Shown here: in pieces, positions 1 to 64,000 of the stretch
Layout of the letters: every line of letters starts with the position of its first letter
How positions within the stretch are numbered: the first letter of the stretch is position 1
Origin: Minisyncoccota bacterium
GTDB taxonomy: Bacteria; Patescibacteriota; Minisyncoccia; Phycocordibacterales; UBA9973
NCBI GenBank assembly: GCA_017991395.1
Contig: JAGOQQ010000005.1
Span: 4,726-68,725, forward strand
Length of the DNA: 64,000 nt
Direction: 5' to 3'
The notes under the pieces: generated by a model
What the model was told of the DNA's origin: nothing
The model's input: only the letters and a program-made list of their open reading frames with translations
Database searches by the model: none
Made by a program: the position numbers and the translations under genes

Positions 1-1816
1 AGATCTTTTCAGATGAAATAATCATATTCTTCAAAGAAAAATTAAACGCACCAATAGAGCTTTCAAATCTCCTGACCAATAGACGCCTCATGAATTTTGA
101 AACGTTTACCTGAGCTTGTTTTATTTGTTGAATTTTTTCTTCAGGAGAAATGCCGTCTTCTTCGTATTCTTCAACTAATTTTTTCGCAAAACCAGACCCT
201 TCTTTTAAATAACTCAAAATCTTATATCGAACACCGCGAAAACCAACACTCCTGTCTTCGGGTGAAATTTTTTCTAGAGTGTTTGCATACAAATCAAACA
301 TTTCTCCCAAATCGTATTCTAGTAATTCAGGATCCTTAACTTTTGCAAAAGATACTCCTTGTGCTTTAAGGTCTTCTTTATATTCTTCAATTTCATCCAA
401 ATCCAATCTGGAACGTCTAATGATAAGGGGTTCTATCATTTTTCTCAATTCATCGGCAATTGAGTTTAATTCCACTTTAATCTCTGTGTCTTCAGATGAA
501 TTTTTACGCAACTCTCTTCTTACAGCTTTATATCTTTTGAACAGTGCATGAAAAGACATACTTAAGTTCTCTACGGTTCTAATTGTAGATTGACCCGGAG
601 TGCTAAATAGTTTTATAAGTGCGTAAATATCTTTTGGATCATTATTAAATGGTGTTGCAGAAAGAGCCATTACATAATGCCCCGCGCAAAGTCTATGCAA
701 CATTTTATAATTTTCAGTGTCCTCATTCCGGTGTTTATGCGCTTCGTCTAGAATGAAAAGAATTTTTCCAGTATCTGAGCCATGCCTATCTAATGCTTCC
801 TGAATTTTTCCTGTTGAATAAACTAATCCCTTAAAATCAAATTCAGACATATAATCCTTCCATTGATTTTCAAGATGAGGAGGAGCGATAACAATAGTTT
901 TAAGTCCTAAATTGTGTGCTATTGCTGATGCAATAATACTTTTTCCAAGCCCCACAACATCAGCAATAATTACTCCTCCAAATTTTTTGATTCGATCTAT
1001 CCCAAGATTAATTGCATCTTTTTGATATTTAAGATCAGAAAATTTACCTCCAGTTATATGTTTTGGAGTTTTCATGTCCTCAATTTCAGTAACAGAAAAA
1101 TACTCACTAAGTACTTTGTAATACATTAAGAGAGGATCTGGGAGAGAATAAAGCCATATTTTACTTTTTATCTCTTTTATAAAATTATCTGAAGACTCAA
1201 TATCAGTTATTGTTATATTATTTTCATCGTTCCAGTGATCTTCAAAATACGTAACCTGTTTATCATAATGGTGATTTTCTTCCAAAAGAATATTGAACTC
1301 TCTCTGTCCTTTTAAACCAGACTCACTAAGGTTACTGGATCCAATAACGACATATCCTTTTTGACCATCAGACGTATCAATTTTATTTAAAATATAAAAT
1401 TTTGAGTGATCTGGCTCAGCTGTCTTCTTAATTTGTAAACTACCATCTTTTATTTTGTCCAAAAAAATTTCAAACGCTTTTTGAGATTCTTCATTATCGA
1501 AGTAGTCCGTATCATTAAAGATTTGAGAAAAAGTATCTATATAGTCAGTTTTTGCTCCGGCACGAGAAGAAATATTTGTTTCAACCACATTAGAATCAAA
1601 ATTTAAATCTTTTAATACGGAAACTTTATCAATGATCTTCTTATCAATATCCATTCCAACTAAAATTCGGATTTGCTTGTCTTTTAATTCATTATGTAAA
1701 TCTTTAAATCCAGAAAAGTAGAAATAACCAACCAAGGCATCAATTTTGTCGCACTTTGGCAAAATTGATTTTAAGTTAGATGAAAGTGTATTTGTTCCAG
1801 TGTTTGTTATTGCCAT
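1..1816 (-). CDS. PLD-like (HKD) nuclease domain fused to SNF2-family helicase N-terminal domain. The gene is partial and its C-terminal part runs off the window start.
   Basis: Manual reverse translation from the ATG at 1816-1814. The N-terminal part has an HxK(x)4D(x)6GSxN motif (HSKFYILNKIDTSDGQKGYVVIGSSNLS). Further in are SNF2 motif I (DVVGLGKS), a DEAH box (LDEAHKHRNE) and motif III (LSATP). The reading frame stays open to position 1. The ORF is not in the supplied track because it is truncated by the window edge. Confidence 0.75.
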   Translation of the reverse strand, partial: MAITNTGTNTLSSNLKSILPKCDKIDALVGYFYFSGFKDLHNELKDKQIRILVGMDIDKKIIDKVSVLKDLNFDSNVVETNISSRAGAKTDYIDTFSQIFNDTDYFDNEESQKAFEIFLDKIKDGSLQIKKTAEPDHSKFYILNKIDTSDGQKGYVVIGSSNLSESGLKGQREFNILLEENHHYDKQVTYFEDHWNDENNITITDIESSDNFIKEIKSKIWLYSLPDPLLMYYKVLSEYFSVTEIEDMKTPKHITGGKFSDLKYQKDAINLGIDRIKKFGGVIIADVVGLGKSIIASAIAHNLGLKTIVIAPPHLENQWKDYMSEFDFKGLVYSTGKIQEALDRHGSDTGKILFILDEAHKHRNEDTENYKMLHRLCAGHYVMALSATPFNNDPKDIYALIKLFSTPGQSTIRTVENLSMSFHALFKRYKAVRRELRKNSSEDTEIKVELNSIADELRKMIEPLIIRRSRLDLDEIEEYKEDLKAQGVSFAKVKDPELLEYDLGEMFDLYANTLEKISPEDRSVGFRGVRYKILSYLKEGSGFAKKLVEEYEEDGISPEEKIQQIKQAQVNVSKFMRRLLVRRFESSIGAFNFSLKNMIISSEKI

Positions 1817-1820
1817 AAAT

Positions 1821-2042
1821 TTATTTCAAAAGTTCGCTACTGGAAATCCCAAGCGCTTTAGAAATTTTTTCTAAAGTTGAAAGAGTAGGATTCATTCGAC
1901 CATTTTCAATGTTGCTGATATATGCTCTATCAACACTCAAAGCGTTCGCAAGGTCTACTTGCGACATGTTTTTTTTCAAACGCCATTTTCTTAGGTTTTC
2001 CCCAAGTTTCTTTCCGGATGACATAAATGGATTATATTCCAA
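1821..2042 (-). CDS. XRE-family helix-turn-helix transcriptional regulator
   Basis: The sequence MSQVDLANALSVDRAYISNIENGRMNPTLSTLEKISKALG is a typical Cro/C1-type HTH. The stop codon lies 4 nt before the ATG of the downstream PLD-SNF2 gene. The likely true start is the internal Met at 2024, which is leaderless with respect to the -10 at 2031-2036. Confidence 0.8.
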   Translation of the reverse strand: MEYNPFMSSGKKLGENLRKWRLKKNMSQVDLANALSVDRAYISNIENGRMNPTLSTLEKISKALGISSSELLK

Positions 2043-2072
2043 GTTGCATCACATTACAACGTGTAATATAAT
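2031..2072. promoter_or_regulatory. Divergent promoter pair with a palindromic operator
   Basis: The plus-strand promoter is TTGCAT (2044-2049), a 17-nt spacer, then TATAAT (2067-2072). The minus-strand promoter is TTGTAA (rc of 2054-2059), a 17-nt spacer, then TATAAT (rc of 2031-2036), ending 7 nt before the Met codon at 2024. The palindrome ATTACA-acg-TGTAAT (2053-2067) sits inside both spacers and is the probable XRE operator. Confidence 0.55.
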
Positions 2073-2079
2073 TCACATA

Positions 2080-2445
2080 GGGCATGTCCGCCCCGAATTT
2101 CGCCAAAAGAAAACGGATGGAGCAAGCGGAGGATTCCTCCCCAGACCCCTTCTCCTCCGCTTGCGAAATCCGAAATTAGCCGAGGTTTTGCGGAAACCAT
2201 ATCCCCAGAAAAATGCTTCCGCAAAACCGAGTCCGCATTGTATTCGTGCTTCCGTCCTTTTCCTTTTGGAAAAGCTCTGTGCTTCGCACAGAGGCGCTTC
2301 AGCGCAACGGATGCACGAGATTAGTCACTTTGCCGTTCGAAAAAAGTTCGAGCAAAGTGTACGATTAGAGCACTAAAACAGTAGTAAAAAGAAATGGTGA
2401 GATGTATCTGTATTTACCTCCTCTCCTAGACAGGAGAGGATTGAG
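2080..2445 (+). ncRNA. Candidate structured leader or ncRNA. It is GC-rich relative to its surroundings and has nested stems. The class is unknown.
   Basis: It lies downstream of the plus-strand promoter. There is a perfect 11-bp stem gcaagcggagg (2122-2132) with cctccgcttgc (2153-2163), nested inside cgaatttcgc...gcgaaatccg. A 12-bp stem joins ggttttgcggaa (2183-2194) with ttccgcaaaacc (2217-2228). An 8-bp stem joins ctctgtgc with gcacagag (2275-2293). The terminal hairpin cctctcct-agac-aggagagg (2421-2440) contains the RBS for the GTG start at 2446. I recognised no known riboswitch consensus. Confidence 0.35.
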
Positions 2446-2854
2446 GTGAGGTTGATTGTACATTCCATGAATAGAATAATTAACAACTCAAATAGAAAAA
2501 GTTTTCGTAAAGAGTTGCGGAAAAATCAAACTCCGCAAGAAATTATTTTATGGTCTAAGGTACGAAATAATCAAACTGGTTTTAAATGGCGCCGACAAGT
2601 AAGTATCGGCTCATATATTGCTGATTTTTACTGTAAGGAAAAATTCTTGGTAATAGAAATTGATGGTTCACAACACGAAGATGCTAAGCTTTATGACAAG
2701 CAAAGGGAGAAATTTTTTCAAAATTTAGGAATTAAAACTCTTCGCTTTTGGAACAACGAAATAAATACCAACATCGAAGGTGTGATGCTTAAAATTTATT
2801 CCGAATTATCAAATACACTACCTCACCCCAACCCTCTCCTGGCAAGGAGAGGGG
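2417..2854 (+). mobile_element. DUF559 ORF bracketed by ~35-bp hairpin-containing terminal inverted repeats. It may be a small selfish element.
   Basis: The left repeat is CCTCCTCTCCTAGACAGGAGAGGATTGAGGTGAGG (2417-2451). The reverse complement of the right repeat (2821-2854) is CCCTCTCCTTGCCAGGAGAGGGTTGGGGTGAGG. The two differ only in the loop and a few spacer bases. Confidence 0.35.
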
Positions 2855-2883
2855 GCACCCAAAAACTCAACACACCAAAATGA
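2446..2883 (+). CDS. DUF559 endonuclease-domain protein with a Vsr-like fold
   Basis: It contains FLVIEIDGSQHED ... LGIKTLRFWNNEI, a typical DUF559 core. It starts with GTG after the RBS AGGAGAGG. Its stop overlaps the miaA ATG (ATGA). The C-terminal 20 aa are encoded by the right inverted repeat. Confidence 0.65.
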   Translation: MRLIVHSMNRIINNSNRKSFRKELRKNQTPQEIILWSKVRNNQTGFKWRRQVSIGSYIADFYCKEKFLVIEIDGSQHEDAKLYDKQREKFFQNLGIKTLRFWNNEINTNIEGVMLKIYSELSNTLPHPNPLLARRGGTQKLNTPK

Positions 2884-3740
2884 AAGAAAAAGAACTCAAT
2901 CAAAAACCCAAAATCATCGTCGTCTGTGGACCTACCGCCACAGGCAAAAGCGACTATGCGGTCACTCTCGCCAAAAAAACTTCAGGTGAGATAATTTCTG
3001 CTGATTCACGCCAAGTCTACAAAGGACTTGATATTGGTAGTGGGAAAATAACAAAAAAAGAAATGCGTGGTGTTCCCCATCACCTTCTTGATGTTGTCTC
3101 ACCAAAAAAAGTTTTCACTGTCGAGCAATTTCAAAAACTCGGAAAGAAAGCAATTTCCAATATTTTGAAAAAAGGCAAAACTCCTATCATCTGCGGTGGA
3201 ACTGGATTTTATATTGACGCTCTAGTGTATGAATCAAACTTCCCTGCCGTTCCGCCAAACAAATCACTTCGTACACAACTTGAGAAAAAATCTGTTGAAG
3301 AATTGTTTGAACTTGTACAAGAAAAAGATCCAGAGCGCGCAGATACTATCGACAGCAAAAACAAAGTGCGACTCATTCGCGCACTTGAAATAATTGATGC
3401 TATAGGAAAAGTGCCTAATGTCAAAAAAGAATCTACATATGATGTGGAGTGGATTGGACTAGATTTCCCCGACGAAATTCTCAAGGAACGAATTCACAAC
3501 AGACTTCTCGCACGAATTAAAAAAGGAATGCTCAAAGAAGCACACAATTTGCATACACAAGGTCTCTCATGGAAAAGAATGCGTGAACTTGGACTCGAAT
3601 ATCGATTTATGGCAGATTACCTCACAGGAAAAATATCGAAAGATGAAATGATAACACTACTCGAAACGGCAATCTGGCAGTACGCAAAAAGACAGAGGAC
3701 TTGGTTTAAGAGGAACAAGGAGATACGGTGGGTGAAATAG
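2880..3740 (+). CDS. miaA: tRNA dimethylallyltransferase
   Basis: The P-loop is IIVVCGPTATGKS. The motifs SADSRQVYKGLDIGSGK and ICGGTGFYIDAL match MiaA. Confidence 0.9.
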   Translation: MKEKELNQKPKIIVVCGPTATGKSDYAVTLAKKTSGEIISADSRQVYKGLDIGSGKITKKEMRGVPHHLLDVVSPKKVFTVEQFQKLGKKAISNILKKGKTPIICGGTGFYIDALVYESNFPAVPPNKSLRTQLEKKSVEELFELVQEKDPERADTIDSKNKVRLIRALEIIDAIGKVPNVKKESTYDVEWIGLDFPDEILKERIHNRLLARIKKGMLKEAHNLHTQGLSWKRMRELGLEYRFMADYLTGKISKDEMITLLETAIWQYAKRQRTWFKRNKEIRWVK

Positions 3741-3838
3741 AATTAGTTTTTTGACAAAAAATTCTTTTTATGTATAATAAATACTGCCTAACTCTTGGGG
3801 CATAATACCAAGAATTCGTTCATTTAAATTTAATAATA

Positions 3839-4717
3839 ATGATTCAAAAAATCAGAGAAACACAGAAAACCCATCTTCTAAACATGTTTGGAAATGTGAT
3901 TGATGCTCAATCCCTCACCAAGGATGAGGCACAAGTAATTATTACTCATGGCAATCAGTTGAAGGAAGACTTATTTAAGACTACAAAAGATTTTGTTCAA
4001 AGAGCTTTGTGGCAAGGAAATAACTATCCTAAAGATTATCGCCGTAAGCCAGTTGAACGTCAGGTAAACATTTTAGCCTCAGTTTTTGATTTATCAACTG
4101 ATGAAACAATGAAGTTTGTTACAGAACGATTACCTAACATTAAACTGCCCCGCCATGCCGAAGGATGGTTCGCAATTCCCTCTATCGAAGCTGTTGCGAA
4201 AAAACATTTTCCACAGGTAACAGGTGATATTGATCAGTATCGTGAATGTATTCGATTTGTTTGTAAAAAAGTTAAAGACACACGAGTATTTAGCGATTAC
4301 GGTTTGGGGTACTTCAATCATCATTCGTTCATGGAAAGACCAAAATCTTTAAACGCTTTTGGTTGGATGGGTGGACAAAAGGGAGAAATTATTATTATTC
4401 CTGCACAATTAGGAATGCGCTACCAAGGAAAGTCTATTAATGATGCTTTACAAGCATTCAGAAAAGAAGAATTTCCACTTGGAATGTTTGAAGTGCTTTC
4501 AATTCTCCTTACTCATCCTAAACGATTAGGAATTTATTCCGGTCTTGGTATGACATGTGCAGACAACGCTATATCAAACGATGGAGTTCCTAAGTATCCT
4601 CATTTTTGGATGGATTCAACAGAGCCTTCTTGGGGTGATAGAATAAACTTTCAAAACAGATTGAATGGTTATGACACACAACCTTATTATGCTGTCCTTT
4701 CTGGATTTAAATTTTAA
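3839..4717 (+). CDS. hypothetical protein
   Basis: It is a 292-aa ORF with coding-like composition. I recognised no motif. Confidence 0.5.
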   Translation: MIQKIRETQKTHLLNMFGNVIDAQSLTKDEAQVIITHGNQLKEDLFKTTKDFVQRALWQGNNYPKDYRRKPVERQVNILASVFDLSTDETMKFVTERLPNIKLPRHAEGWFAIPSIEAVAKKHFPQVTGDIDQYRECIRFVCKKVKDTRVFSDYGLGYFNHHSFMERPKSLNAFGWMGGQKGEIIIIPAQLGMRYQGKSINDALQAFRKEEFPLGMFEVLSILLTHPKRLGIYSGLGMTCADNAISNDGVPKYPHFWMDSTEPSWGDRINFQNRLNGYDTQPYYAVLSGFKF

Positions 4718-4736
4718 TTGAATTTAAACTTTTATA

Positions 4737-4766
4737 CCGCTTGCATTTTGCAGGCGGTATTTTTAT
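4737..4766 (+). terminator. rho-independent terminator
   Basis: The hairpin is ccgcttgc-atttt-gcaggcgg, followed by a T-run. Confidence 0.6.
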
Positions 4767-4822
4767 TTCTCAATTTAATATTATGGTAAAAGTATCTAAA
4801 AACGCTACTTTTTCACATCTAC

Positions 4823-5020
4823 GGAGGATGAAGGAATCTTTCCTTGCAGGAACAGTATACCTTTTCGGTGGAGATGAAGGAATCGGTCACAAGTCTTTTT
4901 CTACTGAAAAAGCTCGCGACCCCGCCTCCCGCCGTCGCGGTCCGGCTTTCGATTCCTTCATCCCTCTCGCAATGATGATACAAAAAGACAGAGCGTTTAG
5001 CTCTGCCTTTTTGTTCATTG
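4823..5020. repeat. Array of tRNA-Trp 3'-end-derived fragments joined to conserved element-end sequences
   Basis: GGAGGATGAAGGAATC (4823-4838) is a direct copy of the tRNA-Trp acceptor and T-arm up to the T-loop. It is followed by the 29-mer TTTCCTTGCAGGAACAGTATACCTTTTCG (4839-4867), which recurs at 50578-50606. A second copy GGAGATGAAGGAATCG (4870-4885) is followed by GTCACAAG..TTTTTCT. An inverted partial copy lies at 4947-4965. Confidence 0.6.
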
Positions 5021-5091
5021 CGGGGGATGAAGGAATCGAACCCTCACCAAAGGTTTTGGAGACCTTCGTTCTACCACTAAACTAATCCCCC
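5021..5091 (-). tRNA. tRNA-Trp (anticodon CCA)
   Basis: Manual fold: acceptor gggggat/atccccc, anticodon stem aaggt/acctt, loop ctCCAaa, T-arm gaggg-ttcgatt-ccttc. CCA is not encoded. Confidence 0.8.
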
Positions 5092-5261
5092 ATCTCCGCC
5101 ACAAGGGCGGACGACGCGAATGCCCAGCAAAATAATAATTATGCGGGATCACTTTCCTAAACTAAAGTGTTAGGACTAGAAAGAACATATAACAAAAAAG
5201 AAAAAGGAATCCCTTTTCTTTTTTGCAGTTCTAGTATAGCAAACCTTTCAATAGTAAGAAA

Positions 5262-5423
5262 CTATTTCTTTGCTTCCTTGTGAACAGTGTTTTTCTTACA
5301 CCATTTGCAGTACTTTTTGAGCTCGATCTTTTTTGTAACGAGCTTCTTATTTTTACTTGACCAGTAGTTGATTCTTTTACAACTTCCGCAGGCAAGCTTT
5401 ATCAATCTGTCTTGTGATGCCAT
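5262..5423 (-). CDS. rpmG: 50S ribosomal protein L33
   Basis: The 53-aa product is MASQDRLIKLACGSCKRINYWSSKNKKLVTKKIELKKYCKWCKKNTVHKEAKK, with a Cys4 zinc ribbon and the conserved KYC..C..HTVHKE motif. It is under 60 aa and so is missing from the ORF track. Confidence 0.8.
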   Translation of the reverse strand: MASQDRLIKLACGSCKRINYWSSKNKKLVTKKIELKKYCKWCKKNTVHKEAKK

Positions 5424-5517
5424 AGTGGGTATACAATACTATAATTTGTTTAAAAATGCAAGGATATATTATGGACAAAAGTGCAATAAAATGCTATTTT
5501 ATTTAGGTGTAAAGTAT

Positions 5518-5600
5518 GCGTCGGTGGTAGAGTGGTCAATTACAACAGACTGTAAATCTGTCGGCTTCGGCCTACGTAGGTTCAAATCCTACCCGGCGCA
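5518..5600 (+). tRNA. tRNA-Tyr (anticodon GTA)
   Basis: The acceptor is gcgtcgg/ccggcgc with one G-U pair. The anticodon loop is ctGTAaa. It has a long variable arm and the T-arm gtagg-ttcaaat-cctac. Confidence 0.8.
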
Positions 5601-5604
5601 CAAT

Positions 5605-5655
5605 AAAAATCCCCGTAAGGGGATTTTTTTGACGGGTAGGATTTGAACCGAAGGT
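5605..5655 (+). terminator. Terminator hairpin followed by an inverted copy of the tRNA-Tyr 3' end
   Basis: The hairpin atccccgtaaggggat plus a T-run lies at 5609-5630. It is followed by gacgggtaggatttgaacc (5632-5650), which is the rc of the T-arm and acceptor region of tRNA-Tyr and ends inside the T-loop. Confidence 0.6.
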
Positions 5656-5784
5656 GCCAATTTTTAATGAGCTTGCGTAGTATAAGCGATTGCTAAAAAT
5701 TGAGCATCTCGACTGAAAGGAGAGGCAAATCCTAATAATATATAAAAAATGAGCTACTGTTTTTTAAACAATAGCTCATTATAT

Positions 5785-6381
5785 TTAAAAGATTAAATCT
5801 CTTTTTTCTTTCAACAAATACTCAAACAATACAGCTCGAGTTCTATCTTCAGAAAATTTACGCTCAAGTAAAAGTTTAAATACTTCTTTGTACGTCATCT
5901 CAACAATTTCGATTCTTTCATCATCTTCAGGTCGAGGTTTTCCTTTCTGAAATTCTTCAACAAGATAATAATGCAAATCATGCTCAACGGTAGCAGACGA
6001 AGGAGAAACATAAAAAGGCTTCAGCCTTTCAATAAAAATACCAATCTCTTCTTTTGCTTCACGAATAATCGCATCACGAAGCATGTATTCATTCCCAGAA
6101 TTATCTGATCCGTCTTTTTCAAGAAAATCAAGATACTCACAAAGATTGTCGGCGACCTTTCCTCCAGTCAACCGATAATCCCACGGTTGATCAAGATATT
6201 CCCTTTTTTCTTTTTGAAAAATTAATCCTGTTTCTGTAGGAATTATTGCTCTTACCCCGGGAGATCTCCGGAAATATTCCTTGCCTTTTTCATTCTGAAG
6301 AACTTGTCCAATTTTTCCGTTAAACACAGGACTATATCCGTCGCGTGCATCAATTGCATAATTAATTGGTTTTATTTTCAT
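5785..6381 (-). CDS. NUDIX hydrolase
   Basis: It carries a Nudix box-like sequence, GGKV...E...LRDAIIREAKEEIGI. Confidence 0.6.
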   Translation of the reverse strand: MKIKPINYAIDARDGYSPVFNGKIGQVLQNEKGKEYFRRSPGVRAIIPTETGLIFQKEKREYLDQPWDYRLTGGKVADNLCEYLDFLEKDGSDNSGNEYMLRDAIIREAKEEIGIFIERLKPFYVSPSSATVEHDLHYYLVEEFQKGKPRPEDDERIEIVEMTYKEVFKLLLERKFSEDRTRAVLFEYLLKEKRDLIF

Positions 6382-6548
6382 AGTTATTATTTTTAAATAT
6401 TATATATAATTTTAAATATTTGTCAATATTATAAAATTGATTAGCAAACACTTTACATAAGTGTTTTCATGATACCAACTATGTAGCGCTTTGACTTCTT
6501 TGTTATTGACAGGAACTTTAAATATGTTATTATTGTGAAAAACCGAAC

Positions 6549-7091
6549 ATGAAAAAGGACCCTAGAATCAAGAATCTTGAAAGGATTCACAAAAAACTTC
6601 AATCAACTACCGATAGATTGGGAATGCCCATCGATAAGGGTATTTTTAATACTGTGAAGTACCTCAATGCACTGGGCTACAAAACATCAATGAGCTGTGA
6701 GGGGCATCTTAAAAAATCTGGAAAATTACCTAATGGCGGACTACCATTTCCTTGGGTGGTAATTGATTACGCTAATGACAATGCTGATTTGCAAAAAATG
6801 ACTGACAGCGAAAGGAAACTGTACAAAAAGAATCAACTAAAGAAATGTTTTCCTGTGATGAACGAAATATTAGGTCTTATTGATGAATTTTATAAAAACA
6901 GGCACCATGTGCCATCAATACACAAAATCACAGTAATACCATTTCATCAGGGAAAATTGCGCATTCAAAGTCTTTCTGGATACTTTATTGAAGCTCAACC
7001 AAAAAAAGTTCAATCTGAATGGTTTTTCATAACCAGTATGGAAATGCGATATTTTACAAAATTCTTAGGAATAAAGTACTTCTCAAAATAA
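6549..7091 (+). CDS. hypothetical protein
   Basis: It is a 180-aa ORF. A bidirectional terminator, atcccccttccgggggat (7100-7117), follows it. Confidence 0.45.
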   Translation: MKKDPRIKNLERIHKKLQSTTDRLGMPIDKGIFNTVKYLNALGYKTSMSCEGHLKKSGKLPNGGLPFPWVVIDYANDNADLQKMTDSERKLYKKNQLKKCFPVMNEILGLIDEFYKNRHHVPSIHKITVIPFHQGKLRIQSLSGYFIEAQPKKVQSEWFFITSMEMRYFTKFLGIKYFSK

Positions 7092-7127
7092 GTATTTAAA
7101 AATCCCCCTTCCGGGGGATTTTATAAT

Positions 7128-9824
7128 TTACATCGACTCCTTCTTGCTTCTTGTCTTTGCAATCGGGCTTTTTGTTTTTGATCTACGAGTATCTATGTGA
7201 AGTGCACCATCTTTTACCGACACGTACACCACATCACCCTTTTCTGCTCCCTTAGTAATGATATGTGATGCGACAGGATTCAAAATCTTTGTTTGAATCA
7301 GACGATTGAGTGGTCTTGCACCATACTGTGGATTGTACCCTTCCTTACCGAGCAGTTCGAGTGCTTCATCGGTGATTTGAAGTGCAATATCTTTTGCAGT
7401 CAATCGTGCGCGAACTTGCTCGATTCTGATTTCTACAATATTTCTAATTGATTGAGGTGAAAGAATATCGAATAGAATAATTTCATCAAGACGATTCAAA
7501 AATTCTGGGCGGAAATGATCTTTGAGACTTGTCATAACCTTTTCTTTTGTCTGAACATAATCATCTGTAGCGGTGTTGTTAGAAAATCCTATTGTCTCCA
7601 TTTTTTCAATATGCCGTGAACCAATGTTTGAAGTCAGAATAATTACAGAATTTCGGAAATTCACCACTCTTCCCTTTGCATCAGTGAGTCGTCCTTCATC
7701 AAGCACTTGAAGGAGAATATTGAATACTTCAGGATGAGCTTTTTCAATTTCATCAAACAAGATTACTGAGTACGGGCGATGTCGGACCGCTTCGGTAAGC
7801 TGACCTGATTCATCGTGTCCTACATATCCTGGTGGCGAACCCACAAGCTTTGACACACTGTGTCGCTCCATATACTCAGACATATCTACTCTAATAAGCG
7901 CCTTGTCATCATTGAAAAGAAATTGCGCGAGTGCCTTTGTGAGTTCTGTCTTTCCGACTCCTGTTGGACCAAGAAATATAAATGAACCGATTGGGCGATT
8001 TGGATCTGCGATTCCAGCACGTGAACGGCGAATCACATCAGATATTTTGGTAATTGCTTCACTTTGTCCTATCACACGTTTTGTGAGCTCTTCTTCCATT
8101 CGAGCAAGTTTTGCACGTTCTTCTTCCAGCATCTTTGCAAGAGGAATACCTGTCCATCGTGCGACAACTTCTGCAATATCTTCACTTGTAATTTCTTCTT
8201 TGAGAATACGACGAGATTTTTGGAGCTTCTTCAGTCGTCCGAGCTTCACGTCGAGTTCTTTTGAGAGAGTAGGAATTTTTCCATAACGAATTTCAGCTGC
8301 TCGAGCAAGGTCTGCACGCATTTCTGCTTGCTCAGCTTCTAGTCGGAGTGCATCCAAATCTTTTTTGATTGTCCGAATCTCTGTGACGGTAGTTTTCTCG
8401 TTTTGCCACTTGAGTTCAATTTCTCGAGTTTTTTCTTTGTGGTTTGCAATTTCTTTATCAATATCTTTGATACGATTTTTTGTTCCCTTGTCTTCTTTGT
8501 CGGCAAGTTCAACTTCTTTTTTCAATGCTTCTTTTTCGATTTCAAGTCGCATAATTTTGCGATGGGCTTCATCGAGAATTGGAGGTTTATTTTCAAGTGC
8601 AATCCGAAGAGAAGATGCTGCTTCGTCTATGAGGTCGACAGCTTTGTCAGGAAGATTTCGATTTGTGATGTATCGTACAGAGAGATTGACCGCAGATTGA
8701 ATCGCGTCATCCGTAATACGCACGCCGTGATAGAGTTCATATTTTTCTTTGAGTCCACGCAAAATAGCAGTCGCGTCCTCAGGTGATGGTTCTTCTATGT
8801 AGACAGGCTGAAATCGCCGAGCGAGGGCTGGATCCTTTTCAATGTGTTTTTGATATTCTTTAAGAGTTGTTGCTCCGATTGCACGAAGTTCTCCGCGTGA
8901 GAGTGCCGGCTTGAGCATGTTTGATGCATCAAGTGAACCTTCTGAAGCCCCTGCGCCTACGATAGTATGAATTTCATCAATAAAAAGAATAATCTTTCCA
9001 TCAGCACGTTCGATTTCTTTCATGAGTGATTTCAATCGCTCTTCAAATTCTCCGCGGTATTTTGTACCTGCAATAAGTGAGCCCAGATCAAGAGAAACAA
9101 GCTCTTTGTCTTTCAAAGATTCTGTAACATCACCTTTGGCGATGCGTTGTGCCAATCCTTCTACTACTGCAGTCTTACCTGTACCGGGTTCTCCAATCAA
9201 AATTGGATTGTTTTTTGTACGACGTGAAAGAATCTGCATAATCCGCATTATTTCTGTATCGCGTCCAATCACAGGATCAAGCTTGTCTTCTTTTGCAAGT
9301 TTTGTAAGATTGCGAGTGTATTTTGTGAGTACTCGAAACTTTTTTGGAGAATTTGTGTCGGTAATATTTTGAGCTTTGAATTCTTCGACAATTTTCAGCA
9401 CTTGATCTTTGCTAATTCGGAAACGAGTGAGAAGTTCTTTTGCATCACTTGGAACTTCGAGAAGTGCAACAAAAATATGTTCTGTTGATACAAATTCATC
9501 TTTCAAATATCCTGCGACTTTGCTTGATGTTTCGATGACTTGTGCGAGGTCAGGCGTGAGGTACAGCTGAAACGAGGGTGACGCAACATTGTTGACGCGA
9601 GATTCAGGTGCTTCGATATTTTCAAGTACCGAATCAGTAAGAAGCATCGAATCTATCTCGAGTCGTTCGATGATTGAAAGCACCATAGACTCCTCTTGTA
9701 AAAGGAGTGCGGTGAGAAGATGAAAAGAGTTCACATGGTTTTGACCTCGCTCAATAGCGAGTTCGTGTGCCTTCTTGATAGCTTCTTTTGCTTTTGATGT
9801 GAAGTGATTGAATGGAGGCATCAT
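7128..9824 (-). CDS. clpB: ATP-dependent chaperone ClpB (Clp/Hsp100 AAA+ family)
   Basis: It has an N-terminal Clp N domain, two AAA+ modules ([16 protein letters not shown]) and a long coiled-coil middle domain between them. Confidence 0.9.
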
Positions 9825-9862
9825 ATAGTGTGATTATATAATTTTATTAAAAAATGTCAAAC

Positions 9863-10600
9863 CTACAACCCAAACGTATTTTTCAATTCAGCACCGAAAA
9901 TAACGAGTCCTGTGGTGTCTGTGGCAAGTAATACTCCGAGTGCTTTTCCCTCTTTGTTGACCACGAGTGCGCCTGACTTCATTTGTGGAATAGATGTAAG
10001 CTCTATTCTGGTTCCATAGCCGTCATCTGGCGAGACTGTTTTGACATATACTTTGTCAAACGAAAGAGGATTGCCTTCAATGACGTAAAGCTCATCCCCT
10101 GAAACTGGAGTAGGTGCGTCAAATGTGACAAATTTTTCTGAAGTGATTTTCTTTGATGATTCAAAAAAAGTGATTCGCTCAAGGCTTGAAGACGCGGGGA
10201 TTTTTTGTTCAACACCTGCAACAAGTGAAGCGTATTCCTTTTTTAACTCAATCAACGTTCCTTCACTTATGTACGAGAGCAACTTCCCTTTCGACACCAT
10301 TACGAGTGGGCGAGAAAGTGTCTTTGTGTCATCAAGATATAGTATGCCTACAGAATCCTTGTATTTTGCAACAATATCCGAAGCCGAAAGCGGTGCGGGC
10401 ACAACTGGTATTTCTGGTGTCACCGGTGCAGGATTTGGGTTAAATGTATCTTTGACGACTTGATAGATAGTCTGCGTCACCGGGACTGAACGTTGTTCCA
10501 TGACAGACACTACAGCAATTGCCGTGACAATTGCGGTGACAAAACTTATAAGAAGTCCAAGTAAAATTAATTGTGTTTTTGTAAGATCATTAATATCCAT
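9863..10600 (-). CDS. Hypothetical membrane-anchored protein. Its C-terminal region weakly resembles a trypsin-like peptidase.
   Basis: It has an N-terminal TM segment. MKSGALVVNKEGKALGVL resembles GNSGGPLVN..G.VIGI. The track ORF extends to 10651, but an internal Met start at 10600 avoids overlap with iscS. Confidence 0.4.
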   Translation of the reverse strand: MDINDLTKTQLILLGLLISFVTAIVTAIAVVSVMEQRSVPVTQTIYQVVKDTFNPNPAPVTPEIPVVPAPLSASDIVAKYKDSVGILYLDDTKTLSRPLVMVSKGKLLSYISEGTLIELKKEYASLVAGVEQKIPASSSLERITFFESSKKITSEKFVTFDAPTPVSGDELYVIEGNPLSFDKVYVKTVSPDDGYGTRIELTSIPQMKSGALVVNKEGKALGVLLATDTTGLVIFGAELKNTFGL

Positions 10601-10610
10601 ACTATTAGTT

Positions 10611-11864
10611 CTAACGATTTTTTGCCAAAATCGTGATTGATTGATTTGCAAGATCGACTACATCGCGAAGCGCACGAACAAAGTACACCAAATCTTTTTT
10701 TTCTGTCTGTCGTCCGAGTGTTATTCGCAAGCTACCATCTTCAGGTTTAATTTCTTTCGATAGTGCCATTATAACATGAGACGTGTGTTCGTCTAACGCA
10801 TTGCATGCACTTTTTGAGGATACACGAACACCTTTTGCATCAAGTCCAATCACGAGTGCGTCACTTTCGATTCCATGAAATGTAAAATTGATATTGTTTG
10901 GAAGTCGCAGTGTCTCATGACCATTGAGCTCGGCACCTGGAAACTCTTTTCGAATTTCTTTAATCAAAAAATCTCGAAGTATCGTCAGTCGCTTCACTTC
11001 CTTTTCTTTTATTTTTTCAGCAAGCAAAAGTGCCTGCGCAAAACCAAGTATTCCTGGAATATTTTCTGTTCCTGGTCTTACATCAAATTCTTGTTCACCA
11101 CCTTTCATTATTCCTGAAAATGGAAGTCCGCGTTTTTTGTAGAGCATTCCAACACCTTTTGGACCGTAAATCTTTGAACCATTACAACTAAGCATATCTA
11201 CTCCCAAAGGTGGGACTCGAAGTGGCAAATAATTCACGGCTTGTGTGGCATCTGTGTGGAAAACTGGATACGGTCCAGAAATTTCATTATGCTTTTTGAA
11301 ATGTCGAATTGCTTTTGCAATTTCCGAAATCGGCTGGATTGTACCAATCTCATTGTTTGCATACATCACCGAAACAAAAATCGTATCCTTGGTCAGTGCA
11401 TCGCGGACATCTTTTGGATTTACTATTCCGTCTTTGTCGACAGGAATAAGAGTGACATTGACACCACTTGATCTTATAAACTTTGCAGATTCAAAAAGCG
11501 CTGAATGTTCGATTGCAGAAATAATGATATGTGGATTCTTTGTGGTTTCTTTTGATTTCAGCAAATATCCTTCGAGTATTCCACTAATCGCCATATTGTC
11601 GCTTTCAGTTCCACTTCCGCAAAAAATAATCTCATCCGAATGCACATCAAACACACCCGCCACATCTTTGCGGGCTCTAGTCAGGGCTTCTTTTGCACGA
11701 AGTCCATCTTTGTGCAATGCACTTGGATTGCCAAAATACACCTCACTCGCTTTTTTAACGACTGAAATGACCGACGGATCAATGGGTGTATTTGATGCAT
11801 AATCAAGATATACACTTTTTTCGATTTTCTTTGATTTTGTTGTTTTTCGTGTGGTTGTTGCCAT
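10611..11864 (-). CDS. iscS: cysteine desulfurase (class V aminotransferase; IscS/NifS family)
   Basis: It contains SGTESDNMAI, HTDATQA and the active-site region SCNGSKIYGPKGVGMLY. Confidence 0.85.
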   Translation of the reverse strand: MATTTRKTTKSKKIEKSVYLDYASNTPIDPSVISVVKKASEVYFGNPSALHKDGLRAKEALTRARKDVAGVFDVHSDEIIFCGSGTESDNMAISGILEGYLLKSKETTKNPHIIISAIEHSALFESAKFIRSSGVNVTLIPVDKDGIVNPKDVRDALTKDTIFVSVMYANNEIGTIQPISEIAKAIRHFKKHNEISGPYPVFHTDATQAVNYLPLRVPPLGVDMLSCNGSKIYGPKGVGMLYKKRGLPFSGIMKGGEQEFDVRPGTENIPGILGFAQALLLAEKIKEKEVKRLTILRDFLIKEIRKEFPGAELNGHETLRLPNNINFTFHGIESDALVIGLDAKGVRVSSKSACNALDEHTSHVIMALSKEIKPEDGSLRITLGRQTEKKDLVYFVRALRDVVDLANQSITILAKNR

Positions 11865-11874
11865 AATTTCTATT

Positions 11875-11903
11875 TATTGCAAAAATGATGATTTTGCACT
11901 ATA
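11875..11903 (+). promoter_or_regulatory. sigma70-type promoter for the infB operon
   Basis: TTGCAA (11875-11880), a 17-nt spacer, then TATAAT (11898-11903). Confidence 0.55.
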
Positions 11904-11915
11904 ATCTATGTCTAT

Positions 11916-12371
11916 ATGATAGCAAATACATCAATTATCCTCTATGGGGCAATAGTACTACTTGTCATTAATATCATATGGCTTGTCAGAATGGAAATGA
12001 GACTCAAAAAAGTCTTCCGTGGAAAACGCGCCCAAGACCTTGAAGAAATCATGTCGGGACTTCGAAAAGACATCGACACACTTCACACATTAGAGCGAGA
12101 TCTTGATGTTCGCTCAAAAAATATGGACGCGCGTATTCGTACAAGCCTACGTGGAATTGATACTATCAGATTTAATCCATTCAAAGATCAAGGAAGCAAC
12201 CAAAGTTTTGCAATTGGACTTTTGAATGAAGAAGGAACTGGTGTAGTCATCTCTAGTCTTTATTCACGAGACAGAGTTTCGGTATTTGCAAAACCAATCA
12301 AAAAAGGTCAGCCCGAGTACGACCTGACCGAAGAAGAATCAATCGTATTCAAAAACGCATTACCAAAATAA
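11916..12371 (+). CDS. Small membrane protein. DUF4446-like is a tentative call.
   Basis: It has an N-terminal TM. It sits in an operon position ahead of infB. Confidence 0.4.
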   Translation: MIANTSIILYGAIVLLVINIIWLVRMEMRLKKVFRGKRAQDLEEIMSGLRKDIDTLHTLERDLDVRSKNMDARIRTSLRGIDTIRFNPFKDQGSNQSFAIGLLNEEGTGVVISSLYSRDRVSVFAKPIKKGQPEYDLTEEESIVFKNALPK

Positions 12372-12385
12372 TTTACTAAAAAAAT

Positions 12386-13891
12386 ATGAACACTAAAGGA
12401 GTCACTGTACGTCCTCCTGTTGTTGTCATTATGGGTCACATTGACCATGGCAAATCAACACTATTGGACTACATTCGAAAATCAAACATAGTGGACAAAG
12501 AAGCGGGTGGTATCACTCAGCATCTTTCTGCATATGAAGTGATTCATAAAGACGAAAAAGGAGAAAGTCGCAAAATTACTTTTCTTGATACTCCAGGACA
12601 TGCAGCATTTTCTGGTATGCGTGAACGTGGCGCAACAGTAGCAGACATTGCAATATTGATTGTATCTGCAGAAGACGGCGTCAAGGCTCAAACTATTGAA
12701 GCATTAAATACTATTGTAGAAGCAAAAGTTCCCTACCTCGTTGCGATCAACAAAATCGACCGACCTGGAGCAAACGTGGAGAAAGCAAAAATGGAATTGA
12801 TGGAAAAAGGTGTGTATCTCGAAGGATATGGCGGAAATATTCCATATGTTGAAATTTCTGCAAAGGCTGGGACAAACATTCCTGCACTTCTCGATACAAT
12901 CTTACTTGTTGCTGATATGGAAAACTTCACAGGCGACATGTCAAAAACCGCGCGCGGTATTGTGATCGAATCAAACATGGATCCAAAGCGTGGAATTTCT
13001 GCGACAATGGTGATTAAAGATGGAACACTTTCAAAAGGAATGTTTTTGGTTGTAGAAGACGCAATTGTTGCAACTCGCATTATGGAAGATTTTCTCGGAA
13101 AAACTATTTCTGAAGTTTCGATGTGTGCACCTGTGCGACTGATTGGTTTTGATAAAGTTCCTGCGGTAGGATCAGTGTTTGAATCTTTTAATTCAAAAAA
13201 AGAAGCTGAATCTGCTGTTGCACTCTACAAAGAGATACTTCGCACAGGAACTTCAACTGTCAAAAAAGAATTACTATCACCAGACACGAAAGTTATTCCA
13301 ATTGTCATCAAGACTGATGTGGTGGGAACTGGTGAAGCAATTGAAAAAGAAATACTAAAAATGAACACTTCAGAAATTTCATTCAAAATTCTTTCTCGTG
13401 GAGTTGGCTCTATTGGTGAAAATGATCTCAAAGCTGTAAGTGGTGACAAAGAAGCATTGATAGTGGGATTCAACGTCAAAATCGACTCAAAGGCCGAAAA
13501 CTTAAACGAATCATTGCAAATCCCAGTTCACACATACACAATCATTTACAAGCTCACAGAGATGCTTGCAGAACTTATTGAAGAACGCCGACCACGCAAG
13601 CAAGTCATGGAAGTTGTAGGAAAAACAAAAGTACTGAAAACATTTAGTGCGACAAAAGAACGGCGTGTGATCGGTGGACGTGTGGAATCAGGCAAACTCG
13701 CACAGGGTCACAAAGTAAGAATAATGCGACGTGATTTTGAAATCGGCGAAGGTGTAATCATTGGTGTAGAACAAGGAAAAATTAAGTCAAAAGAAGTACT
13801 CGAAGGAAACGAGTGCGGAATCCTGGTTGAAGCAAAAAATGAAATCGCACCCGGTGATTATCTTGAATCTTTTGTGATGACGACAAAATAA
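12386..13891 (+). CDS. infB: translation initiation factor IF-2 (short form lacking N-terminal domains)
   Basis: The G domain has [12 protein letters not shown] and DTPGHAAF. The C-terminal IF2 domains are present. Confidence 0.9.
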
Positions 13892-13892
13892 A

Positions 13893-14243
13893 ATGAGTAT
13901 TAGACAAGACAAAGTAAGAGGAGAACTCATGAAGTATGTAGCAACATACATTGAGCACGAAGCGACACGACAATCGCTTATTAGTGTTACCGATGCATCA
14001 ATATCCCCTGATTTGAAACGAGGAACAATTTTTATTTCTGTATTTCCTGAAAAAGAAGAAAACACTGCAGTATTATTTCTAAAACGAAAGCGTCCAGAAA
14101 TCCGCGCATTTATACGAAAGCAATTTCAAGCAAAGACTATTCCCTTCATCGACATCGAAATCGACCGAGGTGAAAAAAATCGCCAGCATATCGAATCCTT
14201 AGAAAAACAGATTCGTGACAGCGACGCAGAGATTGGGAAATAA
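13893..14243 (+). CDS. rbfA: ribosome-binding factor A
   Basis: It sits immediately downstream of infB. It has an RbfA-like sequence (R..RV..E..K......TR..LISVT...ISPDLK...IF). Confidence 0.7.
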   Translation: MSIRQDKVRGELMKYVATYIEHEATRQSLISVTDASISPDLKRGTIFISVFPEKEENTAVLFLKRKRPEIRAFIRKQFQAKTIPFIDIEIDRGEKNRQHIESLEKQIRDSDAEIGK

Positions 14244-14245
14244 AA

Positions 14246-14272
14246 AAACCCTCGAAAGGGTTTTTTTATTTC
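14246..14272. terminator. bidirectional rho-independent terminator
   Basis: aaaaaccctcgaaagggttttttt. Confidence 0.65.
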
Positions 14273-14282
14273 CCACACACTT

Positions 14283-15392
14283 CTATTGCGGAACAACAAT
14301 CAATGAAATATTTTTAGTTATATTTTGAGTAGTTATGTCCATATTTAAATAACACGGTTGATTCATCTGAAGACCACTAATCAAATTATTACCCAACTCC
14401 AATCTTTGCAGTGGACCATCATTAATGCCTGCAAGATTTGTGGCAACACCATTAATAGTTGTACACGTTCCATTCGAATAATTAATTACTACTTTATTGC
14501 TTCGTCCAAAACCCAAACCGACAAGTGAATTATCGTCTTGTGTAAGTATCGGTGTGAAATAATTATTACCTGCAAGAGATGCAAATATTGCTGTCTTGTT
14601 AATCCCGTCTACATGAAGAGCACGGTCTGGCATGTTTAAGACTGGTAAATAAACTGCTGGGGAGGATGAAGAATCTTGTAAGGTATCAATTTTAAAACTA
14701 TGAATTCCAGAAAAAAGTTGGTCTTTGGGAATGTTGTATGTGAACTCAATAGTTCCAACCTGATTTGCTGGTACGGTAAAAGTATTATTGTTATTGATGA
14801 TATTAGTTGAAGTTGAGACAGAGTTAAAATATGGACCCCATCCTGCTGTCGACCTTAGTTCTAAAGTGGTTCCATATTTAGAAGCAGAACTACCATTTCT
14901 TTTCCAAGGAATCTGTGGAAGCATCACGTCGCTTCGCTGAAAAGAATATGGAGTGAAAACAAAATCACTCGTTCCTGAAAAAACATTTATTAAAACTTTG
15001 TAATCAACAGTGTTTACATTATCAGTAACAGTTATTAAATTTGGAAATGGTGCGTAAATGACTGGGTTTACAGAAAGTTTGTTTGGGTTTCCATTTTTAC
15101 TAATATCATCCTGAGCTTGATTTACATTTGCTGTCGCAGGCTTAGAAACAATTTTTACACTATTGAGTCGTGTTATTTGATCAGAAACTATTTTTTCTTC
15201 AAATTCTTTCATGGCGGTACTAGTTGCTATTTCTTTTGACGAATCAATCAAATTTTGACTTTTCACTGCGATTTGTGAATCTGAAACAGACGCACTCTGA
15301 TCTCTAGTACTGCTTAGTGAATTGATCATAAACCCAAACGTTAACCCAATGATCAGAACTAAGACAATTACTATAATATTATTATTTTTCAT
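14283..15392 (-). CDS. hypothetical secreted/membrane-anchored protein
   Basis: It has an N-terminal TM or signal sequence (IIVIVLVLIIGLTFGFMI). I recognised no other motif. Confidence 0.5.
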   Translation of the reverse strand: MKNNNIIVIVLVLIIGLTFGFMINSLSSTRDQSASVSDSQIAVKSQNLIDSSKEIATSTAMKEFEEKIVSDQITRLNSVKIVSKPATANVNQAQDDISKNGNPNKLSVNPVIYAPFPNLITVTDNVNTVDYKVLINVFSGTSDFVFTPYSFQRSDVMLPQIPWKRNGSSASKYGTTLELRSTAGWGPYFNSVSTSTNIINNNNTFTVPANQVGTIEFTYNIPKDQLFSGIHSFKIDTLQDSSSSPAVYLPVLNMPDRALHVDGINKTAIFASLAGNNYFTPILTQDDNSLVGLGFGRSNKVVINYSNGTCTTINGVATNLAGINDGPLQRLELGNNLISGLQMNQPCYLNMDITTQNITKNISLIVVPQ

Positions 15393-15493
15393 ATTTTGTG
15401 AATTACATTATCCCGTGTTTACTAATACTTGAATTTTACCCCTTCCCGCAGGGTTTTGGCAAACGCATCTGTGTACAAACATAAACAATGTCT

Positions 15494-15678
15494 GAGGTGG
15501 GACTCGGTCACGAATATTTTTCTCGCCGTCGCTTGAAAAATTTCTCTACCCCAGCTCGGTATTTTATTCTGGTGAACAAAATATACCTGCGCTTTTAGAG
15601 TCCCACACGTACGCAAAAAACTTTGCGTACTCTCGGGCACATATTAAAATAACCACCATTGGTGGTTATTTTAATATG
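15494..15678. repeat. tRNA-Leu(TAA) 3'-fragment with element-end sequences and a 27-bp-arm palindrome
   Basis: GAGGTGGGACTCG (15494-15507) is a direct copy of the tRNA 3' part up to the T-loop and is followed by GTCACGAATATTTTTCT. The palindrome ctcgggcacatattaaaataaccacca/tggtggttattttaatatgtgcccgag (15631-15686) incorporates the tRNA acceptor end. Confidence 0.55.
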
Positions 15679-15763
15679 TGCCCGAGGTGGGACTCGAACC
15701 CACACGGCCGTTAAAGGCCAAGAAATTTTAAGTCTCTCGTGGCTACCATTACACCACTCGGGC
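15679..15763 (-). tRNA. tRNA-Leu (anticodon TAA)
   Basis: The acceptor is gcccgag/ctcgggc. The anticodon stem agaga/tttct has loop ctTAAaa. It has a long variable arm and the T-arm gtggg-ttcgagt-cccac. Confidence 0.8.
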
Positions 15764-15781
15764 AACTTTATTATTTTTTTG

Positions 15782-15853
15782 AGGCGTGGGCGGGAATTGA
15801 ACCCGCGCATGGCGGTTTTGCAGACCGCAGCGTTACCACTTCGCCACCACGCC
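15782..15853 (-). tRNA. tRNA-Cys (anticodon GCA)
   Basis: The acceptor is ggcgtgg/ccacgcc. The anticodon stem gcggt/accgc has loop ctGCAaa. The T-arm is cgggt-tcaattc-ccgcc. Confidence 0.8.
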
Positions 15854-15969
15854 AAAGACTTGTGTAACCCACTATACACAAAATACACTAAAAAATAAAG
15901 TTTTTCCGGGAGTTAATAATATTTGAAGTATAATTAAATATAATGTATAATGCCCAAGTATTTTAATAT

Positions 15970-16042
15970 CCACCCGTAGCTCAGCTGGTAGAGCACTCGA
16001 CTCTTAATCGATTGGTCGTTGGTTCGATTCCAACCGGGTGGA
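15970..16042 (+). tRNA. tRNA-Lys (anticodon CTT)
   Basis: The acceptor is ccacccg/cgggtgg. The D-arm is gctc-agctggta-gagc. The anticodon loop is ctCTTaa. The T-arm is gttgg-ttcgatt-ccaac. Confidence 0.8.
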
Positions 16043-16468
16043 CACGAATTAAAAAGAAGAACTTCTTCTTGTTTTTAGTTCGTGTCCAAGCCGCAGTAAT
16101 GTTTTTGTTTGAGCGAAGCGAAAGGCAAAAACCACGAGGCGGGCTCGCGAAATTTTTACGTCAGTAAAAATATTTGTGAGGACACGTAGTAGCAAGAACT
16201 TCTTCTTGTTTTTAGTTCGTGTCCAAGCCGCAGCGATGTTTTTGTTTGAGCAAAGCGAAAGGCAAAAACCGCGAGGCGGGTGAGAAAGTGTGGGACACTT
16301 TCGCAAGACCTTTTGAGAATTTTTGTGAGCGAGCGAAACAAAAAGTCCAAAAGGTGTACAGAATCTGTAAGATTCGCGAAATTTTTACGTCAGTAAAAAT
16401 ATTTGTGAGGACACGTAGTAGCAAGAACTTCTTCTTGTTTTTAATTTAAAAAAAGATAGTAACAATAT
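16043..16468. repeat. Tandem ~140-bp direct repeats (about 2.5 copies) with hairpin modules between two tRNA genes
   Basis: aagaacttcttcttgttttta occurs three times (16063-, 16203-, 16420-). gttcgtgtccaagccgcag..gtttttgtttgagc.aagcgaaaggcaaaaacc.cgaggcggg occurs twice. cgcgaaatttttacgtcagtaaaaatatttgtgaggacacgtagtagcaag occurs twice. The first hairpin pairs with the tRNA-Lys 3' end (tggacacgaa / ttcgtgtcca). Confidence 0.7.
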
Positions 16469-16550
16469 GCTCGGGTGGCGTAATTGGTAGCCGCGTCAGT
16501 CTTAGGAACTGGTGGAGAAATCCGTGGAGGTTCAAGTCCTCTCCCGAGCA
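16469..16550 (+). tRNA. tRNA-Leu (anticodon TAG)
   Basis: The acceptor is gctcggg/cccgagc. The anticodon stem tcagt/actgg has loop ctTAGga. It has a long variable arm and the T-arm ggagg-ttcaagt-cctct. Confidence 0.75.
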
Positions 16551-16976
16551 CAACGAAAAATAATGAACCCAATGCGAGAGCATTGGGTGATTTATTTTTA
16601 TGCTCGGGAGAGGACTTGAAAGCCGGAGGCGGTATACAAGACGCAGCGAAGCGAAGTGCTTGTCGCCGAGGCGGGGTCGCGAGTACTTAGTAGAATTTGA
16701 GCTGGCGAAAAATTATACTTAGTAACTCGTGACCAAGACACTGCTTGGCTTGCGCGAGAGGACTTGAAAAGGTTCTCCCATATTTTTGTGAGCCTGCGAA
16801 CAAAAATGGGAAACCTGTACTGCTCCTGTAAGGAGAAAATCCTCTCCTGGACACTATCCCAAATTCTCGTGACCAAGTCCCCTCCCGACGACCACTGAAA
16901 TTATACTTAGTAACCTGTGACCAAGACATCCCAATACGCAAATTAAAAACACCCGAACTCACGTACGGGTGTAAAT
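16551..16976. repeat. Non-coding repeat region carrying inverted T-loop-truncated copies of the tRNA-Leu(TAG) 3' end and other short repeats
   Basis: The terminator hairpin cccaatgcgagagcattggg is followed by gctcgggagaggacttgaa (16601-16619), the rc of the T-arm and acceptor. A second copy gcgagaggacttgaa lies at 16755-16769. attatacttagtaac.tgtgaccaagaca occurs twice (16713-, 16897-). Confidence 0.55.
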
Positions 16977-17651
16977 TTATTCTTTAAATTCTATTGGTCC
17001 ATATATACATTCACTTTGCCTTGAATATACTGCCCACATTCTATCTCCCCAGCAATAGTGCCACCATTCTCCTGGGTACCAGACAAAATCTTCAGTCTCC
17101 ATTACGTCACGTAAAATCTTTCGATTCTGTTTTTGTATATCAGTAATTTCATCAGAGAGCATTTGAAATTTCGTGTACCAATCTGCGCTCATTGCTTCGC
17201 TCGGATAAATTGTTCCCATATCAAGCAAGGTTCCATCAGTGCACGCAAGAGTAACATCAATCGCGCCTCCACAATGATGATTTGCAAGCGGTAAAGGTTT
17301 TGCGATAACAAGACGTACTTGCTCCTCAATTTCTTGATCAGACCAAAGAGGATTTTCAATTTTAATCTTTTCAAATTTCCTATCCCATGAATCTTGTTGA
17401 GCACGAAGAGTTCTATAACCTTCTATTAAAACCAGTACAGTTTTTTCAGGAAGTCTCTCTGAGACTTTATACAACTTTTCTGCAACAGATTTACGAACGT
17501 AAAAAATGGCCTCATAGAGCTTCTTAACCAGACCAACTTTTAATCGATCAGTCTCTACAATAGGAACCAATTCTTCTCCAGATTCTTGGATGACAACTTT
17601 TTGCCATGCGCTTCTTGGTAATACATTTCTAATTTGATTTATCATTTTCAA
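16977..17651 (-). CDS. D-alanyl-D-alanine dipeptidase-like peptidase (M15 family, VanX-like)
   Basis: It contains HHCGGAIDV and GEWWHY, the zinc-ligand motifs of M15 dipeptidases. Confidence 0.65.
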   Translation of the reverse strand: MKMINQIRNVLPRSAWQKVVIQESGEELVPIVETDRLKVGLVKKLYEAIFYVRKSVAEKLYKVSERLPEKTVLVLIEGYRTLRAQQDSWDRKFEKIKIENPLWSDQEIEEQVRLVIAKPLPLANHHCGGAIDVTLACTDGTLLDMGTIYPSEAMSADWYTKFQMLSDEITDIQKQNRKILRDVMETEDFVWYPGEWWHYCWGDRMWAVYSRQSECIYGPIEFKE

Positions 17652-17709
17652 GAATTTTTATTTTCTATATAATACCAAAAAGTATATTTATTACAAGAAA
17701 AAATACTCC

Positions 17710-18096
17710 TCAAAACTCCAAATCATCTCCTTTTGGAATAATTCTCTGGAAAAAATTTTCAGGCTTTTTCTCTACTTCTTCGCTATCCTTCTCATTGTCT
17801 ATAATCACCACTACTCCTTCCCCTTCTTTTGTAACTTGAAAATTCTCTCGTATTACTTCCTCCTGTCCTCTTTCACTTTTAAGTGAAGTTATATCTTCCT
17901 CTAGTTTTTGCTTTCGCACTTGAAGCTCCGTCAATTCTCGTGAAGCTTGTTCTTTGAGCTGTCTTGTATCACGATTCTTTTTAACAAGAGTAATCATGTT
18001 TGAGGCGAAGAAAATACACACGCCAATCAACACCAATAATACAATCGGTGAGTGGAACCATTTTGGCTTTTTTGATGATACTTGATAGTCTGCCAT
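17710..18096 (-). CDS. septum formation initiator family protein (FtsB/DivIC-like)
   Basis: It has an N-terminal TM and a coiled coil (QLKEQASRELTELQVRKQKLEEDITSLK). Confidence 0.55.
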   Translation of the reverse strand: MADYQVSSKKPKWFHSPIVLLVLIGVCIFFASNMITLVKKNRDTRQLKEQASRELTELQVRKQKLEEDITSLKSERGQEEVIRENFQVTKEGEGVVVIIDNEKDSEEVEKKPENFFQRIIPKGDDLEF

Positions 18097-18475
18097 TATC
18101 TGGTATTATAAGCTACATAGCCATAATTTGCGAACATATATATGATCCTAAACCCAAAACATCGAAAAAAAGTGAAAATTATCTGGAGTATTATTTCTAT
18201 TTTAATTGTACTTTCAATGATACTTCTCTATACACCAGTGTTTAGATAGCAATAAGCATGAGAACATAGAACGTGAAGCGTAGAACGTAAAATACTGATT
18301 TTGTGTCATTCTGAACTTGTTTCAGAATCTCAAATACTAAAGAGCGACGGCATAGCCGTCGCTCTTTTTGATTTTCTACATACAAAATATAGTGTTTCGA
18401 GGTATATTTAATTTGCTTGACTTTTTCGGAATTATGTAGTATAATACACACAAAAGAACTTAAAAACTATATCTC

Positions 18476-18958
18476 ATGAAGAACGTACTTCCCTTGTTTA
18501 TCCTCGCCTTGTTTTTTGCATCCTGCGAAAAAGAAGAGATCAACACCTTGGTATCACCGATTCCGCCGGCAACAATACGAGTTACTTATTTAGTGCACTC
18601 AGTAGACCAACAAGCAGAAACGTTAAGCAGAAAAATTACTTACGTGTCTGACTGGAAAAAGGACTCTGCTGGTAACGCGGTGACCCCCGTACTAACCACG
18701 GTTGTTGCAACAGGAAACTTTACAATAACTGTTGAAATGACCACAATCCATGTACCCGTAGGCACAAGCCACCCAGGGAAATTTAATTGTATGGTTCCTT
18801 CCGGAATAGGCTGGGAATCTACAGACGGAAAAAATTCCCTTACGGTAGTCGAAATTAAAAATGAAGACTCACTGGTAGCAAAAAAGTCTGGAGGTTGCGT
18901 AAGTAGCGGTAGGTCTTTCTTTACAGCAGATGTTTACTTATACGATATGTATTGGTAA
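18476..18958 (+). CDS. hypothetical lipoprotein
   Basis: The signal peptide has a lipobox (LALFFASC). A bidirectional terminator, atccctttc...gaaagggat (18975-19002), follows it. Confidence 0.55.
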   Translation: MKNVLPLFILALFFASCEKEEINTLVSPIPPATIRVTYLVHSVDQQAETLSRKITYVSDWKKDSAGNAVTPVLTTVVATGNFTITVEMTTIHVPVGTSHPGKFNCMVPSGIGWESTDGKNSLTVVEIKNEDSLVAKKSGGCVSSGRSFFTADVYLYDMYW

Positions 18959-19011
18959 ACACATTGCAAAAAAACAAAATCCCTTTCTTTTAACTGGAAA
19001 GGGATTTTTTA

Positions 19012-20835
19012 CTATCCTTCTCTCATCATTTTCAAAAAAACGTCATGAGGAATATTGACCTTTGCGCGAGCTTGCATCTTTTTCTTTCCTTTCTTTTGTT
19101 TTTCGAGCAATTTCATTTTTCGAGTAATATCACCTCCATACAAATATCCCGTCACATCCTTTCGAAACGCGGACAATGTCTTTGAAGCGATAATTCTACC
19201 ATTTGCATATCCTTGAATCTTAGTGACGAACATTTGCCGTGGAAGAATACCATGCAATTTTTCAACCGCATTTTCTGCTTCTTCTTGTGCACGACGTTTT
19301 GAAATAACTCGCGTAAACGCAGGAACAATTTCTTCTGCAACAAAAATATCAAGTCGTGTGACATCAGCGAGACGCATATCTGCAAATTCGTAGGAAATTG
19401 ATGCATACCCAGATGAAATACTTTTGAGTTCATCAAAAAAGTTTCGCATCATTTCTCGAAGTGGCATAAGAACATTGATCGCAGAACGATTGTCTCCAAA
19501 GTTTTCTGTTTCGTGTACCTCTGCTTCATGATCATACAAAAGTGGCATAAGTGAACTAAGATAATTTGATGGTGTGATGATTTTTATTTTCACCCACGGC
19601 TCCATCACTTGCGTAAAATCACCATCGTTTGGAAAAAGATGAGGAGAATAAATAGTTTGTTCTTTACCGTTTTTGAGTTTGACAATATACGTAATCGAAG
19701 GCGTGGTGACTACAAGTTCAAGGTTGAATTCTCTGCGAAGTCTCTCTGAAATGATTTCCATATGAAGCATCCCAAGGAAGCCACATCTATACCCACGTCC
19801 AAGTGCCCCAGAAGCCTCTTCCTCGAATGTAAACGCAGAATCCGAGAGCTTGAGTCGAGACAAGGCAAGCTTGAGCTCTGGGAAGTCGTCCGCACTTTCT
19901 GGATAAATAGACGCCCACACCACAGGACGTGGGAGCATGTATCCAGGAAGTGCTTCTTGAGGATTTTTGAAGAGTGTAATCGTATCTCCCACAGACGCGA
20001 TACCTGGGCGTTTGATACCGGTCACAATATATCCAATTTCACCCGCACAAATTTTTTCTTTTGAAACTTCGTCAGGACTAAAGGTACCAACTTCAAGTGT
20101 GATAAATTTTTCATTTGAAATTCTAAAAAGAAGTGTGTCGTGTGGCTTCACCTGTCCGTTCAAAATTCGAACATACACAATCACACCTTGGTGGTTTGAG
20201 TATTTGAAATCAAACACAAGTGCCTGAAGCACAGACGCGGAGTCACGCGGATCTGACGCGGATGAACGCGGAGAAGTAATAGTTGGAGCAGGTACTCTTT
20301 CTTTTACAGCCCTTAAAAGTTCAGCTACACCCTGTCCGGTTTTTCCAGAAACCTCAAGCACAGTATCTGGATCAACATTTAGAAGTGCGGCAATTTCAAG
20401 CTTAGTTTCGTCCACGCGTGCAAGTGGTGAATCCACTTTTGACACCGCGGGAATAATCACCAGTCCACTTTCGCGCGCCATTTGAAGTGTAGTGAGAGTC
20501 TGCGCTTGAACACCTTGAGTAGAGTCAACAAGAAGAATAGATCCTTCTACTGCTTTCAATGCACGAGATACTTCGTATGAAAAGTCGATGTGTCCAGGAG
20601 TATCGATGAGGTTCATCACATACATCTGTCCATCAATTTCGTATTCCATTCGCACAGGTTGCATTTTGATTGTAATTCCCCGCTCTCGTTCAAGCTCCAT
20701 ATTGTCTAGTACCTGATCACGCATTTTGCGAGATTCAATAGTATGAGTCACCTCAAGCATACGATCGGCAAGCGTAGACTTGCCGTGGTCGATGTGGGCG
20801 ATAATAGAAAAGTTTCGGATATTTTCAGGCTTCAT
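19012..20835 (-). CDS. lepA: elongation factor 4 (LepA)
   Basis: The G domain has [10 protein letters not shown] and DTPGH. The LepA-specific C-terminal domain is present. A repeat-encoded peptide, SPRSSASDPRDSAS, is inserted in the linker after the G domain. Confidence 0.9.
   Translation of the reverse strand: MKPENIRNFSIIAHIDHGKSTLADRMLEVTHTIESRKMRDQVLDNMELERERGITIKMQPVRMEYEIDGQMYVMNLIDTPGHIDFSYEVSRALKAVEGSILLVDSTQGVQAQTLTTLQMARESGLVIIPAVSKVDSPLARVDETKLEIAALLNVDPDTVLEVSGKTGQGVAELLRAVKERVPAPTITSPRSSASDPRDSASVLQALVFDFKYSNHQGVIVYVRILNGQVKPHDTLLFRISNEKFITLEVGTFSPDEVSKEKICAGEIGYIVTGIKRPGIASVGDTITLFKNPQEALPGYMLPRPVVWASIYPESADDFPELKLALSRLKLSDSAFTFEEEASGALGRGYRCGFLGMLHMEIISERLRREFNLELVVTTPSITYIVKLKNGKEQTIYSPHLFPNDGDFTQVMEPWVKIKIITPSNYLSSLMPLLYDHEAEVHETENFGDNRSAINVLMPLREMMRNFFDELKSISSGYASISYEFADMRLADVTRLDIFVAEEIVPAFTRVISKRRAQEEAENAVEKLHGILPRQMFVTKIQGYANGRIIASKTLSAFRKDVTGYLYGGDITRKMKLLEKQKKGKKKMQARAKVNIPHDVFLKMMREG
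20231..20272. repeat. In-frame 11-bp-periodic TCCGCG(T)NNNN tandem array inside lepA
   Basis: cagacgcggag tcacgcggat ctgacgcggat gaacgcggag. This encodes the extra peptide SPRSSASDPRDSAS between the G domain and domain II. Confidence 0.8.
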
Positions 20836-20963
20836 GTCTTGCCATCATATCAGAAAAGTGTTGGAAAATAAAGGCCTCTTAAACGCGAACGAGACGCGAA
20901 CTGAACGCTGACTGGATGCGAATTTAGCGAAAATCACAAGAAAAACTTAATTATTAATAATCA

Positions 20964-20992
20964 TTGACAAAACCATATAATTGTGATAAAAT
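20964..20992 (+). promoter_or_regulatory. sigma70-type promoter
   Basis: TTGACA (20964-20969), a 17-nt spacer, then TAAAAT (20987-20992), upstream of the ORF at 21016. Confidence 0.55.
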
Positions 20993-21015
20993 GTTTTTAA
21001 ACAATAAACATAAAA

Positions 21016-21267
21016 ATGGAGCCAAAAATAGCTATCGAGCTAATTCAAACTGGAAAATTATCAACGGAGGAAATTCTTCAGATTGGTAAAGAAGTAAAGG
21101 ATCAAAAGGTCTGGCAGGAGATTATTCAACAAATCGACTGGTCAAAATTTGAAATCAATGAAATGCTCAAGATTGGCAAAGAAGCAAATGATCCGAATGT
21201 CTGGCAAAAGATTGTTCAACAAATTAAATCTGGCAAATTCAAACAATACGAAGACCATCGTGGTTGA
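21016..21267 (+). CDS. small hypothetical protein with two ~35-aa internal repeats
   Basis: The repeats are EEILQIGKEVKDQKVWQEIIQQI and NEMLKIGKEANDPNVWQKIVQQI. The gene has a strong promoter and a terminator hairpin, gctcccctttattggggagc plus a T-run (21306-21336). Confidence 0.5.
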   Translation: MEPKIAIELIQTGKLSTEEILQIGKEVKDQKVWQEIIQQIDWSKFEINEMLKIGKEANDPNVWQKIVQQIKSGKFKQYEDHRG

Positions 21268-21390
21268 CAGATTTTTTTCAAATCTAAAAACTTAATTATT
21301 ATCATGCTCCCCTTTATTGGGGAGCTTTTTTATTTTTCATTTTCTGCGTTTTTTCCGCGTTCAGTCCGCGTGGTTCCGCGTCTTAGACGT

Positions 21391-23082
21391 TTAATCAGCG
21401 ATATTTTGATCTGGCACCACCACTGCCTGTTTCCAAAACTTTCTGTGTAGTGCTTGTGCCACTTCGGCAAGCTCGCGACTCTTAAGCAAATACAAAATTC
21501 CTGCCCACGCAATAAGTCCAATTATTCCTGCGACAAATCCCTGCAAGAAAATTCCCCAAAATGTATTTATGTCTACAATATCATCCAAAAATCCCAGAGC
21601 CTTGTATGTGACAAATCCAAGAATAAATGATGCGGCGATACTTTCAAATCCCACACGTTTGATTGTTGTTTTTGTTTCGGCAAAATAATCTTTTCTAAAC
21701 ATGAGCCAAAGTGCAAATGCATTTGCAATGATTCCACACGCATACCCAAGTGGAAGCATGAGTATTCGTGTACCTTCGATACCATCTACACGAAGAAGAG
21801 AATCTAGAAAATGCGCAAAAAATGGAACTTTGTCATACAGCATCAAAAATCCAAACGCAAAAAGAATTTCAGAAAGTGTAAATACAATATTTACCACAAG
21901 CGGACGATTCGTTCGGCCTGCTGCATAGTATCCACGTGTCAAAAGCACAATAAGACTTTGAGCAACAACAGAAAATGCAAAGAGTGCGAGAGCCGCCGCA
22001 GTGAGTCGTGTGTCATCCCAAGTAAATCTCCCTGTACCCAAAATCACACGAACAATCTGCGCACGTAATACGACGAAGAGTACAATCACTGGCATTGACC
22101 AAAAAATAATCTGACGCATTGATGTCATTATTGAGTGGCGAAATTCATCGAGCTTGCCGAGTGAAAATGCTTTTGCAAGCGTCGGAAATGCCGCGACAGA
22201 ATATGACACACCAATAATACTGATTGGAACTGCTTGAAGATTGTATGCAAAAGAGAAAATAGAAATTGATCCTTCATCCATCATTGAGGCAATAGCAATA
22301 AGTACCAAAAGTGCAAGACTATTGAGTGAAAGCCCAAGTGTTCTTGGGAGTGAAAGTAGCACAACTTCTTTGAGGAGTTTTTTGTCGACAGATTTTACAA
22401 CTGCTGGTGCAAATGAATGTGAGTACAGTACTGGCAACTGAATAAGCATATGAAGTATCGCTCCGATCACCACACCAATACCAAGACCAATCACACCCAT
22501 AGACGGGTAGAAAAAATAAATACCAGCAAGTATTCCGGCATTGTACAGTACTGGCGCAAGTGCATAGACAAAAAACTTTCTATACAACTGTGTGACTGTA
22601 CCAAAAAGATTTGAAAGTCCAAGAAATATTGGAGACAGAAGCATCACACGACTAGTAAGTACGAGTTCGTACATTTGGGCACTATCAAAACCTGGTGCGA
22701 TAAATGGTGCGATGTCTGGCATCAGTACAAACAAAATGACCGAGACCACTGCCATGAGAGCAAGGAAGCCTGAAAACACCTGAGAGAGAAATGCTCGAGC
22801 TACCGATGTATTGTTTTCATCGCCTTTCAATCGGTCAATCACAAATGGCAAAAGCACCGTAATTGAAACCATTGTAGAAACAGAGTTGAACATCAAGTCC
22901 GGAATTCGAAATGATGCGTAGTAGACATCGAGCGATCCAGACGCACCAAGCACGTGCGCAAAAGACCTGTCTCGAATCAATCCGAGAATCTGTGAGAGAA
23001 ACGCAAATCCGGCAAGCAAAAAAGCGGCTTCTGTGATACCGCTAAATTCCTTGTGTACGAGTGAGAGAAGCTTTTTGACCAT
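21391..23082 (-). CDS. murJ: lipid II flippase MurJ (MviN)
   Basis: It is a polytopic membrane protein. The N-terminal motif is IRDRSFAHVLGASGSLDVYYASFRIPD. Confidence 0.85.
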   Translation of the reverse strand: MVKKLLSLVHKEFSGITEAAFLLAGFAFLSQILGLIRDRSFAHVLGASGSLDVYYASFRIPDLMFNSVSTMVSITVLLPFVIDRLKGDENNTSVARAFLSQVFSGFLALMAVVSVILFVLMPDIAPFIAPGFDSAQMYELVLTSRVMLLSPIFLGLSNLFGTVTQLYRKFFVYALAPVLYNAGILAGIYFFYPSMGVIGLGIGVVIGAILHMLIQLPVLYSHSFAPAVVKSVDKKLLKEVVLLSLPRTLGLSLNSLALLVLIAIASMMDEGSISIFSFAYNLQAVPISIIGVSYSVAAFPTLAKAFSLGKLDEFRHSIMTSMRQIIFWSMPVIVLFVVLRAQIVRVILGTGRFTWDDTRLTAAALALFAFSVVAQSLIVLLTRGYYAAGRTNRPLVVNIVFTLSEILFAFGFLMLYDKVPFFAHFLDSLLRVDGIEGTRILMLPLGYACGIIANAFALWLMFRKDYFAETKTTIKRVGFESIAASFILGFVTYKALGFLDDIVDINTFWGIFLQGFVAGIIGLIAWAGILYLLKSRELAEVAQALHRKFWKQAVVVPDQNIAD

Positions 23083-23308
23083 TGTTTCTATTATATACGA
23101 GGAAAGGATGTATATTCAAACTGTTGATAAATTCCAATGAGCGGCGGCCTTTGGCCGCCGCTCATTGTGCGCGTAATAACAAAAGAATTTTAGATCCTGA
23201 AACAAGTTCAGGATGACACGGAATTCAGTATTTCAGGTTCTACGCTCCACGTTTAACGTACAACTTTCCCCGCTATTCCCTCATCCTTATTCCCTAACCC
23301 CTCTTTCT

Positions 23309-25969
23309 TTACCCTACCACTATATTTATAATTCTTCCTTTTACATACACAAACTTTTTAATTTCTTTTCCTAGAAGCCACGCGATTATCTTTGGATCTT
23401 GAAGTATCATATTTTTTACTTCGTCCTCATCTGCATTTTCATCAAGTGTAATTTCGCTACGCACCTTGCCATTTACCTGAATCCCAATTGTCACACCCTC
23501 GTGTGCAATTTTCTTTTTGTTTACTTTTGGCCACTCACTTTGATGTATTGAGTTTTTCATTCCAAGATTCTCCCAAATTTCTTCTGTCATAAATGGTGCA
23601 AACGGAGAGAGGAGTTTTATGAAATGAATATAATCATCTTTTGTTATGGCAGGCATATCATCAATCTGATTTTGTAAAATCATTAATGCTGAAATAGAAG
23701 TGTTGAAAGAAAATCCTTCAATGTCTTTTTGAACTTTTTCTGTGGTCTTGTGTAAAAGTGATTCAAATTTGTTGTATTTTTCGAGAGTTTCTTTTGAAAT
23801 ACTTTTCACAACTTTTTCCTGTGTACGCCATACTCGCTCAAGAAAACGTCTTGGCCCCATAATACTATCTGTATTCCACAATACCATTTGATCAAATGGT
23901 CCCATAAAAGATTCATACACACGAAGTGTGTCTGCACCATACGTCTTCACAATGTCATCAGGATTGATAACATTTCCCCAACGCTTAGACATTTTTCTTC
24001 CATCTTGGGCAATTACAAAACCTTGGTTGCGAAGTGCTTTGAACGGTTCTTCTGTGGGAACATATCCCATATCTTTCAAAAACTTGTGCCAAAAACGAGA
24101 ATATAAAAGGTGTCCTGTCGCATGCTCTTGTCCTCCAACATACATATCTACATCTTTCCAGTACGCAATTGCCTTTTTGTCTGCAAAAGCTTTTTTGTTT
24201 TTTGGATCCATATAGCGAAGAAAGTACCATGAAGATCCAGCCCATCCCGGCATTGTATTTGTCTCATATCCAGATTTGACCCAAGATGATACTGTCGCGA
24301 GAGGACTCTCACCTGTTCCAGACGGTGCGTATGATTTTACGTTTGGAAGCTTGAGTGGCAAAGATTTTACCTCACTTATTGTGCCATCTTTTTTGTGAAC
24401 AAGAGGAATTGGCTCACCCCAATATCTTTGTCGTGCAAAAATCGCATCACGCATTTTGTATTTTGTTACAATACGTCCACCAACTTTTTTTGTAATAGCT
24501 ATGCGCGCTTCGTGTGTTGAAAGTTTGTCAAAATCACCCGAATTGATCAGCTTGCCTTCTTCGCCGAGATAACAATCTTTTCCTTGTACAACTTTGACCA
24601 AAAATGACTCAAGTGTTTCAAGATCCATTCCAGAACCCGATGGCTCAACCACACACTTTTTTTCAAGTCCGTATTTTTCTGCAAATTCAAAATCTCTTTT
24701 GTCATGAGAAGGTACTGCCATCACCGCACCTGTGCCATATGACGCAAGTACATAATCAGCAATCCATACTGGAACTTCTTCACCATTTGCGGGATTGATA
24801 GCAAACACACCGTCAAGAATAACTCCTGACTTTTCTTTTGAAATATCTGTGCGATCGTGAATATCTTTTAATTTTGCACGAGCAATATATTCTTCAACCT
24901 CTTCTATATTTTTAGTATTCTTTTTCAATCTTTCAACAAGTGTGTGTTCGGGTGCAAGTACAACATACGTCACACCAAAAAGAGTATCCGCGCGAGTAGT
25001 GAAAACTTTTAATACAGCGTCTAGCGACTTGCTACTAGCGACTAGTTTGAAATCAATTTCGCTTCCTTCAGATTTTCCAATCCAATTTCTTTGAATTTCT
25101 TTTATGTTGTCGTTCCAATCAAGTCCATCAAGTCCGTTCAAAAGTCTATCTGCATATGCTGTGATTCGCATAAACCACTGTCGCATCATTTTCTTTGTAA
25201 CAGGATGCTCTCCGCGTTCTGACACTGGGCCACTTGGTCCATCAATAATCTCATCATTTGCAAGCACAGTCCCAAGTTCTTCACACCAATTCACTTCACT
25301 ATATCCTTGGTATGAGAGACGGTAATTCATCAGCATTTTTTCACGCTCATTTGACGACATTTTTTTCCAATCTTCTTTTGAAAAAAGCGAAGTGCTGTCG
25401 GAACATTCTGCCTCTACATTTTTATTTCCTTCTTTACTAAAAATAGTTTCAAGTATTTTTATGTCTCGTGCGCAATTTTTCTTTTTGTCATACCAAGAAT
25501 TATAAAGTTGCAAAAAAATCCATTGAGTCCATTTGTAATAGCTCGGGTCGTGAGTTGCAATCATCTTGTCCCAGTCATACGAAAATCCAATGATTTCGAG
25601 TTGCTTTCGATATTGTTTTACAAGTGTATCAGTAAAAGGCCCCGGATTCTTTCCAGTTTTGATTGCGTATTGTTCTGCAGGAAGTCCAAATGAATCAAAT
25701 CCCATCGGATGAAGTACGTTGTATCCTTGCATTCTCTTGAGTCGTGCAAACACATCAGACGCAATATACCCCCGCGGATGTCCCACGTGAAGTCCTGCCC
25801 CAGATGGGTACGGAAACATATCCAATACATAGCACTTACGCGGAAGTGACGCGGACTTTCGCGGACTAGACGCGGAAGGATTCTTTGTTTTATAAACCTT
25901 TTTCTTCTCCCACTGTTTTAGGATTTTTGCCTCAATTTTCTTGTGGTCATATTGCGTTAGTTTTTTCAT
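23309..25969 (-). CDS. leuS: leucine--tRNA ligase
   Basis: It has the HIGH-region FPYPSGAGLHVGHP and the KMSKS-region KMSKRWGN, with class I editing and anticodon-binding domains. A repeat-encoded insert, NPSASSPRKSASLPRK, lies near the N-terminus. Confidence 0.9.
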   Translation of the reverse strand: MKKLTQYDHKKIEAKILKQWEKKKVYKTKNPSASSPRKSASLPRKCYVLDMFPYPSGAGLHVGHPRGYIASDVFARLKRMQGYNVLHPMGFDSFGLPAEQYAIKTGKNPGPFTDTLVKQYRKQLEIIGFSYDWDKMIATHDPSYYKWTQWIFLQLYNSWYDKKKNCARDIKILETIFSKEGNKNVEAECSDSTSLFSKEDWKKMSSNEREKMLMNYRLSYQGYSEVNWCEELGTVLANDEIIDGPSGPVSERGEHPVTKKMMRQWFMRITAYADRLLNGLDGLDWNDNIKEIQRNWIGKSEGSEIDFKLVASSKSLDAVLKVFTTRADTLFGVTYVVLAPEHTLVERLKKNTKNIEEVEEYIARAKLKDIHDRTDISKEKSGVILDGVFAINPANGEEVPVWIADYVLASYGTGAVMAVPSHDKRDFEFAEKYGLEKKCVVEPSGSGMDLETLESFLVKVVQGKDCYLGEEGKLINSGDFDKLSTHEARIAITKKVGGRIVTKYKMRDAIFARQRYWGEPIPLVHKKDGTISEVKSLPLKLPNVKSYAPSGTGESPLATVSSWVKSGYETNTMPGWAGSSWYFLRYMDPKNKKAFADKKAIAYWKDVDMYVGGQEHATGHLLYSRFWHKFLKDMGYVPTEEPFKALRNQGFVIAQDGRKMSKRWGNVINPDDIVKTYGADTLRVYESFMGPFDQMVLWNTDSIMGPRRFLERVWRTQEKVVKSISKETLEKYNKFESLLHKTTEKVQKDIEGFSFNTSISALMILQNQIDDMPAITKDDYIHFIKLLSPFAPFMTEEIWENLGMKNSIHQSEWPKVNKKKIAHEGVTIGIQVNGKVRSEITLDENADEDEVKNMILQDPKIIAWLLGKEIKKFVYVKGRIINIVVG
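25838..25880. repeat. In-frame 11-bp-periodic TCCGCG array inside leuS
   Basis: acgcggaagtg acgcggacttt cgcggactag acgcggaagg. This is the same repeat family as in lepA and the intergenic copies. Confidence 0.8.
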
Positions 25970-26039
25970 ACTTCACTAAGGATATCAAAAAACCCCCGAA
26001 AAATCGAGGGTTTAAATACAATGCTTCTAATCCAATAAC

Positions 26040-26615
26040 TCACTTTCCCAAAGAACACACTGGGCGAAATTTTGTTTCTATAGGTGACAAAATTCCGCCT
26101 GACCAAGTAAACGCACTGTGATGATCAAGAGGAGGGTACAATATACGTCTAATCAAAATCGGAAATGATTTATAATTAGTAATGCCTTTTAGTCGAAATT
26201 CCAACAAATCTTTATCTGATGGATACTCCATTATTGCCATTTCAAAAAGTGCATTCACGCCATCTTCGAAATTTCTCGCTTTGACTGAAAAATCGTGTGC
26301 TTTTGGATGATCATAAAGCGATCTCAGGCACAATCCATAATTCACTACATAAGATTGCTTAGCAATTCTTTCAAACGCGTTATTTGACTCTTCTACTCCA
26401 TAAATTTCTGTCAAATACACAATTTTCCAACTACCTGAAAGCGAAACACGCACATTTCTAATTTTCTCTTCGTACGGGTCATCTTTTTGAGGAATTGTAT
26501 AGCGGAGTCCAATAATATCAATATCCGAATTATATTCCGGTTGACCGAAGATTTCTCGAAAGTACTCGAGTTTTTCCTGCACACTTACTTCCATTTTGAT
26601 GAAGTCTGTTTCCAT
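26040..26615 (-). CDS. hypothetical protein
   Basis: It is a 191-aa ORF. I recognised no motif. Confidence 0.45.
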   Translation of the reverse strand: METDFIKMEVSVQEKLEYFREIFGQPEYNSDIDIIGLRYTIPQKDDPYEEKIRNVRVSLSGSWKIVYLTEIYGVEESNNAFERIAKQSYVVNYGLCLRSLYDHPKAHDFSVKARNFEDGVNALFEMAIMEYPSDKDLLEFRLKGITNYKSFPILIRRILYPPLDHHSAFTWSGGILSPIETKFRPVCSLGK

Positions 26616-26852
26616 TTTTTCTAAGATTGTTTAGAAACAGTCTACTGTATTTGGTTTAAAAAGCAAGTAAAATACAAAGTGGGAAAATGCCGAGGCATTT
26701 TCCCACTGTATTTTTTTACCCCTCCTCGCATTCACTTCGTTCATGTCGTCCTCCCCTCTAGGGGAGGCTTTAATTCCGAATTCACTTTTCACTAACCCTA
26801 TTTACTAATCCCTGTTTTCTAAAGTCTAAAGACTAACTACTAAAGACTCTAA

Positions 26853-27899
26853 TTAAAGTCCCTTTGCTTCAACTGGTTTTGGGTATGGCGGGTACATATC
26901 CTTGTCGATAGTTCGTTCATAGCAGGTTCTACCTATTTTGTGATCCCAAGATTCATTTGTAGCTACACCAGGGTATGGATAGTTCGAACTTGTTGCCACA
27001 TCTCTCTCTGTCATCACAGGATACGCAATTCCACCACCAGAATACTCTTGCCATCCTTTTGGCATATCAGCACTAAATGTCGCACATAGTTCAAATGTCA
27101 TATCACTCTTTTTTGCATATTCATATGAAAGACCTTTTTCAAATTCCGGATCAACAGGAATCGTACTACCTGAAAGCGGATTTGAAAGTAATGCAAGTGT
27201 ATCAGGGAGCATTTCTTTTTGTTGCCAATAATTAATGACACTCCATTGGATTGATATCAGGTCTTGTACACGTTTGTCATCAAGACGAAGTGCGCGCTGA
27301 CTTTTCGGAGAACCAATAACAGAAAAGCTAAATGCGACAAGAAGTATCACCCATACAGACGCTTTGACCGCAGACCAAATACCTACTTTCATTTTCCATA
27401 CCCTTTCTCTGTTTGTAATTTCAAAAATATAATACACGCCCACAAATACCGCCACGAGAAGCGTCACGAGTACTTTGAATATAAAGCGTGAAGTGATTTC
27501 GCCGGAAACAAAATAACGCACAAGTGTCACGAGATCAACCACGACGACAATACTCGACAAAAACAAAATCAAATACACCATCCATTTTCGAATAGCAGTA
27601 TCAATATTTCCAAGTCCCGCTTTTGATGTCTTGCTCCAAAAATACGAAAGTGCCAAAAATACTGGGAACACTATAATAAGTGTCGCGATAGATGATCTGA
27701 TTGCATCATAGTTGTAGCTTGTGTATCCATATTGATATACAGCATTTAATACGTCTGGAAACTTTTTATCGAGAACATCGAAAGCAAGTGTAAGAAACGA
27801 TGTCACGACCGTAATCAATGACACAATTACGCCAAGCGACAAAAAGAAAAACTTCGGTGTCATTTTTGGCTGATTTTGCTGAATAGTTGTGTTTTCCAT
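26853..27899 (-). CDS. hypothetical polytopic membrane protein with a C-terminal extracytoplasmic domain
   Basis: Several TM helices lie in the first ~200 aa. Confidence 0.5.
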   Translation of the reverse strand: MENTTIQQNQPKMTPKFFFLSLGVIVSLITVVTSFLTLAFDVLDKKFPDVLNAVYQYGYTSYNYDAIRSSIATLIIVFPVFLALSYFWSKTSKAGLGNIDTAIRKWMVYLILFLSSIVVVVDLVTLVRYFVSGEITSRFIFKVLVTLLVAVFVGVYYIFEITNRERVWKMKVGIWSAVKASVWVILLVAFSFSVIGSPKSQRALRLDDKRVQDLISIQWSVINYWQQKEMLPDTLALLSNPLSGSTIPVDPEFEKGLSYEYAKKSDMTFELCATFSADMPKGWQEYSGGGIAYPVMTERDVATSSNYPYPGVATNESWDHKIGRTCYERTIDKDMYPPYPKPVEAKGL

Positions 27900-27957
27900 A
27901 TATGTATAAGTTAATTGAAGTGATAATATAAATATAGTATACTACTAACCCACACAA

Positions 27958-28506
27958 ATGACATCTCGTAAAACACCAAAAACAAAAACCCGAGTTCGCC
28001 CACGCCTTGAGCGCTGGACAGAAAATGCTATTAGCTGGGTCGGCTCAAAAAACTCAGTTGCGGTACATACCGTCTTTTTTATAGGGATGTTTCTTTTGAT
28101 ATTCCTTGGGGTAAAACCTGAGACAGTACTACTTGTACTTACGACAATTGTGTCACTCGAAGCGATCTACTTGGCAATCTTCATTCAAATGACCGTCAAC
28201 AAAAACACATTCGATATTGAAGAGATTCAAGAAGACGTGGAAGAAATTCAAGAGGATGTGGAAGAGATTCAGAAAGATGTCGATGAGATTCAAGAGGATG
28301 TGGATGAAATTCAAGAAGACGTCGAAGAAATTCAGGAAGACGTGGAAGAAATTCAAGAGGATGTTGATGAGATTCAGGAAGATGTTGACGAGATCGAAAA
28401 AGAAGAAGAGACAGCAGAACAAAAGCATGACCGCGAACTTCTCACAAAGATTGAAGGAACACTTGGAATTTTAATCAAAGAAATTGAACAGTTGAAAAAG
28501 AAATAA
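27958..28506 (+). CDS. Membrane protein (2 TM, DUF1003-like) with an acidic C-terminal heptad array
   Basis: The array is (E/D)EIQEDV x9, encoded by 21-bp tandem repeats at ~28219-28395. A terminator, ccccgcacacgtgcgggg, follows at 28510-28535. Confidence 0.55.
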   Translation: MTSRKTPKTKTRVRPRLERWTENAISWVGSKNSVAVHTVFFIGMFLLIFLGVKPETVLLVLTTIVSLEAIYLAIFIQMTVNKNTFDIEEIQEDVEEIQEDVEEIQKDVDEIQEDVDEIQEDVEEIQEDVEEIQEDVDEIQEDVDEIEKEEETAEQKHDRELLTKIEGTLGILIKEIEQLKKK

Positions 28507-28539
28507 CCCCGCACACGTGCGGGGTTATTTCTTAGTAAA

Positions 28540-29439
28540 TTAAAACTCTCCTACAAAAGAAATCTCCGTTTCAAGCCAATAACCAGTTTGTTCTTTTACT
28601 TCATTTTGTATTTTTTGAATAAGAGTCCTCACATCCGAAGCTTTTCCTTCTCCTGTATTCACAAGAAAATTTGCATGCTTTTCAGAAACTTTAATACCTC
28701 CAATTTGATGTCCCTTAAGTCCGACTTTTTCAATTAAGCGTCCTGCCCCCACATTCTCAATTTTTTTAAATACCGAACCACATGAAGGATATATATCAAG
28801 CTGGGGTTGTCTTTCTTTTCTCCAGGCAATATTTTCATTCGCCTGCATTTTAATTTTCTCTTTTGTAGATTGAAACAATTTAAAAGTTACCTCAAGTACA
28901 ACTATATTTCTTGTATGCAATATACTAAAGTCGTATCCAAATTCAAAAAAATCTCTATCTACAACACACTCTGTATTATTTTCATCTAAAATTTTTACAG
29001 AATCAACAAGCATCTCAATAAAAAATGTGTCTTTTCTATCTGCTGTAAGAAAATGTAAATTTTGCCACAACGCTCCCCCCACAGTACTCGGTATTCCTGC
29101 AAAATTCTCAAGTCCTGAAAGTCCCTTCTCTGCTGAATACGATATAAGATTTTCTATAGTAGCTCCACTTTCTGCAATACAATACTCATCTTTAAAACAT
29201 ACATTATCAGATTCATTCTTGATAACGAGACCCCTAAATCCTTTATCTCCGAATAAAATATTTGCTCCTGCGCCTAGTAAAAAATAATGGATATTATTTT
29301 CCCTCGCATAAATAATTGCCGACTTTAGATCTTCTTGATTTTGAGCAATAAAAAAGTAATCTGCAAATCCACCAATTTTATAAGTAGAATAAGCGGCAAG
29401 TGATACATTTTTTTTAAATTTTAAAGAAATATCTTCCAT
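28540..29439 (-). CDS. murB: UDP-N-acetylenolpyruvoylglucosamine reductase
   Basis: It has the FAD-binding domain (SLAAYSTYKIGGFADYF) and the MurB C-terminal domain. Confidence 0.8.
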   Translation of the reverse strand: MEDISLKFKKNVSLAAYSTYKIGGFADYFFIAQNQEDLKSAIIYARENNIHYFLLGAGANILFGDKGFRGLVIKNESDNVCFKDEYCIAESGATIENLISYSAEKGLSGLENFAGIPSTVGGALWQNLHFLTADRKDTFFIEMLVDSVKILDENNTECVVDRDFFEFGYDFSILHTRNIVVLEVTFKLFQSTKEKIKMQANENIAWRKERQPQLDIYPSCGSVFKKIENVGAGRLIEKVGLKGHQIGGIKVSEKHANFLVNTGEGKASDVRTLIQKIQNEVKEQTGYWLETEISFVGEF

Positions 29440-29510
29440 AATTATATAGTGCTTATAATATCACTCTCATTAAAAAAAGTGACCCTTTATAGTATCGCTC
29501 TTTTAATCTT

Positions 29511-30620
29511 TTATATTTTAAACTCAATCACATCTCCATCCTTTACAATATATTCCTTCCCTTCAGTTCGTACTTTTCCTTTTGCACGGGCGTCGGCATA
29601 TGAACCACAGTCTAGTAGTTCCTGCCAGTTCACCACTTCTGCTCTGATAAACTTGTCTTTAAAATCCGTATGAATTGCCATTCCTGCCACTGGTGCAGTA
29701 CTTCCCTTTTTTATTGTCCACGCACGAGTCTCTTGGACTCCTGTAGTAAAATATGTGTCTAGACCAAGAAGCATATACGCTTCTTTGATGAGAGTATTGA
29801 TGCCGTCTGTCTCGCCTCCCATTTCAATACGGAAAGTTTCCTTTTCTTCTCCTTCAAAATCTTTAAGTTCATCTTCAATCTTTGCATCGAGTACCACAAA
29901 TCGTGAACCTATTGAAACAATATATTCACAGAGTTCTTTGAAAAGTTCTGGGTGAGTTTCGTCGAGATTTTTTGCTCCGGCTTTTTTGTTGAGCCCGTAG
30001 AGAAATGGCTTGAAAGTGAGGAGTCCGAGTTGTTTTATTTTTGGAATTTCTTTTTCCTCCAAATCTACTGTGTGTGCCATTTTTTCATCTTCAAGTGCTT
30101 TCAGTGTTTTTGTAAGTGCACTGTGTTCGATGATCGCTTCTTTGTCGCCTTGTTTAATTTCTCGAGAAATATTATTGATACGCTTTGCAACGGTTTCAAG
30201 GTCGGCAAGAATGAGCTCCATATTGATCACCTTGATATCTCGAAGTGGATCAATGTCACCATAGACATGAAGAATATCATTTCCATTTCCGGCTTTAAGT
30301 GGAAAAATTCTCACCATTTCAAAAATCGCATCAGTCTCTCGAATGTTTGCAAGAAATTTATTTCCGAGTCCTTCACCTTTTGACGCACCTGCGACAAGTC
30401 CTGCGATGTCTACAAACTCAATCGCAGCCGGAACAGTCTTCAAGGTTTTTGAAAATTCTGAAAGCTTCCAGAGACGTTCATCGGGCACACCCACAATACC
30501 CACCGATGGATCGATAGTACAAAATGGATAGTTTTCAGCAGGCACACCCTTTTTGGTGAGTGCGTTGAATAATGTTGATTTTCCCACGTTCGGCAAGCCG
30601 ACAATTCCTATACTTAGCAT
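29511..30620 (-). CDS. ychF: ribosome-binding ATPase YchF (Obg-like GTPase family)
   Basis: It contains GIVGLPNVGKSTLFNALT and NYPFCTIDPSVGIVGVPDERL. It has a C-terminal TGS domain. Confidence 0.85.
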   Translation of the reverse strand: MLSIGIVGLPNVGKSTLFNALTKKGVPAENYPFCTIDPSVGIVGVPDERLWKLSEFSKTLKTVPAAIEFVDIAGLVAGASKGEGLGNKFLANIRETDAIFEMVRIFPLKAGNGNDILHVYGDIDPLRDIKVINMELILADLETVAKRINNISREIKQGDKEAIIEHSALTKTLKALEDEKMAHTVDLEEKEIPKIKQLGLLTFKPFLYGLNKKAGAKNLDETHPELFKELCEYIVSIGSRFVVLDAKIEDELKDFEGEEKETFRIEMGGETDGINTLIKEAYMLLGLDTYFTTGVQETRAWTIKKGSTAPVAGMAIHTDFKDKFIRAEVVNWQELLDCGSYADARAKGKVRTEGKEYIVKDGDVIEFKI

Positions 30621-30671
30621 TGTGTCACTATAGCAAAATCCAGTACAAATGTCATTTGTACTGGATTGTTA

Positions 30672-32390
30672 CTACATCAATTTTTTGAGCTTATTTTCAA
30701 TAAATTTGTCGAGAGTGTCAAGATTCTTTTTTACCTTTGCAAACACCACTTCTTCTCTTTGACTTAGAGCCCTATCAACCCTAATCTTCTCAAGTGTATC
30801 AAGTTGCGATTCGAGATCCTCTTTGAATAACATTGTTGCCTCGTGAATATTCTTTACTGTGACCATCAATTCTTGATTCATGCGTCGCTTTAATCCAAAG
30901 AATTTATGCCATCCAATATACAGTGCGATAAGTAGCACAACAAACAGTACTACAACAACAATTATCGAAAAGAGTGCAAAACTTATTTTTTCAAATTGAG
31001 TTTCCGAAACAGTAAGGTGTATTTTCTCTGACAATTGACTGCTCACGTTTTCTCCAAGCACACTTCTTGCAGACACTTCAATCACACCAACTTTTTTTAA
31101 TTTTTCCGTTACTACTGAGAATGATCCGTCCTCTGATGTCGTCTGAGTGTATCGCCCTACTTCTTCATCACCCATAAACAACAATACTTCTACTTGTGTA
31201 TTTGGATATTCAGACTTTCCAAGTATCGTCACCGTATCTCCTTTTTGTACATCTTCACCACTAAGTTCGATTTGGGGTATTGAAATTTTTGGTGTAGTAA
31301 ATACTACAGTAGCGACTGTTTGATTTTCTGCCTTGTCATATGCAGTCACTATAAGACTATGATTTCCTTCGTTTTGATACGGCAAAAGATACGTACCGTC
31401 AACAATTTGATCAATAGACACTTTTTGCAATTGCTGATTGTCAATTTTGAGTGTATAAAAATCTATTCCTGAAGTACTATCTTCAGCATCGAGAGTTACT
31501 GATGCTCTATTTTGTACTATTGATATCTTTGGTTCAAAAGATTTTGGTGGAGTTGCATCAACTTTTATAACATAGTGCGTTACTGCACTTGAAGTATTGT
31601 CATTCTTGTATCTCAAATGAAAATAAGAAATACCATCAGAAATACTGCTGAGTGTTTTTTGTGTTACCGAATTATCGTATGAGACTGTAGGAGTTGAGTT
31701 TGATGTCTTGTTGAAAAGAGTTTGAATTGATGTCACTCCGCTAGGTATTTTCCAGCTCAATGTCGCAGAAGTATTTTTGTACCAACGATTTTGATCAGGA
31801 TGTGTATCAGACGAAATAACTGGCTTTGATATCGAAGTTTGTGATTTGTCTGGGACTACAACTTCTGGAATTTCCGCAGGCTTCGCAATTCCAACTGTTA
31901 TAGTGCTTCCATTTTTTGAGCTTAAAATATTTGTCCCAAGACCATCGTTTTTTCGAACTGCACCATCTGTAAACAACACAGATGCAGTCCCTTGTTTCTT
32001 AGCCTTAAACACAATCGACGCTATTGTGCCATTTGAGCCATTGAATCCAGGATTTGCAGCACCGCCATTAAACACAATCCTACCAGTACCATTTGAAAAA
32101 CTTGGTTCTTCAACCCACAAAGTAAATATTGAAGAACTTTTACTTATAGAAATAACTTCCAATACATCATTGGGAAACTGAATCACTCCTTCGGCGTTGT
32201 TGACTGCCAAACCACCAGTATCTACCTTGATCGATACTGTTGTAATATTGCCAACAGATACCGACGATGAACTCGGCGACAGTGTCAACGTGGCAGCGAG
32301 AGCAGGAATAGGAACACAGACACACAGCATCGCGAGAAGTGTGAGTATGTGCTTCCTATTTAAGATTAATTCAATGAACCTGATTCGCAT
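30672..32390 (-). CDS. cell-surface protein with an N-terminal cohesin-like domain, Ig-like repeats and a C-terminal TM anchor
   Basis: It has a signal peptide. A ~140-aa beta-sandwich region (VSVGNITTVSIKVDTGGLAVNNAEGVIQFPNDVLEVISI) resembles a cohesin. A TM helix plus basic tail lies at the C-terminus. Confidence 0.5.
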   Translation of the reverse strand: MRIRFIELILNRKHILTLLAMLCVCVPIPALAATLTLSPSSSSVSVGNITTVSIKVDTGGLAVNNAEGVIQFPNDVLEVISISKSSSIFTLWVEEPSFSNGTGRIVFNGGAANPGFNGSNGTIASIVFKAKKQGTASVLFTDGAVRKNDGLGTNILSSKNGSTITVGIAKPAEIPEVVVPDKSQTSISKPVISSDTHPDQNRWYKNTSATLSWKIPSGVTSIQTLFNKTSNSTPTVSYDNSVTQKTLSSISDGISYFHLRYKNDNTSSAVTHYVIKVDATPPKSFEPKISIVQNRASVTLDAEDSTSGIDFYTLKIDNQQLQKVSIDQIVDGTYLLPYQNEGNHSLIVTAYDKAENQTVATVVFTTPKISIPQIELSGEDVQKGDTVTILGKSEYPNTQVEVLLFMGDEEVGRYTQTTSEDGSFSVVTEKLKKVGVIEVSARSVLGENVSSQLSEKIHLTVSETQFEKISFALFSIIVVVVLFVVLLIALYIGWHKFFGLKRRMNQELMVTVKNIHEATMLFKEDLESQLDTLEKIRVDRALSQREEVVFAKVKKNLDTLDKFIENKLKKLM

Positions 32391-33306
32391 TTCTCTTTCG
32401 CTTACGTAATTTTCTAATGATTAAATAAAGTATACTTACACCAATACATACCATCACAAGTGATGCCCAAGGAAATGCTTTCTTTTGAACAAATGTTGCT
32501 GTTTGGAAATTTCCAGCTTTGTCATATGCTGCCACTATTACATCGAGTTTTCCGTCTTGGTCTATCAGTACATAGTGTGTGCCTGTACGAACAGGTGGAT
32601 TGTTGCCCTCTGTTACTTCATAGTGACTTATCCCAGACTCTTTGTCTGTAGTCTCAAATGAGATAAACTTTTTTCCATCATAGAGATTTTGATCTTGAAT
32701 CAATTCGATTGTAAAAGGTTCTGGAGCGTTGTTATCATTTGATATTATTTCTTTCCAGACATCTTGTGGTTTTTCACGAGCTGTTCCAACGTTGATTGTT
32801 GAAGAATTCTTTGTGATATTACGAGTCGTCCCTAGCCCATCATTTAAAAATGAAGTTATTACTTTTGGAGAAATAGTAAACTTTCCTTCTTGATGTATCT
32901 TTACCACCACACTAAAAAGTAACAACTTTTCACCAGTCACTCCACCTGGTACTCCTCCCACAAAAGAAATCGCACGACCTTCTTCCAAAGAAGGTTTTCG
33001 TGGCCACATTGTAAATGCAGAATTCACCAGACTCAATTCCTTTATTTCAAAATTGCCTTTGTGTTCATCGGTCAAAACAATAGACCCGTCAATAGAATTG
33101 ATTGTCTCCCCTTCGGTGTTTAGATACACCCGAATGATTGCAGTGTCATTTGCATTGATCAGGGTATCGCTCGAGGCACTAATTGTTGCAGCAGATACAA
33201 GTGATGGAATACAAAAGCTGATCAGTACAATACATCCTGCCGAAACAAATGCTCGAACATTATTTTTTATAGTTATTTTATTGATCATAAAGGTTTTGTT
33301 CCCCAC
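32371..33306 (-). CDS. paralogous cohesin-like-domain surface protein with a C-terminal TM anchor
   Basis: Its N-terminal domain is homologous to the 572-aa neighbour (ATISASSDTLINANDTAIIRVYLNTEGETINSIDGSIVL). It has a C-terminal TM and an RKLRKRKR tail. Confidence 0.5.
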   Translation of the reverse strand: MGNKTFMINKITIKNNVRAFVSAGCIVLISFCIPSLVSAATISASSDTLINANDTAIIRVYLNTEGETINSIDGSIVLTDEHKGNFEIKELSLVNSAFTMWPRKPSLEEGRAISFVGGVPGGVTGEKLLLFSVVVKIHQEGKFTISPKVITSFLNDGLGTTRNITKNSSTINVGTAREKPQDVWKEIISNDNNAPEPFTIELIQDQNLYDGKKFISFETTDKESGISHYEVTEGNNPPVRTGTHYVLIDQDGKLDVIVAAYDKAGNFQTATFVQKKAFPWASLVMVCIGVSILYLIIRKLRKRKRNANQVH

Positions 33307-35723
33307 TGGTAAAGAAGGATTGAGAAATCAACAGAGTCAACTTTTGTGTCAACATTTATATCTACGCAAGGATTTGCGAATGGTGATTTTGTTTTCCAGA
33401 AAAAGAGCAATATTGAGAAATCAGTTGAATCTACTTTGCCACTTGCATTGAAGTCTGCCCCATTACAAGATCCATTAGTAGTGGTTGATCCTCCACCTCC
33501 TCCGCCCCCGCCACTACTAGGTGCACTGCCAGAAGTGACAGTAAATACACGCGATGCAGACGAACTGTCTGTGCCGAAATATACTTTGAGTTTAAAATAA
33601 TACGTCCCCGCCGTCGCGACAGTTGCAGACAATCCAGTATTCCAATCTTCACTTGGATTAATAAACTTCGCTGCTAATGCATAGTACGCGTCATCATTTC
33701 CTCCACAATCATTTGATAGGTCAGACACAACACACCACTCGTATTGGTATTCATACCCTGAAAGACCTTCGTTTGTAATAGTCACATTTCCTGTAATCGA
33801 TGTAAGGTCTGTAGCTGTGACTGAGTTGATGAGTACTTGCGCTGGAGATCCTGATACTTCCCAATAATCATTTGTCTGAATTGTCTTACCACTTTCTACT
33901 TCTGTAGAAATAATAGCTTCCCAAAGTCCTTGAGCGGCATTGTTTGAAACCGAGTATGTGTATTCATATACTCCCGTGCTCAACAATGTTGTTGCGACAC
34001 CTGAGACAACAATGTTTCTATCTGCATCATACAAAGTGACTGTTGGAATTGAAAATGGTGCGGTAGGTGTGGCACTTGAATCTAATATAAATACTTTCGT
34101 TCTGTACGTATATCCTGCTTGAACTCTTTCAACATTACCCATTTTTACTGACCAGTTGTCTGCGCCTCCCGCTGTCGAAACTTGTGCATCAACATTTGTT
34201 GCAAGTTGTTCTCCGATTGATCCGACAGTGACGAGTGACGATGAAAGTACATTCCATACATCCTCTGCGGTTATGTCATTTCCATAGTTTGAAAGAGTTC
34301 GTGTGCCATTTGCCCACACTGCTGTTGCAATAGAACTTGTTGAATAATCAGACAATGTTCGTGTTGCAGAATTCCACACATCAGCTGCGGTGAGTGAACT
34401 TGTACCTCGAGTAGATACTTGAACATCCAGATTGTCTGCAATAAGCTTTCCTACACTTCCACTCGCAGTAAGTCCCGATGATGCAGTATCCCAAATAGCA
34501 TCGACAGAAGTAGTTGAAATATCTACCGTACCTGTAAGAGTACGCGTACCGGCCGCCCACACATCAGCTGCAGAGATATCATTTAATGCAAGAATAAGTG
34601 CCTCATTTGCTTGTACTTGTGTAAGAATGTCGGACGATTGTGCATCAACATTTGTTGCAAGTTGTTCTCCGATTGATCCGACAGTGACGAGTGACGATGA
34701 AAGTACATTCCATACATCCTCTGCGGTTATGTCATTTCCATAGTTTGTGAGAGTTCGAGTAGCATTTGCCCATACACCTGAAGAAACCGCATCAACTCCT
34801 GTGGTTGAAAGTGTTCGTGTCGCAGAATTCCACACATCACCTGCGGTGAGCGTACTTGTGCCCCGAGTAGATACTTGAGCATCCAGATTGTCCACGATCA
34901 ACTTACCAATACTTCCTGAAGTAGAGAGTCCCAATGTTGCAGTATCCCAAATAGCATCCACTGAAGTAGTGTCTACAGTAACAGTTCCAGAATTTATTGA
35001 ACGAGTGCCATGTGCCCACACATCAGCTGCAGAAATATTGTTGAGTGCATTGATAAGTCCTTGTGTAGTTTGAATTTCTGCCACAACAGTAGCTTCAGAT
35101 GTATCTATGTAACTTTCAGTGGCAAAACTTCCACCTCCGGCAATATTCTTTGTAGTCAATTGTCTCGTTGGGGCAAAAGCTCCGTCCCACACATCAGCTG
35201 CAAGTGATCCGAAAGCTGTCATGGTACGAGTACCATTACTCCACACATCTGACACAAGAGTTCCAAAGGTTGTGAGGGATCGTGATCCACTCGCCCAGAC
35301 TGCAGAAGCGATAGACGCGTCGCTGACTTCCGCATTTTTAGCAATAAATGTTTTATCGAGTTTCAACAAATCACCACCAATCAAAGTCCCACACGTAATA
35401 AATGTAGGATATTTCCCTTCTACTCCAGGAACTGTATATGAGTAATAATGCCATCCTGTGGCATCGTCAGTCATTGTGGCTTCATTCACAAGAGTTGCTC
35501 CGGCTGGTGAGTATATTGAAATAGTACAATCATCTGTGGTGGGAGTATAGTCATCTTCGTATATAAACTCTCCTATAACAATCGCTTCACTTGGTTCATA
35601 TGTTTCGATAGCATAAGAAATTTGAGTAAAAGAAAATACTAAAAACATTACAATAAATGTTTTTAAAAAGATACCCACTTTTTTATTTTTAAAATAATGG
35701 ATTATCACAGTCAAATTACTCAC
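33285..35723 (-). CDS. large secreted repeat protein with a C-terminal dockerin domain
   Basis: It has a signal peptide. It has internal ~110-aa repeats with ADVW/DVWN motifs. After a Gly8 linker there are two Ca-binding dockerin segments, DFNASGKVDSTDFSILLFFW and DINVDTKVDSVDFSILLYQW. Confidence 0.6.
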   Translation of the reverse strand: MSNLTVIIHYFKNKKVGIFLKTFIVMFLVFSFTQISYAIETYEPSEAIVIGEFIYEDDYTPTTDDCTISIYSPAGATLVNEATMTDDATGWHYYSYTVPGVEGKYPTFITCGTLIGGDLLKLDKTFIAKNAEVSDASIASAVWASGSRSLTTFGTLVSDVWSNGTRTMTAFGSLAADVWDGAFAPTRQLTTKNIAGGGSFATESYIDTSEATVVAEIQTTQGLINALNNISAADVWAHGTRSINSGTVTVDTTSVDAIWDTATLGLSTSGSIGKLIVDNLDAQVSTRGTSTLTAGDVWNSATRTLSTTGVDAVSSGVWANATRTLTNYGNDITAEDVWNVLSSSLVTVGSIGEQLATNVDAQSSDILTQVQANEALILALNDISAADVWAAGTRTLTGTVDISTTSVDAIWDTASSGLTASGSVGKLIADNLDVQVSTRGTSSLTAADVWNSATRTLSDYSTSSIATAVWANGTRTLSNYGNDITAEDVWNVLSSSLVTVGSIGEQLATNVDAQVSTAGGADNWSVKMGNVERVQAGYTYRTKVFILDSSATPTAPFSIPTVTLYDADRNIVVSGVATTLLSTGVYEYTYSVSNNAAQGLWEAIISTEVESGKTIQTNDYWEVSGSPAQVLINSVTATDLTSITGNVTITNEGLSGYEYQYEWCVVSDLSNDCGGNDDAYYALAAKFINPSEDWNTGLSATVATAGTYYFKLKVYFGTDSSSASRVFTVTSGSAPSSGGGGGGGGSTTTNGSCNGADFNASGKVDSTDFSILLFFWKTKSPFANPCVDINVDTKVDSVDFSILLYQWGTKPL

Positions 35724-35749
35724 ACCAAACCACTTACAACCCTAAAAAA

Positions 35750-35908
35750 TTACTTCTTCTTATCAGTGTCTGTTCCTTTGAATGCACCAGTAAAATGCTT
35801 AATTGCATCAACGATACTCTTTGCAAGTTCTGGAATCTTCTTTGATCCAAACAAAAGCACGAGCACGACTGCTATTATAATAATTTCTTTTGTTCCTAAT
35901 CCAAACAT
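35750..35908 (-). CDS. tatA: Sec-independent translocase subunit TatA/E
   Basis: The 52-aa product is MFGLGTKEIIIIAVVLVLLFGSKKIPELAKSIVDAIKHFTGAFKG... It is under 60 aa and so is missing from the ORF track. Confidence 0.75.
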   Translation of the reverse strand: MFGLGTKEIIIIAVVLVLLFGSKKIPELAKSIVDAIKHFTGAFKGTDTDKKK

Positions 35909-35946
35909 ATAAATATAAGTTAAAAATACACTCTAATAAATTGTTG

Positions 35947-36102
35947 CTACTTTTTTGCACCATCTGCTGATTTGAAAATACCCATAAGGTGTCTTACTGC
36001 ATCAGCAATACTCTTTGCAAGTTCTGGAATCTTCTTTGATCCAAACAAAAGCACGATCACGACTGCAATGATAATAATTTCTTTTGTTCCTAATCCAAAC
36101 AT
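35947..36102 (-). CDS. tatA: Sec-independent translocase subunit TatA/E (second, tandem paralog)
   Basis: The 51-aa product is MFGLGTKEIIIIAVVIVLLFGSKKIPELAKSIADAVRHLMGIFKSADGAKK. Confidence 0.75.
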   Translation of the reverse strand: MFGLGTKEIIIIAVVIVLLFGSKKIPELAKSIADAVRHLMGIFKSADGAKK

Positions 36103-36113
36103 AATTTTGTGTG

Positions 36114-36881
36114 TTAGTTTTCCAAAAGGACATGCTCCTTTTGAGATTTATTAAAGAGAACTGTGATTTCAAAAATCAAAATCAATGGCACCGCCATTAA
36201 CACTAATGATAAACCGTCTGTCGGCGGAAGTAAAGAGACTAACACAAATATTCCTGCAATTACATGCCTACGCTTTGACTTCAGAAATGACACACTGAGT
36301 ATGCCCATTCGAATTAAAAATGTAACAACTAACGGTAAAATAAAAAGTATCCCAAGTAAAGACGAGGTGAATACAATCTGAGAAATAAACAACCCAATAT
36401 CCCAATAATTCACCACTCCTAGTCCCACATTTATATGAGCTACAAACTTGACCGCATAATAGAGCGTCCCACACCCATACAAAAACCCTACAAGATACAT
36501 CACAATTCCCATCGGCAACGATAGTAAAAAAGTTGTGCGCTCTTTTTTGAGTAATCCCGGTTTAACAAATGTATATAGTTGAAAAATAAAAATTGGTATT
36601 ATCACCACGCACGCAGTAAAAAATCCAATACTCATTGCAAGATCTATCAATTGAAAAGGAGACGTGGTCACTATCTTCACGCCTTCAATCTGAATCTTGC
36701 TCAACATAAACTTGATGATTGGCGACGTTCCCAAAAACCCAAGAACAAACACAACCAAAAAAATTTTGGTCAGCAACACAATATTACTTCTTAATTCTTC
36801 TAGATATACAGCGTATTTATCTATGCTTTTCTGGAAATTGTTCACCCTCCTATTCTGACATAATAAAGATATTTCCTCCAC
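36114..36881 (-). CDS. tatC: Sec-independent translocase subunit TatC
   Basis: It is a 6-TM protein with TatC-like topology and sequence. It lies upstream of two tatA genes on the same strand. Confidence 0.8.
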   Translation of the reverse strand: MEEISLLCQNRRVNNFQKSIDKYAVYLEELRSNIVLLTKIFLVVFVLGFLGTSPIIKFMLSKIQIEGVKIVTTSPFQLIDLAMSIGFFTACVVIIPIFIFQLYTFVKPGLLKKERTTFLLSLPMGIVMYLVGFLYGCGTLYYAVKFVAHINVGLGVVNYWDIGLFISQIVFTSSLLGILFILPLVVTFLIRMGILSVSFLKSKRRHVIAGIFVLVSLLPPTDGLSLVLMAVPLILIFEITVLFNKSQKEHVLLEN

Positions 36882-37026
36882 CTCTTGGGATTTCAGTTAC
36901 CAGATATTGAGTACTGCTAGGCTCAATATTTATATCGTCAATTTCACCTGCATATACAGCAGACGGTATTTCCACAATATAATCCTGAATTTCTCCGGTT
37001 TGAAAATTTACATCAGTGAGTGCCAT
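36850..37026 (-). CDS. small hypothetical protein (58 aa)
   Basis: The ORF is tightly packed. It starts 5 nt after the upstream gene and overlaps the tatC start. It is speculative. Confidence 0.3.
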   Translation of the reverse strand: MALTDVNFQTGEIQDYIVEIPSAVYAGEIDDINIEPSSTQYLVTEIPRGGGNIFIMSE

Positions 37027-37030
37027 ATTT

Positions 37031-37690
37031 TTAACTTATTGATTGAATTTTTCCCTTTTTTCGTTTTTTTAACATTGAAACAACGTTGTTTGTGGTACTT
37101 TCATCTGGAATAATTACTTCTGTTGCATCTAGGGGATCACTTGGCGGTATGAGCACTTCCGGCTCTACAACTTCAGGCACCGAGCCGTCATCTGACGGTT
37201 CGACCACTTCACTGTCATCCTGATTTACACCTTCGACTTCACCTTCTGTTTCGACGACAGGTGTTTCTTGCGGTACTTCATCAAGATTTTCATTGGTCTC
37301 CTCTTCTTCTACAACATCAACAGGCTCTATGCGCTGTTGTTCTATTTTTGTTTGCTCGGTACTTATGACTTCATCCAATGAATCAACCTCGAGAGTACCA
37401 CCGTCCATTTTTTCCAAAAGCTCATTGGACATTCTGACATACGACGCAGAAGTGTGAGTTGATTGTGGATCAATTTTCAAAATTTCTTCACCCAATTCTT
37501 TTGCGCTGTTGTATCGATATACCAACCCTCCGTAGGCAATATATTGAGCGTGGAATGATCCTGTAATCACGCCTGGATTCGAAACATCATACACTTCAAT
37601 AAGTGCATTGTCATCGTAATCACCTGTTGCAGTTGCAACCTTTAAGGTTTGATTTTCCGAAACTAATTGATCTTTTTCAATATGAATCAT
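37031..37690 (-). CDS. hypothetical acidic protein (C-terminal half E/D/V/P-rich)
   Basis: It is a 219-aa ORF. I recognised no motif. Confidence 0.5.
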   Translation of the reverse strand: MIHIEKDQLVSENQTLKVATATGDYDDNALIEVYDVSNPGVITGSFHAQYIAYGGLVYRYNSAKELGEEILKIDPQSTHTSASYVRMSNELLEKMDGGTLEVDSLDEVISTEQTKIEQQRIEPVDVVEEEETNENLDEVPQETPVVETEGEVEGVNQDDSEVVEPSDDGSVPEVVEPEVLIPPSDPLDATEVIIPDESTTNNVVSMLKKRKKGKIQSIS

Positions 37691-37691
37691 A

Positions 37692-40355
37692 TTAAGATTG
37701 AGTTAGGAGTGCGCGCACTTTAATATTGTCAGCTAATGATGTTGGAGTGTATCGAATATATGTTGTTTCGTTGAGCTTGTCAGTAGAATCGTACGAGCCC
37801 CATGCAGCACCATCATTTGTAGATTTTTGAAATGAACCTAGTGGTACTCCAGCGTCCGTGGTGTCAGTGAGTAACAATGCTCCAGTTTCAGCATTGTATA
37901 AACGAATTTTAAGTGCAGGAACAGTACCTCCAAATGCAGTTGAAAATCTCCATGCAAATATTTTACTACTTATTGAAGATTGTCCAACTGAAGGCTGGTA
38001 GTGACTGTCTGTCGTATTGTCTTCATATGTACAGCAAATACTATACACTCTATTTGGGAGACATAGTGCACCAATTGTTCGAAACTCTATTGCAAACTGA
38101 ATATTTGCACCCGGTGACGCAGCTGACAAATCACCCGTCTTGTCCACGAGTGTCCACGCACCTGAATCATCATCTATTCCTGAAGTCCTATAATAAATTC
38201 GTATAGGCTCTGTAGGCATCGTGAGACCTGCGTCTCCAAGATATCCTGCAGTGCTCACATATACACGCGAAAGCACTTCAGCGTTGGTAGTAAGCATTGA
38301 AGGTGTAATGAGTCGTTGGTTGACGGTCCCATCAGCATATTCCCAATCAGCACCCAGTGGCACTGTATACATTACGTTTGTAGTTGCAGCTGTTCCTGTA
38401 CGCACCATATACACAAGTCCTGCCTGTGACCACACAGAAAGAAGTGCACCCTGAGGATTTGGATGTGGAACAGAACTATTGTCCGCTGCCGATTGATCTT
38501 GCTGACCAGTATCTGCGAGAAACATATGATCAAATTCATATGAACCCGATGCGTCATATTTTGTAATATACGCGCGACGATGAGCCGTGGTGGCACCAGC
38601 TCCTGTTGAGGTCACAATAAGCCTATCAATCTGGTCTGCAATCTCAACACTTGCCAACAATGAAGACAGAGTATATGTTCCTGATCCTCCTGTTGGGACT
38701 TCTGTCATAGAATCAGAAACCCACGAGGCACTTCCTTGCACAATATCAGTCAACGGTGCGCGATGAATTCTTGTGGTAGATGCAAAATAAAGACATTTAA
38801 TACCAGAACCTGGACCATGAGAAAGTGTGCCAATACGCCCATTGTTTGCCTGAGAGACAGTACCTGTAACTGTTTGTGTTGCTGTATGAAGAACCCATGC
38901 AGACGCTGTCTTGCCTCCCTGTATTCCACCTAAAGTTGTTAAGTCTGTTCTAAAATTGTATTTGTATACCTGCGGAGTTGTAGCTGCTTGAAGCTCAATT
39001 ATATACGCATACTGCGTAGTCCAATTCACCCTATCATCCAAAGCAAGTCCACAAGAAATACCGTTTCCTCCTACAATGACATACGCAGATCCACCGGGCA
39101 CAGTAGTTGCTGATGAAATAGTAAGACCAGTAGTAGACCCAACCGCAGTAATGGTAAACCAATCAGTAATGGCAGATGGAGTGGTTGATCCAAATCCAAT
39201 TTTACATCCCAAATACAATGCAGCTGTCCAAGCAGTACCAACACCTGTAACAGCAGTGGTTCCTGGTACGGTCACAGTTCCTGTTGCATACACAGAATCA
39301 AGATCTACCAAACTATACGCAGCCTTTGCTTTGTCCACTGTTGTTGCAGCAGAAATGGTAGTACCACCCACCACAAAATCGTCATATGATAGACCATTTA
39401 CGAGCGTTAGACCAGCTGATGCAATCACTGCAGCCGTGGTTGATGTGAGTACTTTGAAGTCTTCTATAACATACGCAGTACCTGCGGACACTGTAATATT
39501 TGCGGCAGTTCCTCCTGTTCCTGTTGCAGTAATATTTGATTGCAGAGTGAGTGAAGTGTCAGAACCAACAGCGTTTATGTAATACCAAGTTGCTATCTGT
39601 GTTGGATCAGTACTTCCAAAACCAATCCGTGAACCAATTGCAATACGATCAGCCGACCATGTAGTACCAGACCCCGTGACTGTGGCACCAGAGACTTCTG
39701 CTGTACCTGTAGTATATGTATCATACACAACGCGCATACCTCGAATCGTCTGTACACCTCCACCTGTTGGATAAGTGATTGTAATAAAACCTCTCCAAGT
39801 AAAAAGCGATGTCAATCTGTCATAAACAAAACAAGAAATACGTCGAGTTGTGGCAGCTGTCGCTATATCAGCCAAAAAAACCCAATCTTTTTTGACTTCT
39901 TTATTGATTACAAAAGAAGTTCCACCTGCGATAGTTCCCGCAGAAGCAGAGAGTGTGAGAGATGTCGCAGAATCGATTGCGGTAATTGTATACCACGTTG
40001 TAATTTCTGCTATGTTTGTCGAACCAAATCCAATTCGAGCACCAATTGGAACACCGTCTGCGAGCCACCCAGTACCAGAACCGGTCACTGCTGTTCCTGA
40101 AACAGCAACTGTACCAGTGGAATACAAACCTTCTTTGTTTACCCATGAGATTACGTGTGGGTATGTAGAAGGTATAGATGTTCCAGTTTCAAAAGGACGA
40201 CCAACACCTATGGTCATTGGTCCAATATAATTGTCCTCTGCCGAGGCGCCAGAATATTGCTCAATCAAATCTCCCATCATTGTAAATGATGAATCGTAGG
40301 AATCATACGGTACTGTTGTCCCAGTAAATACGTGTTCAATTGCTCTTTTTGCCAT
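37692..40355 (-). CDS. giant Thr/Gly/Ala/Ser-rich repeat protein (putative surface or fibre-like protein)
   Basis: The 887-aa product has three ~60-aa internal repeats (TGTVAVSGTAVTGSGTGW...IGFGST....ITTWYTITAIDS). There is no obvious signal peptide. Confidence 0.55.
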   Translation of the reverse strand: MAKRAIEHVFTGTTVPYDSYDSSFTMMGDLIEQYSGASAEDNYIGPMTIGVGRPFETGTSIPSTYPHVISWVNKEGLYSTGTVAVSGTAVTGSGTGWLADGVPIGARIGFGSTNIAEITTWYTITAIDSATSLTLSASAGTIAGGTSFVINKEVKKDWVFLADIATAATTRRISCFVYDRLTSLFTWRGFITITYPTGGGVQTIRGMRVVYDTYTTGTAEVSGATVTGSGTTWSADRIAIGSRIGFGSTDPTQIATWYYINAVGSDTSLTLQSNITATGTGGTAANITVSAGTAYVIEDFKVLTSTTAAVIASAGLTLVNGLSYDDFVVGGTTISAATTVDKAKAAYSLVDLDSVYATGTVTVPGTTAVTGVGTAWTAALYLGCKIGFGSTTPSAITDWFTITAVGSTTGLTISSATTVPGGSAYVIVGGNGISCGLALDDRVNWTTQYAYIIELQAATTPQVYKYNFRTDLTTLGGIQGGKTASAWVLHTATQTVTGTVSQANNGRIGTLSHGPGSGIKCLYFASTTRIHRAPLTDIVQGSASWVSDSMTEVPTGGSGTYTLSSLLASVEIADQIDRLIVTSTGAGATTAHRRAYITKYDASGSYEFDHMFLADTGQQDQSAADNSSVPHPNPQGALLSVWSQAGLVYMVRTGTAATTNVMYTVPLGADWEYADGTVNQRLITPSMLTTNAEVLSRVYVSTAGYLGDAGLTMPTEPIRIYYRTSGIDDDSGAWTLVDKTGDLSAASPGANIQFAIEFRTIGALCLPNRVYSICCTYEDNTTDSHYQPSVGQSSISSKIFAWRFSTAFGGTVPALKIRLYNAETGALLLTDTTDAGVPLGSFQKSTNDGAAWGSYDSTDKLNETTYIRYTPTSLADNIKVRALLTQS

Positions 40356-40367
40356 ATATAATAAAAA

Positions 40368-41018
40368 TTACACTTCTAAATAATCAATGTTAATTTGCAC
40401 AGTAGTTGTTCCTGATATTACACAGTATAACACCTCGTCAACACCACCCTCAATATAATTTGGATGATTGTTTGCCCCATACAGTCCACCAGTCTTGGGT
40501 GAGACATATTTTTCATGATCTGTACCACCTGCAGTAAATCGAAATGATACGGATGTCGCATCGGCAGTAAGAGAAAAACGTGATGCATACACACGAATTT
40601 TATTTCCAGAACCAGGTGTCAGCACATTTCCAGAAGCTGCGAGGTTTAATGAGAGCTTGCTGACACTTTGTCCTGCAATGAGCGCACTCACTGTCTCTTC
40701 TGTTGCAGGATTGATACGAGTATTGGAAGCATTTTTAACTCCTACCACATTTGAGGTCGGAGTACTTCCTGCGACATACGCCTTTGCACTCTTGGGAAGT
40801 ACAGAGGATGCAATAAGTCCAAGCCCGGTAAGTCCTGCAACCTTCAAAAAAATTCTTTTATTGTTATCTGCGGGATTTTCTTGTTCGGATAATACTTTGG
40901 ATTTTTTCTTAGATAGACGAACCTGTGAAGTCACCGGAGTATCAGAAACAATCACTTTTTGATTAAGTGATTTAGAGGACACCAATTTGAAAGAATATTT
41001 AGAATCTAAAAATCGCAT
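40368..41018 (-). CDS. hypothetical secreted protein
   Basis: It has an internal hydrophobic segment (IFLKVAGLTGLGLIASSVL). It is co-directional with and adjacent to the giant repeat protein. Confidence 0.5.
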   Translation of the reverse strand: MRFLDSKYSFKLVSSKSLNQKVIVSDTPVTSQVRLSKKKSKVLSEQENPADNNKRIFLKVAGLTGLGLIASSVLPKSAKAYVAGSTPTSNVVGVKNASNTRINPATEETVSALIAGQSVSKLSLNLAASGNVLTPGSGNKIRVYASRFSLTADATSVSFRFTAGGTDHEKYVSPKTGGLYGANNHPNYIEGGVDEVLYCVISGTTTVQINIDYLEV

Positions 41019-41098
41019 ACACTACACTTCTTATTCTACTACACACTAGTTTTTATACAATGAAAAATCCCCACAATGTGGGGATTTTTCATTGTGGA

Positions 41099-41329
41099 CT
41101 ATTTTCCACCCATCAATTTTTGGAGTTCGGCTTGATACTTTTGCATTACCACCATAGTTGCGTTTGACTGAGGCATTCCACCTTTTGTTTTTTCTTGGAT
41201 TTCTTTACCAATCTTTTCAAAAAGTTCTGGATTTTCAGTCACAAGTTTTATAATTCTCTCCTGTTCAGCCTCTGGTACTCCCTTGAGCTGACGTTTGAGC
41301 ATTTGCTTCATTAAAAAATTCTTAAACAT
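41099..41329 (-). CDS. small hypothetical protein (76 aa)
   Basis: I chose the internal Met start MFKNFLMKQMLKRQ. The longer track ORF would overlap the convergent signal-peptide gene. Confidence 0.4.
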   Translation of the reverse strand: MFKNFLMKQMLKRQLKGVPEAEQERIIKLVTENPELFEKIGKEIQEKTKGGMPQSNATMVVMQKYQAELQKLMGGK

Positions 41330-41414
41330 TTCATCATTGTATAGCAAAAATCTAATTTCGTACAACTTGACTATGTGATGTTTTAGTCTATAATCACAAG
41401 TCAAAACGAACCTT

Positions 41415-41882
41415 ATGAAAAAAATACACATAGTACTACTCTTGCTTCTACTTCCGCTATACACGCATGCCCAGGAAAAACCTCCAGGACTCACGTATAT
41501 TGATTCTATCAATTTGTCTGTGCAGTCTACCGCACTTGAACTTGCCATGTTTGAATGCCTTCCAGAATCAGACAGTGGCGAGCTTGAAATCATACCAATT
41601 GGAAGCATGTACTTCTGTGTTGTCCAATGTATTTCAAATGATAAATTATTTCAATTTGAGTACGAAAGTAGTTCATGGATTAATATACCATTACCCTCAC
41701 TACAAGATCCTGAAGTCGCAACAATTCGAAAAGTGAAATCACTTTTTCAAAAAAACGGACAGATTTTTATCACACTCCACTGGTCCGGTGCTGAAATTCG
41801 AGGATATGATGATGAACGTCCGTATGTATATGAAGACAAGACATTTACACTGTCTTATTTGCAACAATTGGTGAAGAAATAA
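41415..41882 (+). CDS. hypothetical secreted protein
   Basis: It has a clear signal peptide (MKKIHIVLLLLLLPLYTHAQE). Confidence 0.55.
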   Translation: MKKIHIVLLLLLLPLYTHAQEKPPGLTYIDSINLSVQSTALELAMFECLPESDSGELEIIPIGSMYFCVVQCISNDKLFQFEYESSSWINIPLPSLQDPEVATIRKVKSLFQKNGQIFITLHWSGAEIRGYDDERPYVYEDKTFTLSYLQQLVKK

Positions 41883-41914
41883 CGTGAAAGCGCCCGAGTA
41901 TACGGGCGCTTCTT

Positions 41915-42142
41915 TTATTCTGCAGATGGAAGTTCTTCTTTAAAATTTTCCACTTCACATCCACCATTTTCTTTACACAATCCTCCACAATGTACACACG
42001 CAGTCATTATTCCTGGATGAGTGTTATCCGCACAATCACACTCTACAAGAGGCTTGTCGTGTCGCGGACAAGTATCCGCTGTACACACTCCTGGTTCTGG
42101 GGCAACTCCGTTACATCCACCGCTACATACATAATGAGACAT
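41915..42142 (-). CDS. small cysteine-rich protein (12 Cys in 75 aa), putative metal-binding
   Basis: It carries CSGGC, CTADTCPRH, CDC, CVHCGGLC and GGC motifs. Confidence 0.5.
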   Translation of the reverse strand: MSHYVCSGGCNGVAPEPGVCTADTCPRHDKPLVECDCADNTHPGIMTACVHCGGLCKENGGCEVENFKEELPSAE

Positions 42143-42220
42143 AATTAGTTTATAGTTTTAAGTTGATAGTTTATAGAATGAATGCGACCACAAACTTCTA
42201 TGTTATAAAGTATAACAAAT

Positions 42221-42829
42221 ATGTATACTATACCCATGACAAACGGTGAAAAACTCACACATCTCCAAATTGGCTGGCATACGCGAAACACCTGCCCGCT
42301 CAAAAAATTCGCTATACAACCAGTCTTTGGCGAAGGCAATCCTGAGGCAGATATTGTATTCATCGGCGAAGCCCCGGGAAAACTTGAAGATATTGAAGGA
42401 AGACCATTTGTGGGATCATCAGGAAAGTTTCTTTCTGAAATGCTTAGTTCAATAAAAATAGAAAGAGAGAGCGTGTATATCACCAATATGGTAAAGTATC
42501 GTCCGCCAAACAATCGGGACCCACTTCCACTTGAAAAAAATGCGTGCAAAGGATGGCTGATTGATGAGCTCAATTTTATACAACCAAAACTAATTGTTTT
42601 TCTTGGTCGACACGCAATGAGCAATTTTTTTCCTGAAGAAAAGATAAGTGAAGTACATGGAAAGCTCCTTACGAAAAAATTTACGAATCTCGCGACCTCA
42701 CACTTTCTTCCGCTCTATCATCCAGCGTCTGCCCTCTACAATGGTGGGTTGCGCGCTACACTAAAAAAAGACTTCAAAAAAATTCCTGCATTTTTGAAAA
42801 AAATTATATCGCGAACGCACGCGGACTAG
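42221..42829 (+). CDS. udg: uracil-DNA glycosylase, family 4
   Basis: It contains [17 protein letters not shown] and [12 protein letters not shown]. The last 5 codons and the stop are supplied by the TCCGCG repeat array. Confidence 0.8.
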
Positions 42830-43053
42830 ACGCGAACCTAACGCTGACAGATACATTCACAGTCTTTAGTGTTTAGTTGTTAGTCTTTAGTGAATTTCTG
42901 TATTGTGTCATCCTGAACTTGTTTCAGGAACTCAAGGTTTTTAATTCATTCTTACCCCTCTGCCCTTCGGGCACCTCCCCTCAAGGGGAGGCTTCATACA
43001 TCCGCGTCCATCTGCGTAAAGTCAGCGTTTAGTCTGCGTTAGTTCGCGTCTTA
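42830..43053. repeat. mosaic intergenic repeat block
   Basis: It holds a TCCGCG-type 11-bp array (42811-42850), an ACTAAAGACTN 11-bp array (42859-42893) and the hairpin gtgtcatcctgaacttgtttcagga (42905-42933). It also holds the hairpins gcccttcgggc and cctcccctcaaggggagg (42975-42992) and a second GCG 11-bp array (43009-43053). Confidence 0.75.
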
Positions 43054-44289
43054 TTATTTCCGTACTCGATACTTCCACCCTTCCACAAACAAACTAAAGA
43101 ATTTGAGTGGTGCGACAATGCCTGCAAAATACACGAAGTCAATTGCGTGACGAATAAAATATCCCAATCCTCCATAAATTTTTATTGGGCCGTACACAAA
43201 CACACCCCAGTCATTACCCACTGGAATCGAGAGCGCAACCTTCTTCGGTGAATACAGTGCGCGGTTTTTGATACCACGAATCTGTCCCAAAATTTGTTTT
43301 GCGACGAATGCACCATCATACATTGCCGTCTGTGCAAGGCCACTATATTTTGTATTTGCCGCATCACCGACTATATATACATTGGTATGACCATGTGCTT
43401 GCAAATACTCATCGACAACCACCCTTTTATTATCAGCAAATTCGAGTCCGTTTATTTGTGAATATATTCGACTCAATCGAGTTCCTGCTGTCCAAATAAC
43501 CGTCTTTGCTTTTAGTGACATATCTTTCATAAAAACCTGTTCCACTTCCTCACGCTCGAGACGTCGATTGAGAAAAATATTCACACCGAGTTTTCGTAGT
43601 TGTGCAAGAATTTTTTCTGACACATCAGGAGGTAGCTGTGGTACCACTCGTGGATTTGACTCAATAAGATCAACGGTGATAAATGACGGATCTACCTCAG
43701 TAAGTTTGGCAATTTTTTTCATAAAAATAGCGAGGTCGCCCGCAACTTCTACGCCAGAAGGCCCTCCACCCACCACAACAATATGAAAATGTGACACGAG
43801 TTCATTTTGCGATGGATGCGTATGTGTTTTGAAAAGAGTTGTAATATGTTCCTTCAAACGATTTGCTTCTTTGATTGATTTGAAACCAAATGACATTGTG
43901 TCGAGTCCTGGCACATCAAAATACGTCGTCTCACTCCCCATCGCAAGCACAAGATAATCCGCAATATACTCACCTGTGTCTTGGCAGACAACTTTTTTTC
44001 CTATAACATCTACAGACGTCACTGTATCAATAAGTATTTCAACATTACTTGGAACCATTTCTTCAAGTGGTATCGCCACTTCAATTGGCGAAGAACCAGT
44101 GACTACACGATATAGCCCTGGATAATATTCAAAATAAGACTTGTTTGAAATCAAAGTCACCTTCACCGAACTTCCGACTCTAAATGCAATCCGTCGAGCT
44201 GTTTCAATACCAGCAAATCCTCCCCCAACCACAATCACCCGAGTTACCAATGAATTTTGTGTCATAGATAAAAAAAGTATACCATGCAC
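43054..44289 (-). CDS. ndh: type II NADH dehydrogenase / FAD-dependent pyridine nucleotide-disulfide oxidoreductase
   Basis: It has two Rossmann GxGxxG motifs (VVGGGFAGIE and VVGGGPSGVE). Confidence 0.75.
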   Translation of the reverse strand: MHGILFLSMTQNSLVTRVIVVGGGFAGIETARRIAFRVGSSVKVTLISNKSYFEYYPGLYRVVTGSSPIEVAIPLEEMVPSNVEILIDTVTSVDVIGKKVVCQDTGEYIADYLVLAMGSETTYFDVPGLDTMSFGFKSIKEANRLKEHITTLFKTHTHPSQNELVSHFHIVVVGGGPSGVEVAGDLAIFMKKIAKLTEVDPSFITVDLIESNPRVVPQLPPDVSEKILAQLRKLGVNIFLNRRLEREEVEQVFMKDMSLKAKTVIWTAGTRLSRIYSQINGLEFADNKRVVVDEYLQAHGHTNVYIVGDAANTKYSGLAQTAMYDGAFVAKQILGQIRGIKNRALYSPKKVALSIPVGNDWGVFVYGPIKIYGGLGYFIRHAIDFVYFAGIVAPLKFFSLFVEGWKYRVRK

Positions 44290-45767
44290 TATTCGACTAG
44301 TGTAAATTCATCCGGATCATACTCATCAGCATCTTTTTCCTCCTTTGAAGTCCTTCTAATTCGAAATACAGCAACAACACCCACAATGAGCACAATCACA
44401 AACAATCCATAATATATAAGTTTTGAAAAATCTTTCGACATAGTGAGTGAATCAACTGCCGTGAGAGTATTTGCAGAAAGTGTATTTTCCGTGAGAGATG
44501 AGTCCCCTGAATCAACAGGATCAACTGGGCCAGACGATGCGACAATCGAATCACTCTCGCCTTTGACAGAAACAGTACTCACGCGTGCCACAGATTTTGT
44601 CGCAGTACTCGCACTTGTACCACCTGATGTGTTCGCAAGTGCAATCGTCGAACTTTTTGCTGACGCCACGACACCACTTGGATGAATAAGTGTTGCACTA
44701 TAGAGTGGACTAAATCCAAGAACTGAAGGTCGAAGGATAATTTTTTTACCTTTCATCAAAATTGTATTTTTCGGCAACACATACGAAGTACTTCCTGAAT
44801 GTATCTTCCACATCGACAAATCAATATCATCTCCTGTGGTGTTTGAAAGTTCAACTTTTGGCTCCGATGGAGTACCAAGAGACGTGATAAGCACACCACC
44901 ATCAGTCACAGAAATAATTTTCTTTATGACAATCTCCGGTGTAAATGCACCGCGTGATTTGTAGTACTCAAAATACACCACATACTCACCTGCGTCGTTG
45001 TAAATATGAGTAAATGGTAATCCATCAAAATATTCATGTACAGTACCATCTCCAAAATTCCACACATATCTTCCGGGCAATACTACTTTTCTTTCTGTGT
45101 TTACAATCAATGTCGAAAACTGTGTGGGCACACCTTTTGTAATTGGATCTTTGACACTAATTGTCCCCGCATAACGAGGAATCACATACTCTTTATCAAC
45201 CTCAATTTCTTCTTCCTCTGTTTCTTCTTCGTTTTCTTCTACTTCTGTTGTCGTTTTTGTATTTACACTTCCAGGTGTTGGCGTCCCTGGTGCAAGTACA
45301 TTTCCAAATGATCCAAGCGAATTTCCATCACCTGCACCACCTTGCGATTTTGTATAGGTTACCGAATCAATAACGTCATTGTTTGAATCCACAATCGAAA
45401 GTGAATCACCTTCATTTGCAAGTGCCATCACGGTATCAATAACTGTTCCCGAATACGACGGGTAATCATTTTTAAACACAGTCGCATTTGCTGCCAAAAT
45501 CACATACCCATTTGCCGGCACAGAAAGCGAACCAGCTCCGCCATTTACTGGCGGAGCATTGAGTCCGTGATTTGCCCCGTCGTTGAATTTGTATCCTTCA
45601 AGTGTTATTGAAGAAGATGAATCATTGTGTAGTTCAATCCATTCGTGATCTGTATCTGTACCTGCCAAATCATACATGATTTCATTTATACTCAAGCCTG
45701 CATGTGCATAGAGTGGCACACACCATACTCCAAGAGTTATATATACAAATACGAGAAACGATTTCAT
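44289..45767 (-). CDS. secreted lamin-tail-domain (LTD) protein with a C-terminal TM anchor
   Basis: It has a signal peptide. The LTD motif is INEIMYDLAGTDTDHEWIELHN...GY. It has a C-terminal TM and an acidic tail. Confidence 0.6.
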   Translation of the reverse strand: MKSFLVFVYITLGVWCVPLYAHAGLSINEIMYDLAGTDTDHEWIELHNDSSSSITLEGYKFNDGANHGLNAPPVNGGAGSLSVPANGYVILAANATVFKNDYPSYSGTVIDTVMALANEGDSLSIVDSNNDVIDSVTYTKSQGGAGDGNSLGSFGNVLAPGTPTPGSVNTKTTTEVEENEEETEEEEIEVDKEYVIPRYAGTISVKDPITKGVPTQFSTLIVNTERKVVLPGRYVWNFGDGTVHEYFDGLPFTHIYNDAGEYVVYFEYYKSRGAFTPEIVIKKIISVTDGGVLITSLGTPSEPKVELSNTTGDDIDLSMWKIHSGSTSYVLPKNTILMKGKKIILRPSVLGFSPLYSATLIHPSGVVASAKSSTIALANTSGGTSASTATKSVARVSTVSVKGESDSIVASSGPVDPVDSGDSSLTENTLSANTLTAVDSLTMSKDFSKLIYYGLFVIVLIVGVVAVFRIRRTSKEEKDADEYDPDEFTLVE

Positions 45768-45774
45768 ATCAGTA

Positions 45775-47880
45775 TTATGCAGACGTGCCTAAAATTTTTC
45801 GGAGTACGTCTTCGGGGACTTCTTTTCTTGTTTCGACTTTTGGTGGTGTGTGGTCGCTTTGTGGTGTAGAAATTTTCTCTTCACGTGTATGCACTGAAAA
45901 ACTTTCCTTTATTACTGTTTCTGAATTTTGTGTTTTTTCATCTCTGCGTACTGGAGTATCTTTTTTCATCACCCTACTCAAAAGTGCTTTGAGTTCTGCT
46001 TTTTTTTCTGCGGTTGGTTCTTTTTTTGAGGTATTGTTGAGAGTAGAAAGTGAGATTGATTCTACAGATTTTGTGGAAGTAGACACAAGAGACCCCTGTG
46101 TGACGGTGTGTTCAGTATTTTTCGTGTGCACTACATTTGATGTTCTTGGTGCCTCACTTTTCTCAACTCTTGGAGCTTGTGTTTCAAGAACACTCAGTAG
46201 CTCTTTAAGTTTTGGAGAATGTGGAGCATGTGTGTGCGCTGGCCGAGGATTGACTGACGCTGGCTTTCTCACATCTGTATTAGTGTGATTTTTGAACTGG
46301 TGTGGTGCTGGTGCGACACGAGGTGTTGGCGCTGGTGTTCGCGGTGGTTCTGGCCGCACAACCGGGCGCTCGTGACTAGTATCTCTGTGTGGTTTTGACT
46401 GAACTGGTGTTTGAGTTTGAGGTTGTGGCTCTGGTCGTGGTGCGATATTTTCAGTGATAGGATTTCGAATTGCAGTTTCAATTTTGCCTTGAAATGGTTT
46501 TCGCATACCTTCAACTCGTGGAGCATCATACTCTTTTTTAACACCCGCATCCCTTTCTTTGAGATCCTTTTCAGATTTTGAACTATCGCCATGCCAAGAA
46601 TTGATTTCATTCTCCACTTCTTCTTTTGGTCGAGCATAATTTCTCCGTGAGGCGTCAATCATTTTGTCGAGATACACAAACTCTGGCTTCGGCCACGGTG
46701 CAAGCGTATGGGCAGAAAATGGCTTTGATGTCATCCCGCCGATCATGAGTCGAAGATAAATCTGCGCGAAACCGAGGTTGGTCAAATCTTGTGCGGTAAA
46801 TGTCGGCGCAAATTCTTTTTCAAAAATTTCTGCATCAGAAGGTCCAATTCTAAAGGTCACCATGCTTCCGACGTTTCCAAGAATCGCATCACGCACTTCA
46901 TCTACCATTTGAGTCACATACTGGTTTGCGACAGTAAGACAGAGCTTGTACTTTCGAGCCTCAGATAGAATTTGCGCAAATGATTCGTTTGCAAAGTTTT
47001 GAAATTCGTCCACATAAAAATAAAATGGAGGAAGCTTGTCGATTTCACTTTGCGAAATTTCAGCACGAGACATTGCCGCAAGATAAATTTTGGTTACAAA
47101 CATACCGCCAAGAAGATTCATATTTTGTTCGCCAATTCTTCCCTTTGAAAGATTGATGATAAAAATCTTTTTCTTGTCCATGATTTCTCGAATATCAAAA
47201 GACGATGTGGGCTGGCCGATGATATTTCTAATCAACGGATTGAGTGTATATTGTCCGATTTTATTTTGAATTGCCGGAGTTGCCTCAGCCGCAAATTTGT
47301 CAGTATATTTTGCATATTCATCAACCCAAAAAGATTTTACGGCTGGGTCTTTGATATTGTCTACAATTTTCTTTCGAAATTCTTTGTCTGAATACATTTT
47401 GTTCACACCCATCAATGTAGATCCCGGATACTCAATAAGAGCAAGAAGTGTATTGTTCAAAATGTATTCCATACGCGCACTCCATGCGTCTTGCCAGATC
47501 TTTTTGAAAACACTCATGAGCCCAGACACCACAAGGTGGCGTTTGTCTACACCAATGTCTTCGAGTACATTAAATGACATCGGATACTCTGTATCAAATG
47601 GGGCAAAATAAATCACATCGTTGATTCTATCTTCAGGTACATACTCAAGTGCTTTTTCTGCAAGTGATCCGTGCGGGTCAATCACACACACACCTTCTCC
47701 ATTTTGGATATCTTGAATAACCAGATTTTCAAGCAGTGTTGATTTACCTGTACCAGTCTTACCGATGATGTACATATGTCGAGTACGGTCCTTGGCTTGA
47801 ATACCAAATTTTGTTTTCTTATTACGAAAATCCGTTTCGCCGAAGTATGTTACTTTTTTATCTGGATCAAAGTCGCTCAT
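45775..47880 (-). CDS. VirD4/TraD/TraG-like coupling-type ATPase (DUF87 AAA-like) with a long Pro-rich disordered C-terminal tail
   Basis: Walker A is IIGKTGTGKSTL. Walker B is FYFYVDEFQNF. The C-terminal ~280 aa are P/T/K-rich. Confidence 0.55.
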   Translation of the reverse strand: MSDFDPDKKVTYFGETDFRNKKTKFGIQAKDRTRHMYIIGKTGTGKSTLLENLVIQDIQNGEGVCVIDPHGSLAEKALEYVPEDRINDVIYFAPFDTEYPMSFNVLEDIGVDKRHLVVSGLMSVFKKIWQDAWSARMEYILNNTLLALIEYPGSTLMGVNKMYSDKEFRKKIVDNIKDPAVKSFWVDEYAKYTDKFAAEATPAIQNKIGQYTLNPLIRNIIGQPTSSFDIREIMDKKKIFIINLSKGRIGEQNMNLLGGMFVTKIYLAAMSRAEISQSEIDKLPPFYFYVDEFQNFANESFAQILSEARKYKLCLTVANQYVTQMVDEVRDAILGNVGSMVTFRIGPSDAEIFEKEFAPTFTAQDLTNLGFAQIYLRLMIGGMTSKPFSAHTLAPWPKPEFVYLDKMIDASRRNYARPKEEVENEINSWHGDSSKSEKDLKERDAGVKKEYDAPRVEGMRKPFQGKIETAIRNPITENIAPRPEPQPQTQTPVQSKPHRDTSHERPVVRPEPPRTPAPTPRVAPAPHQFKNHTNTDVRKPASVNPRPAHTHAPHSPKLKELLSVLETQAPRVEKSEAPRTSNVVHTKNTEHTVTQGSLVSTSTKSVESISLSTLNNTSKKEPTAEKKAELKALLSRVMKKDTPVRRDEKTQNSETVIKESFSVHTREEKISTPQSDHTPPKVETRKEVPEDVLRKILGTSA

Positions 47881-47944
47881 TACTTCAAATTATAGTATAT
47901 AAATGCAATAAAAAACACTCGCACAACTGTGGAGTGAAATTTAT

Positions 47945-48922
47945 TTAAAATTTAAACGGAGAAATCAGTGATTTTAATTTTATTTCAGCCGGTACTGTAG
48001 GGGTCACAGTAGCAGTGGATGTCGCTGAAATTGATTCGGGAGTAGAGAGTATAAGGGGTTCAAGAACGGGTTGTGTGATTGGTGCATCAATATCATCAGT
48101 CACTACTTCACCGTCAGTGATAAACAATTCATCTTTATATGTAAGATCACCATCAAAGAAATCTTCCTCCAAAGTATCAAGCGCCTCGTTCTCTACAAAA
48201 TCTTGGATTTCTTCAAACGGTGCTACCTCATCGGCTTTTGTTGCAACTTCCACTTCAACTCGTGATGTAGTCTCTTGTGCGACTTGTGTTTGTTCGGCTA
48301 CAGATGCGAGAAGAGTCGCCACTGCAGTACTTGATTGAGTATCGTTTGTAGATTCTGAAATCTTAGAAAGTGATTGTGTGTGAACCTCGAGTGTGTCTTC
48401 GAGTTCTCCTGTAATTTCCACCGCGTCAGAAAGATCTTCCTTTTTTGAAAGCTCAGCGATATGTTCAGATGCTTTTGTAACATGCTCTTCGATATTTTTT
48501 TGCAATTCAACCTGAATTGATTCTTCGAGCTTGCCTGATCGTGCAAGAGTAGCCGCTTCTTCGAGACGACGTTCTGTGAGCTTTACTTCATACTTTGCTT
48601 TTGATTTTTCACCGAGCACAAGAAAGCCTTCAACTTTTTCTGTCATTTCAGTTTTGACCGGATAGAGTGCCTCACCAGGTAGAGATTGGTTTGAGGCATA
48701 TCCTACTCCACCAGAAAGCACAAAGATAATAGCGACGAGGGATGCAGTGTATCGTGATTGAGACATCATCGATATCATGTGTATAAAATATGGTGTCTTG
48801 ATTGGGATAATTCCAGTACGTGAAAGAAGCGCATTTCGAATTGCGAGTTTGTCGTCTTGTGTCATTCGCACACGTGATGCGTGTGAAAAAAGTTTTTTTA
48901 GTTGTTTATCGTAATCGCTCAT
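47945..48922 (-). CDS. putative anti-sigma factor (single TM, long acidic extracytoplasmic domain)
   Basis: It overlaps and lies downstream of the ECF sigma gene. It has one TM segment (LVAIIFVLSGGVGYA). Confidence 0.5.
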   Translation of the reverse strand: MSDYDKQLKKLFSHASRVRMTQDDKLAIRNALLSRTGIIPIKTPYFIHMISMMSQSRYTASLVAIIFVLSGGVGYASNQSLPGEALYPVKTEMTEKVEGFLVLGEKSKAKYEVKLTERRLEEAATLARSGKLEESIQVELQKNIEEHVTKASEHIAELSKKEDLSDAVEITGELEDTLEVHTQSLSKISESTNDTQSSTAVATLLASVAEQTQVAQETTSRVEVEVATKADEVAPFEEIQDFVENEALDTLEEDFFDGDLTYKDELFITDGEVVTDDIDAPITQPVLEPLILSTPESISATSTATVTPTVPAEIKLKSLISPFKF

Positions 48923-49418
48923 CGTGTAATTCTTTTAGTTTCTTAAGTGCCCTGTGAAGTCGTACTGAAATTGAATTTGGTTGATCTCCAGTGAGTTCTG
49001 CAATTTCTTGAATCGTCATATCGTCTACATATCTCATGACCAATACATTTCTATATGATTCGTCAAGTTCATCGAGGAGCACCAGAAGTTTTTTTGCATC
49101 AATTCGAGATTCTTCTTCTTTGCGACCACCGTGAGCTATGTCGAATCCGTCTTCAGAAAGCTCGTCGAGTGACACTTGTGGCTTTCTTTTTCGCAAATAG
49201 TCTATCAGCTGATTGTGCAGTACTCTGTATAAAAATGGCCGTATTTCGTCTACTTTATTGCCTTTTTTCATATATTCCCACGTTTTCATAAATGTCTCCT
49301 GGAGGAGCTCTTTTGCTGCCTCTTTATCAGAAACTCTGAAAATCACGTGACGGAATAAGTCATCTGCGTATTTGTCATATGCATCCAAAAATTGTTTTGA
49401 AATCTTATCAATCTCCAT
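48906..49418 (-). CDS. RNA polymerase sigma factor, ECF (sigma-24) subfamily
   Basis: Region 2 is FMKTWEYM.. and region 4 is IQEIAELTG...ISVRLHRALKKL. Confidence 0.75.
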   Translation of the reverse strand: MEIDKISKQFLDAYDKYADDLFRHVIFRVSDKEAAKELLQETFMKTWEYMKKGNKVDEIRPFLYRVLHNQLIDYLRKRKPQVSLDELSEDGFDIAHGGRKEEESRIDAKKLLVLLDELDESYRNVLVMRYVDDMTIQEIAELTGDQPNSISVRLHRALKKLKELHDERLR

Positions 49419-49525
49419 ACTTATGACGTATAAAGAGGCATAATCTTACACCTCTTTATGTGCGTAAATATATAATACCATGCAATCAAAAAAGCCCCCC
49501 TTATAAGGAGGCTACAATACACAAA

Positions 49526-50116
49526 TTAGTTCAGATTTGGGTCAGATGGGAAATTGGCAAGCAATTTATACTTATCCCCCATAGAACGAAGAACATCACC
49601 CCAGAGATTTTCTGGCGCATAGTCAAAGATCCATTTTTTCACGTCTGCACGAATGGAGGGTGAGCTCTGATGTACTATCCATGATTTCTCACTAATCTCA
49701 AACTCCAGCTGATGTGGCTCCCACCCAGCATACCCGGCAAAAAAGCGAATCTGATTTGGCCTAACCTGTTTAGTGTCAATCAAAAACAACAGCTGATCAT
49801 AATTTCCACCCCACCATAAATTTTCACCAAGCATTACTGAATTTTCAAGCTTCTTACCAATAGTGTGAACATAATACAGTGTGTCGTCTTCTACAGGACC
49901 ACCAAAATAAAGTTGTGCATCAATGAAGGGAAATTCATCAACTGCTTCGTTTACTGACTTATCAGTAATTTTGTTAAAAATAAACCCTCTTGTTCCCCAT
50001 TGGTCAAACTCTGTAATCAAGACTGTTGAGCGTGCAAAATATGAATCAATCAAGAATGGCTCAGCGATAATAATTCCTCCAACTGAGGGCTTCGGTACAC
50101 TATTTCTTTTTTCCAT
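49526..50116 (-). CDS. YqgE/AlgH family protein (DUF179)
   Basis: It contains GGPVEDDTLYYVHT and YAGWEPHQLEFE, which are characteristic of the family. Confidence 0.65.
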   Translation of the reverse strand: MEKRNSVPKPSVGGIIIAEPFLIDSYFARSTVLITEFDQWGTRGFIFNKITDKSVNEAVDEFPFIDAQLYFGGPVEDDTLYYVHTIGKKLENSVMLGENLWWGGNYDQLLFLIDTKQVRPNQIRFFAGYAGWEPHQLEFEISEKSWIVHQSSPSIRADVKKWIFDYAPENLWGDVLRSMGDKYKLLANFPSDPNLN

Positions 50117-50212
50117 TGTGGGTGATTTTTGGAGGTTCGAGACACTTTTTCTTGATACTACACTTTTTTAAAAAAGGGTCAAATAAATGCGTCCGCAGTA
50201 CGGCGGACGCAT

Positions 50213-50503
50213 TTATTTGAAAACCCCTTCACTCTTCAATGTTTTTCTCTTCTTTTCAACACCCCATCTGTATCCACCAAGTGTTCCGTCTTTTCTGATC
50301 ACCCGATGACACGGTACAACTATTGGTAGATTATTTTTTCCGATGGCTGTCCCTACTGCGCGTACTGCTTTAGGTTTGCCAATCTTTTTTGCAATGTATT
50401 CATATGTGCATACACTTCCCTTTGGAATTTTCAAAAGCTCATTCCATACTTTTTGCTGGAATGGTGTACCTTGAGAAAATATTTTTTTCTGAGATGGGGT
50501 CAT
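50213..50503 (-). CDS. ogt: methylated-DNA--protein-cysteine methyltransferase, DNA-binding/catalytic domain
   Basis: The active-site motif is IVVPCHRVI. A terminator hairpin, aaataaatgcgtccgc...gcggacgcatttattt (50175-50212), follows it. Confidence 0.75.
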   Translation of the reverse strand: MTPSQKKIFSQGTPFQQKVWNELLKIPKGSVCTYEYIAKKIGKPKAVRAVGTAIGKNNLPIVVPCHRVIRKDGTLGGYRWGVEKKRKTLKSEGVFK

Positions 50504-50880
50504 GGGTGAATGATATCACGAAAATACAGGACTCTCGACTACCGTCGCGGGTACTTCACTTATTTAGTACAGGACTCTTTCCTTACAGGAACAGTATACC
50601 TTTTCGATTTTCTCAGAGCACAGCTCTTCGTAAATAGCGAAAAGCTTTTCGAGTCCTGACGCAGAGTCTCCCAGACTCTGCTTACGGTCCACGCAAGAAA
50701 AAAGGCCTAACAAAAGTTAGGCTCTTTTTTCAAAGTGTGGACTTCTCTACACAAGAATTGAATCAACAGGATGATACCAAAAAGAGCTATAAATGGCCTA
50801 ATGTCCTGCCTAGAAACTTAGAAGAGGAAGAGTTATTCTGGAAACAGGTATATGATGATGTAATAGAGTTAGCATCGATA

Positions 50881-51708
50881 CTAAGAGGAGAGTAATTTTG
50901 TCATTTTGATTTTTAAGGACACTAAACCATCTTTAAAGATAAAGTCACCATACAAACACCAATTAGTTCCTTGTATGGCATTTTGTATCGTGGTACGGAC
51001 AACTTGAAGAGATTGTGTTTCTCCTCTCACACTCAAATCCAATGTTTTTATTATAAACGTTGTCTCTTTGCAATAGGGTTTTTCAATACAACTTATCCTT
51101 GTGTAGTTCTGATTAATTAGTACCCTGTTCAGTCTTTTCTTAATTTTAAATATTGAAAGTTGTTCAACTTTTGTTTCTTGAGGTGAAAGTTTTTTAGGTC
51201 CAAGAATATCTGCAAGTATTAAAATATCATCATAAACTTTTTCCCAAAACTTCCCAATGTGCACACAAGGATCATCATCTTTTATACAGTACTTTTCCCT
51301 GTCAGCTTCTTTGATCTTTTTTCTCTTTCTTAATTTATATGGTTTTTCATCTTCAGATTCACGAGGTGGCACCCATTCAGAACCATCATTATATAGTGCA
51401 CGCTTTGGAAGATGTCCCTCTAGGCACGAATAGAAAATGAGTACTCTTCCTTCATCTACAATTTTAGAAGTTGCTCTCATTCTTCTTTTGCATTGGAGAC
51501 AGTATATATCTTCGGGAATAACAGTTCTAGATAAGAGGAGAGCTTTTTGAGCAAGTCGTTCTCTTACAAGCTTCAAGTAAGTAGGTTTGGCTTTCCACCT
51601 TTGATACAAATAGGAACTTTGCTTAATGTGTTTCTTTTTCTTTGCGAAAATTATAGTTTGGGAATCATATAAATCATTGAGATATTTTTCTTCTTGTTGC
51701 ATATACAA
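50881..51708 (-). CDS. hypothetical protein (island cargo), with a possible Zn-ribbon-like CxxC...C..H element
   Basis: It is a 275-aa ORF. It contains YCLQCKRRM...FYSCLEGH. It is lysine-rich. It has its own upstream region. Confidence 0.45.
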   Translation of the reverse strand: MYMQQEEKYLNDLYDSQTIIFAKKKKHIKQSSYLYQRWKAKPTYLKLVRERLAQKALLLSRTVIPEDIYCLQCKRRMRATSKIVDEGRVLIFYSCLEGHLPKRALYNDGSEWVPPRESEDEKPYKLRKRKKIKEADREKYCIKDDDPCVHIGKFWEKVYDDILILADILGPKKLSPQETKVEQLSIFKIKKRLNRVLINQNYTRISCIEKPYCKETTFIIKTLDLSVRGETQSLQVVRTTIQNAIQGTNWCLYGDFIFKDGLVSLKIKMTKLLSS

Positions 51709-51904
51709 ATGATTCAGTATATACCGAAAAGAGATTACTTATATTTTATTGTATAAACATATCAGAAACGAGTACTTTTAGTTTTCCACAATTATTTATA
51801 CGCAATTCACATTTCAAATAAAGTGTGTTATATTATATATATCTCATCTACCCATGGTAGAAGGAGCAAAGAGGCCGTTACCCTATGGGTAGCGGCCTCG
51901 GTCA

Positions 51905-52408
51905 TTATGGATTAAATTTCATAAAGTTTGAATACTCCTTCTGAAGTTTCTTTTTGTCATGTTTATACACAATTGGATAGGCCGTCCATGGCAAAATATA
52001 ATTTTTTCGCTTATTTAAAACAACTAAATATTCCCAATCTCCAAAACAAAGACATATTCTATACTGAATGCCCTTTTTGGTATTTCTTTGATTCTCCCAC
52101 ATTTTCACATTATTCACATTACTGCTATTTTCGATTATTGGTTTTGGCCACTTAATTCGCTCGCATCTTGATTCATCTAAGTTTCTTTGAAGTTCTGGAA
52201 CTTTTCCAGAAGTTGTCATATGCCAGAAAGTTGCTGCCTTGCCTTCAATTAGAGGATATTTTTTCAACCCTAACTTATTACCATTATATATTGGTCTTGA
52301 TTCAATAAAATCTTGTACAAAAGATTTGTAAACCGCATCAACAAAATCATCCCAATTGCTAGAATGGTGAATAAGTAATATAAGGTCTGGTAAGGTTAAG
52401 CTGCTCAT
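51905..52408 (-). CDS. hypothetical protein (island cargo), downstream partner of the DUF3800 gene
   Basis: The ORF starts 8 nt after the DUF3800 stop at the Met in MSSLTLPDL. The track ORF extends to 52447. A terminator hairpin, ggccgctacccatagggtaacggcc, follows it. Confidence 0.45.
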   Translation of the reverse strand: MSSLTLPDLILLIHHSSNWDDFVDAVYKSFVQDFIESRPIYNGNKLGLKKYPLIEGKAATFWHMTTSGKVPELQRNLDESRCERIKWPKPIIENSSNVNNVKMWENQRNTKKGIQYRICLCFGDWEYLVVLNKRKNYILPWTAYPIVYKHDKKKLQKEYSNFMKFNP

Positions 52409-52416
52409 CAATAAAA

Positions 52417-53130
52417 CTACTCGGGTGAATAAAATGAAGGCTCCCAAAAGAATATGTTAAATTTCTCCTCTCTCACCAATGTCGACTTTTCAAGAGAATA
52501 CCCGGATCGTTCTTCGATTCTTTTAATTAAGATTTTCTTGGCTTCGCTTTTTCTTTCACTTCTTTGGGAATATGAAATTGCACCTATTAAAAGATCTGTT
52601 AGTTGCATAATTCCTGTTTCGTTGGATCTTATAATTTGTGTCTTTTTAATGATTTTATTATCGAAATCATACATCGAATTAGAAAGAATATTATGTAATT
52701 CCTTTACTTTTGATCCACCCTTTGTATCCTTAATATCCAAGTAAATATTATATTTAGAATCCGGACTTAAAATCACTTTTAACATATTAAAATATGTTTT
52801 GTAATAGAAAACATCATGTGTTTGTTTATATTGAATGTGATTAAGTTTGTTTTTGTCTTTTATCACCACAATACGAAAATGTAAGTCATCATTATCAAAG
52901 AAGTAATCAATGAGGTCTAAATAAAATTCTTTTTTCACAGTGGAAACTTTGGTCCACTTAATTTCGAAAACGGGGTTAAAATTATGTCGAATTTTTATCT
53001 CCTTGATTCTAGAGTTAATTTCTCTGATTTTCTCTTTAGGACACCAAATAGCACCAAGTACCATGTGTTTTTGGTGATCATTCTCCAAGTGACAACTTTC
53101 ATCACAATAAATATTGTATAAGTTTCCCAT
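52417..53130 (-). CDS. DUF3800-like protein (island cargo)
   Basis: The N-terminal motif NIYCDESCH resembles the conserved (I/L)Y.DESG start of DUF3800 proteins. It is 237 aa. Confidence 0.45.
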   Translation of the reverse strand: MGNLYNIYCDESCHLENDHQKHMVLGAIWCPKEKIREINSRIKEIKIRHNFNPVFEIKWTKVSTVKKEFYLDLIDYFFDNDDLHFRIVVIKDKNKLNHIQYKQTHDVFYYKTYFNMLKVILSPDSKYNIYLDIKDTKGGSKVKELHNILSNSMYDFDNKIIKKTQIIRSNETGIMQLTDLLIGAISYSQRSERKSEAKKILIKRIEERSGYSLEKSTLVREEKFNIFFWEPSFYSPE

Positions 53131-53224
53131 GAGGTGATTATACCACCTTCATTTGATTTAAATAAAATTACTTAAAACTATTTTAAATCACTATTTTTAG
53201 AATTTCCAAACGGACCTTGTCAAG

Positions 53225-53257
53225 ACAGGAAAAAGAGCTATTTCTAGCTCTTTTTTG
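53225..53257 (-). terminator. terminator hairpin immediately 3' of tRNA-Ala
   Basis: On the minus strand it reads agagctagaaatagctct plus a T-run. It is similar to the hairpin acagagcgtttagctctg plus T-run just 3' of tRNA-Trp (4995-5019). Confidence 0.55.
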
Positions 53258-53330
53258 TGGACCGTACAGGACTCGAACCTGCCACCCCATCATTGCAAAT
53301 GATGTGCTCTACCAGATGAGCTAACGGCCC
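53258..53330 (-). tRNA. tRNA-Ala (anticodon TGC)
   Basis: The acceptor is gggccgt/acggtcc. The D-arm is gctc-atctggta-gagc. The anticodon stem catca/tgatg has loop ttTGCaa. The T-arm is gcagg-ttcgagt-cctgt. Confidence 0.8.
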
Positions 53331-53493
53331 AGAATTTAATTTCAAACTTTATCTTTCCTCCCCTCTTTCACGATACACCACAGACGAGGTTGGGAGGTAA
53401 GGCATTGAAATCCACCCCAATAGTATACCCATATTTATATTTTTTGCAATATATATACACCCTCATCAATACTGCTCATGATATACTATTTAT

Positions 53494-54558
53494 ATGGACG
53501 CATTCATTCAACAAACTCAAAAAAAGTCACATACTTTTCTCGTGGTCACGTTTTTGTTAATTATATTTTTTGCATTTATAAGTATTATCGGCAGTATTGC
53601 TGTTGGTAGAAAAATAGACTCATTACAACGAAAAACCCTCATCACGCGTGCTGAAACCGCATCACTTGCTATCAATACTGAATACCTAAAAAAACTTGCA
53701 GGGACTCCGGAGGATATCAGATTGCCAGAATATCAATCACTCAAAAAATTGATGTTCGATCTCAAACAAAAAAATTCTGATGCACGCTTTGTGTATCTCA
53801 TGGGACTGCGTGGTGAAAAACTATTCTTTTATGTTGACTCAGAACCTACCGACTCCAAAGAGTATTCTGCTCCAGGTGATATCTATGAAGAAACATCACC
53901 TGAAGAAATTGAGAATTATCTAAAAGGAACCGCATTTGTGCAAGGTCCTTATGAAGATCGTTGGGGTAAATGGGTCACCGCAGAAGCACCAATATTTGAT
54001 ACAAACGGACAAACTATCGGAATCATTGGTGTCGACATCAGTACAACAATCTGGCGAACTGAAATATTGTTTGCACGAATAATGATATCTGTCTCTGCTG
54101 CTCTTTTGACTGTATTCTTGCTCATTTTGTATATGTATCTCGAACGATCAATAAAAAGTTTGGACAGTCTCAAGCAAACCAAAAACACACTTGAAGCTCA
54201 GAAGGCAGTATTGAGCGAAGCAGAAGATGTGGCAGGACTTGGTAGATTCACTCTCCTTCTTGGTAGTGGCACAATGACATGGGACAAAACAATGTATACA
54301 TTTTTTGCAATCCCAGATAATACAAAAATCGATAGAGAATTATTTGAATCTTACATCGACGAAAAAGACAGACAAAAAATACGGCAAGTGTTTGACACTC
54401 TCACAAATGGTAGCGAAAGTCGGGCAATACTTGAATACACAATTTCACACAATGATACACACCGCACTCTCCTTAGTATCATGAAAGCATACAAAGGTCC
54501 ACAAGGTGAAATCACTCGCATTGTCGGTACTACTCAAGACGTATCCAACAGACATTAA
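53494..54558 (+). CDS. membrane sensor protein with a periplasmic Cache-like domain plus a cytoplasmic PAS domain and no output domain
   Basis: It has two TM segments flanking a ~150-aa extracytoplasmic region. The C-terminal PAS-like fold is GRFTLLLGSGTMTWDKTMYTFF...GEITRIVGTTQDVSNR. Confidence 0.5.
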   Translation: MDAFIQQTQKKSHTFLVVTFLLIIFFAFISIIGSIAVGRKIDSLQRKTLITRAETASLAINTEYLKKLAGTPEDIRLPEYQSLKKLMFDLKQKNSDARFVYLMGLRGEKLFFYVDSEPTDSKEYSAPGDIYEETSPEEIENYLKGTAFVQGPYEDRWGKWVTAEAPIFDTNGQTIGIIGVDISTTIWRTEILFARIMISVSAALLTVFLLILYMYLERSIKSLDSLKQTKNTLEAQKAVLSEAEDVAGLGRFTLLLGSGTMTWDKTMYTFFAIPDNTKIDRELFESYIDEKDRQKIRQVFDTLTNGSESRAILEYTISHNDTHRTLLSIMKAYKGPQGEITRIVGTTQDVSNRH

Positions 54559-54559
54559 A

Positions 54560-54600
54560 TTAAATCACTTGCACATATATGTGCAAGTGATTTAATTTTT
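54560..54600. terminator. bidirectional terminator (perfect 16-bp-arm palindrome)
   Basis: ttaaatcacttgcacatat/atgtgcaagtgatttaa, flanked by T/A runs. Confidence 0.65.
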
Positions 54601-55554
54601 ACCAAGTGAATCATCTATTCGTGACTCGAGAAACTGTGCGAATGATATTCCCATTGCATCAAGTGCTTTTGAAAATGGTGAGTGTTCATTGAATGCAGGT
54701 TGATTGTCTACTTCGAGCACATACAAGCCTTTTTTGTTTTGAATAAAATCAATACTCGAGTATCCTTTGAGTCCGAGCGCGCTGTGAATTTTGCGTGCAT
54801 GCGCTTCCACTTCATCACGTTTCTCTTTGTGTGTATCCTTTGGAATATAAAACAAGTATTCGCCCGAAACCCTATGATGCGTACAAAGCATTCCCTCTTT
54901 TGTTGAAATACAGTGTGCAGGAAATGTATAGTGCTCTTTGTTTCTAAAATTATCTATCACACCAGTCCAAAGTTCTTGTCCGTAAATATATTCTTCAATC
55001 AAAATTTCTTCATATTTATTTTTCAAATCATACAATGCACCGACGAGCTCGTCGTATGTTCGTGCAATATATGTATCGACAGATGATCCGCCAGAAAGTG
55101 GCTTCACTACCCACGGTGGTGAAATTGTCATAAAGACATCCTTCGCAACAAGTTCCACAATGTCATCGTCCACACATTTTAATACACGAGACTTTGGAAT
55201 CAAATATCCAAGTTCTTTGAGTCTTTCTTTTGCGAGAACTTTGTTGTGGCAAATCGCGGACGCAAGCATCCCCGAACCCACATACGGCACAGAGAGTGAG
55301 TCGAGAAATTGTTGGACTTTACCATCTTCTCCAAAATGCCCATGAAGTGAGTTCCAAATAATATCCACGCTCATTTTGAGTTTATCAGGACTGACAGGCA
55401 GACCATTCATGTGCCATTCACCATCTTTTGTAATAAGTAAATCAATCGGAATAAACTTGTCGCGGTTCAAACTCGAAAGAACTCTTCCTCCAACAAGAAG
55501 AGAGATATCATATTCTTGACTTACTCCGCCACGCAATACTCCAACACGAATCAT
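54592..55554 (-). CDS. ddl: D-alanine--D-alanine ligase
   Basis: It has ATP-grasp motifs. The N-terminal motif is IRVGVLRGGVSQEYDISL and the C-terminal domain is EVDNQPAF. I chose the internal Met, and the track ORF extends to 55605. Confidence 0.8.
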   Translation of the reverse strand: MIRVGVLRGGVSQEYDISLLVGGRVLSSLNRDKFIPIDLLITKDGEWHMNGLPVSPDKLKMSVDIIWNSLHGHFGEDGKVQQFLDSLSVPYVGSGMLASAICHNKVLAKERLKELGYLIPKSRVLKCVDDDIVELVAKDVFMTISPPWVVKPLSGGSSVDTYIARTYDELVGALYDLKNKYEEILIEEYIYGQELWTGVIDNFRNKEHYTFPAHCISTKEGMLCTHHRVSGEYLFYIPKDTHKEKRDEVEAHARKIHSALGLKGYSSIDFIQNKKGLYVLEVDNQPAFNEHSPFSKALDAMGISFAQFLESRIDDSLGKN

Positions 55555-55646
55555 ATACGCTAAGTATAAAGCTAAAAGCTGAAAGTTCAAAGAAAAATAC
55601 ACCATACTACTCTGTATGGTGTATTTTCAAATCACATTTTCTGCCC

Positions 55647-56915
55647 CTACTTCTTTCCCAGAAAATTTTTACTTCTTTTTAATTTATGAAATGTTATTGC
55701 AAATCTGTGTGCTTCACTATTTACAAGTAAAATAGCATCTTTGTATTTTGAGACAATAGTTTTGTCGCCACGAATCTCCCGCGCTTTGTGGCGTTCATCT
55801 TTTACCACCGCCACGATGGGAATTGAAATTTGATATCTATCAAGTACTTGCTGTGCAATATTTTCTTGCGCGACAGAGCCGTCTACTACAACTAAGTCAG
55901 GAATTCCCCATTCCATATGTCGAAAACGTCGCGAAAGAATTTCCTCAAGTGCACCCGTGTCATTGGAATTTGCCTGCGTGCGAACTATAAACTTTTTGTA
56001 TTCTTTTTTGGCGGGGATGCCATTTTCAAGTACTGTCATAACGCCGACCATGTTTTTACCCGACATGTGCGCCACATCATATGCCTCAATTCTAAAGACA
56101 GAGATACCAGATTGATATACCTCTGTGCTCAAATCATTTTTCAACAACGCCACGTCATTTATATGTTCGAGTGAAAAGAGTGTTTTCTTTATTTTGTGAG
56201 CTTCTTCAAATTTCTGTTTTTTTGCGCACTCCATCATTTCCTTTTTAAGATTTCTGACAATATCTTTTTTCTTTCCTTCAAAAAACAATCGAATATTTTT
56301 GACCGTTTTTCCATATCGAAGTGCCGCATCAGACTCACTCATGTCAGGAGTAAGTTCGATTTGTTTATAAAACTCATAATTATCACTTTTTGATGATGAG
56401 TCATCTCGAAATGGAAAAATCCGTCGAATGATTTTCAACGCCTCACGCAGTGCACTTCCGTTTGCAAATGGACCATAGATTGCTTTTAGTTTAAAGTTTT
56501 TTCCTGTATTGGTTTCAAAATCAATATCTTTTTTTCGAATTGAGAGCACTTGAGGAAATACTTCATCAGTGATACCGACACACATAAAACTTTTGTCTGA
56601 TTTCTCTTTGACGTTGTAATGTGGTTGATACTTCTTTATTAGCTCTGCCTCCAAAAGAAGCGCCTCAAGTACAGAGTCTGTTTCTTTCCAGTCGAGTGTA
56701 TCCGTTTTGACCGTCATATCTAGAATTGCCGGACCGCGAGTGTCGATCAAATCCTTGGCAAAATAACTCCGCGTACGATCTCTAAGTGATGTCGCTTTCC
56801 CAATATACAAAATATCTTTTCCCTTTCGGACCCCTACGCTTTGCTTCGACGGTCCAAGAAAAAAATACACCCCTGGTTTTTCAGGGATATTTAGTTTTTT
56901 GACTTCAGAAATCTT
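55647..56915 (-). CDS. uvrC: excinuclease ABC subunit C (short form: GIY-YIG plus the RNase H-like endonuclease domain)
   Basis: The GIY-YIG motif is PGVYFF...ILYIGKATSLRDRTRSYF. The C-terminal UvrC endonuclease domain is present. I chose the Met at 56915, and the track ORF extends to 56978. Confidence 0.7.
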   Translation of the reverse strand, partial: KISEVKKLNIPEKPGVYFFLGPSKQSVGVRKGKDILYIGKATSLRDRTRSYFAKDLIDTRGPAILDMTVKTDTLDWKETDSVLEALLLEAELIKKYQPHYNVKEKSDKSFMCVGITDEVFPQVLSIRKKDIDFETNTGKNFKLKAIYGPFANGSALREALKIIRRIFPFRDDSSSKSDNYEFYKQIELTPDMSESDAALRYGKTVKNIRLFFEGKKKDIVRNLKKEMMECAKKQKFEEAHKIKKTLFSLEHINDVALLKNDLSTEVYQSGISVFRIEAYDVAHMSGKNMVGVMTVLENGIPAKKEYKKFIVRTQANSNDTGALEEILSRRFRHMEWGIPDLVVVDGSVAQENIAQQVLDRYQISIPIVAVVKDERHKAREIRGDKTIVSKYKDAILLVNSEAHRFAITFHKLKRSKNFLGKK

Positions 56916-56920
56916 CATAT

Positions 56921-57322
56921 TTGACAAGTATACAATACGGGCGTAAAGTGAGCAAAAACGTACATATGAGCACATCACACATCACTGGAGTCGATTTCAT
57001 CACAACTGAAATCTGTGGGTTGTTTCAAATCAACACCCAAAACAAAAACAGCGAACATAGAGAAATTTGGTGTATGTTTAATTCTATTCAAAATAGACCA
57101 TCACTCGAGGGATTCGTACATAGAGATCTGTGTACTCGAATAGGCATAAAAATGAAAAATCATATGAAGAGTATGTTGGTTATATCAATTTTGTCCGAAA
57201 AAATACTTTGTATTTTAGATAACCATCTCAAACAAAAATCGATTTCATACGATTATGCGCATCAAATGGTGTGGAGGAAACTTTATGAACACAAACAAAT
57301 ACAACTTGGTGAATTTATGTAA
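56921..57322 (+). CDS. hypothetical protein (low confidence)
   Basis: The 133-aa ORF is followed by a plus-strand terminator, gccggcaatgccggc plus T6 (57330-57350). Confidence 0.3.
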   Translation: MTSIQYGRKVSKNVHMSTSHITGVDFITTEICGLFQINTQNKNSEHREIWCMFNSIQNRPSLEGFVHRDLCTRIGIKMKNHMKSMLVISILSEKILCILDNHLKQKSISYDYAHQMVWRKLYEHKQIQLGEFM

Positions 57323-57376
57323 ACACACTGCCGGCAATGCCGGCTTTTTTATTTCCTCCTCCCTCCTTCGTTAAAA

Positions 57377-60007
57377 CTACTTGTGGGCACGCAAAATTTT
57401 CTTCAAATATTTTCCAGTATAACTTTTTGGAGTATTCGCCACTTCTTCTGGTGTTCCCTTCGCCACAATGTCTCCACCACCCACGCCACCTTCTGGACCA
57501 ATATCAATAATATAATCCGCACACTTTATAATATCGAGATTGTGTTCGATCAACACCACAGAATTTCCTTTTATCACAAGTTGACTCAGTACACCTAAAA
57601 GATTGGCAACATCATCATAATGAAGTCCTACAGTTGGTTCGTCGAGTAGATAGATTGTTTTTTCGAGATGTGGACGATAGAGTTCCGAAGAAATTTTCAC
57701 ACGTTGCGCTTCTCCACCTGAAAGTGTAGTTGCACTTTGTCCAAGCTTCACATAGCCGAGTCCAACATCCATCAATGTTTTCAGTCGATCATAAATAGCG
57801 GGAATATCTTCAAAAAATGTCAGACCTTCTTCGACAGTCATCTGAAGTACTTCATAAATATTTTTGCCACCGAGTTTTGATTTTGTTGCACCTTTAAATT
57901 TGACTTGGAGAGTTTCTTTGTCAAAACGTTTTCCACCACACACATCACACGTCACATATACGGTTGGCAAAAAATGCATCTCTACAGCAATTTCTCCATT
58001 TCCTTCGCAGGCTTCACAACGTCCACCTTTGACATTGAACGAAAATCTATTTGCCTTCCATCCTCGAAGTCTCGCTTCTTCTGTTGTCGCAAACAAATCT
58101 CGAATAAAAGTAAATGATCCTGTATAGGTCGCAATATTCGAACGAGGTGTTCGGCCAATTGGTGATTGGTCTATCAATATCGCGCGCGACAAATATTCTG
58201 TACCAGAAAATGATGCACAGTTGTATGTTTGTGCACTTCGAAATTTTCGCTCATATCGTGCGAGAAGATTTTTGTGCAGAATCTCGTACATAAATGAACT
58301 CTTCCCACTTCCTGACACACCCGTAATACACACGAGCTTTCCAAGCGGAAGCTCAACATTCATATTTTTAATATTAAACACTTTTCCTCCAACAACCTTG
58401 AGAGATCCTTTATCAGAAGTTCTACGTTTTTCTGGAATTTCGATTCGTGCTTCACCGCGAAGATATGCGAGCGTACGAGATTTTGAAGGATTGGTCTTGG
58501 CATCAAGAAGCTTGCCGAGATAATCTGCGACAATCACTTCCCCGCCATGCACACCGGCCTTTGGACCAATATCAATAATATAGTCCGATGCAAAAATAGT
58601 ATCTTCATCATGTTCCACTACGAGAATTGTATTCCCCAGATCGCGAAGATTTTCGAGAGTCCTAATGAGACGTTCGTTGTCGCGTTGGTGAAGTCCAATT
58701 GTCGGCTCATCAAGTACATACAGAGCTCCCACAAGTCGTGAACCAAGTTGTGATGCAAGACGAATACGTTGTGATTCACCGCCTGAAAGCGTGTTTGTTT
58801 TTCGGTCGAGTGAAAGGTATTCAAGTCCCACATTCAACAGGAACTCAAGCCGAGCTTCAATTTCTCGAATGACTGGTTTTGATATTTCTTTTTCTGAAGG
58901 AGATAATTTGAGTTCAATAAAAAAGTCTACTGCCAATTGAATAGACATTCTGGTTAGTTCTACTATGTTTATTTTCTTCCCGTTTGTTGCCACTAGAAAC
59001 ACGTTTAATGCTTCTGACCGAAGTCGCGCACCTTTACAATCATCACAAGGCTCATCTCCTCCAAAATACTTTGAACCCAACCCATTACAAGTTGGACAGG
59101 CACCGTATGGCGAGTTGAATGAAAATAGTCTTGGTTCCACTTCAGGAAAAGAGAATCCGTCATTTTTACATGCAAATTTTGCAGACATGATAAATTCTTC
59201 TTCACCAATCGAAATAGTCACCAATCCATCGGCTTCAAGAAGTGCCCGCTCAATTGCCTCAGCAAGTCGCATTCGAGAATCATTTGGATTGTCTTTAAAT
59301 TCATGAAGTGCAAATTCGTCAATCAGAATATCTATCGAGTGTTTCTTTTGTTTTGAAAGCTCAATACGGTCGCGAAGGTTTTTCATCTGTCCGTCGAGAC
59401 GTACGCGAGAATACCCTTTTCCGAGTAGATCATACAGTAGCTGATAGTACTCACCTTTTCTTCCACGCACCACAGGCGCATACACAGTGAGAGGAATCTC
59501 ATTCCACTCCACGCCCATGACAGATTTTTTCTTTTTATTTGAATTTGTGTACTCAGTGATTTTTTGTTGAACAAACGAAGTGATTTCTTCGTTTGAAAGT
59601 TTTTTAATTTCTTCACCACACTCCGGACAATGCGGATGACCCACACGAGCATACAGCACGCGAAGATAGTCGTACATTTCGGTGATTGTTGCCACAGTCG
59701 AACGTGGGTTGTTTGAGCGAGATTTTTGATCTATTGAGATTGCGGGTGAAAGCCCTGTGATTTCATCTACATCTGGCTTGGGCATTTGATTCAAAAATTG
59801 CCGTGCGTATGCAGAAAGAGATTCCACATACCGTCTTTGACCTTCTGCGAAAATAGTATCAAACGCGAGAGAACTTTTGCCACTTCCAGACATACCCGTA
59901 ACCACCACCATTTTGTTTCGTGGCATCTCAACTGAAATATTTTTGAGATTGTGAGTTCGAGCACCTTTGACCACAATCAATTCACTTTTTTCGTTATTTT
60001 TTTTCAT
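57377..60007 (-). CDS. uvrA: excinuclease ABC subunit A
   Basis: It has two ABC ATPase modules ([23 protein letters not shown]) and zinc-finger Cys clusters (CPECG, CPTCNG, CEAC). Confidence 0.9.
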
Positions 60008-60155
60008 TGCATTATCTCTGACTAATTGCCAGTAAAAACACTATGAGCCCCATCAAAACTGTATGGGGGTATATGTGTTTGGTTGTACATGTATAGTACC
60101 ACAAAATGGACAAATAAATACTCTGCTTCAAAAGATTGACTTTCGAATATAATTA

Positions 60156-60410
60156 TTGTTAAATGGTTTAAACCCAAAAAATAATATCATGGAAAACGTT
60201 ACGCGAGGATTACAAATAGTGTTCTTCATTTCACTATTTGCACTGTATGTGTGCACAACATTCAATCTTTACCCAAATGAAATAGTGATTGAAGAATATC
60301 TATCTAAGTTAAATTTCTTTGCTCGCCTTATTATCGCAAGCGTACTCACGATGATTTTGTTTTTATTGTATTTTTTTGCTGGAAATAAAATGATAAAAGA
60401 AGTTGACTAA
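60156..60410 (+). CDS. small hypothetical membrane protein
   Basis: It has two predicted TM helices. Its stop overlaps the next ORF's start (ATGA-type). Confidence 0.4.
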   Translation: MLNGLNPKNNIMENVTRGLQIVFFISLFALYVCTTFNLYPNEIVIEEYLSKLNFFARLIIASVLTMILFLLYFFAGNKMIKEVD

Positions 60411-61459
60411 TGGCACAGTGGGTGGATTTTGTTTTTACAAAATCCACCTTTTTTATTTGGAACAATCTATACGAAGGATTACACTATATGTATATGAAAA
60501 AGTTTTTAATATTTCTTGGTGTCTTGTGTGCACCACTTATTAGTCTCGCGCACGTTGGATATGTTGTCGGACCCGAAGAGCTTCCCTTGTATATGGGTAA
60601 TGACGGAGCATTTTTGTGGAGTGCATTATCGGACTCATACAATGTCATACTTACTCTAGTAGTGCTCGCATTGTTTATACTCGTGTACTGGATTGCGCAC
60701 CACAATTATTTTATTGAAAAGTATCTCAAAAAGATTCGTGCAAAAATTGAAACCTATTATGAATTCATTCCATGGATTCTACGCCTCTCACTTGGAATAG
60801 CACTCATTGGCGCGGGCTCAGCCCACACGCTCATTTCTCCCCTCTTGCCACAAATGCCACATTTTGCACTCATGCAAGTGGTACTCGGCTTTATGATGCT
60901 TGCAGGATTCTTGCTCACACCAGTAATTATATTTACAATAGTCTTGTTTTTGTTTGCACTCCTTCAAGATGCATACCTGATCGGAAATATTGAATTTATT
61001 TTTGGAGCATTCGCATTGCTCATACTTGGCAACGACCGCCCAGGACTTGATGACATTTTGATGATTCCCGTACATAAAATTGAATCACTCAAAAAATATG
61101 TACCTCTCGTGATTCGACTTGGCCTCGGTGGTGCAATGATATATCTTGCATTATTTGAAAAACTTTTCAATCCACATATTTCAGAACTCGTTGTGACAAA
61201 ATTCAATCTCACTTCGGTGATTGGTGTCTCGCCTGAAATGTGGGTTCTCGCAGCAGGACTGATTGAACTACTCGTTGGACTATTTATTTTTATTGGATAT
61301 CATACACGACTCACATCTGCGATAGCATTTCTCGTGATCACCACAACATTTTTCTATTTCAAAGAAGATGTGTACTCACACGTTACACTCTTTGGAATGC
61401 TTTCAGTACTGTTTATTACAGGAGGAGGCGCGATGAGTGCGGACTTTAATCGCAGATAA
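60410..61459 (+). CDS. hypothetical polytopic membrane protein
   Basis: It has about 8 TM segments. An alternative start is at MYMKKFLIF (60488). The final codons and stop are encoded by a GCGGAC-type repeat. Confidence 0.5.
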   Translation: MAQWVDFVFTKSTFFIWNNLYEGLHYMYMKKFLIFLGVLCAPLISLAHVGYVVGPEELPLYMGNDGAFLWSALSDSYNVILTLVVLALFILVYWIAHHNYFIEKYLKKIRAKIETYYEFIPWILRLSLGIALIGAGSAHTLISPLLPQMPHFALMQVVLGFMMLAGFLLTPVIIFTIVLFLFALLQDAYLIGNIEFIFGAFALLILGNDRPGLDDILMIPVHKIESLKKYVPLVIRLGLGGAMIYLALFEKLFNPHISELVVTKFNLTSVIGVSPEMWVLAAGLIELLVGLFIFIGYHTRLTSAIAFLVITTTFFYFKEDVYSHVTLFGMLSVLFITGGGAMSADFNRR

Positions 61460-61756
61460 TCACAGAAAACACGCGGATAGTCGCGGACAAGAGAACACTT
61501 ATGAAGGGCTAAAGCTTAAAGAAATTGGTTTCCTAAAACCAGAATCCTCCTCATTTGAATCATTGCGCAAGGCTGACGAGCCGAGCATAGCAAAAATTCA
61601 GCAGAATTTTATGCGTGATTAAGGGAACACTTATGCAAAGCTCAAAATGAGGAGGATTGGAAAGAGAAAACATCTTTGAGATCCTGAAACAAGTTCAGGA
61701 TGACACAATGCAGAATTTAACTAAAACCTAAAGACTAGCGACTAAAGACTGAATTT

Positions 61757-63895
61757 TTAACTTTTAGGTTCAAGCTTTCTCTTCAATACCACAATCTCGT
61801 CTCTTAATATCGCTGCTGTTTCAAAATCAAGCTCTTTGACGGCTTTACTCATTTCTTTTTCTTTGAGCTTTACGATTTTCTCATACACCATAAGCTCACG
61901 TTCTTCATCAGACATGTATCGCTTTTCAAGTGCGCCTTTCAATGACTTTGCAGGTTTGTTCAATTCTTTTGCATACGCTTTTTTAAATAGCTCTACGTCG
62001 AGTGCAAGCTCGGCATTGACTGCCTTGCCGTGCTCACTTTCCATTTGCTCAGTAATATCTTTGATATTTTTCTTAATTGTTGTTGGAGTTATTTTGTGTT
62101 TTTTGTTGTACGCAATTTGAATTTCTCGACGACGATTTGTTTCTTTTATTGCGCGGTCCATCGAACCAGTCAGGTTGTCAGCATACAAGACAACGTGACC
62201 TTTGCTATTTCTCGCTGCACGGCCAATTGTTTGTATCAAAGATGTCTCACTTCGAAGAAATCCTTCTTTATCCGCATCAAGAATTCCGATAAGTTCCACT
62301 TCCGGCAAATCAAGTCCTTCTCGAAGCAAGTTTACTCCAACAAGACAATCAAATTCCCCACGACGAAATTGTGACAAAATTTTGATTCGGTCCATTGTCT
62401 TGATATCACTATGAAGATATTCAGAATTTATTTTCTTTCCTTTTTCTGGAGGAAGCTCTTTCAAATACGAAGCCAGATCTTCCGCCATTTTTTTTGTGAG
62501 AGTTGTCGCAAGTACACGTCCACCACCAACAATTGTTTTGCGAGCCTCATCAATAAAATCTTGTATCTGTCCTTTGTATGCACCAGTCGGAACTATTGGG
62601 CGTATTGAGAGTACTGGATCAAGCAATCCAGTCGGGCGAATAATTTGCTCTACCACTTGGTCACTCGACTCACGTTCAAGAAGCGACGGTGTCGCCGAGA
62701 CATATACTACTTGTCCAATTCGTTCTTCAAATTCAGGGTACTTTAGTGGACGATTATCCTTTGCAGACGGAAGTCGAAAACCAAATTCCACAAGTGTCTG
62801 CTTTCGAGATGCATCACCTGCGTACATTCCCTGGAGTTGCGGAAGTGTCACGTGTGATTCATCAATGACTGTCAAAAATTCTGGCGTTCCATCTTTTGCA
62901 TGAGGAAAATATGAAAGCAGTGTCTCAGGTGGTTCGCCTTCTTTTTTTCCTGCGAAGTGTCGAGAATAATTTTCAATACCAGAGCAATATCCAACCTCAC
63001 GAATCATCGCCAAGTCATAGCTAGTTCTTCGCTTGATACGCTCCACTTCAAGTAGCTTCCCTTCCTTTTGAAATTTTTTGAGCTGAAGTTCAAGCTCTTT
63101 TTTAATATCTTTCATTGCCCGTTCGAGTTCTTTGTCTTGTGTAATAAAATGCTTTGCAGGAAAAATAAAAATATTTTCTGGTGTCTCCAGGATTTCTGAA
63201 GTGATTGGATCGATTTTCAAAATTTTAGTAATCGAATTTCCCATCAATTCAATTGAGTACATAAATGTTTCCGATACTGGCATCACATCAAGTCGTGCAC
63301 CAGTAGAGCGAAATTGTCCTGGAGAAAGATCGGCATTTGTTCGTTCAAAATGAACATCCACCAGCTTTCGCATCAAATCATTGCGATTGATTTTGTCGCC
63401 AATACTCAAACGAGTATTTTTTTCTTCGTATTGTTTTGGTGAGCCCAATCCATACAAACACGACACTGATGCGACAATAATCACATCCTTTCGTGTGAGA
63501 AGTGCTTGGGTCGTCGCATGTCTCAATCGATCAATTTCTTTGTTGATTTGTGCATCCTTTTCAATAAAAGTATCCGTCACCGGCATGTATGCTTCGGGCT
63601 GGTAGTAGTCGTAGTACGATACAAAATAATGCACTGCGTGGTCTGGGAAAAATTCTCGAAACTCTTGTGCGAGCTGTGCAGCCAGAGTTTTGTTGTGAGC
63701 AATAACAAGAGTTGGCTTGCTAATGTTTGCGATCACATGCGCCATTGTAAAAGTCTTCCCAGTTCCGGTAGCACCAAGAAGGGTTTGCTTTCGCAATCCC
63801 TTTTTTATCCCTTCAGTGAGCTGTCGTATAGCTTCTGGCTGATCGCCCGCGGGAGAGTAGTCACTCTTTAAATTAAATATAGATTTGTTGGACAT
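61757..63895 (-). CDS. uvrB: excinuclease ABC subunit B
   Basis: It contains SGDQPEAIRQL and GATGTGKTFTMA, helicase motifs and the C-terminal UvrB/UvrC interaction domain (DFETAAILRDEIVVLK). I chose the Met at 63895. Confidence 0.9.
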   Translation of the reverse strand: MSNKSIFNLKSDYSPAGDQPEAIRQLTEGIKKGLRKQTLLGATGTGKTFTMAHVIANISKPTLVIAHNKTLAAQLAQEFREFFPDHAVHYFVSYYDYYQPEAYMPVTDTFIEKDAQINKEIDRLRHATTQALLTRKDVIIVASVSCLYGLGSPKQYEEKNTRLSIGDKINRNDLMRKLVDVHFERTNADLSPGQFRSTGARLDVMPVSETFMYSIELMGNSITKILKIDPITSEILETPENIFIFPAKHFITQDKELERAMKDIKKELELQLKKFQKEGKLLEVERIKRRTSYDLAMIREVGYCSGIENYSRHFAGKKEGEPPETLLSYFPHAKDGTPEFLTVIDESHVTLPQLQGMYAGDASRKQTLVEFGFRLPSAKDNRPLKYPEFEERIGQVVYVSATPSLLERESSDQVVEQIIRPTGLLDPVLSIRPIVPTGAYKGQIQDFIDEARKTIVGGGRVLATTLTKKMAEDLASYLKELPPEKGKKINSEYLHSDIKTMDRIKILSQFRRGEFDCLVGVNLLREGLDLPEVELIGILDADKEGFLRSETSLIQTIGRAARNSKGHVVLYADNLTGSMDRAIKETNRRREIQIAYNKKHKITPTTIKKNIKDITEQMESEHGKAVNAELALDVELFKKAYAKELNKPAKSLKGALEKRYMSDEERELMVYEKIVKLKEKEMSKAVKELDFETAAILRDEIVVLKRKLEPKS

Positions 63896-64000
63896 AAATT
63901 TTAGTATCATTTTTCATCCCCTAAATGATGGTTGACTTGGGATCTTTCGTTAGACCAACAACGCCCACATTTCAAGATCAATAAATTTTCCATTCTGAAT

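Follow-up and report, generated by a model that had tools for sequence, protein, structure and literature searches.

A probable family of structured RNA modules anchored to tRNA genes in Patescibacteria

Short modules built from partial copies of the neighboring tRNA around a conserved, folding core follow most tRNA genes in the window (the whole 64-kb stretch of DNA analyzed here). We consider these features to be, on balance, members of a Patescibacteria-wide family of modular structured RNA elements that lie just 3' of tRNA and tmRNA genes and on the same strand. This tRNA-anchored structured RNA family is previously undescribed; the literature we searched held no description of the motif.

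Anatomy of the modules in the window

Read in tRNA orientation, a module consists of alpha, an inverted copy of tRNA nt 54-65 or more that occasionally reaches nt 73; a conserved core; and sigma, a direct copy that runs from C56 in the T-loop to about the 3' end of the tRNA. In the predicted fold, alpha and sigma pair to form the closing helix P1, and each module is therefore fitted to its own tRNA. Some modules carry an extra conserved hairpin, P0, at the acceptor/T-stem boundary. In core1, helix P2 is GCC/GGC with a GGA/GA internal loop, and helix P3 is GUCGCGAG/CUYGUGAC with a nearly invariant G.U pair. The second type, core2, consists of GAAAA, a hairpin, GUAYACUG, and a hairpin of the form NNNN-UGUAA-NNNN, and relatives contain a third core type. 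The features of the window are as follows:

4823..4838, minus strand: Trp sigma2, second direct copy of tRNA-Trp nt 57-72
4839..4867, minus: 29-mer, the 3' part of Trp core2 (junction GUAUACUG plus hairpin UUCC-UGCAA-GGAA)
4870..4885, minus: Trp sigma1, direct copy of tRNA-Trp nt 56-71, 3' strand of P1
4886..4947, minus: Trp core1, three-way junction (AGCCGGA, hairpin, GAGGCGGGG, TCGCGAG, hairpin, CUUGUGAC)
4950..4966, minus: Trp alpha, which copies tRNA-Trp nt 56-72 in inverted orientation and supplies the 5' strand of P1
4982..5012, minus: terminator-like hairpin after tRNA-Trp (AAAAAGGCAGAGC..GCTCTGTCTTTTT)
5020..5091, minus: tRNA-Trp(CCA), whose nt 56-73 are the template for the downstream copies
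5518..5601, plus: tRNA-Tyr, then a terminator (5605-5630), both upstream of the Tyr module
5633..5734, plus: Tyr module, with an inverted copy (5633-5649), an interior either decayed or unclassified, and CAAATCCTA, a short direct copy (5726-5734)
15494..15639, minus: Leu-TAA module, with acceptor antisense (15632-15639), P0 hairpin (15607-15631), T-arm antisense (15598-15606), diverged core1 (15507-15597), and sigma (15494-15506)
16043..16415, plus: Lys modules, with a terminator hairpin extending into the tRNA 3' end (16043-16087), core1 (16088-16180), and a segment made up of a repeated hairpin plus a composite core1 into which a core2-like domain is inserted (16181-16415)
16602..16927, plus: Leu-TAG modules, with alpha1 (16602-16618), core1 (16619-16733), alpha2 (16756-16766), core2 (16767-16838), sigma (16839-16847), CUCGUGAC plus sigma (16866-16889), and a duplicated P3 3' half (16901-16927)
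50524..50692, minus: Ala module, with acceptor antisense (50683-50692), P0 hairpin (50659-50682), T-arm antisense (50650-50658), core2 holding the 29-mer (50578-50649), sigma1 (50567-50577), and sigma2 (50524-50536)
53257..53330, minus: tRNA-Ala(UGC), then a terminator-like hairpin (53230-53256)

The partial tRNA copies that the initial annotation had reported are real, and all their positions in the 64-kb window were confirmed. GATGAAGGAATC occurs four times (within tRNA-Trp, directly at 4827 and 4873, and inverted at 4951), and the two copies of the 29-mer (4839-4867 and 50578-50606) are identical except at the R position; chance would produce none in either case. GAGGTGGGACTCG is present at 15494 and within tRNA-Leu(TAA), with a third match at 11207 that has one mismatch, and ACAGGACTC is present at 50526, at 50569, and in tRNA-Ala (0.29 expected by chance), with a fourth, unrelated match at 9905. 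The observation that copies break off in the T-loop was also borne out: among about 130 related loci, the junction is C56 in 49 of the 55 scorable cases. The count of affected tRNAs, given as five of seven, rises to six because tRNA-Lys too carries modules (16088-16415); the exception is tRNA-Cys, and Leu-TAA starts 17 nt after Cys. Module DNA amounts to ~100-370 nt per affected locus of the window, in one to several modules per tRNA.

Copies of both orientations are found at loci where one had been described. The minus-strand tRNAs do have direct copies, but their inverted copies had been missed (Trp, 4950-4966; Leu-TAA, 15598-15606 and 15632-15639; Ala, 50650-50658 and 50683-50692), and at the plus-strand tRNAs, where inverted copies were correctly identified, direct ones exist as well (Leu-TAG, 16839-16847 and inside 16866-16889; Tyr, a single weak copy at 5726-5734). 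A proposed recurring motif, CCGTCGCG, does recur, but with just 7 of 8 bases matching at 15523; it is the antisense of the CGCGACGG stem-loop with loop GACG. Hairpins of the form AGAGC..GCTCT exist but lie downstream of the tRNAs, not before them, and are terminator-like. The conserved sequences next to the copies had been read as element ends, that is, as att arms, and this reading fails: they are strands of helices in covarying three-way-junction cores. GTCACRA is the 3' strand of helix P3 in core1 (Trp core1 includes both GTCACAA..TTTTTCT and CCGTCGCG), and the 29-mer is the hairpin and junction of core2.

Covariation, distribution, and retention of the modules

Several measurements indicate that the fold is conserved. 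In the core1 alignment, 95.8% of cells are paired versus 73.4% in shuffles, double-change cells number 446 versus 125, and slid controls score 0.03-0.08 as against 0.538; one P3 pair is G.U in 109 of 111 core1 sequences. For core2, the hairpin stems are fully complementary in 16 of 38 pattern hits, versus ~2% expected by our own estimate. Fold z scores of the window modules range from -2.6 to -7.3. Trp core1 (-56.1 kcal/mol, z -7.3) matches R1, a covariance model of core1, at 80.1 bits (E 5e-19), and R1 also matches the Leu-TAG modules (60.7 bits), the Lys modules (58.7, 22.6, and 19.7 bits), and the Leu-TAA module (36 bits, E 1e-7; z -5.1), where P2 is compensated to AGC/GCU. The Tyr module has a z score of -2.8 and no R1 match. 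In the composite Lys core1 (16181-16415), P1 is CGUGUCC/GGACACG and derives from the tRNA 3' end plus trailer. Taken together, the three-way junction, the strong covariation, and the near-invariant G.U mean that selection acts on the tRNA-sense single strand. The strand under selection is most likely RNA; since G.T wobbles and bulges are conserved in single-stranded DNA recombination sites too, RNA is likely, not proven.

Beyond the window, R1 matched 25 times in loci from genomes and 112 times in loci from metagenomes, and core1 is found at about 130 Patescibacteria loci in many lineages. The conserved core1 is present at other tRNA loci, and the copies are not just terminator hairpins lacking junction conservation, as the C56 junction (49/55) and the covarying core attest. 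A regular-expression census of 131 core1 instances found a same-strand tRNA upstream in 86, and 80 of those are within 150 nt and cover 30 tRNA species (usual distance, 15-150 nt); other instances follow tmRNA-like 3' ends, which we recognized by eye. The unit measures 119-248 nt (median 161 nt) with no gene inside, cargo is absent in about 80 of the 86 tRNA-linked cases, and a tRNA is followed by one to about four units, in tandem at loci L043, L053, and L168. With a median sigma repeat of 20 nt and a P1 that is usually 6-11 bp, sigma is mostly longer than P1 requires. Antisense of the acceptor is seen in a minority of modules. At T-stem G.U pairs, alpha holds the Watson-Crick complement in four of five cases, and P0, the boundary hairpin, is conserved as a motif in its own right (..CAAA-CUGC-UUUG..CGU) and shows compensatory changes. 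Both module orientations occur within one GC-skew domain. A related variant, E_b, is a circular permutation of the same core junction that sits, in direct continuity, within partial tRNA copies beside an intact one, at the D-loop, position 26/27, or the T-loop; its junctions are short by 1-3 nt, and in the E_b copies the 3' strand of the acceptor is missing.

Strain pairs were sought by an all-against-all BLAST of loci, which gave one useful pair, L231/L255; here the tRNA and the junction nucleotides are identical, and compensatory changes lie in P0, P2a, and P3. In the relative L288, tRNA-Ala already has modules, with the Ala core2 nearly unchanged. The modules are thus vertically retained in relatives, and the empty sites expected of an integrative element in close relatives did not appear, the modules being kept in L288 and in L231/L255. 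In a comparison for population variants at the Trp and Ala loci, all contigs were identical or ended inside repeats. The variable core stems all differ within the window and therefore most copies are old. The near-identity of the 29-mer at Trp and Ala, where the tRNA-derived parts differ, argues for recent copying between loci; the two loci lie 45 kb apart. Because sigma often continues beyond the tRNA end into the trailer, the copying took place at the DNA level; three sigma copies contain a CCA that their gene lacks.

Under the reading we favor, as RNA elements, the modules would share a transcript with the tRNA, lying in an operon spacer or being reached when transcription passes through the hairpin. 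The module RNA may act in cis on the 3' flank of the precursor, affecting how it is processed or how stable it is, or may act after release as a stable RNA. In favor of this reading, the L282 module sits inside a Val-Arg operon spacer with no terminator. Two points count against it: a T-run hairpin resembling an intrinsic terminator precedes 52 of 79 modules, so transcription may be low, and we found no promoter-like site in front of the Trp module. No dedicated recombinase would be needed to make new copies: a single event of fold-back and template switching, at the terminator hairpin and the conserved T-loop sequence, would yield alpha, sigma, and the C56 junction together. The excess length of sigma over the needs of P1, the continuity of E_b, and the near-identical 29-mer also count against our reading and suggest an active insertion process, for which template switching is our conjecture.

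The genomes of Patescibacteria, a group that accounts for a large part of bacterial diversity, are very small, yet six of the seven tRNAs in the window keep modules under structural selection. A closing stem copied from the adjacent tRNA and mostly joined at C56 (49/55) has no counterpart in Rfam or in the literature searched, and it could reveal a new step in the handling of tRNA and tmRNA precursors in organisms with few RNases, or a new element that spreads via the invariant T-loop. In practical terms, modules break metagenome assemblies at tRNA loci, and since they mimic att sites, island-finding tools that use tRNA 3'-end repeats would call false islands.

Competing explanations

The alternative that survives best, which we regard as unlikely though with some real chance, is a non-autonomous mobile element that uses a single-stranded intermediate and whose fold is kept because the mobility machinery needs it; it could be an ssDNA hairpin of the IS200/IS605, REP, or attC kind, or an RNA resembling an intron that inserts into tRNA genes or transcripts at the conserved T-loop or the D-loop. 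Such an element would account for the strand-specific fold with its bulged A and G.T(U) wobbles in P3, for the exact T-loop 55/56 junction in many different tRNAs, for the recent copying of the 29-mer between Trp and Ala, and for E_b as a circularly permuted junction inserted in direct continuity at the D-loop, 26/27, or the T-loop of partial copies beside an intact one. The E_b junctions, however, miss 1-3 nt and are not those of clean introns, the 64-kb window and the short loci considered show no module-linked transposase, reverse transcriptase, or endonuclease, and Patescibacteria are reported to have no group II introns (PMC13011429). The age implied by the differing variable stems, the presence of both orientations in one GC-skew domain, and the orthologous retention with structural selection, which suits a host function, also count against it.

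More speculatively, and with a low probability in our estimation, the cores might be a new class of mobile RNA, protein-independent or dependent on host enzymes, that targets the conserved T-loop. It would insert at 55/56 of any tRNA or tmRNA, with the D-loop and 26/27 as side targets, and the RNA would bring or copy a replacement 3' segment, allowing the host gene to survive; if true, this would be a bacterial analogue of mobile tRNA introns. Alternatively, a released RNA may work via its free acceptor-strand tail, sometimes CCA-ended, as a mimic of the tRNA 3' part or as an external-guide-like RNA.

The initial annotation had proposed miniature site-specific integrative elements, in which a tyrosine or serine recombinase encoded elsewhere inserts small circles at a T-loop attB; the circle would carry a tRNA 3' copy, and integration would leave the tRNA intact, with the element after it and then the tRNA 3' fragment that was displaced. 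We think this improbable. The order of tRNA, unit, and direct repeat from T-loop to 3' end does fit, a direct repeat of the tRNA 3' segment bounds the insert (sigma, nt 56-73 or more, with C56 in 49/55), and the tandem units at L043, L053, and L168, the three CCA-bearing sigma copies of CCA-less genes, and the status of tRNA 3' flanks as insertion hot spots (a defense islet here and an HNH gene in L288 and L287) speak for it too. The sharp, general junction, the DNA-level copying, the tandem units, and the recent copying of the 29-mer between loci support that proposal; its reading of the conserved sequences as element ends and its link to the islet are not upheld. Each unit would need an attP specific for its own tRNA, across 30 tRNA species and tmRNA-like ends, the 119-248-nt units are cargo-free in about 80 of 86 cases, and the inverted copy, alpha, is left unexplained. 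Moreover, the supposed ends covary as helices with a near-invariant G.U, and modules stay at orthologous sites, where they show compensatory changes. A scan of 22 different window ORFs, those of the islet included, gave no integrase or transposase domain, which counts against the proposal, as does a viral association that is essentially nil: of 33 viral contigs with the 15-mer, the motif was in only one, which resembles a piece of CPR chromosome.

Quite improbable, in our judgment, are decayed tandem tRNA pseudogenes, in which an old tRNA copy took up a T-loop insertion and alpha is what remains of the acceptor and T-stem 5' strands. A hairpin does sit exactly at the acceptor/T-stem boundary of alpha in Ala, Leu-TAA, L282, L129, and L090, and partial tRNA copies bearing E_b exist; yet alpha also pairs with T-loop nt 54-60, unlike a tRNA 5' strand, at G.U positions it holds the complement and not the tRNA's own base (4/5), and the boundary hairpin is conserved with compensatory changes. 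Ordinary terminator hairpins with chance similarity can be dismissed, even though terminator-like hairpins do flank the tRNAs, because the repeats exceed chance expectation and a conserved covarying core recurs at >130 loci in many Patescibacteria lineages.

Comparison with known systems and the Ala islet

In a gathering-score scan of the whole window with Rfam 15, only tRNA passed. E-value scans of three module regions, with cutoffs of E 10 for Trp/Tyr and E 0.5 for the other two, gave a single module-covering match, HCV_J7880 over Trp core1, at 18 bits versus a gathering score of 90; module edges are also overlapped by a few miRNA or sRNA matches that score far below threshold. We rejected the hammerhead ribozyme, whose junction order fits and whose GAAA is present, but G5 and A6 are missing, CUYGUGA is the 3' strand of a helix with a covarying closing pair, and there is no U-H after P2. 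A kink-turn has a three-nt bulge followed by tandem sheared G.A pairs, and the test for one gave a mixed picture: GCC-GGA..GA-GGC permits tandem G.A pairs with a bulge of just 1 nt, and the variant GCAG..CGA is without them. A tRNA top-half mimic was rejected as well (P1 mostly 6-11 bp; acceptor antisense in a minority).

GOLLD and ROOL are large structured bacterial ncRNAs, often beside tRNAs, that are both in Rfam and have unknown function; like the modules they are structured and tRNA-adjacent, but their size is much greater and tRNA is not the template of their helices. Single-stranded DNA hairpin sites (integron attC, CTX-phage attP, IS200/IS605 ends, REP) share strand-specific imperfect hairpins with conserved bulges and wobbles, and integrated CTX-phage also has an inverted and a direct target copy at one end. 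Unlike these sites, the modules have no associated recombinase in the 64-kb window and short loci considered and form a three-way junction with conserved junction nucleotides and loops, and their orientation tracks the tRNA, not the replication strand. Archaeal non-canonical mobile tRNA introns and split or permuted tRNA genes are of the bulge-helix-bulge type. They share with E_b small structured inserts at the D-loop or T-loop of tRNA copies, and they share tRNA 3' fragments preceded by a structured leader; here the host is bacterial, no bulge-helix-bulge is evident, junctions miss 1-3 nt, and an intact tRNA is always adjacent.

Williams reportedly defined integrase sublocation classes in 2002, with tRNA- and tmRNA-gene islands and prophages that have a T-loop crossover. 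Such islands share with the modules an intact tRNA followed by a direct repeat of the 3' segment from the T-loop, tandem repeats, and tmRNA-like ends. Unlike them, modules are 120-250 nt, have no integrase or cargo, and combine an inverted tRNA copy with a three-way-junction core that covaries, and they span 30 tRNA species and are vertically retained. Tandem ssrA islands are described in Dehalococcoides (PMC3146451). Group I introns in Patescibacteria tRNA genes lie in the anticodon loop (35/36 and canonical sites) and were detected with the Rfam group I model (PMC13011429); they share with the modules the phylum and the link of an RNA element to tRNA genes. We rejected a group I intron because the modules have no group I intron match in the Rfam scans, lie after the tRNA or at T/D-loops, and have cores of ~60-200 nt. 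TIGR-Tas systems, which occur in CPR bacteria, have 36-nt dual-spacer units in long regular arrays adjoining a Nop-domain gene (PMC12045711). They and IS110 bridge RNAs share with the modules a conserved scaffold between segments that match the two strands of a single DNA site. We rejected this reading too, as the architecture differs: a tRNA is followed by one to about four units of 119-248 nt, alpha is the full complement of sigma, and there are no such arrays and no adjoining Tas-like gene. No Nop domain was found among the scanned ORFs flanking modules.

The 2.7-kb insert near tRNA-Ala had been assigned to the tRNA-copy element. This assignment was not upheld, for the insert is absent in L288 and is flanked by a different repeat and not by a T-loop copy:

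50721-50742 and 53247-53262: direct repeat GTCCACA(..)AAAAAAGAGC, flanking the islet
50743..53246, minus strand: AT-rich islet (GC 0.32), with a 275-aa ORF and the candidate defense genes PDC-M04B and PDC-M04A

The islet is a later insertion outside the module family. Its 275-aa ORF matched nothing in Pfam, PHROGs, PADLOC, or NCBIfam, its single match among PDB sequences was insignificant (E 0.8), and its structure model was unusable (pLDDT 33). The segment at 52417-53130 matches M04A (E 3.8e-96) and that at 51905-52447 matches M04B (E 4.8e-56); adjacent M04A and M04B genes are what PADLOC requires for PDC-M04, and by sequence the pair is a candidate defense system. An HNH gene lies at a tRNA 3' flank in L288 and L287, and the tRNA 3' flanks of these genomes are insertion hot spots.

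Module anatomy at the tRNA genes of the window

The window contains seven tRNA genes (Trp, Tyr, Leu-TAA, Cys, Lys, Leu-TAG, and Ala), on which ARAGORN and Rfam agree, and we found every repeat listed in the initial annotation. Around tRNA-Trp, GATGAAGGAATC occurs four times (chance expectation none); GAGGTGGGACTCG has one copy at 15494 and another within tRNA-Leu(TAA); ACAGGACTC lies at 50526, at 50569, and within tRNA-Ala; and a 29-mer is present at 4839–4867 and 50578–50606 (chance expectation none). The tRNA copies had been said to truncate within the T-loop, which is true: the direct copy begins at C56 in 49 of 55 scorable cases. Direct copies do accompany the minus-strand tRNAs, and inverted ones Leu-TAG, but inverted copies at the former and direct copies at the latter had been overlooked. 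The count of five affected tRNAs rises to six of seven, since tRNA-Lys also bears modules; Cys is the one tRNA without them, and Leu-TAA begins 17 nt after it.

With loci read in tRNA orientation, the order is the tRNA, a hairpin (usually terminator-like), and then one or more modules. Each module consists of alpha, an inverted copy of the T-loop and T-stem 3' strand, sometimes including the acceptor 3' strand; a conserved core; and sigma, a direct tRNA copy beginning at T-loop C56. Two core types occur in the window: core1, (G)AA-AGCCGGA, hairpin, GAGGCGGGG-UCGCGAG, hairpin, A-CUYGUGAC; and core2, GAAAA, hairpin, GUAYACUG, then hairpin NNNN-UGUAA-NNNN. The sequences previously taken for element ends lie inside these cores, GTCACRA..TTTTTCT being the reverse complement of the 3' strand of the core1 helix P3 and the 29-mer the 3' part of core2; the recurring motif CCGTCGCG is the reverse complement of the CGCGACGG stem-loop, with loop GACG. 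A third core type, CAGCGGA, hairpin, GAGCUGG-UGCCCAGAC..GUCGAGGGAGA, follows some tRNAs outside the window (L288 4690–4820; L282 5060–5190, minus strand), and ..AAGCGUACUCGC.. recurs 3' of some core1 copies (L173, L178, L188, L194, and L216).

Fold, covariation, and distribution

Single-sequence folds gave a three-way junction closed by alpha:sigma pairing (P1, mostly 6–11 bp, with a 3-nt GAA after it that doubles as the antisense of T54-T55-C56), with −56.1 kcal/mol and z −7.3 for the Trp module and z −2.6 to −5.1 for the remainder. In alignment A2 (112 sequences), 95.8% of cells were paired versus 73.4% in shuffles, 446 cells versus 125 had double-side changes, and the covariation score was 0.538 versus 0.03–0.08 with slid partners. 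At one P3 position, 109 of 111 sequences have G.U, and at a second the pair is G.U or G-C; such wobbles would become A.C mismatches if the opposite strand folded; the fold is selected on the tRNA-sense strand. For the core2 hairpin, 16 of 38 pattern matches showed full stem complementarity, with 10 distinct stem sequences, where by our estimate ∼2% would be expected.

A regex census returned 131 core1 instances, 86 of them with a same-strand tRNA upstream, in 80 cases no more than 150 nt away; these represent 30 tRNA species. Among those without an upstream tRNA, ∼15 are at contig ends, several sit after tmRNA-like 3' ends (..GGGTTCGATTCCCGCCATCTCCACA) recognized by eye, with no tmRNA tool, and a few follow protein-gene terminators. 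Direct repeats typically run from C56 to near the tRNA 3' end (median length 20 nt, maximum 87 nt); the longest take in the trailer hairpin and alpha and are tandem duplications of the entire unit (median 161 nt). A minority class is built on the extreme 3' end and trailer rather than the T-loop (among them window tRNA-Lys, L031, L054, and L116). CCA is present in three sigma copies though absent from the gene, and CC in several more.

A genome-collection scan with GAGGCGGGNTCGCGA gave many chance matches in GC-rich genomes; among its low-GC matches, ∼17 loci had full core1 with the independent flanks AGCCGGA and CUYGUGAC, the majority labeled Patescibacteria, Saccharibacteria, Nomurabacteria, or Paceibacterota. 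The window's own organism is a patescibacterium; a neighboring protein at 87% identity carries the name 'Patescibacteria group bacterium'. A core1 covariance model (R1, 20 sequences) scored Trp at 80 bits, Leu-TAG at 61, Lys at 59, and Leu-TAA at 36 in the window, with partial copies at Lys too, and gave 25 matches in genome loci and 112 in 100 metagenome loci. Among viral contigs with the 15-mer, only 1 of 33 had the motif. Rfam scans of the module-bearing window regions matched no family except tRNA, and our literature search found no description of the motif; on the evidence available, the family is new. Separately, an intergenic 19-nt inverted repeat (42830–42848/43021–43039; 79% complementary, arms 172 nt apart) lies in a region that also has TCGCGA-containing sequences, without a match to the core1 model.

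Inheritance and the tRNA-Ala islet

The orthologous tRNA-Ala(GGC) loci L231 and L255, whose upstream flanks are ∼85% identical, have identical tRNA and core1 junction nucleotides and several compensatory changes in the stems of P0 (a hairpin within alpha), P2a, and distal P3; synteny stops directly after sigma. The relative L288 shares the window's gene order (UvrC, Ddl, PAS-like gene, tRNA-Ala, ogt, DUF179, and sigma factor), and its tRNA-Ala, identical to the window's, is directly followed by two tandem modules, the second with a core2, including the 29-mer, almost identical to window 50578–50649. The 2.7-kb islet of the window (GC 0.32) is absent there. The modules are therefore resident features, and the islet, previously read as the insert of a T-loop element, is a separate later insertion with its own flanking repeat.

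53247–53262 and 50721–50742: islet flanking repeat GTCCACA(..)AAAAAAGAGC, tRNA extreme 3' end plus terminator start
51905–53130, minus strand: adjacent PDC-M04A (DUF3800) and PDC-M04B (PADLOC, E 3.8e-96 and 4.8e-56)
50881–51708, minus strand: 275-aa ORF with a CxxC..C..H stretch

The PDC-M04A/B pair is a PADLOC candidate anti-phage system. Pfam, PHROGs, PADLOC, and NCBIfam held no match to the 275-aa ORF, its one PDB match was insignificant (E 0.8), and AlphaFold, run with no alignment, gave an unusable model (pLDDT 33). Between the last sigma and ogt, L288 carries an HNH gene (5051–5746; also L287 1–118), where the window has only ∼60 nt and the second sigma, making the tRNA-Ala 3' flank a variable insertion hot spot.

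Upstream of tRNA-Ala, L288 has three tandem ∼30-nt copies (CTGTAGYGCRTCGTGAAAAGCAACAAT; 4450–4575) of a repeat with a single related copy in the window (ATCGTGAAA; 53366–53374), which could be a promoter element. In a public contig of the same organism (L001 132–6541), a type IIG-like restriction-modification gene (MmeI/Eco57I domains) and a SNF2/PLD helicase gene lie just upstream of the miaA-like gene adjoining the Trp locus. Short-read contigs of this organism and a close relative end inside tRNA-Trp or in or near the Ala module (L002–L007, L161, and L287); at tRNA loci, these repeats break up metagenome assemblies.

Origin and possible role of the modules

What the evidence supports best is a family of structured RNA modules that have a duplicated T-arm stretch of the preceding tRNA or tmRNA as their anchor; the family is vertically inherited, and selection maintains its fold. 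The location of the modules argues for a putative role in cis on tRNA precursor 3' flanks or as a released stable RNA. Two observations weigh against a simple RNA role: a T-run hairpin precedes 52 of 79 modules, and no promoter-like site was found in front of the Trp module. The L282 module sits in a Val-Arg spacer with the terminator missing and, judged from this arrangement, has to share a transcript with the tRNAs.

No two of the four core1 copies in the window share their variable stems, which marks them as old. The 29-mer, near-identical at Trp and Ala beside tRNA-specific sigma, indicates recent copying between loci with rejoining at position 56/57. New copies might arise by fold-back at the trailer hairpin combined with a template switch within the conserved sequence of the T-loop, which would yield alpha, the C56 junction, and sigma with no recombinase needed.

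One main rival, a single-stranded-DNA or intron-like mobile element, draws on the exact junction, the 29-mer, and a variant, E_b (UGA-[GAACUGCC..GGCAGUUC]-GCAA-GGCCGGA..AUCGUGAC). E_b is a circular permutation of the same three-way junction, in which a loop caps P1 and the termini fall between P3 and P1, and it sits in direct continuity inside partial tRNA copies.

D-loop: L033, L261, and L016
Position 26/27: L221
T-loop: L242, L226, and L251 (two inserts in L251)

In every case, the same tRNA is present intact immediately downstream. Clean introns were ruled out because E_b junctions are short by 1–3 nt and the acceptor 3' strand is absent from the E_b-bearing copies. A second main rival, the tRNA-targeting integrative element proposed in the initial annotation, is partly supported and has the right geometry; however, no recombinase was found among the window ORFs tested, the units have no cargo, and this model leaves the inverted copy, the covariation, and the retention at orthologous loci unexplained. 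Decayed tRNA pseudogenes, a third main rival, are disfavored, as alpha carries the Watson-Crick complement at T-stem G.U pairs in four of five usable cases and is therefore an inverted copy, not what remains of a 5' strand belonging to the tRNA itself.

Follow-up and report, generated by a model that had tools for sequence, protein, structure and literature searches.

Phased heptamer arrays in lepA, leuS and gene ends of a Minisyncoccota genome and the association of their repeat family with GxxExxY nuclease genes

A 64-kb stretch of DNA from a Minisyncoccota bacterium (64,000 nucleotides of contig JAGOQQ010000005.1, here called the window) raises the question of how one short repeat came to lie both within the reading frames of lepA and leuS and at the ends of several other genes. 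The window contains seven arrays of the form ACGCGGAnnn(n), each of 2-5 units at a spacing of 10 or 11 bp; the opposite-strand form of the heptamer is TCCGCGT. Two of them are read in frame: a solo array of four units at 20235-20276 inside lepA (19012-20835, minus strand), with TCCGCGT on the coding strand, and another solo array of four units at 25838-25880 inside leuS (23309-25969, minus strand). Three abut or overlap the 3' ends of genes. These are a four-unit array at 21339-21381 (minus strand), 10 bp from the murJ stop codon (21391-21393), a four-unit array at 42809-42851 (plus strand) at the end of udg, and a five-unit array at 42997-43049 (minus strand), 5 bp from the stop codon of a pyridine-nucleotide oxidoreductase gene (43054-44289, minus strand). 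The remaining two are a five-unit array at 20883-20932 (plus strand) in the spacer upstream of lepA, 48 bp before the ATG, and an array at 61438-61491 (plus strand) with two perfect units (61471-61491) and three degenerate ones, the latter overlapping the last codons and the stop of a DoxX-family membrane protein gene (60410-61459).

Chance is ruled out as the origin of these arrays. A position-weight scan recovers six arrays of at least three units in the window against 0.01 in shuffled sequence (100 shuffles), TCCGCG occurs 27 times with 10.3 +/- 2.7 expected, and 13 of the 18 exact ACGCGGA heptamers in the window fall within arrays. The window arrays have at least three phased heptamers of the type (A/G)C(G/A)C(G/A)GA at 10-11-bp spacing. 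The initial annotation, made from the sequence alone, was right that repeat arrays occur in lepA, leuS, gene ends and spacers. It had described an 11-bp unit of about one helical turn; the units are indeed phased to the helix, but their spacing alternates between 10 and 11 bp, and the true period is 21 bp. The heptamer is kept within each array while the spacers vary, which points to selection on the motif and not to recent duplication. Three of the window arrays (labelled B, E and F) have a common order of unit variants, which we take as sequence-level evidence of copying. The array heptamer may resemble a DnaA box (TTATCCACA versus TTATCCGCG) or a MuA end site (ACGCGAAA); a role as an origin of replication is opposed by the copy number and the intragenic locations of the arrays.

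The arrays in the spacers are partly arranged as mutually inverted pairs (20883/21381 and 42809/43049), an orientation of which the earlier description made no mention. The left arm of the first pair, at 20883-20932, consists of the units ACGCGAA, ACGCGAA, ACGCTGA, ATGCGAA and AGCGAAA, and beyond the right arm, at 21339-21381, degenerate units reach the last murJ codons. Between the arms (20933..21338, plus strand) lie a promoter-like site (20964-20992), an 83-aa ORF without a family match (21016-21267) and a terminator-like hairpin (21306-21325). In the second pair, the left arm (42809-42851) supplies the udg codons ISRTHAD and the stop codon TAG (42827-42829), and the right arm is the array next to the oxidoreductase gene (42997-43049); the use of arrays as gene termini, proposed earlier for udg and the DoxX-family gene, is confirmed for both. 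What the window pairs enclose is the unrelated 83-aa ORF or terminator hairpins and not a nuclease, and the arms of each pair could be unconnected arrays, each at the end of one of two adjacent genes.

The idea that the repeat is peculiar to this genome has to be given up. The phased heptamer in a three-unit pattern is present at more than 119 loci in a wide range of phyla, with arrays in Chloroflexota, Patescibacteria, Xanthomonadales, Gemmatimonadota, Planctomycetota and Nitrospirota, among others, and 24 convergent inverted pairs, with arms 3-440 bp apart, are found in these other loci. The alternating 10/11 spacing holds for 45 of 47 adjacent spacings in Patescibacteria arrays; in arrays of other phyla, 140 of 159 are of the 10/10 type. 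Stop codons in all three frames, considered as a feature of the non-Patescibacteria arrays, are not general. Other Patescibacteria have in-frame arrays in TopA, RecG, UvrB, IF-2, a class I tRNA synthetase and LepA, and the sites taken by nuclease or array lie between switch I and DTPGH in LepA and IF-2 and before HIGH in class I tRNA synthetases. A His_Phos_1 domain in one tRNA synthetase (L042) has no flanking arrays and is a separate phenomenon. Arrays also occur inside genes for RNase P RNA and for 16S rRNA, the site within the latter being GGATTAGATAC/CC. One RNase P RNA gene contains two hairpin elements of ~80 nt that are 96% identical, spacers included, and this near-identity is, judged from sequence, further evidence of copying. 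We found no published description of the repeat, the motif strings matching only primers; literature searches on Rickettsia palindromic elements (RPE) and Patescibacteria, and on REPIN/RAYT, yielded nothing relevant to the arrays, and Rfam has no model for them. The array repeat family is apparently undescribed hitherto and spans many phyla, although the view that it is unlikely to be a known family stands only in part, because the arrays are tied to an annotated nuclease family.

The gene that the inverted terminal arrays flank encodes a GxxExxY nuclease of the PD-(D/E)XK fold class (TIGR04256/PF13366) of ~125 aa. Complete units, with arrays on both sides of the gene, lie at 4609-5102 in L091 and at 6267-6800 in L005. 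Among 80 metagenomic GxxExxY genes, a periodic array of at least three units is located downstream of 39, upstream of 25 and on both sides of 17. A recount of 80 genes with a fixed regular expression gave 29, 23 and 14, respectively, with a background of 0.018 per 350 bp, and about half of the sampled nuclease genes have no detectable array. The motif comes in the variants CGCGGA, CGCAGA, CACGGA and CACAGA, with the same variant on both sides of a gene. The variant tracks the phylogeny of the nucleases, being common to 27 of 36 nearest neighbours where 9.8 would be expected and where 500 permutations gave at most 18. This co-variation shows co-inheritance, not recognition. The 64-kb window itself has no GxxExxY gene. 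TIGR04256/PF13366 has thousands of members across bacteria. As far as we know, PD-(D/E)XK nucleases hydrolyse DNA and none carries out strand transfer, nor do we know of a transposase activity for the GxxExxY family. The nuclease profile matched no sequence in the PDB, and with PADLOC giving only a marginal match to Cas4 and PHROGs none, nothing points to a part in defence or in phages. The function of the family is unknown (PMC3424549).

We propose that the window arrays are non-autonomous copies, in the form of solo arms and inverted pairs, of a widespread nuclease-associated miniature selfish element, a reading to which we give a probability of about 0.6. A complete element measures ~0.5 kb and comprises 3-5 direct heptamers of the ACGCGGA(T) type, the nuclease gene and the same array inverted. 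With the 10-11-bp spacing of the array, each turn of the helix presents one heptamer, and all of them look to the same side. We infer that an oligomer of the nuclease recognises the phased heptamers and cleaves the DNA at the arrays or close by, upon which host recombination or repair would copy the arrays, with or without the gene, to other positions, in many cases at the expense of a short piece of the local sequence. A simple cut-and-paste mechanism, acting on an element with two ends, does not account for the solo arms. In a gene-dense Patescibacteria genome, copies would last only where they are harmless to the host, namely in spacers, at gene 3' ends and in disordered surface loops of proteins. 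At gene 3' ends, array spacers such as CTAG provide the stop codon, and in loops the arrays would be translated as xPRxSAS or NADxTRx heptads. The alternating spacing of the Patescibacteria arrays adds up to 10 + 11 = 21 bp, or seven codons, so that an array with an even number of units never shifts the frame, and this would be the reason why in-frame arrays are tolerated.

The geometry of the arrays is also that of known regulatory sites. OmpR/PhoB-type response regulators bind 7-bp direct repeats with an 11-bp period, and heptamer arrays of this kind match the geometry of pho boxes and ParR iterons, in that pho boxes and the ParR/parC iterons are likewise ~7-bp direct repeats with a 10-11-bp period, three to five in a row along the same side of the helix. 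Helix-phased heptamers with 3-4-bp spacers in arrays of 3-5 might thus be operator-like clusters for a host protein, be it an OmpR/PhoB-type regulator or a nucleoid or partition protein, with the nuclease genes incidental; one array does precede the lepA start codon by 48 bp. We regard this as unlikely. Pho boxes and ParR iterons are fixed promoter or plasmid sites, whereas the arrays are dispersed, polymorphic and intragenic. Though the geometry fits, the position in the promoters of a regulon does not: the arrays lie in coding regions, at gene 3' ends (as do most of the intergenic copies in the window) and in RNA genes, and the genes concerned are unrelated housekeeping genes and those for RNase P RNA and 16S rRNA. 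The presence of an array varies between near-identical strains, and the motif recurs in distant phyla beside the same small nuclease gene, with which it co-varies.

The copies in coding sequence bear on a second alternative. Both the lepA and the leuS ORF run through their arrays in frame, as had been claimed, and the peptides quoted for them, SPRSSASDPRDSAS in LepA and NPSASSPRKSASLPRK in LeuS, are correct. In lepA the array is held by an in-frame variable segment of 54 nt (20230..20283, minus strand, TITSPRSSASDPRDSASV), and in leuS by one of 51 nt (25835..25885, minus strand, KNPSASSPRKSASLPRK) just upstream of the HIGH motif. Each copy is a direct repeat of 42-43 bp in a single orientation, without a second arm. 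The LepA of another locus, L082, has an array, a nuclease domain and an inverted array, all fused in frame, and no stop codon separates the nuclease domain from the downstream LepA sequence. Such a nuclease gene within conserved, essential genes at tolerant or conserved sites is reminiscent of inteins and homing endonucleases. Unlike in inteins, Pfam finds only PDDEXK_3 in the L082 insert and no Hint splicing domain, and the protein appears to retain the insert; the coding copies, unlike intron-borne homing genes, need no ribozyme core. It has nonetheless to be asked whether paired arrays act at the level of RNA, forming a long helix in the manner of rRNA intervening sequences. RNase III, or the PD-(D/E)XK protein as an RNA endonuclease, would then excise this helix, and the inserts in rRNA, RNase P RNA and perhaps mRNA would be removed instead of tolerated. 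This is quite unlikely. The single arms in lepA and leuS cannot form such a helix, the coding copies are all free of stops in the host frame, and the three length changes seen in coding sequence are multiples of three. These constraints, to which the uninterrupted L082 frame also conforms, would be needless for a segment that is removed from the mRNA, and they count against the RNA-level reading.

The length changes come from comparisons of array-bearing with array-free alleles. For lepA, the window has 54 nt where a relative with 95% nucleotide identity, L004, has 48 nt (+6 nt); for IF-2, L028 and L219, from the same 90% protein cluster, differ by +60 nt (40 nt to 100 nt); and leuS has +27 nt relative to its relatives. 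A fourth pair is the 3' end of udg, where the array of the window is missing in strain L213 (GCA_030917345.1) and a hairpin encodes the last UDG residues, KGTTLS. Every comparison has the array substituting for a short pre-existing variable stretch (24-48 nt). In this respect the description of the repeat as inserted needs amending: alleles with and without the array do exist, but the array replaces a local stretch, and no target-site duplication is seen in the lepA, udg and IF-2 comparisons. By inspection, the flanks of the Chloroflexota and hairpin copies likewise have no consistent target-site duplication, and a fixed terminal dinucleotide was not found at the array elements. Copies in spacers also differ between relatives. 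The array at 20883-20932 is kept in L004 with one substitution, and in L001 a diverged array takes its place, in a syntenic spacer that has arrays at both ends around a different, ORF-less interior. At the oxidoreductase site L213 has four units against five in the window, which means that unit number varies. Such differences in unit number between strains would also be expected of in-place replication slippage of an 11- or 21-bp unit, with neither mobility nor a dedicated protein. Tandem Repeats Finder does call the arrays 11- or 21-bp repeats, and some GC-rich matches (L043, L090 and L092) are perfect tandem copies with identical spacers. Slippage is nevertheless very unlikely, since the heptamer is conserved with spacers that differ within an array, the identical heptamer is found at unrelated loci in unrelated phyla, inverted array pairs surround a specific gene, and near-identical multi-unit copies occupy separate sites.

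The alignments with orthologues bear out the earlier proposal that the inserts are lineage-specific. LepA relatives with 92-97% identity have an unrelated 48-nt segment at the array site and those with 76% identity have no segment there. LeuS relatives with 79-82% identity have G(S/T)KKGAKK (24 nt) in place of the array segment, and among the matches listed (70 of 120 N-termini) the LeuS array peptide is present only in a 100%-identical entry. An older LepA insert (SNTLYDPELNKDSNS) has no convincing trace of a decayed array. In the AlphaFold model of LepA, residues 188-198 have a pLDDT below 50, and the insert is accordingly predicted to be a disordered, low-confidence linker between the G domain and domain II. 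The initial annotation called lepA essential, which it is not known to be in model bacteria. That the peptides are ancestral and functional in LepA and LeuS, with the DNA periodicity a by-product of a repeated peptide, is hardly credible even though the LepA linker and the LeuS pre-HIGH segment vary in length in many Paceibacteria, as it is already contradicted by the unrelated sequences of the nearest relatives at both sites; the predicted disorder of the lepA insert also speaks against it, as does the occurrence of the DNA motif outside coding sequence, on either strand and in more than one reading frame.

The nuclease-associated element that we favour can be set beside several known systems. 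The comparison with RPE made in the initial annotation is apt as an analogy, both being repeat DNA read within housekeeping proteins: a short repeat spreads in a reduced genome, in frame in housekeeping genes, where it yields an added surface peptide, and also in RNA genes and spacers. RPEs, however, are palindromes of 100-150 bp with apparently unrelated sequence, restricted to Rickettsia and its relatives (the host here belongs to the Patescibacteria and not to the Rickettsiales), whereas the arrays are phased 10/11-bp heptamers, occur in many phyla and have a candidate enzyme gene physically linked to them. The lepA and leuS copies have no palindrome or hairpin of ~100-150 bp, and paired versions exist elsewhere. 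Some RPEs have been assigned to the CGTC-tagged REPs, for which no enzyme is known (PMC3733652). Our elements do end in ...CGTCC, but those REPs are hairpins with 8-9-bp stems (PMC3733652) and this assignment was rejected.

The REPIN/RAYT system has in common with the arrays a small enzyme gene flanked by inverted copies of a dispersed repeat, which occurs as singlets and inverted doublets, and a repeat variant that co-varies with the enzyme lineage; the flanking is seen in L091, L005 and L082 and in 17 of the 80 metagenomic genes. RAYTs are HUH/Y1 (IS200/IS605-like) enzymes acting on single-stranded hairpins with a GTAG tag, whereas the flanked gene here encodes a PD-(D/E)XK nuclease. The 10/11-bp units have no individual hairpins, in contrast to the 20-40-nt hairpin of a REP unit with its GTAG or CGTC tag, and their arrangement as helically phased direct repeats suggests recognition of double-stranded DNA. 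Terminal inverted regions made up of several copies of one short binding motif are also known from Mu, Tn7, IS21 and the plant CACTA and Mutator elements, and non-autonomous derivatives without the enzyme gene are known as MITEs. Such inverted ends are represented by the two window pairs and the 24 convergent pairs elsewhere, the solo lepA and leuS copies being without a second arm. The arrays differ from all of these in that there is no DDE transposase and no target-site duplication in the filled and empty alleles, and in that single arms are common and insertions replacement-like. The parent element carries a nuclease.

If the proposed reading is true, it would provide a first functional context for TIGR04256/PF13366, as a mobile-repeat nuclease, and a second, independent and far wider case, after RPE, of repeat DNA absorbed into essential proteins. 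The loop insertions that are specific to lineages of candidate-phyla-radiation genomes, the oversized genes for rRNA and RNase P RNA in these genomes and the breaks in their assemblies would also have a concrete source. The pairing of units into 21 bp offers a simple, testable rule for how array DNA can reside in coding sequence. More tentatively, and with somewhat less than even odds, the GxxExxY proteins may be the enzymes of an unrecognised class of autonomous mini-elements that are bounded by phased heptamer arrays and colonise essential protein and RNA genes of Patescibacteria as translatable or foldable DNA, by means of the 21-bp, seven-codon unit pair. Were this so, selfish elements driven by a nuclease would have a third means of residing in essential genes, one that needs neither an intron ribozyme nor an intein, and some of the unexplained insertions in the proteins, rRNA and RNase P RNA of the Patescibacteria would find an explanation.

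A position-weight scan recovers six arrays with three or more units in the window, against 0.01 in shuffled sequence, and TCCGCG is found 27 times where 10.3 occurrences are expected. As the initial annotation had claimed, the repeat is present in lepA (19012-20835, minus strand), where the in-frame array at 20235-20276 reads ACGCGGAGTC ACGCGGATCTG ACGCGGATGA ACGCGGAGAAG on the plus strand, and in leuS (23309-25969, minus strand), whose in-frame array at 25838-25880 reads ACGCGGAAGTG ACGCGGACTT TCGCGGACTAG ACGCGGAAGG on the plus strand. udg likewise takes its final codons and stop (ISRTHAD-TAG) from array DNA; the end of the DoxX-family membrane protein gene, which had also been attributed to the repeat, does draw its last codons and stop from it, but from degenerate units (61438-61491). 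Next to murJ and an oxidoreductase gene, arrays end 5-10 bp away from the stop codon. Two features go beyond the earlier description: unit spacings of 10 and 11 bp alternate, and there are convergent inverted pairs. The array at 20883-20932 is the left arm of one pair (20883/21381), with the opposed array at 21339-21381, and encloses 406 bp comprising a promoter-like site, an 83-aa ORF without a match to any known family and a terminator-like hairpin. The other (42809/43049) joins the left arm at 42809-42851 to the opposed array at 42997-43049 across ~145 bp. These “pairs” enclose other DNA and may each be two independent arrays at neighboring gene ends. Spacers adjoining arrays (20933-21338 in the window, 2960-3300 in strain L213) contain small stand-alone frames, the 83-aa ORF and an 87-aa ORF respectively; neither matches a family, and each has a terminator hairpin and a promoter close to consensus. 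L004, the 95% relative, has the 83-aa cassette at 100% identity, while the adjacent lepA differs. A second repeat family, with 7-bp tandem repeats (AGTCTTT, ACTAAAG or TAGTTTA, ~4 copies each), occupies spacers by gene ends at 42146-42176, 42861-42891, 61720-61750 and 26818-26848. Elsewhere in the window, a 21-bp tandem repeat with a 63-bp super-period (28219-28394, 8.4 copies, GAAGAGATTCAAGAAGATGTG) probably encodes an acidic heptad repeat, and short duplicated segments (16057-16443; 70-87 bp, 95-100% identical) surround the tRNA cluster at 15678-16551, appearing as secondary BLAST matches between locus L124 and the window.

The host is a Patescibacteria (Paceibacteria) MAG, and contig JAGORK010000005.1 of GCA_018062865.1 is identical to the window across the 14,642 bp compared. 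In an alignment of 120 homologues, the six closest LepA proteins (92-97% identical) have an unrelated 16-aa segment (QSNTLYDPELNKDSNS and variants) at the exact place of TITSPRSSASDPRDSASV in the window protein, the next relatives (76%) are without any extra segment, and many other Paceibacteria show further unrelated inserts in this linker. At the DNA level, L004 (95% identical) closely matches the window on both sides of the lepA segment and differs completely over the 54/48-nt segment and an adjoining ~45-bp patch. LeuS relatives (79-82% identity) possess G(S/T)KKGAKK (24 nt) in place of the 51-nt array segment; 120 LeuS sequences were retrieved and 70 of them inspected, and in these the array peptide appears only in the 100%-identical entry. 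In an AlphaFold model of the window's LepA, the insert (residues 188-198) has a pLDDT below 50 and falls in a predicted disordered linker that joins the G domain to domain II. The alignments and low pLDDT therefore indicate recent, lineage-specific inserts in variable loops, in keeping with the initial annotation, the closest relatives bearing unrelated peptides; its term “inserted” is to be amended, for these are replacements of former loop sequence rather than clean additions. That the segments are ancestral peptide is unlikely in view of several observations. Small elements seem to have landed in the LepA linker repeatedly: a Paceibacteria LepA (P0052; L220 6001-7836) contains there an in-frame GC-rich hairpin, CTCCCCCTAAAAGGGGGAG, resembling terminator-like hairpins at window positions 21306-21325 and 42976-42993. 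Many Paceibacteria LeuS proteins (P0126-P0240) reach 970-1290 aa with NUDIX (PF00293) and sometimes acetyltransferase domains, and a Liptonbacteria class I tRNA synthetase (L042 526-3441) has a histidine-phosphatase domain at residues 486-663; no arrays flank any of these domains.

A scan for three exact units in a row (ACGCGGA-N3-4-ACGCGGA-N3-4-ACGCGGA), each species being represented by a single genome, yielded at least 119 loci, distributed over Chloroflexota (many), Xanthomonadales, Gemmatimonadota, Planctomycetota, Nitrospirota, Acidobacteriota, Actinomycetota and others, and, within Patescibacteria, Wolfe-, Jorgensen-, Lipton-, Moran- and Saccharibacteria and Paceibacterota. We estimate only a few chance matches, even in GC-rich genomes. 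Most listed loci keep the heptamer and vary the spacers; a minority, from actinomycetes of high GC content, are simple perfect tandem repeats that may be unrelated. The listed loci include 24 convergent inverted pairs, 3-440 bp apart. The 10/11 alternation holds for 45 of 47 adjacent spacings in Patescibacteria arrays; spacing is 10/10 in 140 of 159 cases from other phyla. With alternation, two units span 21 bp, thus seven codons and two helical turns, so that four-unit arrays add 14 codons with the frame kept and code for peptide heptads, xPRxSAS or NADxTRx depending on the strand.

A 776-aa LepA from a Saccharibacteria MAG (L082; CAZGLK010000004.1, 180-2510) links the arrays to the GxxExxY nuclease. 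Between GITIKMQPVRM and LNLIDTPGH (switch I to DTPGH), it encodes in one frame a forward array, a complete GxxExxY PD-(D/E)XK domain with intact PDF...EIK residues and an inverted array; a second array hairpin covers residues 433-462. Another assembly, which may derive from the same reads, also has this protein (MBI4120456.1). Searching with this domain (tblastn) recovered free-standing versions: in an Anaerolineales locus (L091), a 125-aa GxxExxY gene that has its own ribosome-binding site is preceded by three units and followed by three inverted ones, ~0.5 kb in total, and a Thermoflexales locus (L005) is similarly laid out. In an independent sample of 80 metagenomic loci fetched by homology to the nuclease, 10/11-bp periodic arrays of at least three units lie downstream in 39, upstream in 25 and on both sides in 17, convergent in every case; the fixed pattern NCRCNGA gives 29, 23 and 14, where the distal flanks predict 0.018 per 350 bp. 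Motif variants (CGCGGA, CGCAGA, CACGGA, CACAGA, CACTGA) are alike on the two sides and agree with the nuclease phylogeny, 27 of 36 nearest neighbors being alike against 9.8 expected (permutation maximum 18, n=500). That the arrays are binding sites of a host factor is unlikely in view of several observations. Half of the 80 genes are without a detected array, and the 64-kb window contains no GxxExxY gene. A PD-(D/E)XK survey listed the family as of unknown function with multiple transfers (PMC3424549). We found no description of the arrays in the searchable literature, Rfam, PADLOC or PHROGs. The initial comparison with in-frame Rickettsia palindromic elements (RPEs), and the view that the repeat is probably undescribed, are partly supported; the reading needs broadening, the family being cross-phylum and tied to GxxExxY nucleases.

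Other Patescibacteria genes also harbor arrays: they lie in, and are read through in, TopA, RecG, UvrB (between DYFP and the DExH box), IF-2 (between switch I and DTPGH, the structural place of the L082 LepA insert) and a class I tRNA synthetase (directly before HIGH, the place of the window's LeuS array). Filled and empty alleles coexist in a 90%-identity IF-2 cluster, the filled one replacing a 40-nt loop segment with a 100-nt element that combines four units and four inverted ones with a small GC hairpin (net +60 nt). Stop-free read-through and the coding length changes at arrays (+6, +27 and +60 nt) suggest that the arrays are translated; their excision at the RNA level is unlikely, being at odds with several observations. 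RNA genes are interrupted as well. The RNase P RNA gene of L082 (6755-7393; Rfam 103.6 bits) measures 639 nt against a 367-nt model and contains array insertions, among them two ~80-nt hairpin copies (7030-7110, 7277-7352), 96% identical including spacers. In a Jorgensenbacteria locus (L040), a 3.15-kb 16S rRNA gene (4181-7331) has a group I intron in the conserved GGATTAGATAC|CCTTGTAGTCC, flanked by arrays and small GC hairpins, with more array hairpins near a LAGLIDADG-like ORF (4874-5497). Strain comparison, as had been suggested earlier, reveals variability: arrays are present or absent in lepA, udg and IF-2, strain L213 being without the udg-side array and having a different UDG C-terminus, and its oxidoreductase-side array has four units against five in the window.

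In-place slippage is likewise unlikely in view of several observations. Near-identical multi-unit copies at different sites, as in the L082 RNase P RNA, the unit-variant order common to three window arrays and strain-level presence or absence all speak for copying and not for growth in place. Most simply, the window's solo arms and inverted pairs would be non-autonomous members of a repeat family associated with the nuclease, comparable to REPINs and their RAYT enzyme or to MITEs and a parent element. A nuclease oligomer might sit on the phased sites and cleave, and repair-mediated copying of arrays could then overwrite local sequence. No target-site duplications were found at the arrays, and PD-(D/E)XK enzymes are not known to perform strand transfer. 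A gene-dense genome would keep copies where selection allows. Relative to known REPIN-, MITE- or RPE-like selfish repeats, the family is new in its enzyme partner and its architecture and, should the mechanism be demonstrated, would be of high relevance to both mobile-element and candidate-phyla-radiation biology.

Follow-up and report, generated by a model that had tools for sequence, protein, structure and literature searches.

The stretch of DNA analysed here (the window: 64,000 nt of a Minisyncoccota bacterium, GCA_017991395.1 JAGOQQ010000005.1:4726-68725) carries, directly beside a set of tat genes, three overlapping genes for a secreted repeat protein and two membrane proteins, raising the question of whether these proteins form a cohesin-dockerin assembly at the cell surface and, if so, how it would be anchored, exported and used.

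Gene order and conservation of the locus

The focal region (30672-36881) is encoded on the minus strand throughout and is transcribed in the order tatC, tatA, tatA, 812-aa gene, 311-aa gene and 572-aa gene:

36114..36881, minus strand: tatC (Pfam TatC, PF00902, 128 bits, above threshold)
35947..36102, minus strand: tatA copy 1, 51 aa (Pfam TatA_B_E, PF02416, 43.7 bits, above threshold)
35750..35908, minus strand: tatA copy 2, 52 aa (Pfam TatA_B_E, PF02416, 51.2 bits, above threshold)
33285..35723, minus strand: 812-aa secreted repeat protein with predicted dockerin (ORF; Pfam MG2 E=1.7e-7, Dockerin_1 E=7e-4; Sec-type N-termini)
32371..33306, minus strand: 311-aa type I membrane protein (ORF; AF2, Foldseek, hydropathy, homologues)
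30672..32390, minus strand: 572-aa type I membrane protein (ORF; AF2, homologues, Pfam on orthologues)

The last three genes, hereafter the trio, begin 26 nt past the second tatA on the same strand, and what an earlier note described as a cluster immediately upstream of tatC-tatA-tatA is, in the sense of transcription, downstream of the tat genes. The three ORFs overlap by 22 nt and 20 nt, and by 4 nt and 20 nt in a related locus (L001). The host, a Paceibacterota MAG, is the small-genome bacterium that had been supposed. The locus lies in the core chromosome, adjoining ychF, murB and murJ.

A relative of the 572-aa protein is found in each of 436 species-representative genomes. All synteny counts are based on the best 80 loci, in which the 311-aa gene lies directly upstream of the 572-aa gene in 73/76 and the dockerin gene upstream in 52/56; the trio order is kept in many Paceibacteria species. 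This near-universal order, together with the gene overlaps, lends support to the idea of a membrane-tethered cohesin-dockerin complex.

Dockerin and cohesin modules

The 812-aa protein, which has 334 homologues, the majority with PF00404 and PF01835, is composed of a signal peptide (~1-38), a conserved N-terminal domain (~39-135), repeats, an Ig-like region, a Gly-rich linker and the dockerin, the main parts being:

34149..35318, minus strand: repeat region, residues ~136-525 (sequence; self-similar HSPs versus relatives)
33504..34136, minus strand: region between repeats and dockerin, residues ~530-740 (Pfam MG2; PDB TEP1 MG2 alignment)
33288..33470, minus strand: predicted dockerin module, residues 752-812 (tail alignment; profile versus solved dockerins; Pfam on relatives)

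The repeat region contains two copies of a ~150-residue unit with short 'DVW....TRTLT' motifs and gave no match when compared with phage sequences. Homologues span ~640-1350 aa, and the number of repeat copies appears to vary within the family. Pfam MG2 covers residues 536-613, and the rest of residues ~530-740 is presumably Ig-like.

Type I dockerins (PF00404) consist of two tandem repeats of ~22 residues; in each, a helix follows a 12-residue EF-hand-like Ca2+ loop that has Asp or Asn at positions 1, 3, 5, 9 and 12. The tail of the 812-aa protein has this two-loop-plus-helix build, its loops being DFNASGKVDSTD and DINVDTKVDSVD, each preceded by a Cys that most sequences in the tail alignment share. 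Of the pattern first read into it, DxNxDGxVDxxD twice with FSILL after each loop, the FSILL part is exact, whereas the loops are near-matches only: loop 1 has Ser at position 5, where the family consensus has Asp, and loop 2 has Thr at position 6. The tail consensus reads C-x-G-A-D-F-N-x-D-x-x-V-N-S-V-D-F-S-I-L-L...C-V-D-I-N-x-D-x-K-V-D-S-V-D-F-S-I-L-L. Scanned alone with the PF00404 HMM, the 812-aa sequence reaches 20.2 bits (E=7e-4) against a gathering cut-off of 22.9, while Pfam Dockerin_1 is found in 78/81 representatives with the same tail subtype (E<=0.001, best 2.5e-13). Furthermore, the tail-family profile matches 18 solved dockerins at E<0.02, including 1daq (1.2e-6, the best), 2vn6_B (3e-6), 2y3n_B and 4fl4_A. 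Because of this family evidence (consensus, profile and the 78/81 representatives), the identity of the tail is settled: judged by sequence it is a dockerin, and the description of a dockerin-bearing secreted repeat protein is upheld by a family profile at E ~1e-6 against solved type I dockerins.

The cohesin fold (PF00963) is a nine-stranded flattened beta-sandwich (jelly-roll) of ~140 residues, and candidate modules were located in both membrane proteins:

32782..33189, minus strand: predicted cohesin module of the 311-aa protein, residues ~40-175 (Foldseek top matches are cohesins; weak profile matches)
31887..32294, minus strand: predicted cohesin module of the 572-aa protein, residues 33-168 (conservation, Pfam on orthologues, paralogy, 2w1n)

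Modelled with AF2 (pLDDT 90.4), the 311-aa protein displays this fold, and its top PDB matches in Foldseek are cohesins, namely 2w1n (5e-10), 2vo8, 6kgd_A, 2jh2_A and 4dh2_C, with TMt 0.76 and rmsd 3.0 over 143 columns to 2vo8 (6kgc_A 0.69; 4dh2_C 0.67); the family profile also matches the Ruminococcus flavefaciens cohesins 5aoz and 5m2o weakly (E=0.15-0.5). The N-terminal domain of the 572-aa protein is assigned the fold by paralogy, the two neighbours being indeed paralogues, with 29% identity over 170 aa (E=1e-10) and a second common Ig-like domain (E=4e-5). In the search with the whole 572-aa model (pLDDT 83.6), 2w1n (cohesin plus FN3) appears at rank 12, and the top match is the Haloferax S-layer glycoprotein 7ptp_A, a generic multi-Ig match with low TM-scores (0.18-0.21). 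The PF00963 HMM gave a divided result: neither window protein matches at E<=1, but 4/36 orthologues of the 572-aa protein do (best 1.7e-8), precomputed PF00963 is present on several of its homologues, and NCBI names some orthologues 'cohesin domain-containing protein'. The proposal of cohesin-like N-termini is borne out by the Foldseek matches of the 311-aa model and by these orthologues, and the N-terminal domains of both proteins are predicted cohesin folds.

In the Foldseek search with the 311-aa model, transglutaminase and Fab matches share the E-value range of the cohesins, and a high target-normalised TM-score was obtained only for cohesins. The matched fold belongs to a very common beta-sandwich class, a point against the identification.

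Cohesins contact dockerins via the 8-3-6-5 sheet; in the 572-aa family, invariant residues concentrate on putative strands 3, 5, 6 and 8, the canonical strand order being assumed, and 24 of its 52 invariant positions fall in the cohesin module, its most conserved part. It is improbable that the cohesin-like and dockerin-like parts are not mutual partners, with the beta-sandwiches binding another ligand, e.g. glycans, and the double EF-hand acting as a Ca2+-dependent stabilising or wall-binding tail. Although Pfam Cohesin matches neither window protein, and many non-cellulosomal genomes have single modules of either kind, the dockerin gene adjoins and overlaps two cohesin genes in most loci examined. 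Moreover, conservation peaks exactly on the dockerin and the 572-aa cohesin module, the most conserved parts of their proteins, with mean pairwise identities over 54 genomes of 68% and 58%, respectively, compared with 36% for the Ig stalk.

The dockerin-subtype profile retrieves ~540 clusters (50% identity) at E<=1e-10, with the module at the very C-terminal end of proteins that are 80-2177 aa long and carry varied Ig, FN3, MG2 and lectin-like (3keto-disac_hyd) domains. Since so many clusters bear the subtype on proteins of many lengths, the cohesins may have more than one partner, of which the 812-aa protein is not necessarily the principal one. Taken further, these clusters and their varied domain content would accord with a general docking platform, in which the membrane cohesins anchor many dockerin-tailed proteins encoded elsewhere and the 812-aa protein is one client or an unpreferred one. 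We regard such a platform as possible but rather doubtful, given that a search for further dockerins found a single dockerin-like loop pair in the 64-kb window, that dockerin gene adjacency is retained in the great majority of loci, and that many of the short 'clients' may be metagenome gene fragments.

The cargo also bears on the suggestion that enzymes are attached to the surface. Among the top 25 Pfam families of 81 dockerin-subtype representatives, none is an enzyme or catalytic domain, glycoside hydrolases included; the cargo is of the Ig/MG2/FN3 type (MG2, Big_6, fn3 and other Ig-like domains) and lends that use no support. A cellulosome combines dockerins on carbohydrate-active enzymes with a scaffoldin bearing multiple cohesins; here, the cargo is non-enzymatic and each anchor protein has a single cohesin. 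The trio probably forms a non-enzymatic surface fibre, not a cellulosome.

Membrane anchors and the proposed assembly

The 311-aa protein (133 homologues of ~300 aa) comprises a signal peptide, the cohesin module, one Ig-like domain, a TM helix at ~279-297 and a basic tail, RKLRKRKRNANQVH. Its larger paralogue, with at least 361 full-length homologues (the best 120 of these 43-98% identical) and Pfam Big_13 in 29/36 orthologues, comprises a signal peptide (1-32), the cohesin module, three Ig-like domains and a C-terminal part consisting of:

30912..30986, minus strand: TM helix of the 572-aa protein, residues ~469-493 (AF2 model, hydropathy)
30675..30911, minus strand: cytoplasmic helical domain of the 572-aa protein, residues 494-572 (AF2 long helix, conserved positions)

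An anchor made of a C-terminal TM helix plus basic tail, attributed to both proteins at the outset, is thus seen in the 311-aa protein, whereas in the 572-aa protein the helix leads into a cytoplasmic domain of 79 residues, helical and conserved (W494, K496, H516, K523, L526, Q529, L530, L533, E534, L542 and others). Anchoring without SLH or sortase signals is confirmed, neither protein having LPXTG or SLH; for CTERM-type sorting, only a sub-threshold Loki-CTERM match was obtained (13.5 versus 19.9 bits), and the family alignment has no conserved motif ahead of the TM helix. Dockerin-less relatives of the repeat protein (P0187, P0232, P0197, P0236) carry a C-terminal TM helix instead, which we count in favour of the dockerin acting as a putative anchor.

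The cytoplasmic domain invites another reading, which we think unlikely: that the trio is an S-layer-like or wall-spanning envelope structure and no adhesin, tied to an intracellular partner by the 572-aa cytoplasmic helix. Conservation of this domain, high sequence conservation over distant lineages, the core-chromosome site and the best match of the 572-aa model to the Haloferax S-layer glycoprotein, albeit generic, are consistent with it; against it, there is no sign of lattice formation, the TM-scores to 7ptp are low, and a variable number of repeats, as in the 812-aa protein, is easier to reconcile with a fibre than with a lattice. Most 572-aa orthologues across orders are 43-65% identical, unusually high for a host-specific adhesin, and this level is no less in keeping with a structural role in the envelope than with an adhesin.

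We conclude that the cohesin-dockerin module is real, non-cellulosomal and anchored by transmembrane helices, whereas the binding between its parts is inferred. On balance, we favour the reading that the overlapping trio encodes a cell-surface assembly held by cohesin-dockerin contact, with a Ca2+-dockerin fibre tethered to the membrane. In this assembly, the 311-aa and 572-aa proteins would leave via Sec, have their signal peptides removed and be retained in the membrane by their C-terminal TM helices, each N-terminal cohesin being held off the cell by an Ig-like stalk of one or three domains, respectively. The 812-aa protein would likewise be exported by Sec and then released, and its two-loop Ca2+-binding dockerin would plug into one or both cohesins. 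The outcome would be a long, membrane-tethered, non-enzymatic fibre, most plausibly used for attachment to a host cell or surface. Beyond the domain identities, topology signals, gene overlaps and trio conservation across Paceibacteria, all of which are observed, we infer that these cohesins are the dockerin's partners, which of them it engages, and that the fibre is an adhesin.

Cellulosomal anchoring scaffoldins include SdbA and OlpB of Clostridium thermocellum, with SLH repeats, and ScaE of R. flavefaciens, with a sortase signal. As in these, a surface cohesin would capture the C-terminal dockerin of a secreted partner through a module in which a Ca2+ loop and a helix occur twice; solved cellulosomal type I dockerins align with the family profile, and the OlpC and CaCohA2 cohesins with the 311-aa cohesin model. 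Unlike the SLH or LPXTG anchors, the trio is held by a C-terminal TM helix, accompanied in one of the two paralogues by a cytoplasmic domain, and there is one cohesin per protein rather than a multi-cohesin scaffoldin, with non-catalytic Ig/FN3-type cargo and a Paceibacteria/CPR host. Its dockerin also differs from cellulosomal ones in that a Cys precedes each loop in most members and the DFSILL start of the helix is unusually invariant.

In Clostridium perfringens, cohesin and dockerin modules hold secreted toxin-like enzymes together. Glycoside hydrolases of this species are the best structural matches of the 311-aa model (GH84C NagJ cohesin plus FN3, 2w1n; GH33 cohesin, 2vo8; 2jh2), and they share with the trio the cohesin-then-Ig/FN3 arrangement and a non-cellulosomal context, whereas in the trio the cohesins are integral membrane proteins and no enzyme domain turned up. 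Many genomes without a cellulosome contain single dockerin-like or cohesin-like modules, and the survey of Peer et al. 2009 reportedly listed them outside cellulosome producers, Archaeoglobus fulgidus included. Like those cases, where the partners of single modules are unknown, the trio places modules on proteins of a non-cellulolytic organism; unlike them, its candidate partners are encoded side by side, in fixed order and in many species, giving a specific, testable cohesin-dockerin pairing. A search of the literature available to the analysis found no paper describing such a side-by-side trio.

Export route and the upstream cassette

The genes preceding tatC bear on the role of the Tat system:

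37031..37690, minus strand: 219-aa acidic protein with basic C-terminal end (between the 887-aa gene and tatC; homologues in 14 loci)
37692..40355, minus strand: 887-aa protein (PHROG phrog_1591 E=1.8e-18; hydropathy)
40368..41018, minus strand: 216-aa protein with predicted Tat-type signal peptide, NKRIFLKVAGLTGLGLIASSVLPKSAKA (orthologue alignment; outside the focal coordinates)
41056..41096, strand unassigned: hairpin with 19-bp stem, just upstream of the 216-aa gene

Tat substrates carry an N-terminal S/T-R-R-x-F-L-K before the hydrophobic region, which is absent from the trio. All three proteins have Sec-type signal peptides with classical n-h-c regions and AxA-like ends, and an RR within the first 35 residues occurs in 0/118, 4/92 and 0/119 members of their families; because these signal peptides are of Sec type and lack the twin arginine, the trio proteins are not Tat substrates. 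That the surface proteins fold in the cytoplasm and leave via the adjacent TatC-TatA-TatA is therefore very improbable, despite the tat genes lying close upstream on the same strand and the tatC linkage in 25/45 loci (the members of the best 80 whose upstream sequence extends for 6.5 kb or more). The other 20/45 carry the trio without a same-strand tatC upstream within the up to 10 kb available, and the conserved [KR]R-x-F-L-K signal sits on another neighbour, the 216-aa protein. Tat export of the trio was rejected as contradicted by the signal peptides. In the same 45 loci, the tatA pair recurs in 14. The tandem duplication, thought unusual, is not so for the lineage; the two copies share 40/51 residues.

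The Tat genes would thus serve another protein. The 216-aa protein, uncharacterised, has a long N-terminal extension and interchangeable C-terminal domains, and [KR]R-x-F-[LI]-K is conserved in 22/23 of its orthologues (KR 18, RR 4); from this motif, it is the probable substrate of the adjacent Tat system. In Bacillus subtilis, phoD-tatAd-tatCd is a minimal TatA-TatC system encoded beside its substrate. The present locus resembles it in having tatC and small tatA genes near a gene with a twin-arginine-type signal, but differs in that the candidate substrate is uncharacterised, N-terminally extended, mostly of the K-R motif variant and variable in its C-terminal domains, and is followed by a large signal-less tail-fibre-like protein.

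This 887-aa protein contains three copies of a phage-tail-fibre N-terminal repeat; it has no signal peptide, and hydropathy shows no hydrophobic segment. Its gene belongs to a variable cassette upstream of tatC, and the protein is 77-82% identical over its full length in genomes whose YchF is only 58-66% identical, suggesting an apparent horizontal exchange between distant lineages. A more speculative and rather improbable reading takes the nine-gene block from 41018 down to 30672 as one Paceibacteria host-contact organelle with an anchored base, a Tat export route and an exchangeable recognition cassette. If so, the base would be the two TM-anchored cohesins and the dockerin-tailed fibre, TatC-TatA-TatA would be a dedicated exporter, and the recognition cassette would be the Tat-signal protein with swappable C-terminal domains followed by the signal-less 887-aa protein, which, once folded, could exit as a 'hitch-hiker' on the former. 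The hairpin at 41056..41096 is the sole strong terminator-like structure in the vicinity, and the cluster probably ends there on its upstream side.

A three-gene block downstream of the tat genes

The three genes considered here are transcribed from the minus strand after tatC and two tatA copies, in the order tatC, tatA, tatA, 812-aa, 311-aa, 572-aa, and are followed by ychF and murB. The features of the block and of the genes upstream of it are as follows, positions being those of the window:

40368-41018, minus strand, 216-aa protein with a Tat-type signal (NKRIFLK here)
37692-40355, minus strand, 887-aa protein without signal peptide
37031-37690, minus strand, 219-aa acidic protein
36114-36881, minus strand, tatC
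35947-36102, minus strand, tatA copy 1
35750-35908, minus strand, tatA copy 2
33285-35723, minus strand, 812-aa ORF
32371-33306, minus strand, 311-aa ORF
30672-32390, minus strand, 572-aa ORF

Within the trio, the overlaps between successive ORFs are 22 and 20 nt long, and 26 nt separate the second tatA from the start of the 812-aa ORF. Given the minus-strand order and this spacing, the trio lies downstream of the tat genes by transcription, and not upstream, as an earlier note on this DNA had placed it. A bidirectional terminator-like hairpin with a perfect 19-bp stem (41056-41096), between the 216-aa gene and an ORF at 41099-41608, probably bounds the gene block upstream, and no strong terminator was found inside the block below it.

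The DNA belongs to a Candidatus Paceibacterota MAG whose annotation lists the 572-aa protein as hypothetical. A prophage or island origin of the locus was rejected, since core-chromosome genes lie all round it (ClpB, LepA, MurJ, LeuRS, MurB, YchF, UvrABC, and Ddl) and in 19 other genomes, too, ychF comes after the 572-aa gene.

Dockerin, cohesin and anchor modules

Two loops, DFNASGKVDSTD and DINVDTKVDSVD, lie in the final 61 residues of the 812-aa protein, with FSILL after each. The motif DxNxDGxVDxxD proposed for them is nearly matched, but loop 1 carries Ser at position 5 and loop 2 carries Thr at position 6. Taken alone, the 812-aa sequence stays below the Pfam Dockerin_1 threshold (E=7e-4, 20.2 bits against a cut-off of 22.9 bits), with a C. 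cellulolyticum dockerin as its best PDB match (E=0.05). At the family level, at least 334 homologues were found, most with precomputed PF00404, and their tails align to the consensus xCxGADFNxDxxVNSVDFSILLxFWKTxPPFxNxCVDINxDxKVDSVDFSILLxQW, in which a Cys kept in most members precedes each loop. The profile of this alignment matched 18 solved type I dockerins in the PDB at E<0.02, led by 1daq (1.2e-6) and 2vn6_B (3e-6, across the whole module). Searched against 1.84 billion representative proteins, it retrieved 540 clusters at E<=1e-10, the module sitting nearly always at the extreme C-terminus, and 78 of 81 tested proteins from this search passed Dockerin_1. Because of this family-level evidence, and despite the sub-threshold score of the sequence itself, the earlier proposal of a dockerin is borne out, and by sequence comparison the tail is a genuine dockerin that belongs to a separate and highly uniform subtype. 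No further dockerins were found within the 64-kb window.

Proteins bearing this dockerin subtype carry MG2, Big_6, fn3, and other Ig-like domains, with no glycoside hydrolase among their top 25 Pfam families; the cargo being Ig-like, the suggestion that the system attaches enzymes to the cell surface finds no support. Nor is there support for the 812-aa repeat region having come from phage, as tblastn against 50,697 phage records gave no match and the PHROG match was only marginal. IMG/VR has no member of the 572-aa protein's family. A tandem DNA repeat as the basis of the repeat protein fails as well, TRF having found none.

The 311-aa and 572-aa proteins are paralogues, as the earlier note had supposed, matching at E=1e-10 over the N-terminal 170 residues and sharing a second common domain. 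Neither window protein matched the Pfam Cohesin family (PF00963) at E<=1, and in the PDB the cohesin modules drew marginal matches at best, whether the queries were single proteins or full-length family profiles, so structure comparison was required. AlphaFold2, run with family alignments, gave confident models of both proteins. In that of the 311-aa protein (pLDDT 90.4), the signal peptide is followed by a beta-sandwich at about 41-174, a single Ig-like domain, and a transmembrane (TM) helix at the C-terminus. In that of the 572-aa protein (pLDDT 83.6), the beta-sandwich after the signal peptide spans 33-167; three Ig-like domains come next, and then a TM helix and a long cytoplasmic helix reaching residue 571. 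Generic multi-Ig proteins dominated the Foldseek search when the whole 572-aa model was the query, the shorter 311-aa model being the informative one: its best matches were cohesins, including 2w1n (cohesin plus FN3 of C. perfringens GH84C, 5e-10), 2vo8 (target-normalised TM 0.76, rmsd 3.0 Å), C. acetobutylicum CohA2, and C. thermocellum OlpC. Moreover, PF00963 is matched by 4 of 36 orthologues of the 572-aa protein (best 1.7e-8), and NCBI names some orthologues "cohesin domain-containing protein". On the models and these family matches, we accept the N-terminal domains of both proteins as predicted divergent cohesins, as had been suspected from the sequence.

All three families have classical Sec-type signal peptides with AxA-like ends, and a twin arginine occurs in 0 of 118, 4 of 92, and 0 of 119 members, on which grounds Tat export of the trio was rejected; to judge from these signals, the tat genes do not serve the trio. 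The earlier note had given both cohesin proteins a C-terminal TM helix plus basic tail. The helices stand, at about residues 279-297 in the 311-aa protein, followed by RKLRKRKRNANQVH, and at about 469-493 in the 572-aa protein, but the tail of the latter is a conserved 79-residue charged helical cytoplasmic domain. Anchoring without SLH or sortase signals agrees with our searches, which found no LPXTG, SLH, or conserved CTERM sorting motif in the anchor proteins. Four relatives of the 812-aa protein (P0187, P0232, P0197, and P0236) share its repeat region and end in a TM helix instead of a dockerin, which would be a direct membrane anchor in place of docking; such a helix is what would be expected if the dockerin served to tether the protein to the cell.

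Conservation and proposed arrangement of the trio

A relative of the 572-aa protein was present in 436 of 185,579 species-representative genomes scanned, those with names being labelled Nomura-, Taylor-, Adler-, Jorgensen-, Wildermuth-, Niyogi-, Zambryski-, Komeili-, and Gribaldobacteria, among others; several of these genomes carry seemingly wrong submitted labels. In the 80 best loci, the gene immediately upstream of the 572-aa gene is the 311-aa gene in 73 of the 76 with enough sequence; a dockerin-tailed 812-aa homologue lies upstream in 52 of 56, and tatC is found upstream on the same strand in only 25 of 45.

Across the 54 genomes in which every part is present, pairwise identity averages 68% in the dockerin and 58% in the 572-aa cohesin, against 36% in the 572-aa Ig stalk, so that in these two proteins constraint is strongest on the presumed interaction modules. 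In the 311-aa protein this pattern is not seen (cohesin 44%, Ig 49%). The identity matrix of the Ig region of the dockerin protein correlates with that of the 311-aa protein at r=0.73 and with that of the 572-aa protein at r=0.30, a hint that it co-varies more with the former; mirror-tree style correlations of this kind are hints only, because shared phylogeny confounds them.

We infer a functional reading in which the 311-aa and 572-aa type I membrane proteins would hold their cohesins at different heights above the membrane, and the secreted 812-aa protein would dock through its Ca2+-dependent dockerin, projecting the repeat region and a conserved N-terminal domain outward as a fibre. Dockerin-cohesin binding, the choice of cohesin, and an adhesin role are putative elements of this arrangement. 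The two repeats of the dockerin differ so little that it might bind in a dual mode or even bridge both paralogues, though this is speculative.

Paceibacteria (Parcubacteria/CPR) are abundant, have tiny genomes, and are thought to live attached to other cells; to our knowledge, almost nothing is known of the attachment mechanism. The conserved three-gene module offers a handle on their surface biology in the form of a concrete, clonable pair of putative interaction partners, which could also serve as an orthogonal part in protein-assembly engineering. The trio differs from cellulosomes in having one cohesin per anchor protein, in being anchored by TM helices, in lacking enzyme cargo, and in its CPR host; in the models, the 311-aa cohesin appears structurally nearest to non-cellulosomal C. 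perfringens cohesins. The module would extend cohesin-dockerin biology to transmembrane anchors, a non-enzymatic system, and an unusually invariant dockerin subtype with a conserved Cys pair. The modules themselves belong to known families, and database annotation already names some of the proteins. Peer et al. reportedly surveyed cohesin- and dockerin-like modules outside cellulosome producers in 2009, and in the available literature on cohesin and dockerin in Patescibacteria, CPR, Parcubacteria, and Paceibacteria we found no account of the conserved trio.

The tat genes, their upstream cassette and neighbouring genes

The two tatA copies are 78% identical (40/51). Their tandem duplication had been called unusual, but of 45 loci whose upstream sequence extends to 6.5 kb or more, 14 have two copies and 10 have one, and the duplication is a lineage feature, not an oddity. 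TatA and TatC have been noted merely as present in Paceibacteria (PMC9166423).

A probable substrate of the adjacent TatC-TatA-TatA, as far as its signal indicates, is the 216-aa protein. The motif [KR]R-x-F-[LI]-K occurs in 22 of 23 orthologues (KR in 18, RR in 4), preceded by an N-terminal extension of 50-60 residues and followed by a hydrophobic region and an AxA site. The constant part of this family consists of the signal and the N-terminal module GSTPTSNVVGVKxxxNxRINPATEET; the C-terminal domain is exchanged, with at least three unrelated types, and the swap tracks the type of large protein encoded next. In the window this is the 887-aa protein, in which a phage tail-fibre N-terminal repeat (phrog_1591, 1.8e-18) occurs three times and which is possibly exported with the 216-aa protein as a Tat "hitch-hiker". 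PDB searches with the two proteins gave no useful match. In four genomes the 887-aa protein matches at 77-82% identity from end to end, against 34-49% for the 572-aa protein in the same four and 58-66% for YchF in the two where it was found, a disparity that suggests horizontal exchange.

In other Paceibacteria, at loci L001 (2280-6002) and L004 (1672-5490), unrelated proteins take the place of the 887-aa and 219-aa genes: a large protein of about 950 aa, whose Kelch-motif matches are weak and sub-threshold, and a second of about 290-310 aa that weakly matches glucosaminidase (PF01832). The region upstream of tatC looks like a swappable cassette. In five loci in which tatC was not detected, the 216-aa gene stands divergently beside the dockerin gene, and because of this adjacency the trio and the 216-aa/887-aa block may be functionally connected.

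A 39%-identical relative of the 887-aa protein directly follows a collagen-like tail-fibre homologue on contig L085 (IMGVR_UViG_3300032296_000825, 5614-10433). This contig is classed as viral, a status made doubtful by the PolA-, RecA-, and sugar-epimerase-type genes on it.

Elsewhere in the window, a plus-strand gene at 27958-28506 encodes a small membrane protein with a TM segment and then an acidic heptad-like repeat (DVEEIQE, about 9 times), for which only weak DUF948 and coiled-coil matches were obtained. On the minus strand at 44289-47880, a secreted 492-aa protein with lamin-tail and PKD domains adjoins a 701-aa VirD4/TraG/HerA-like P-loop ATPase, and these genes are followed at 47945-49418 by an ECF-type sigma factor and a DUF5667 protein.
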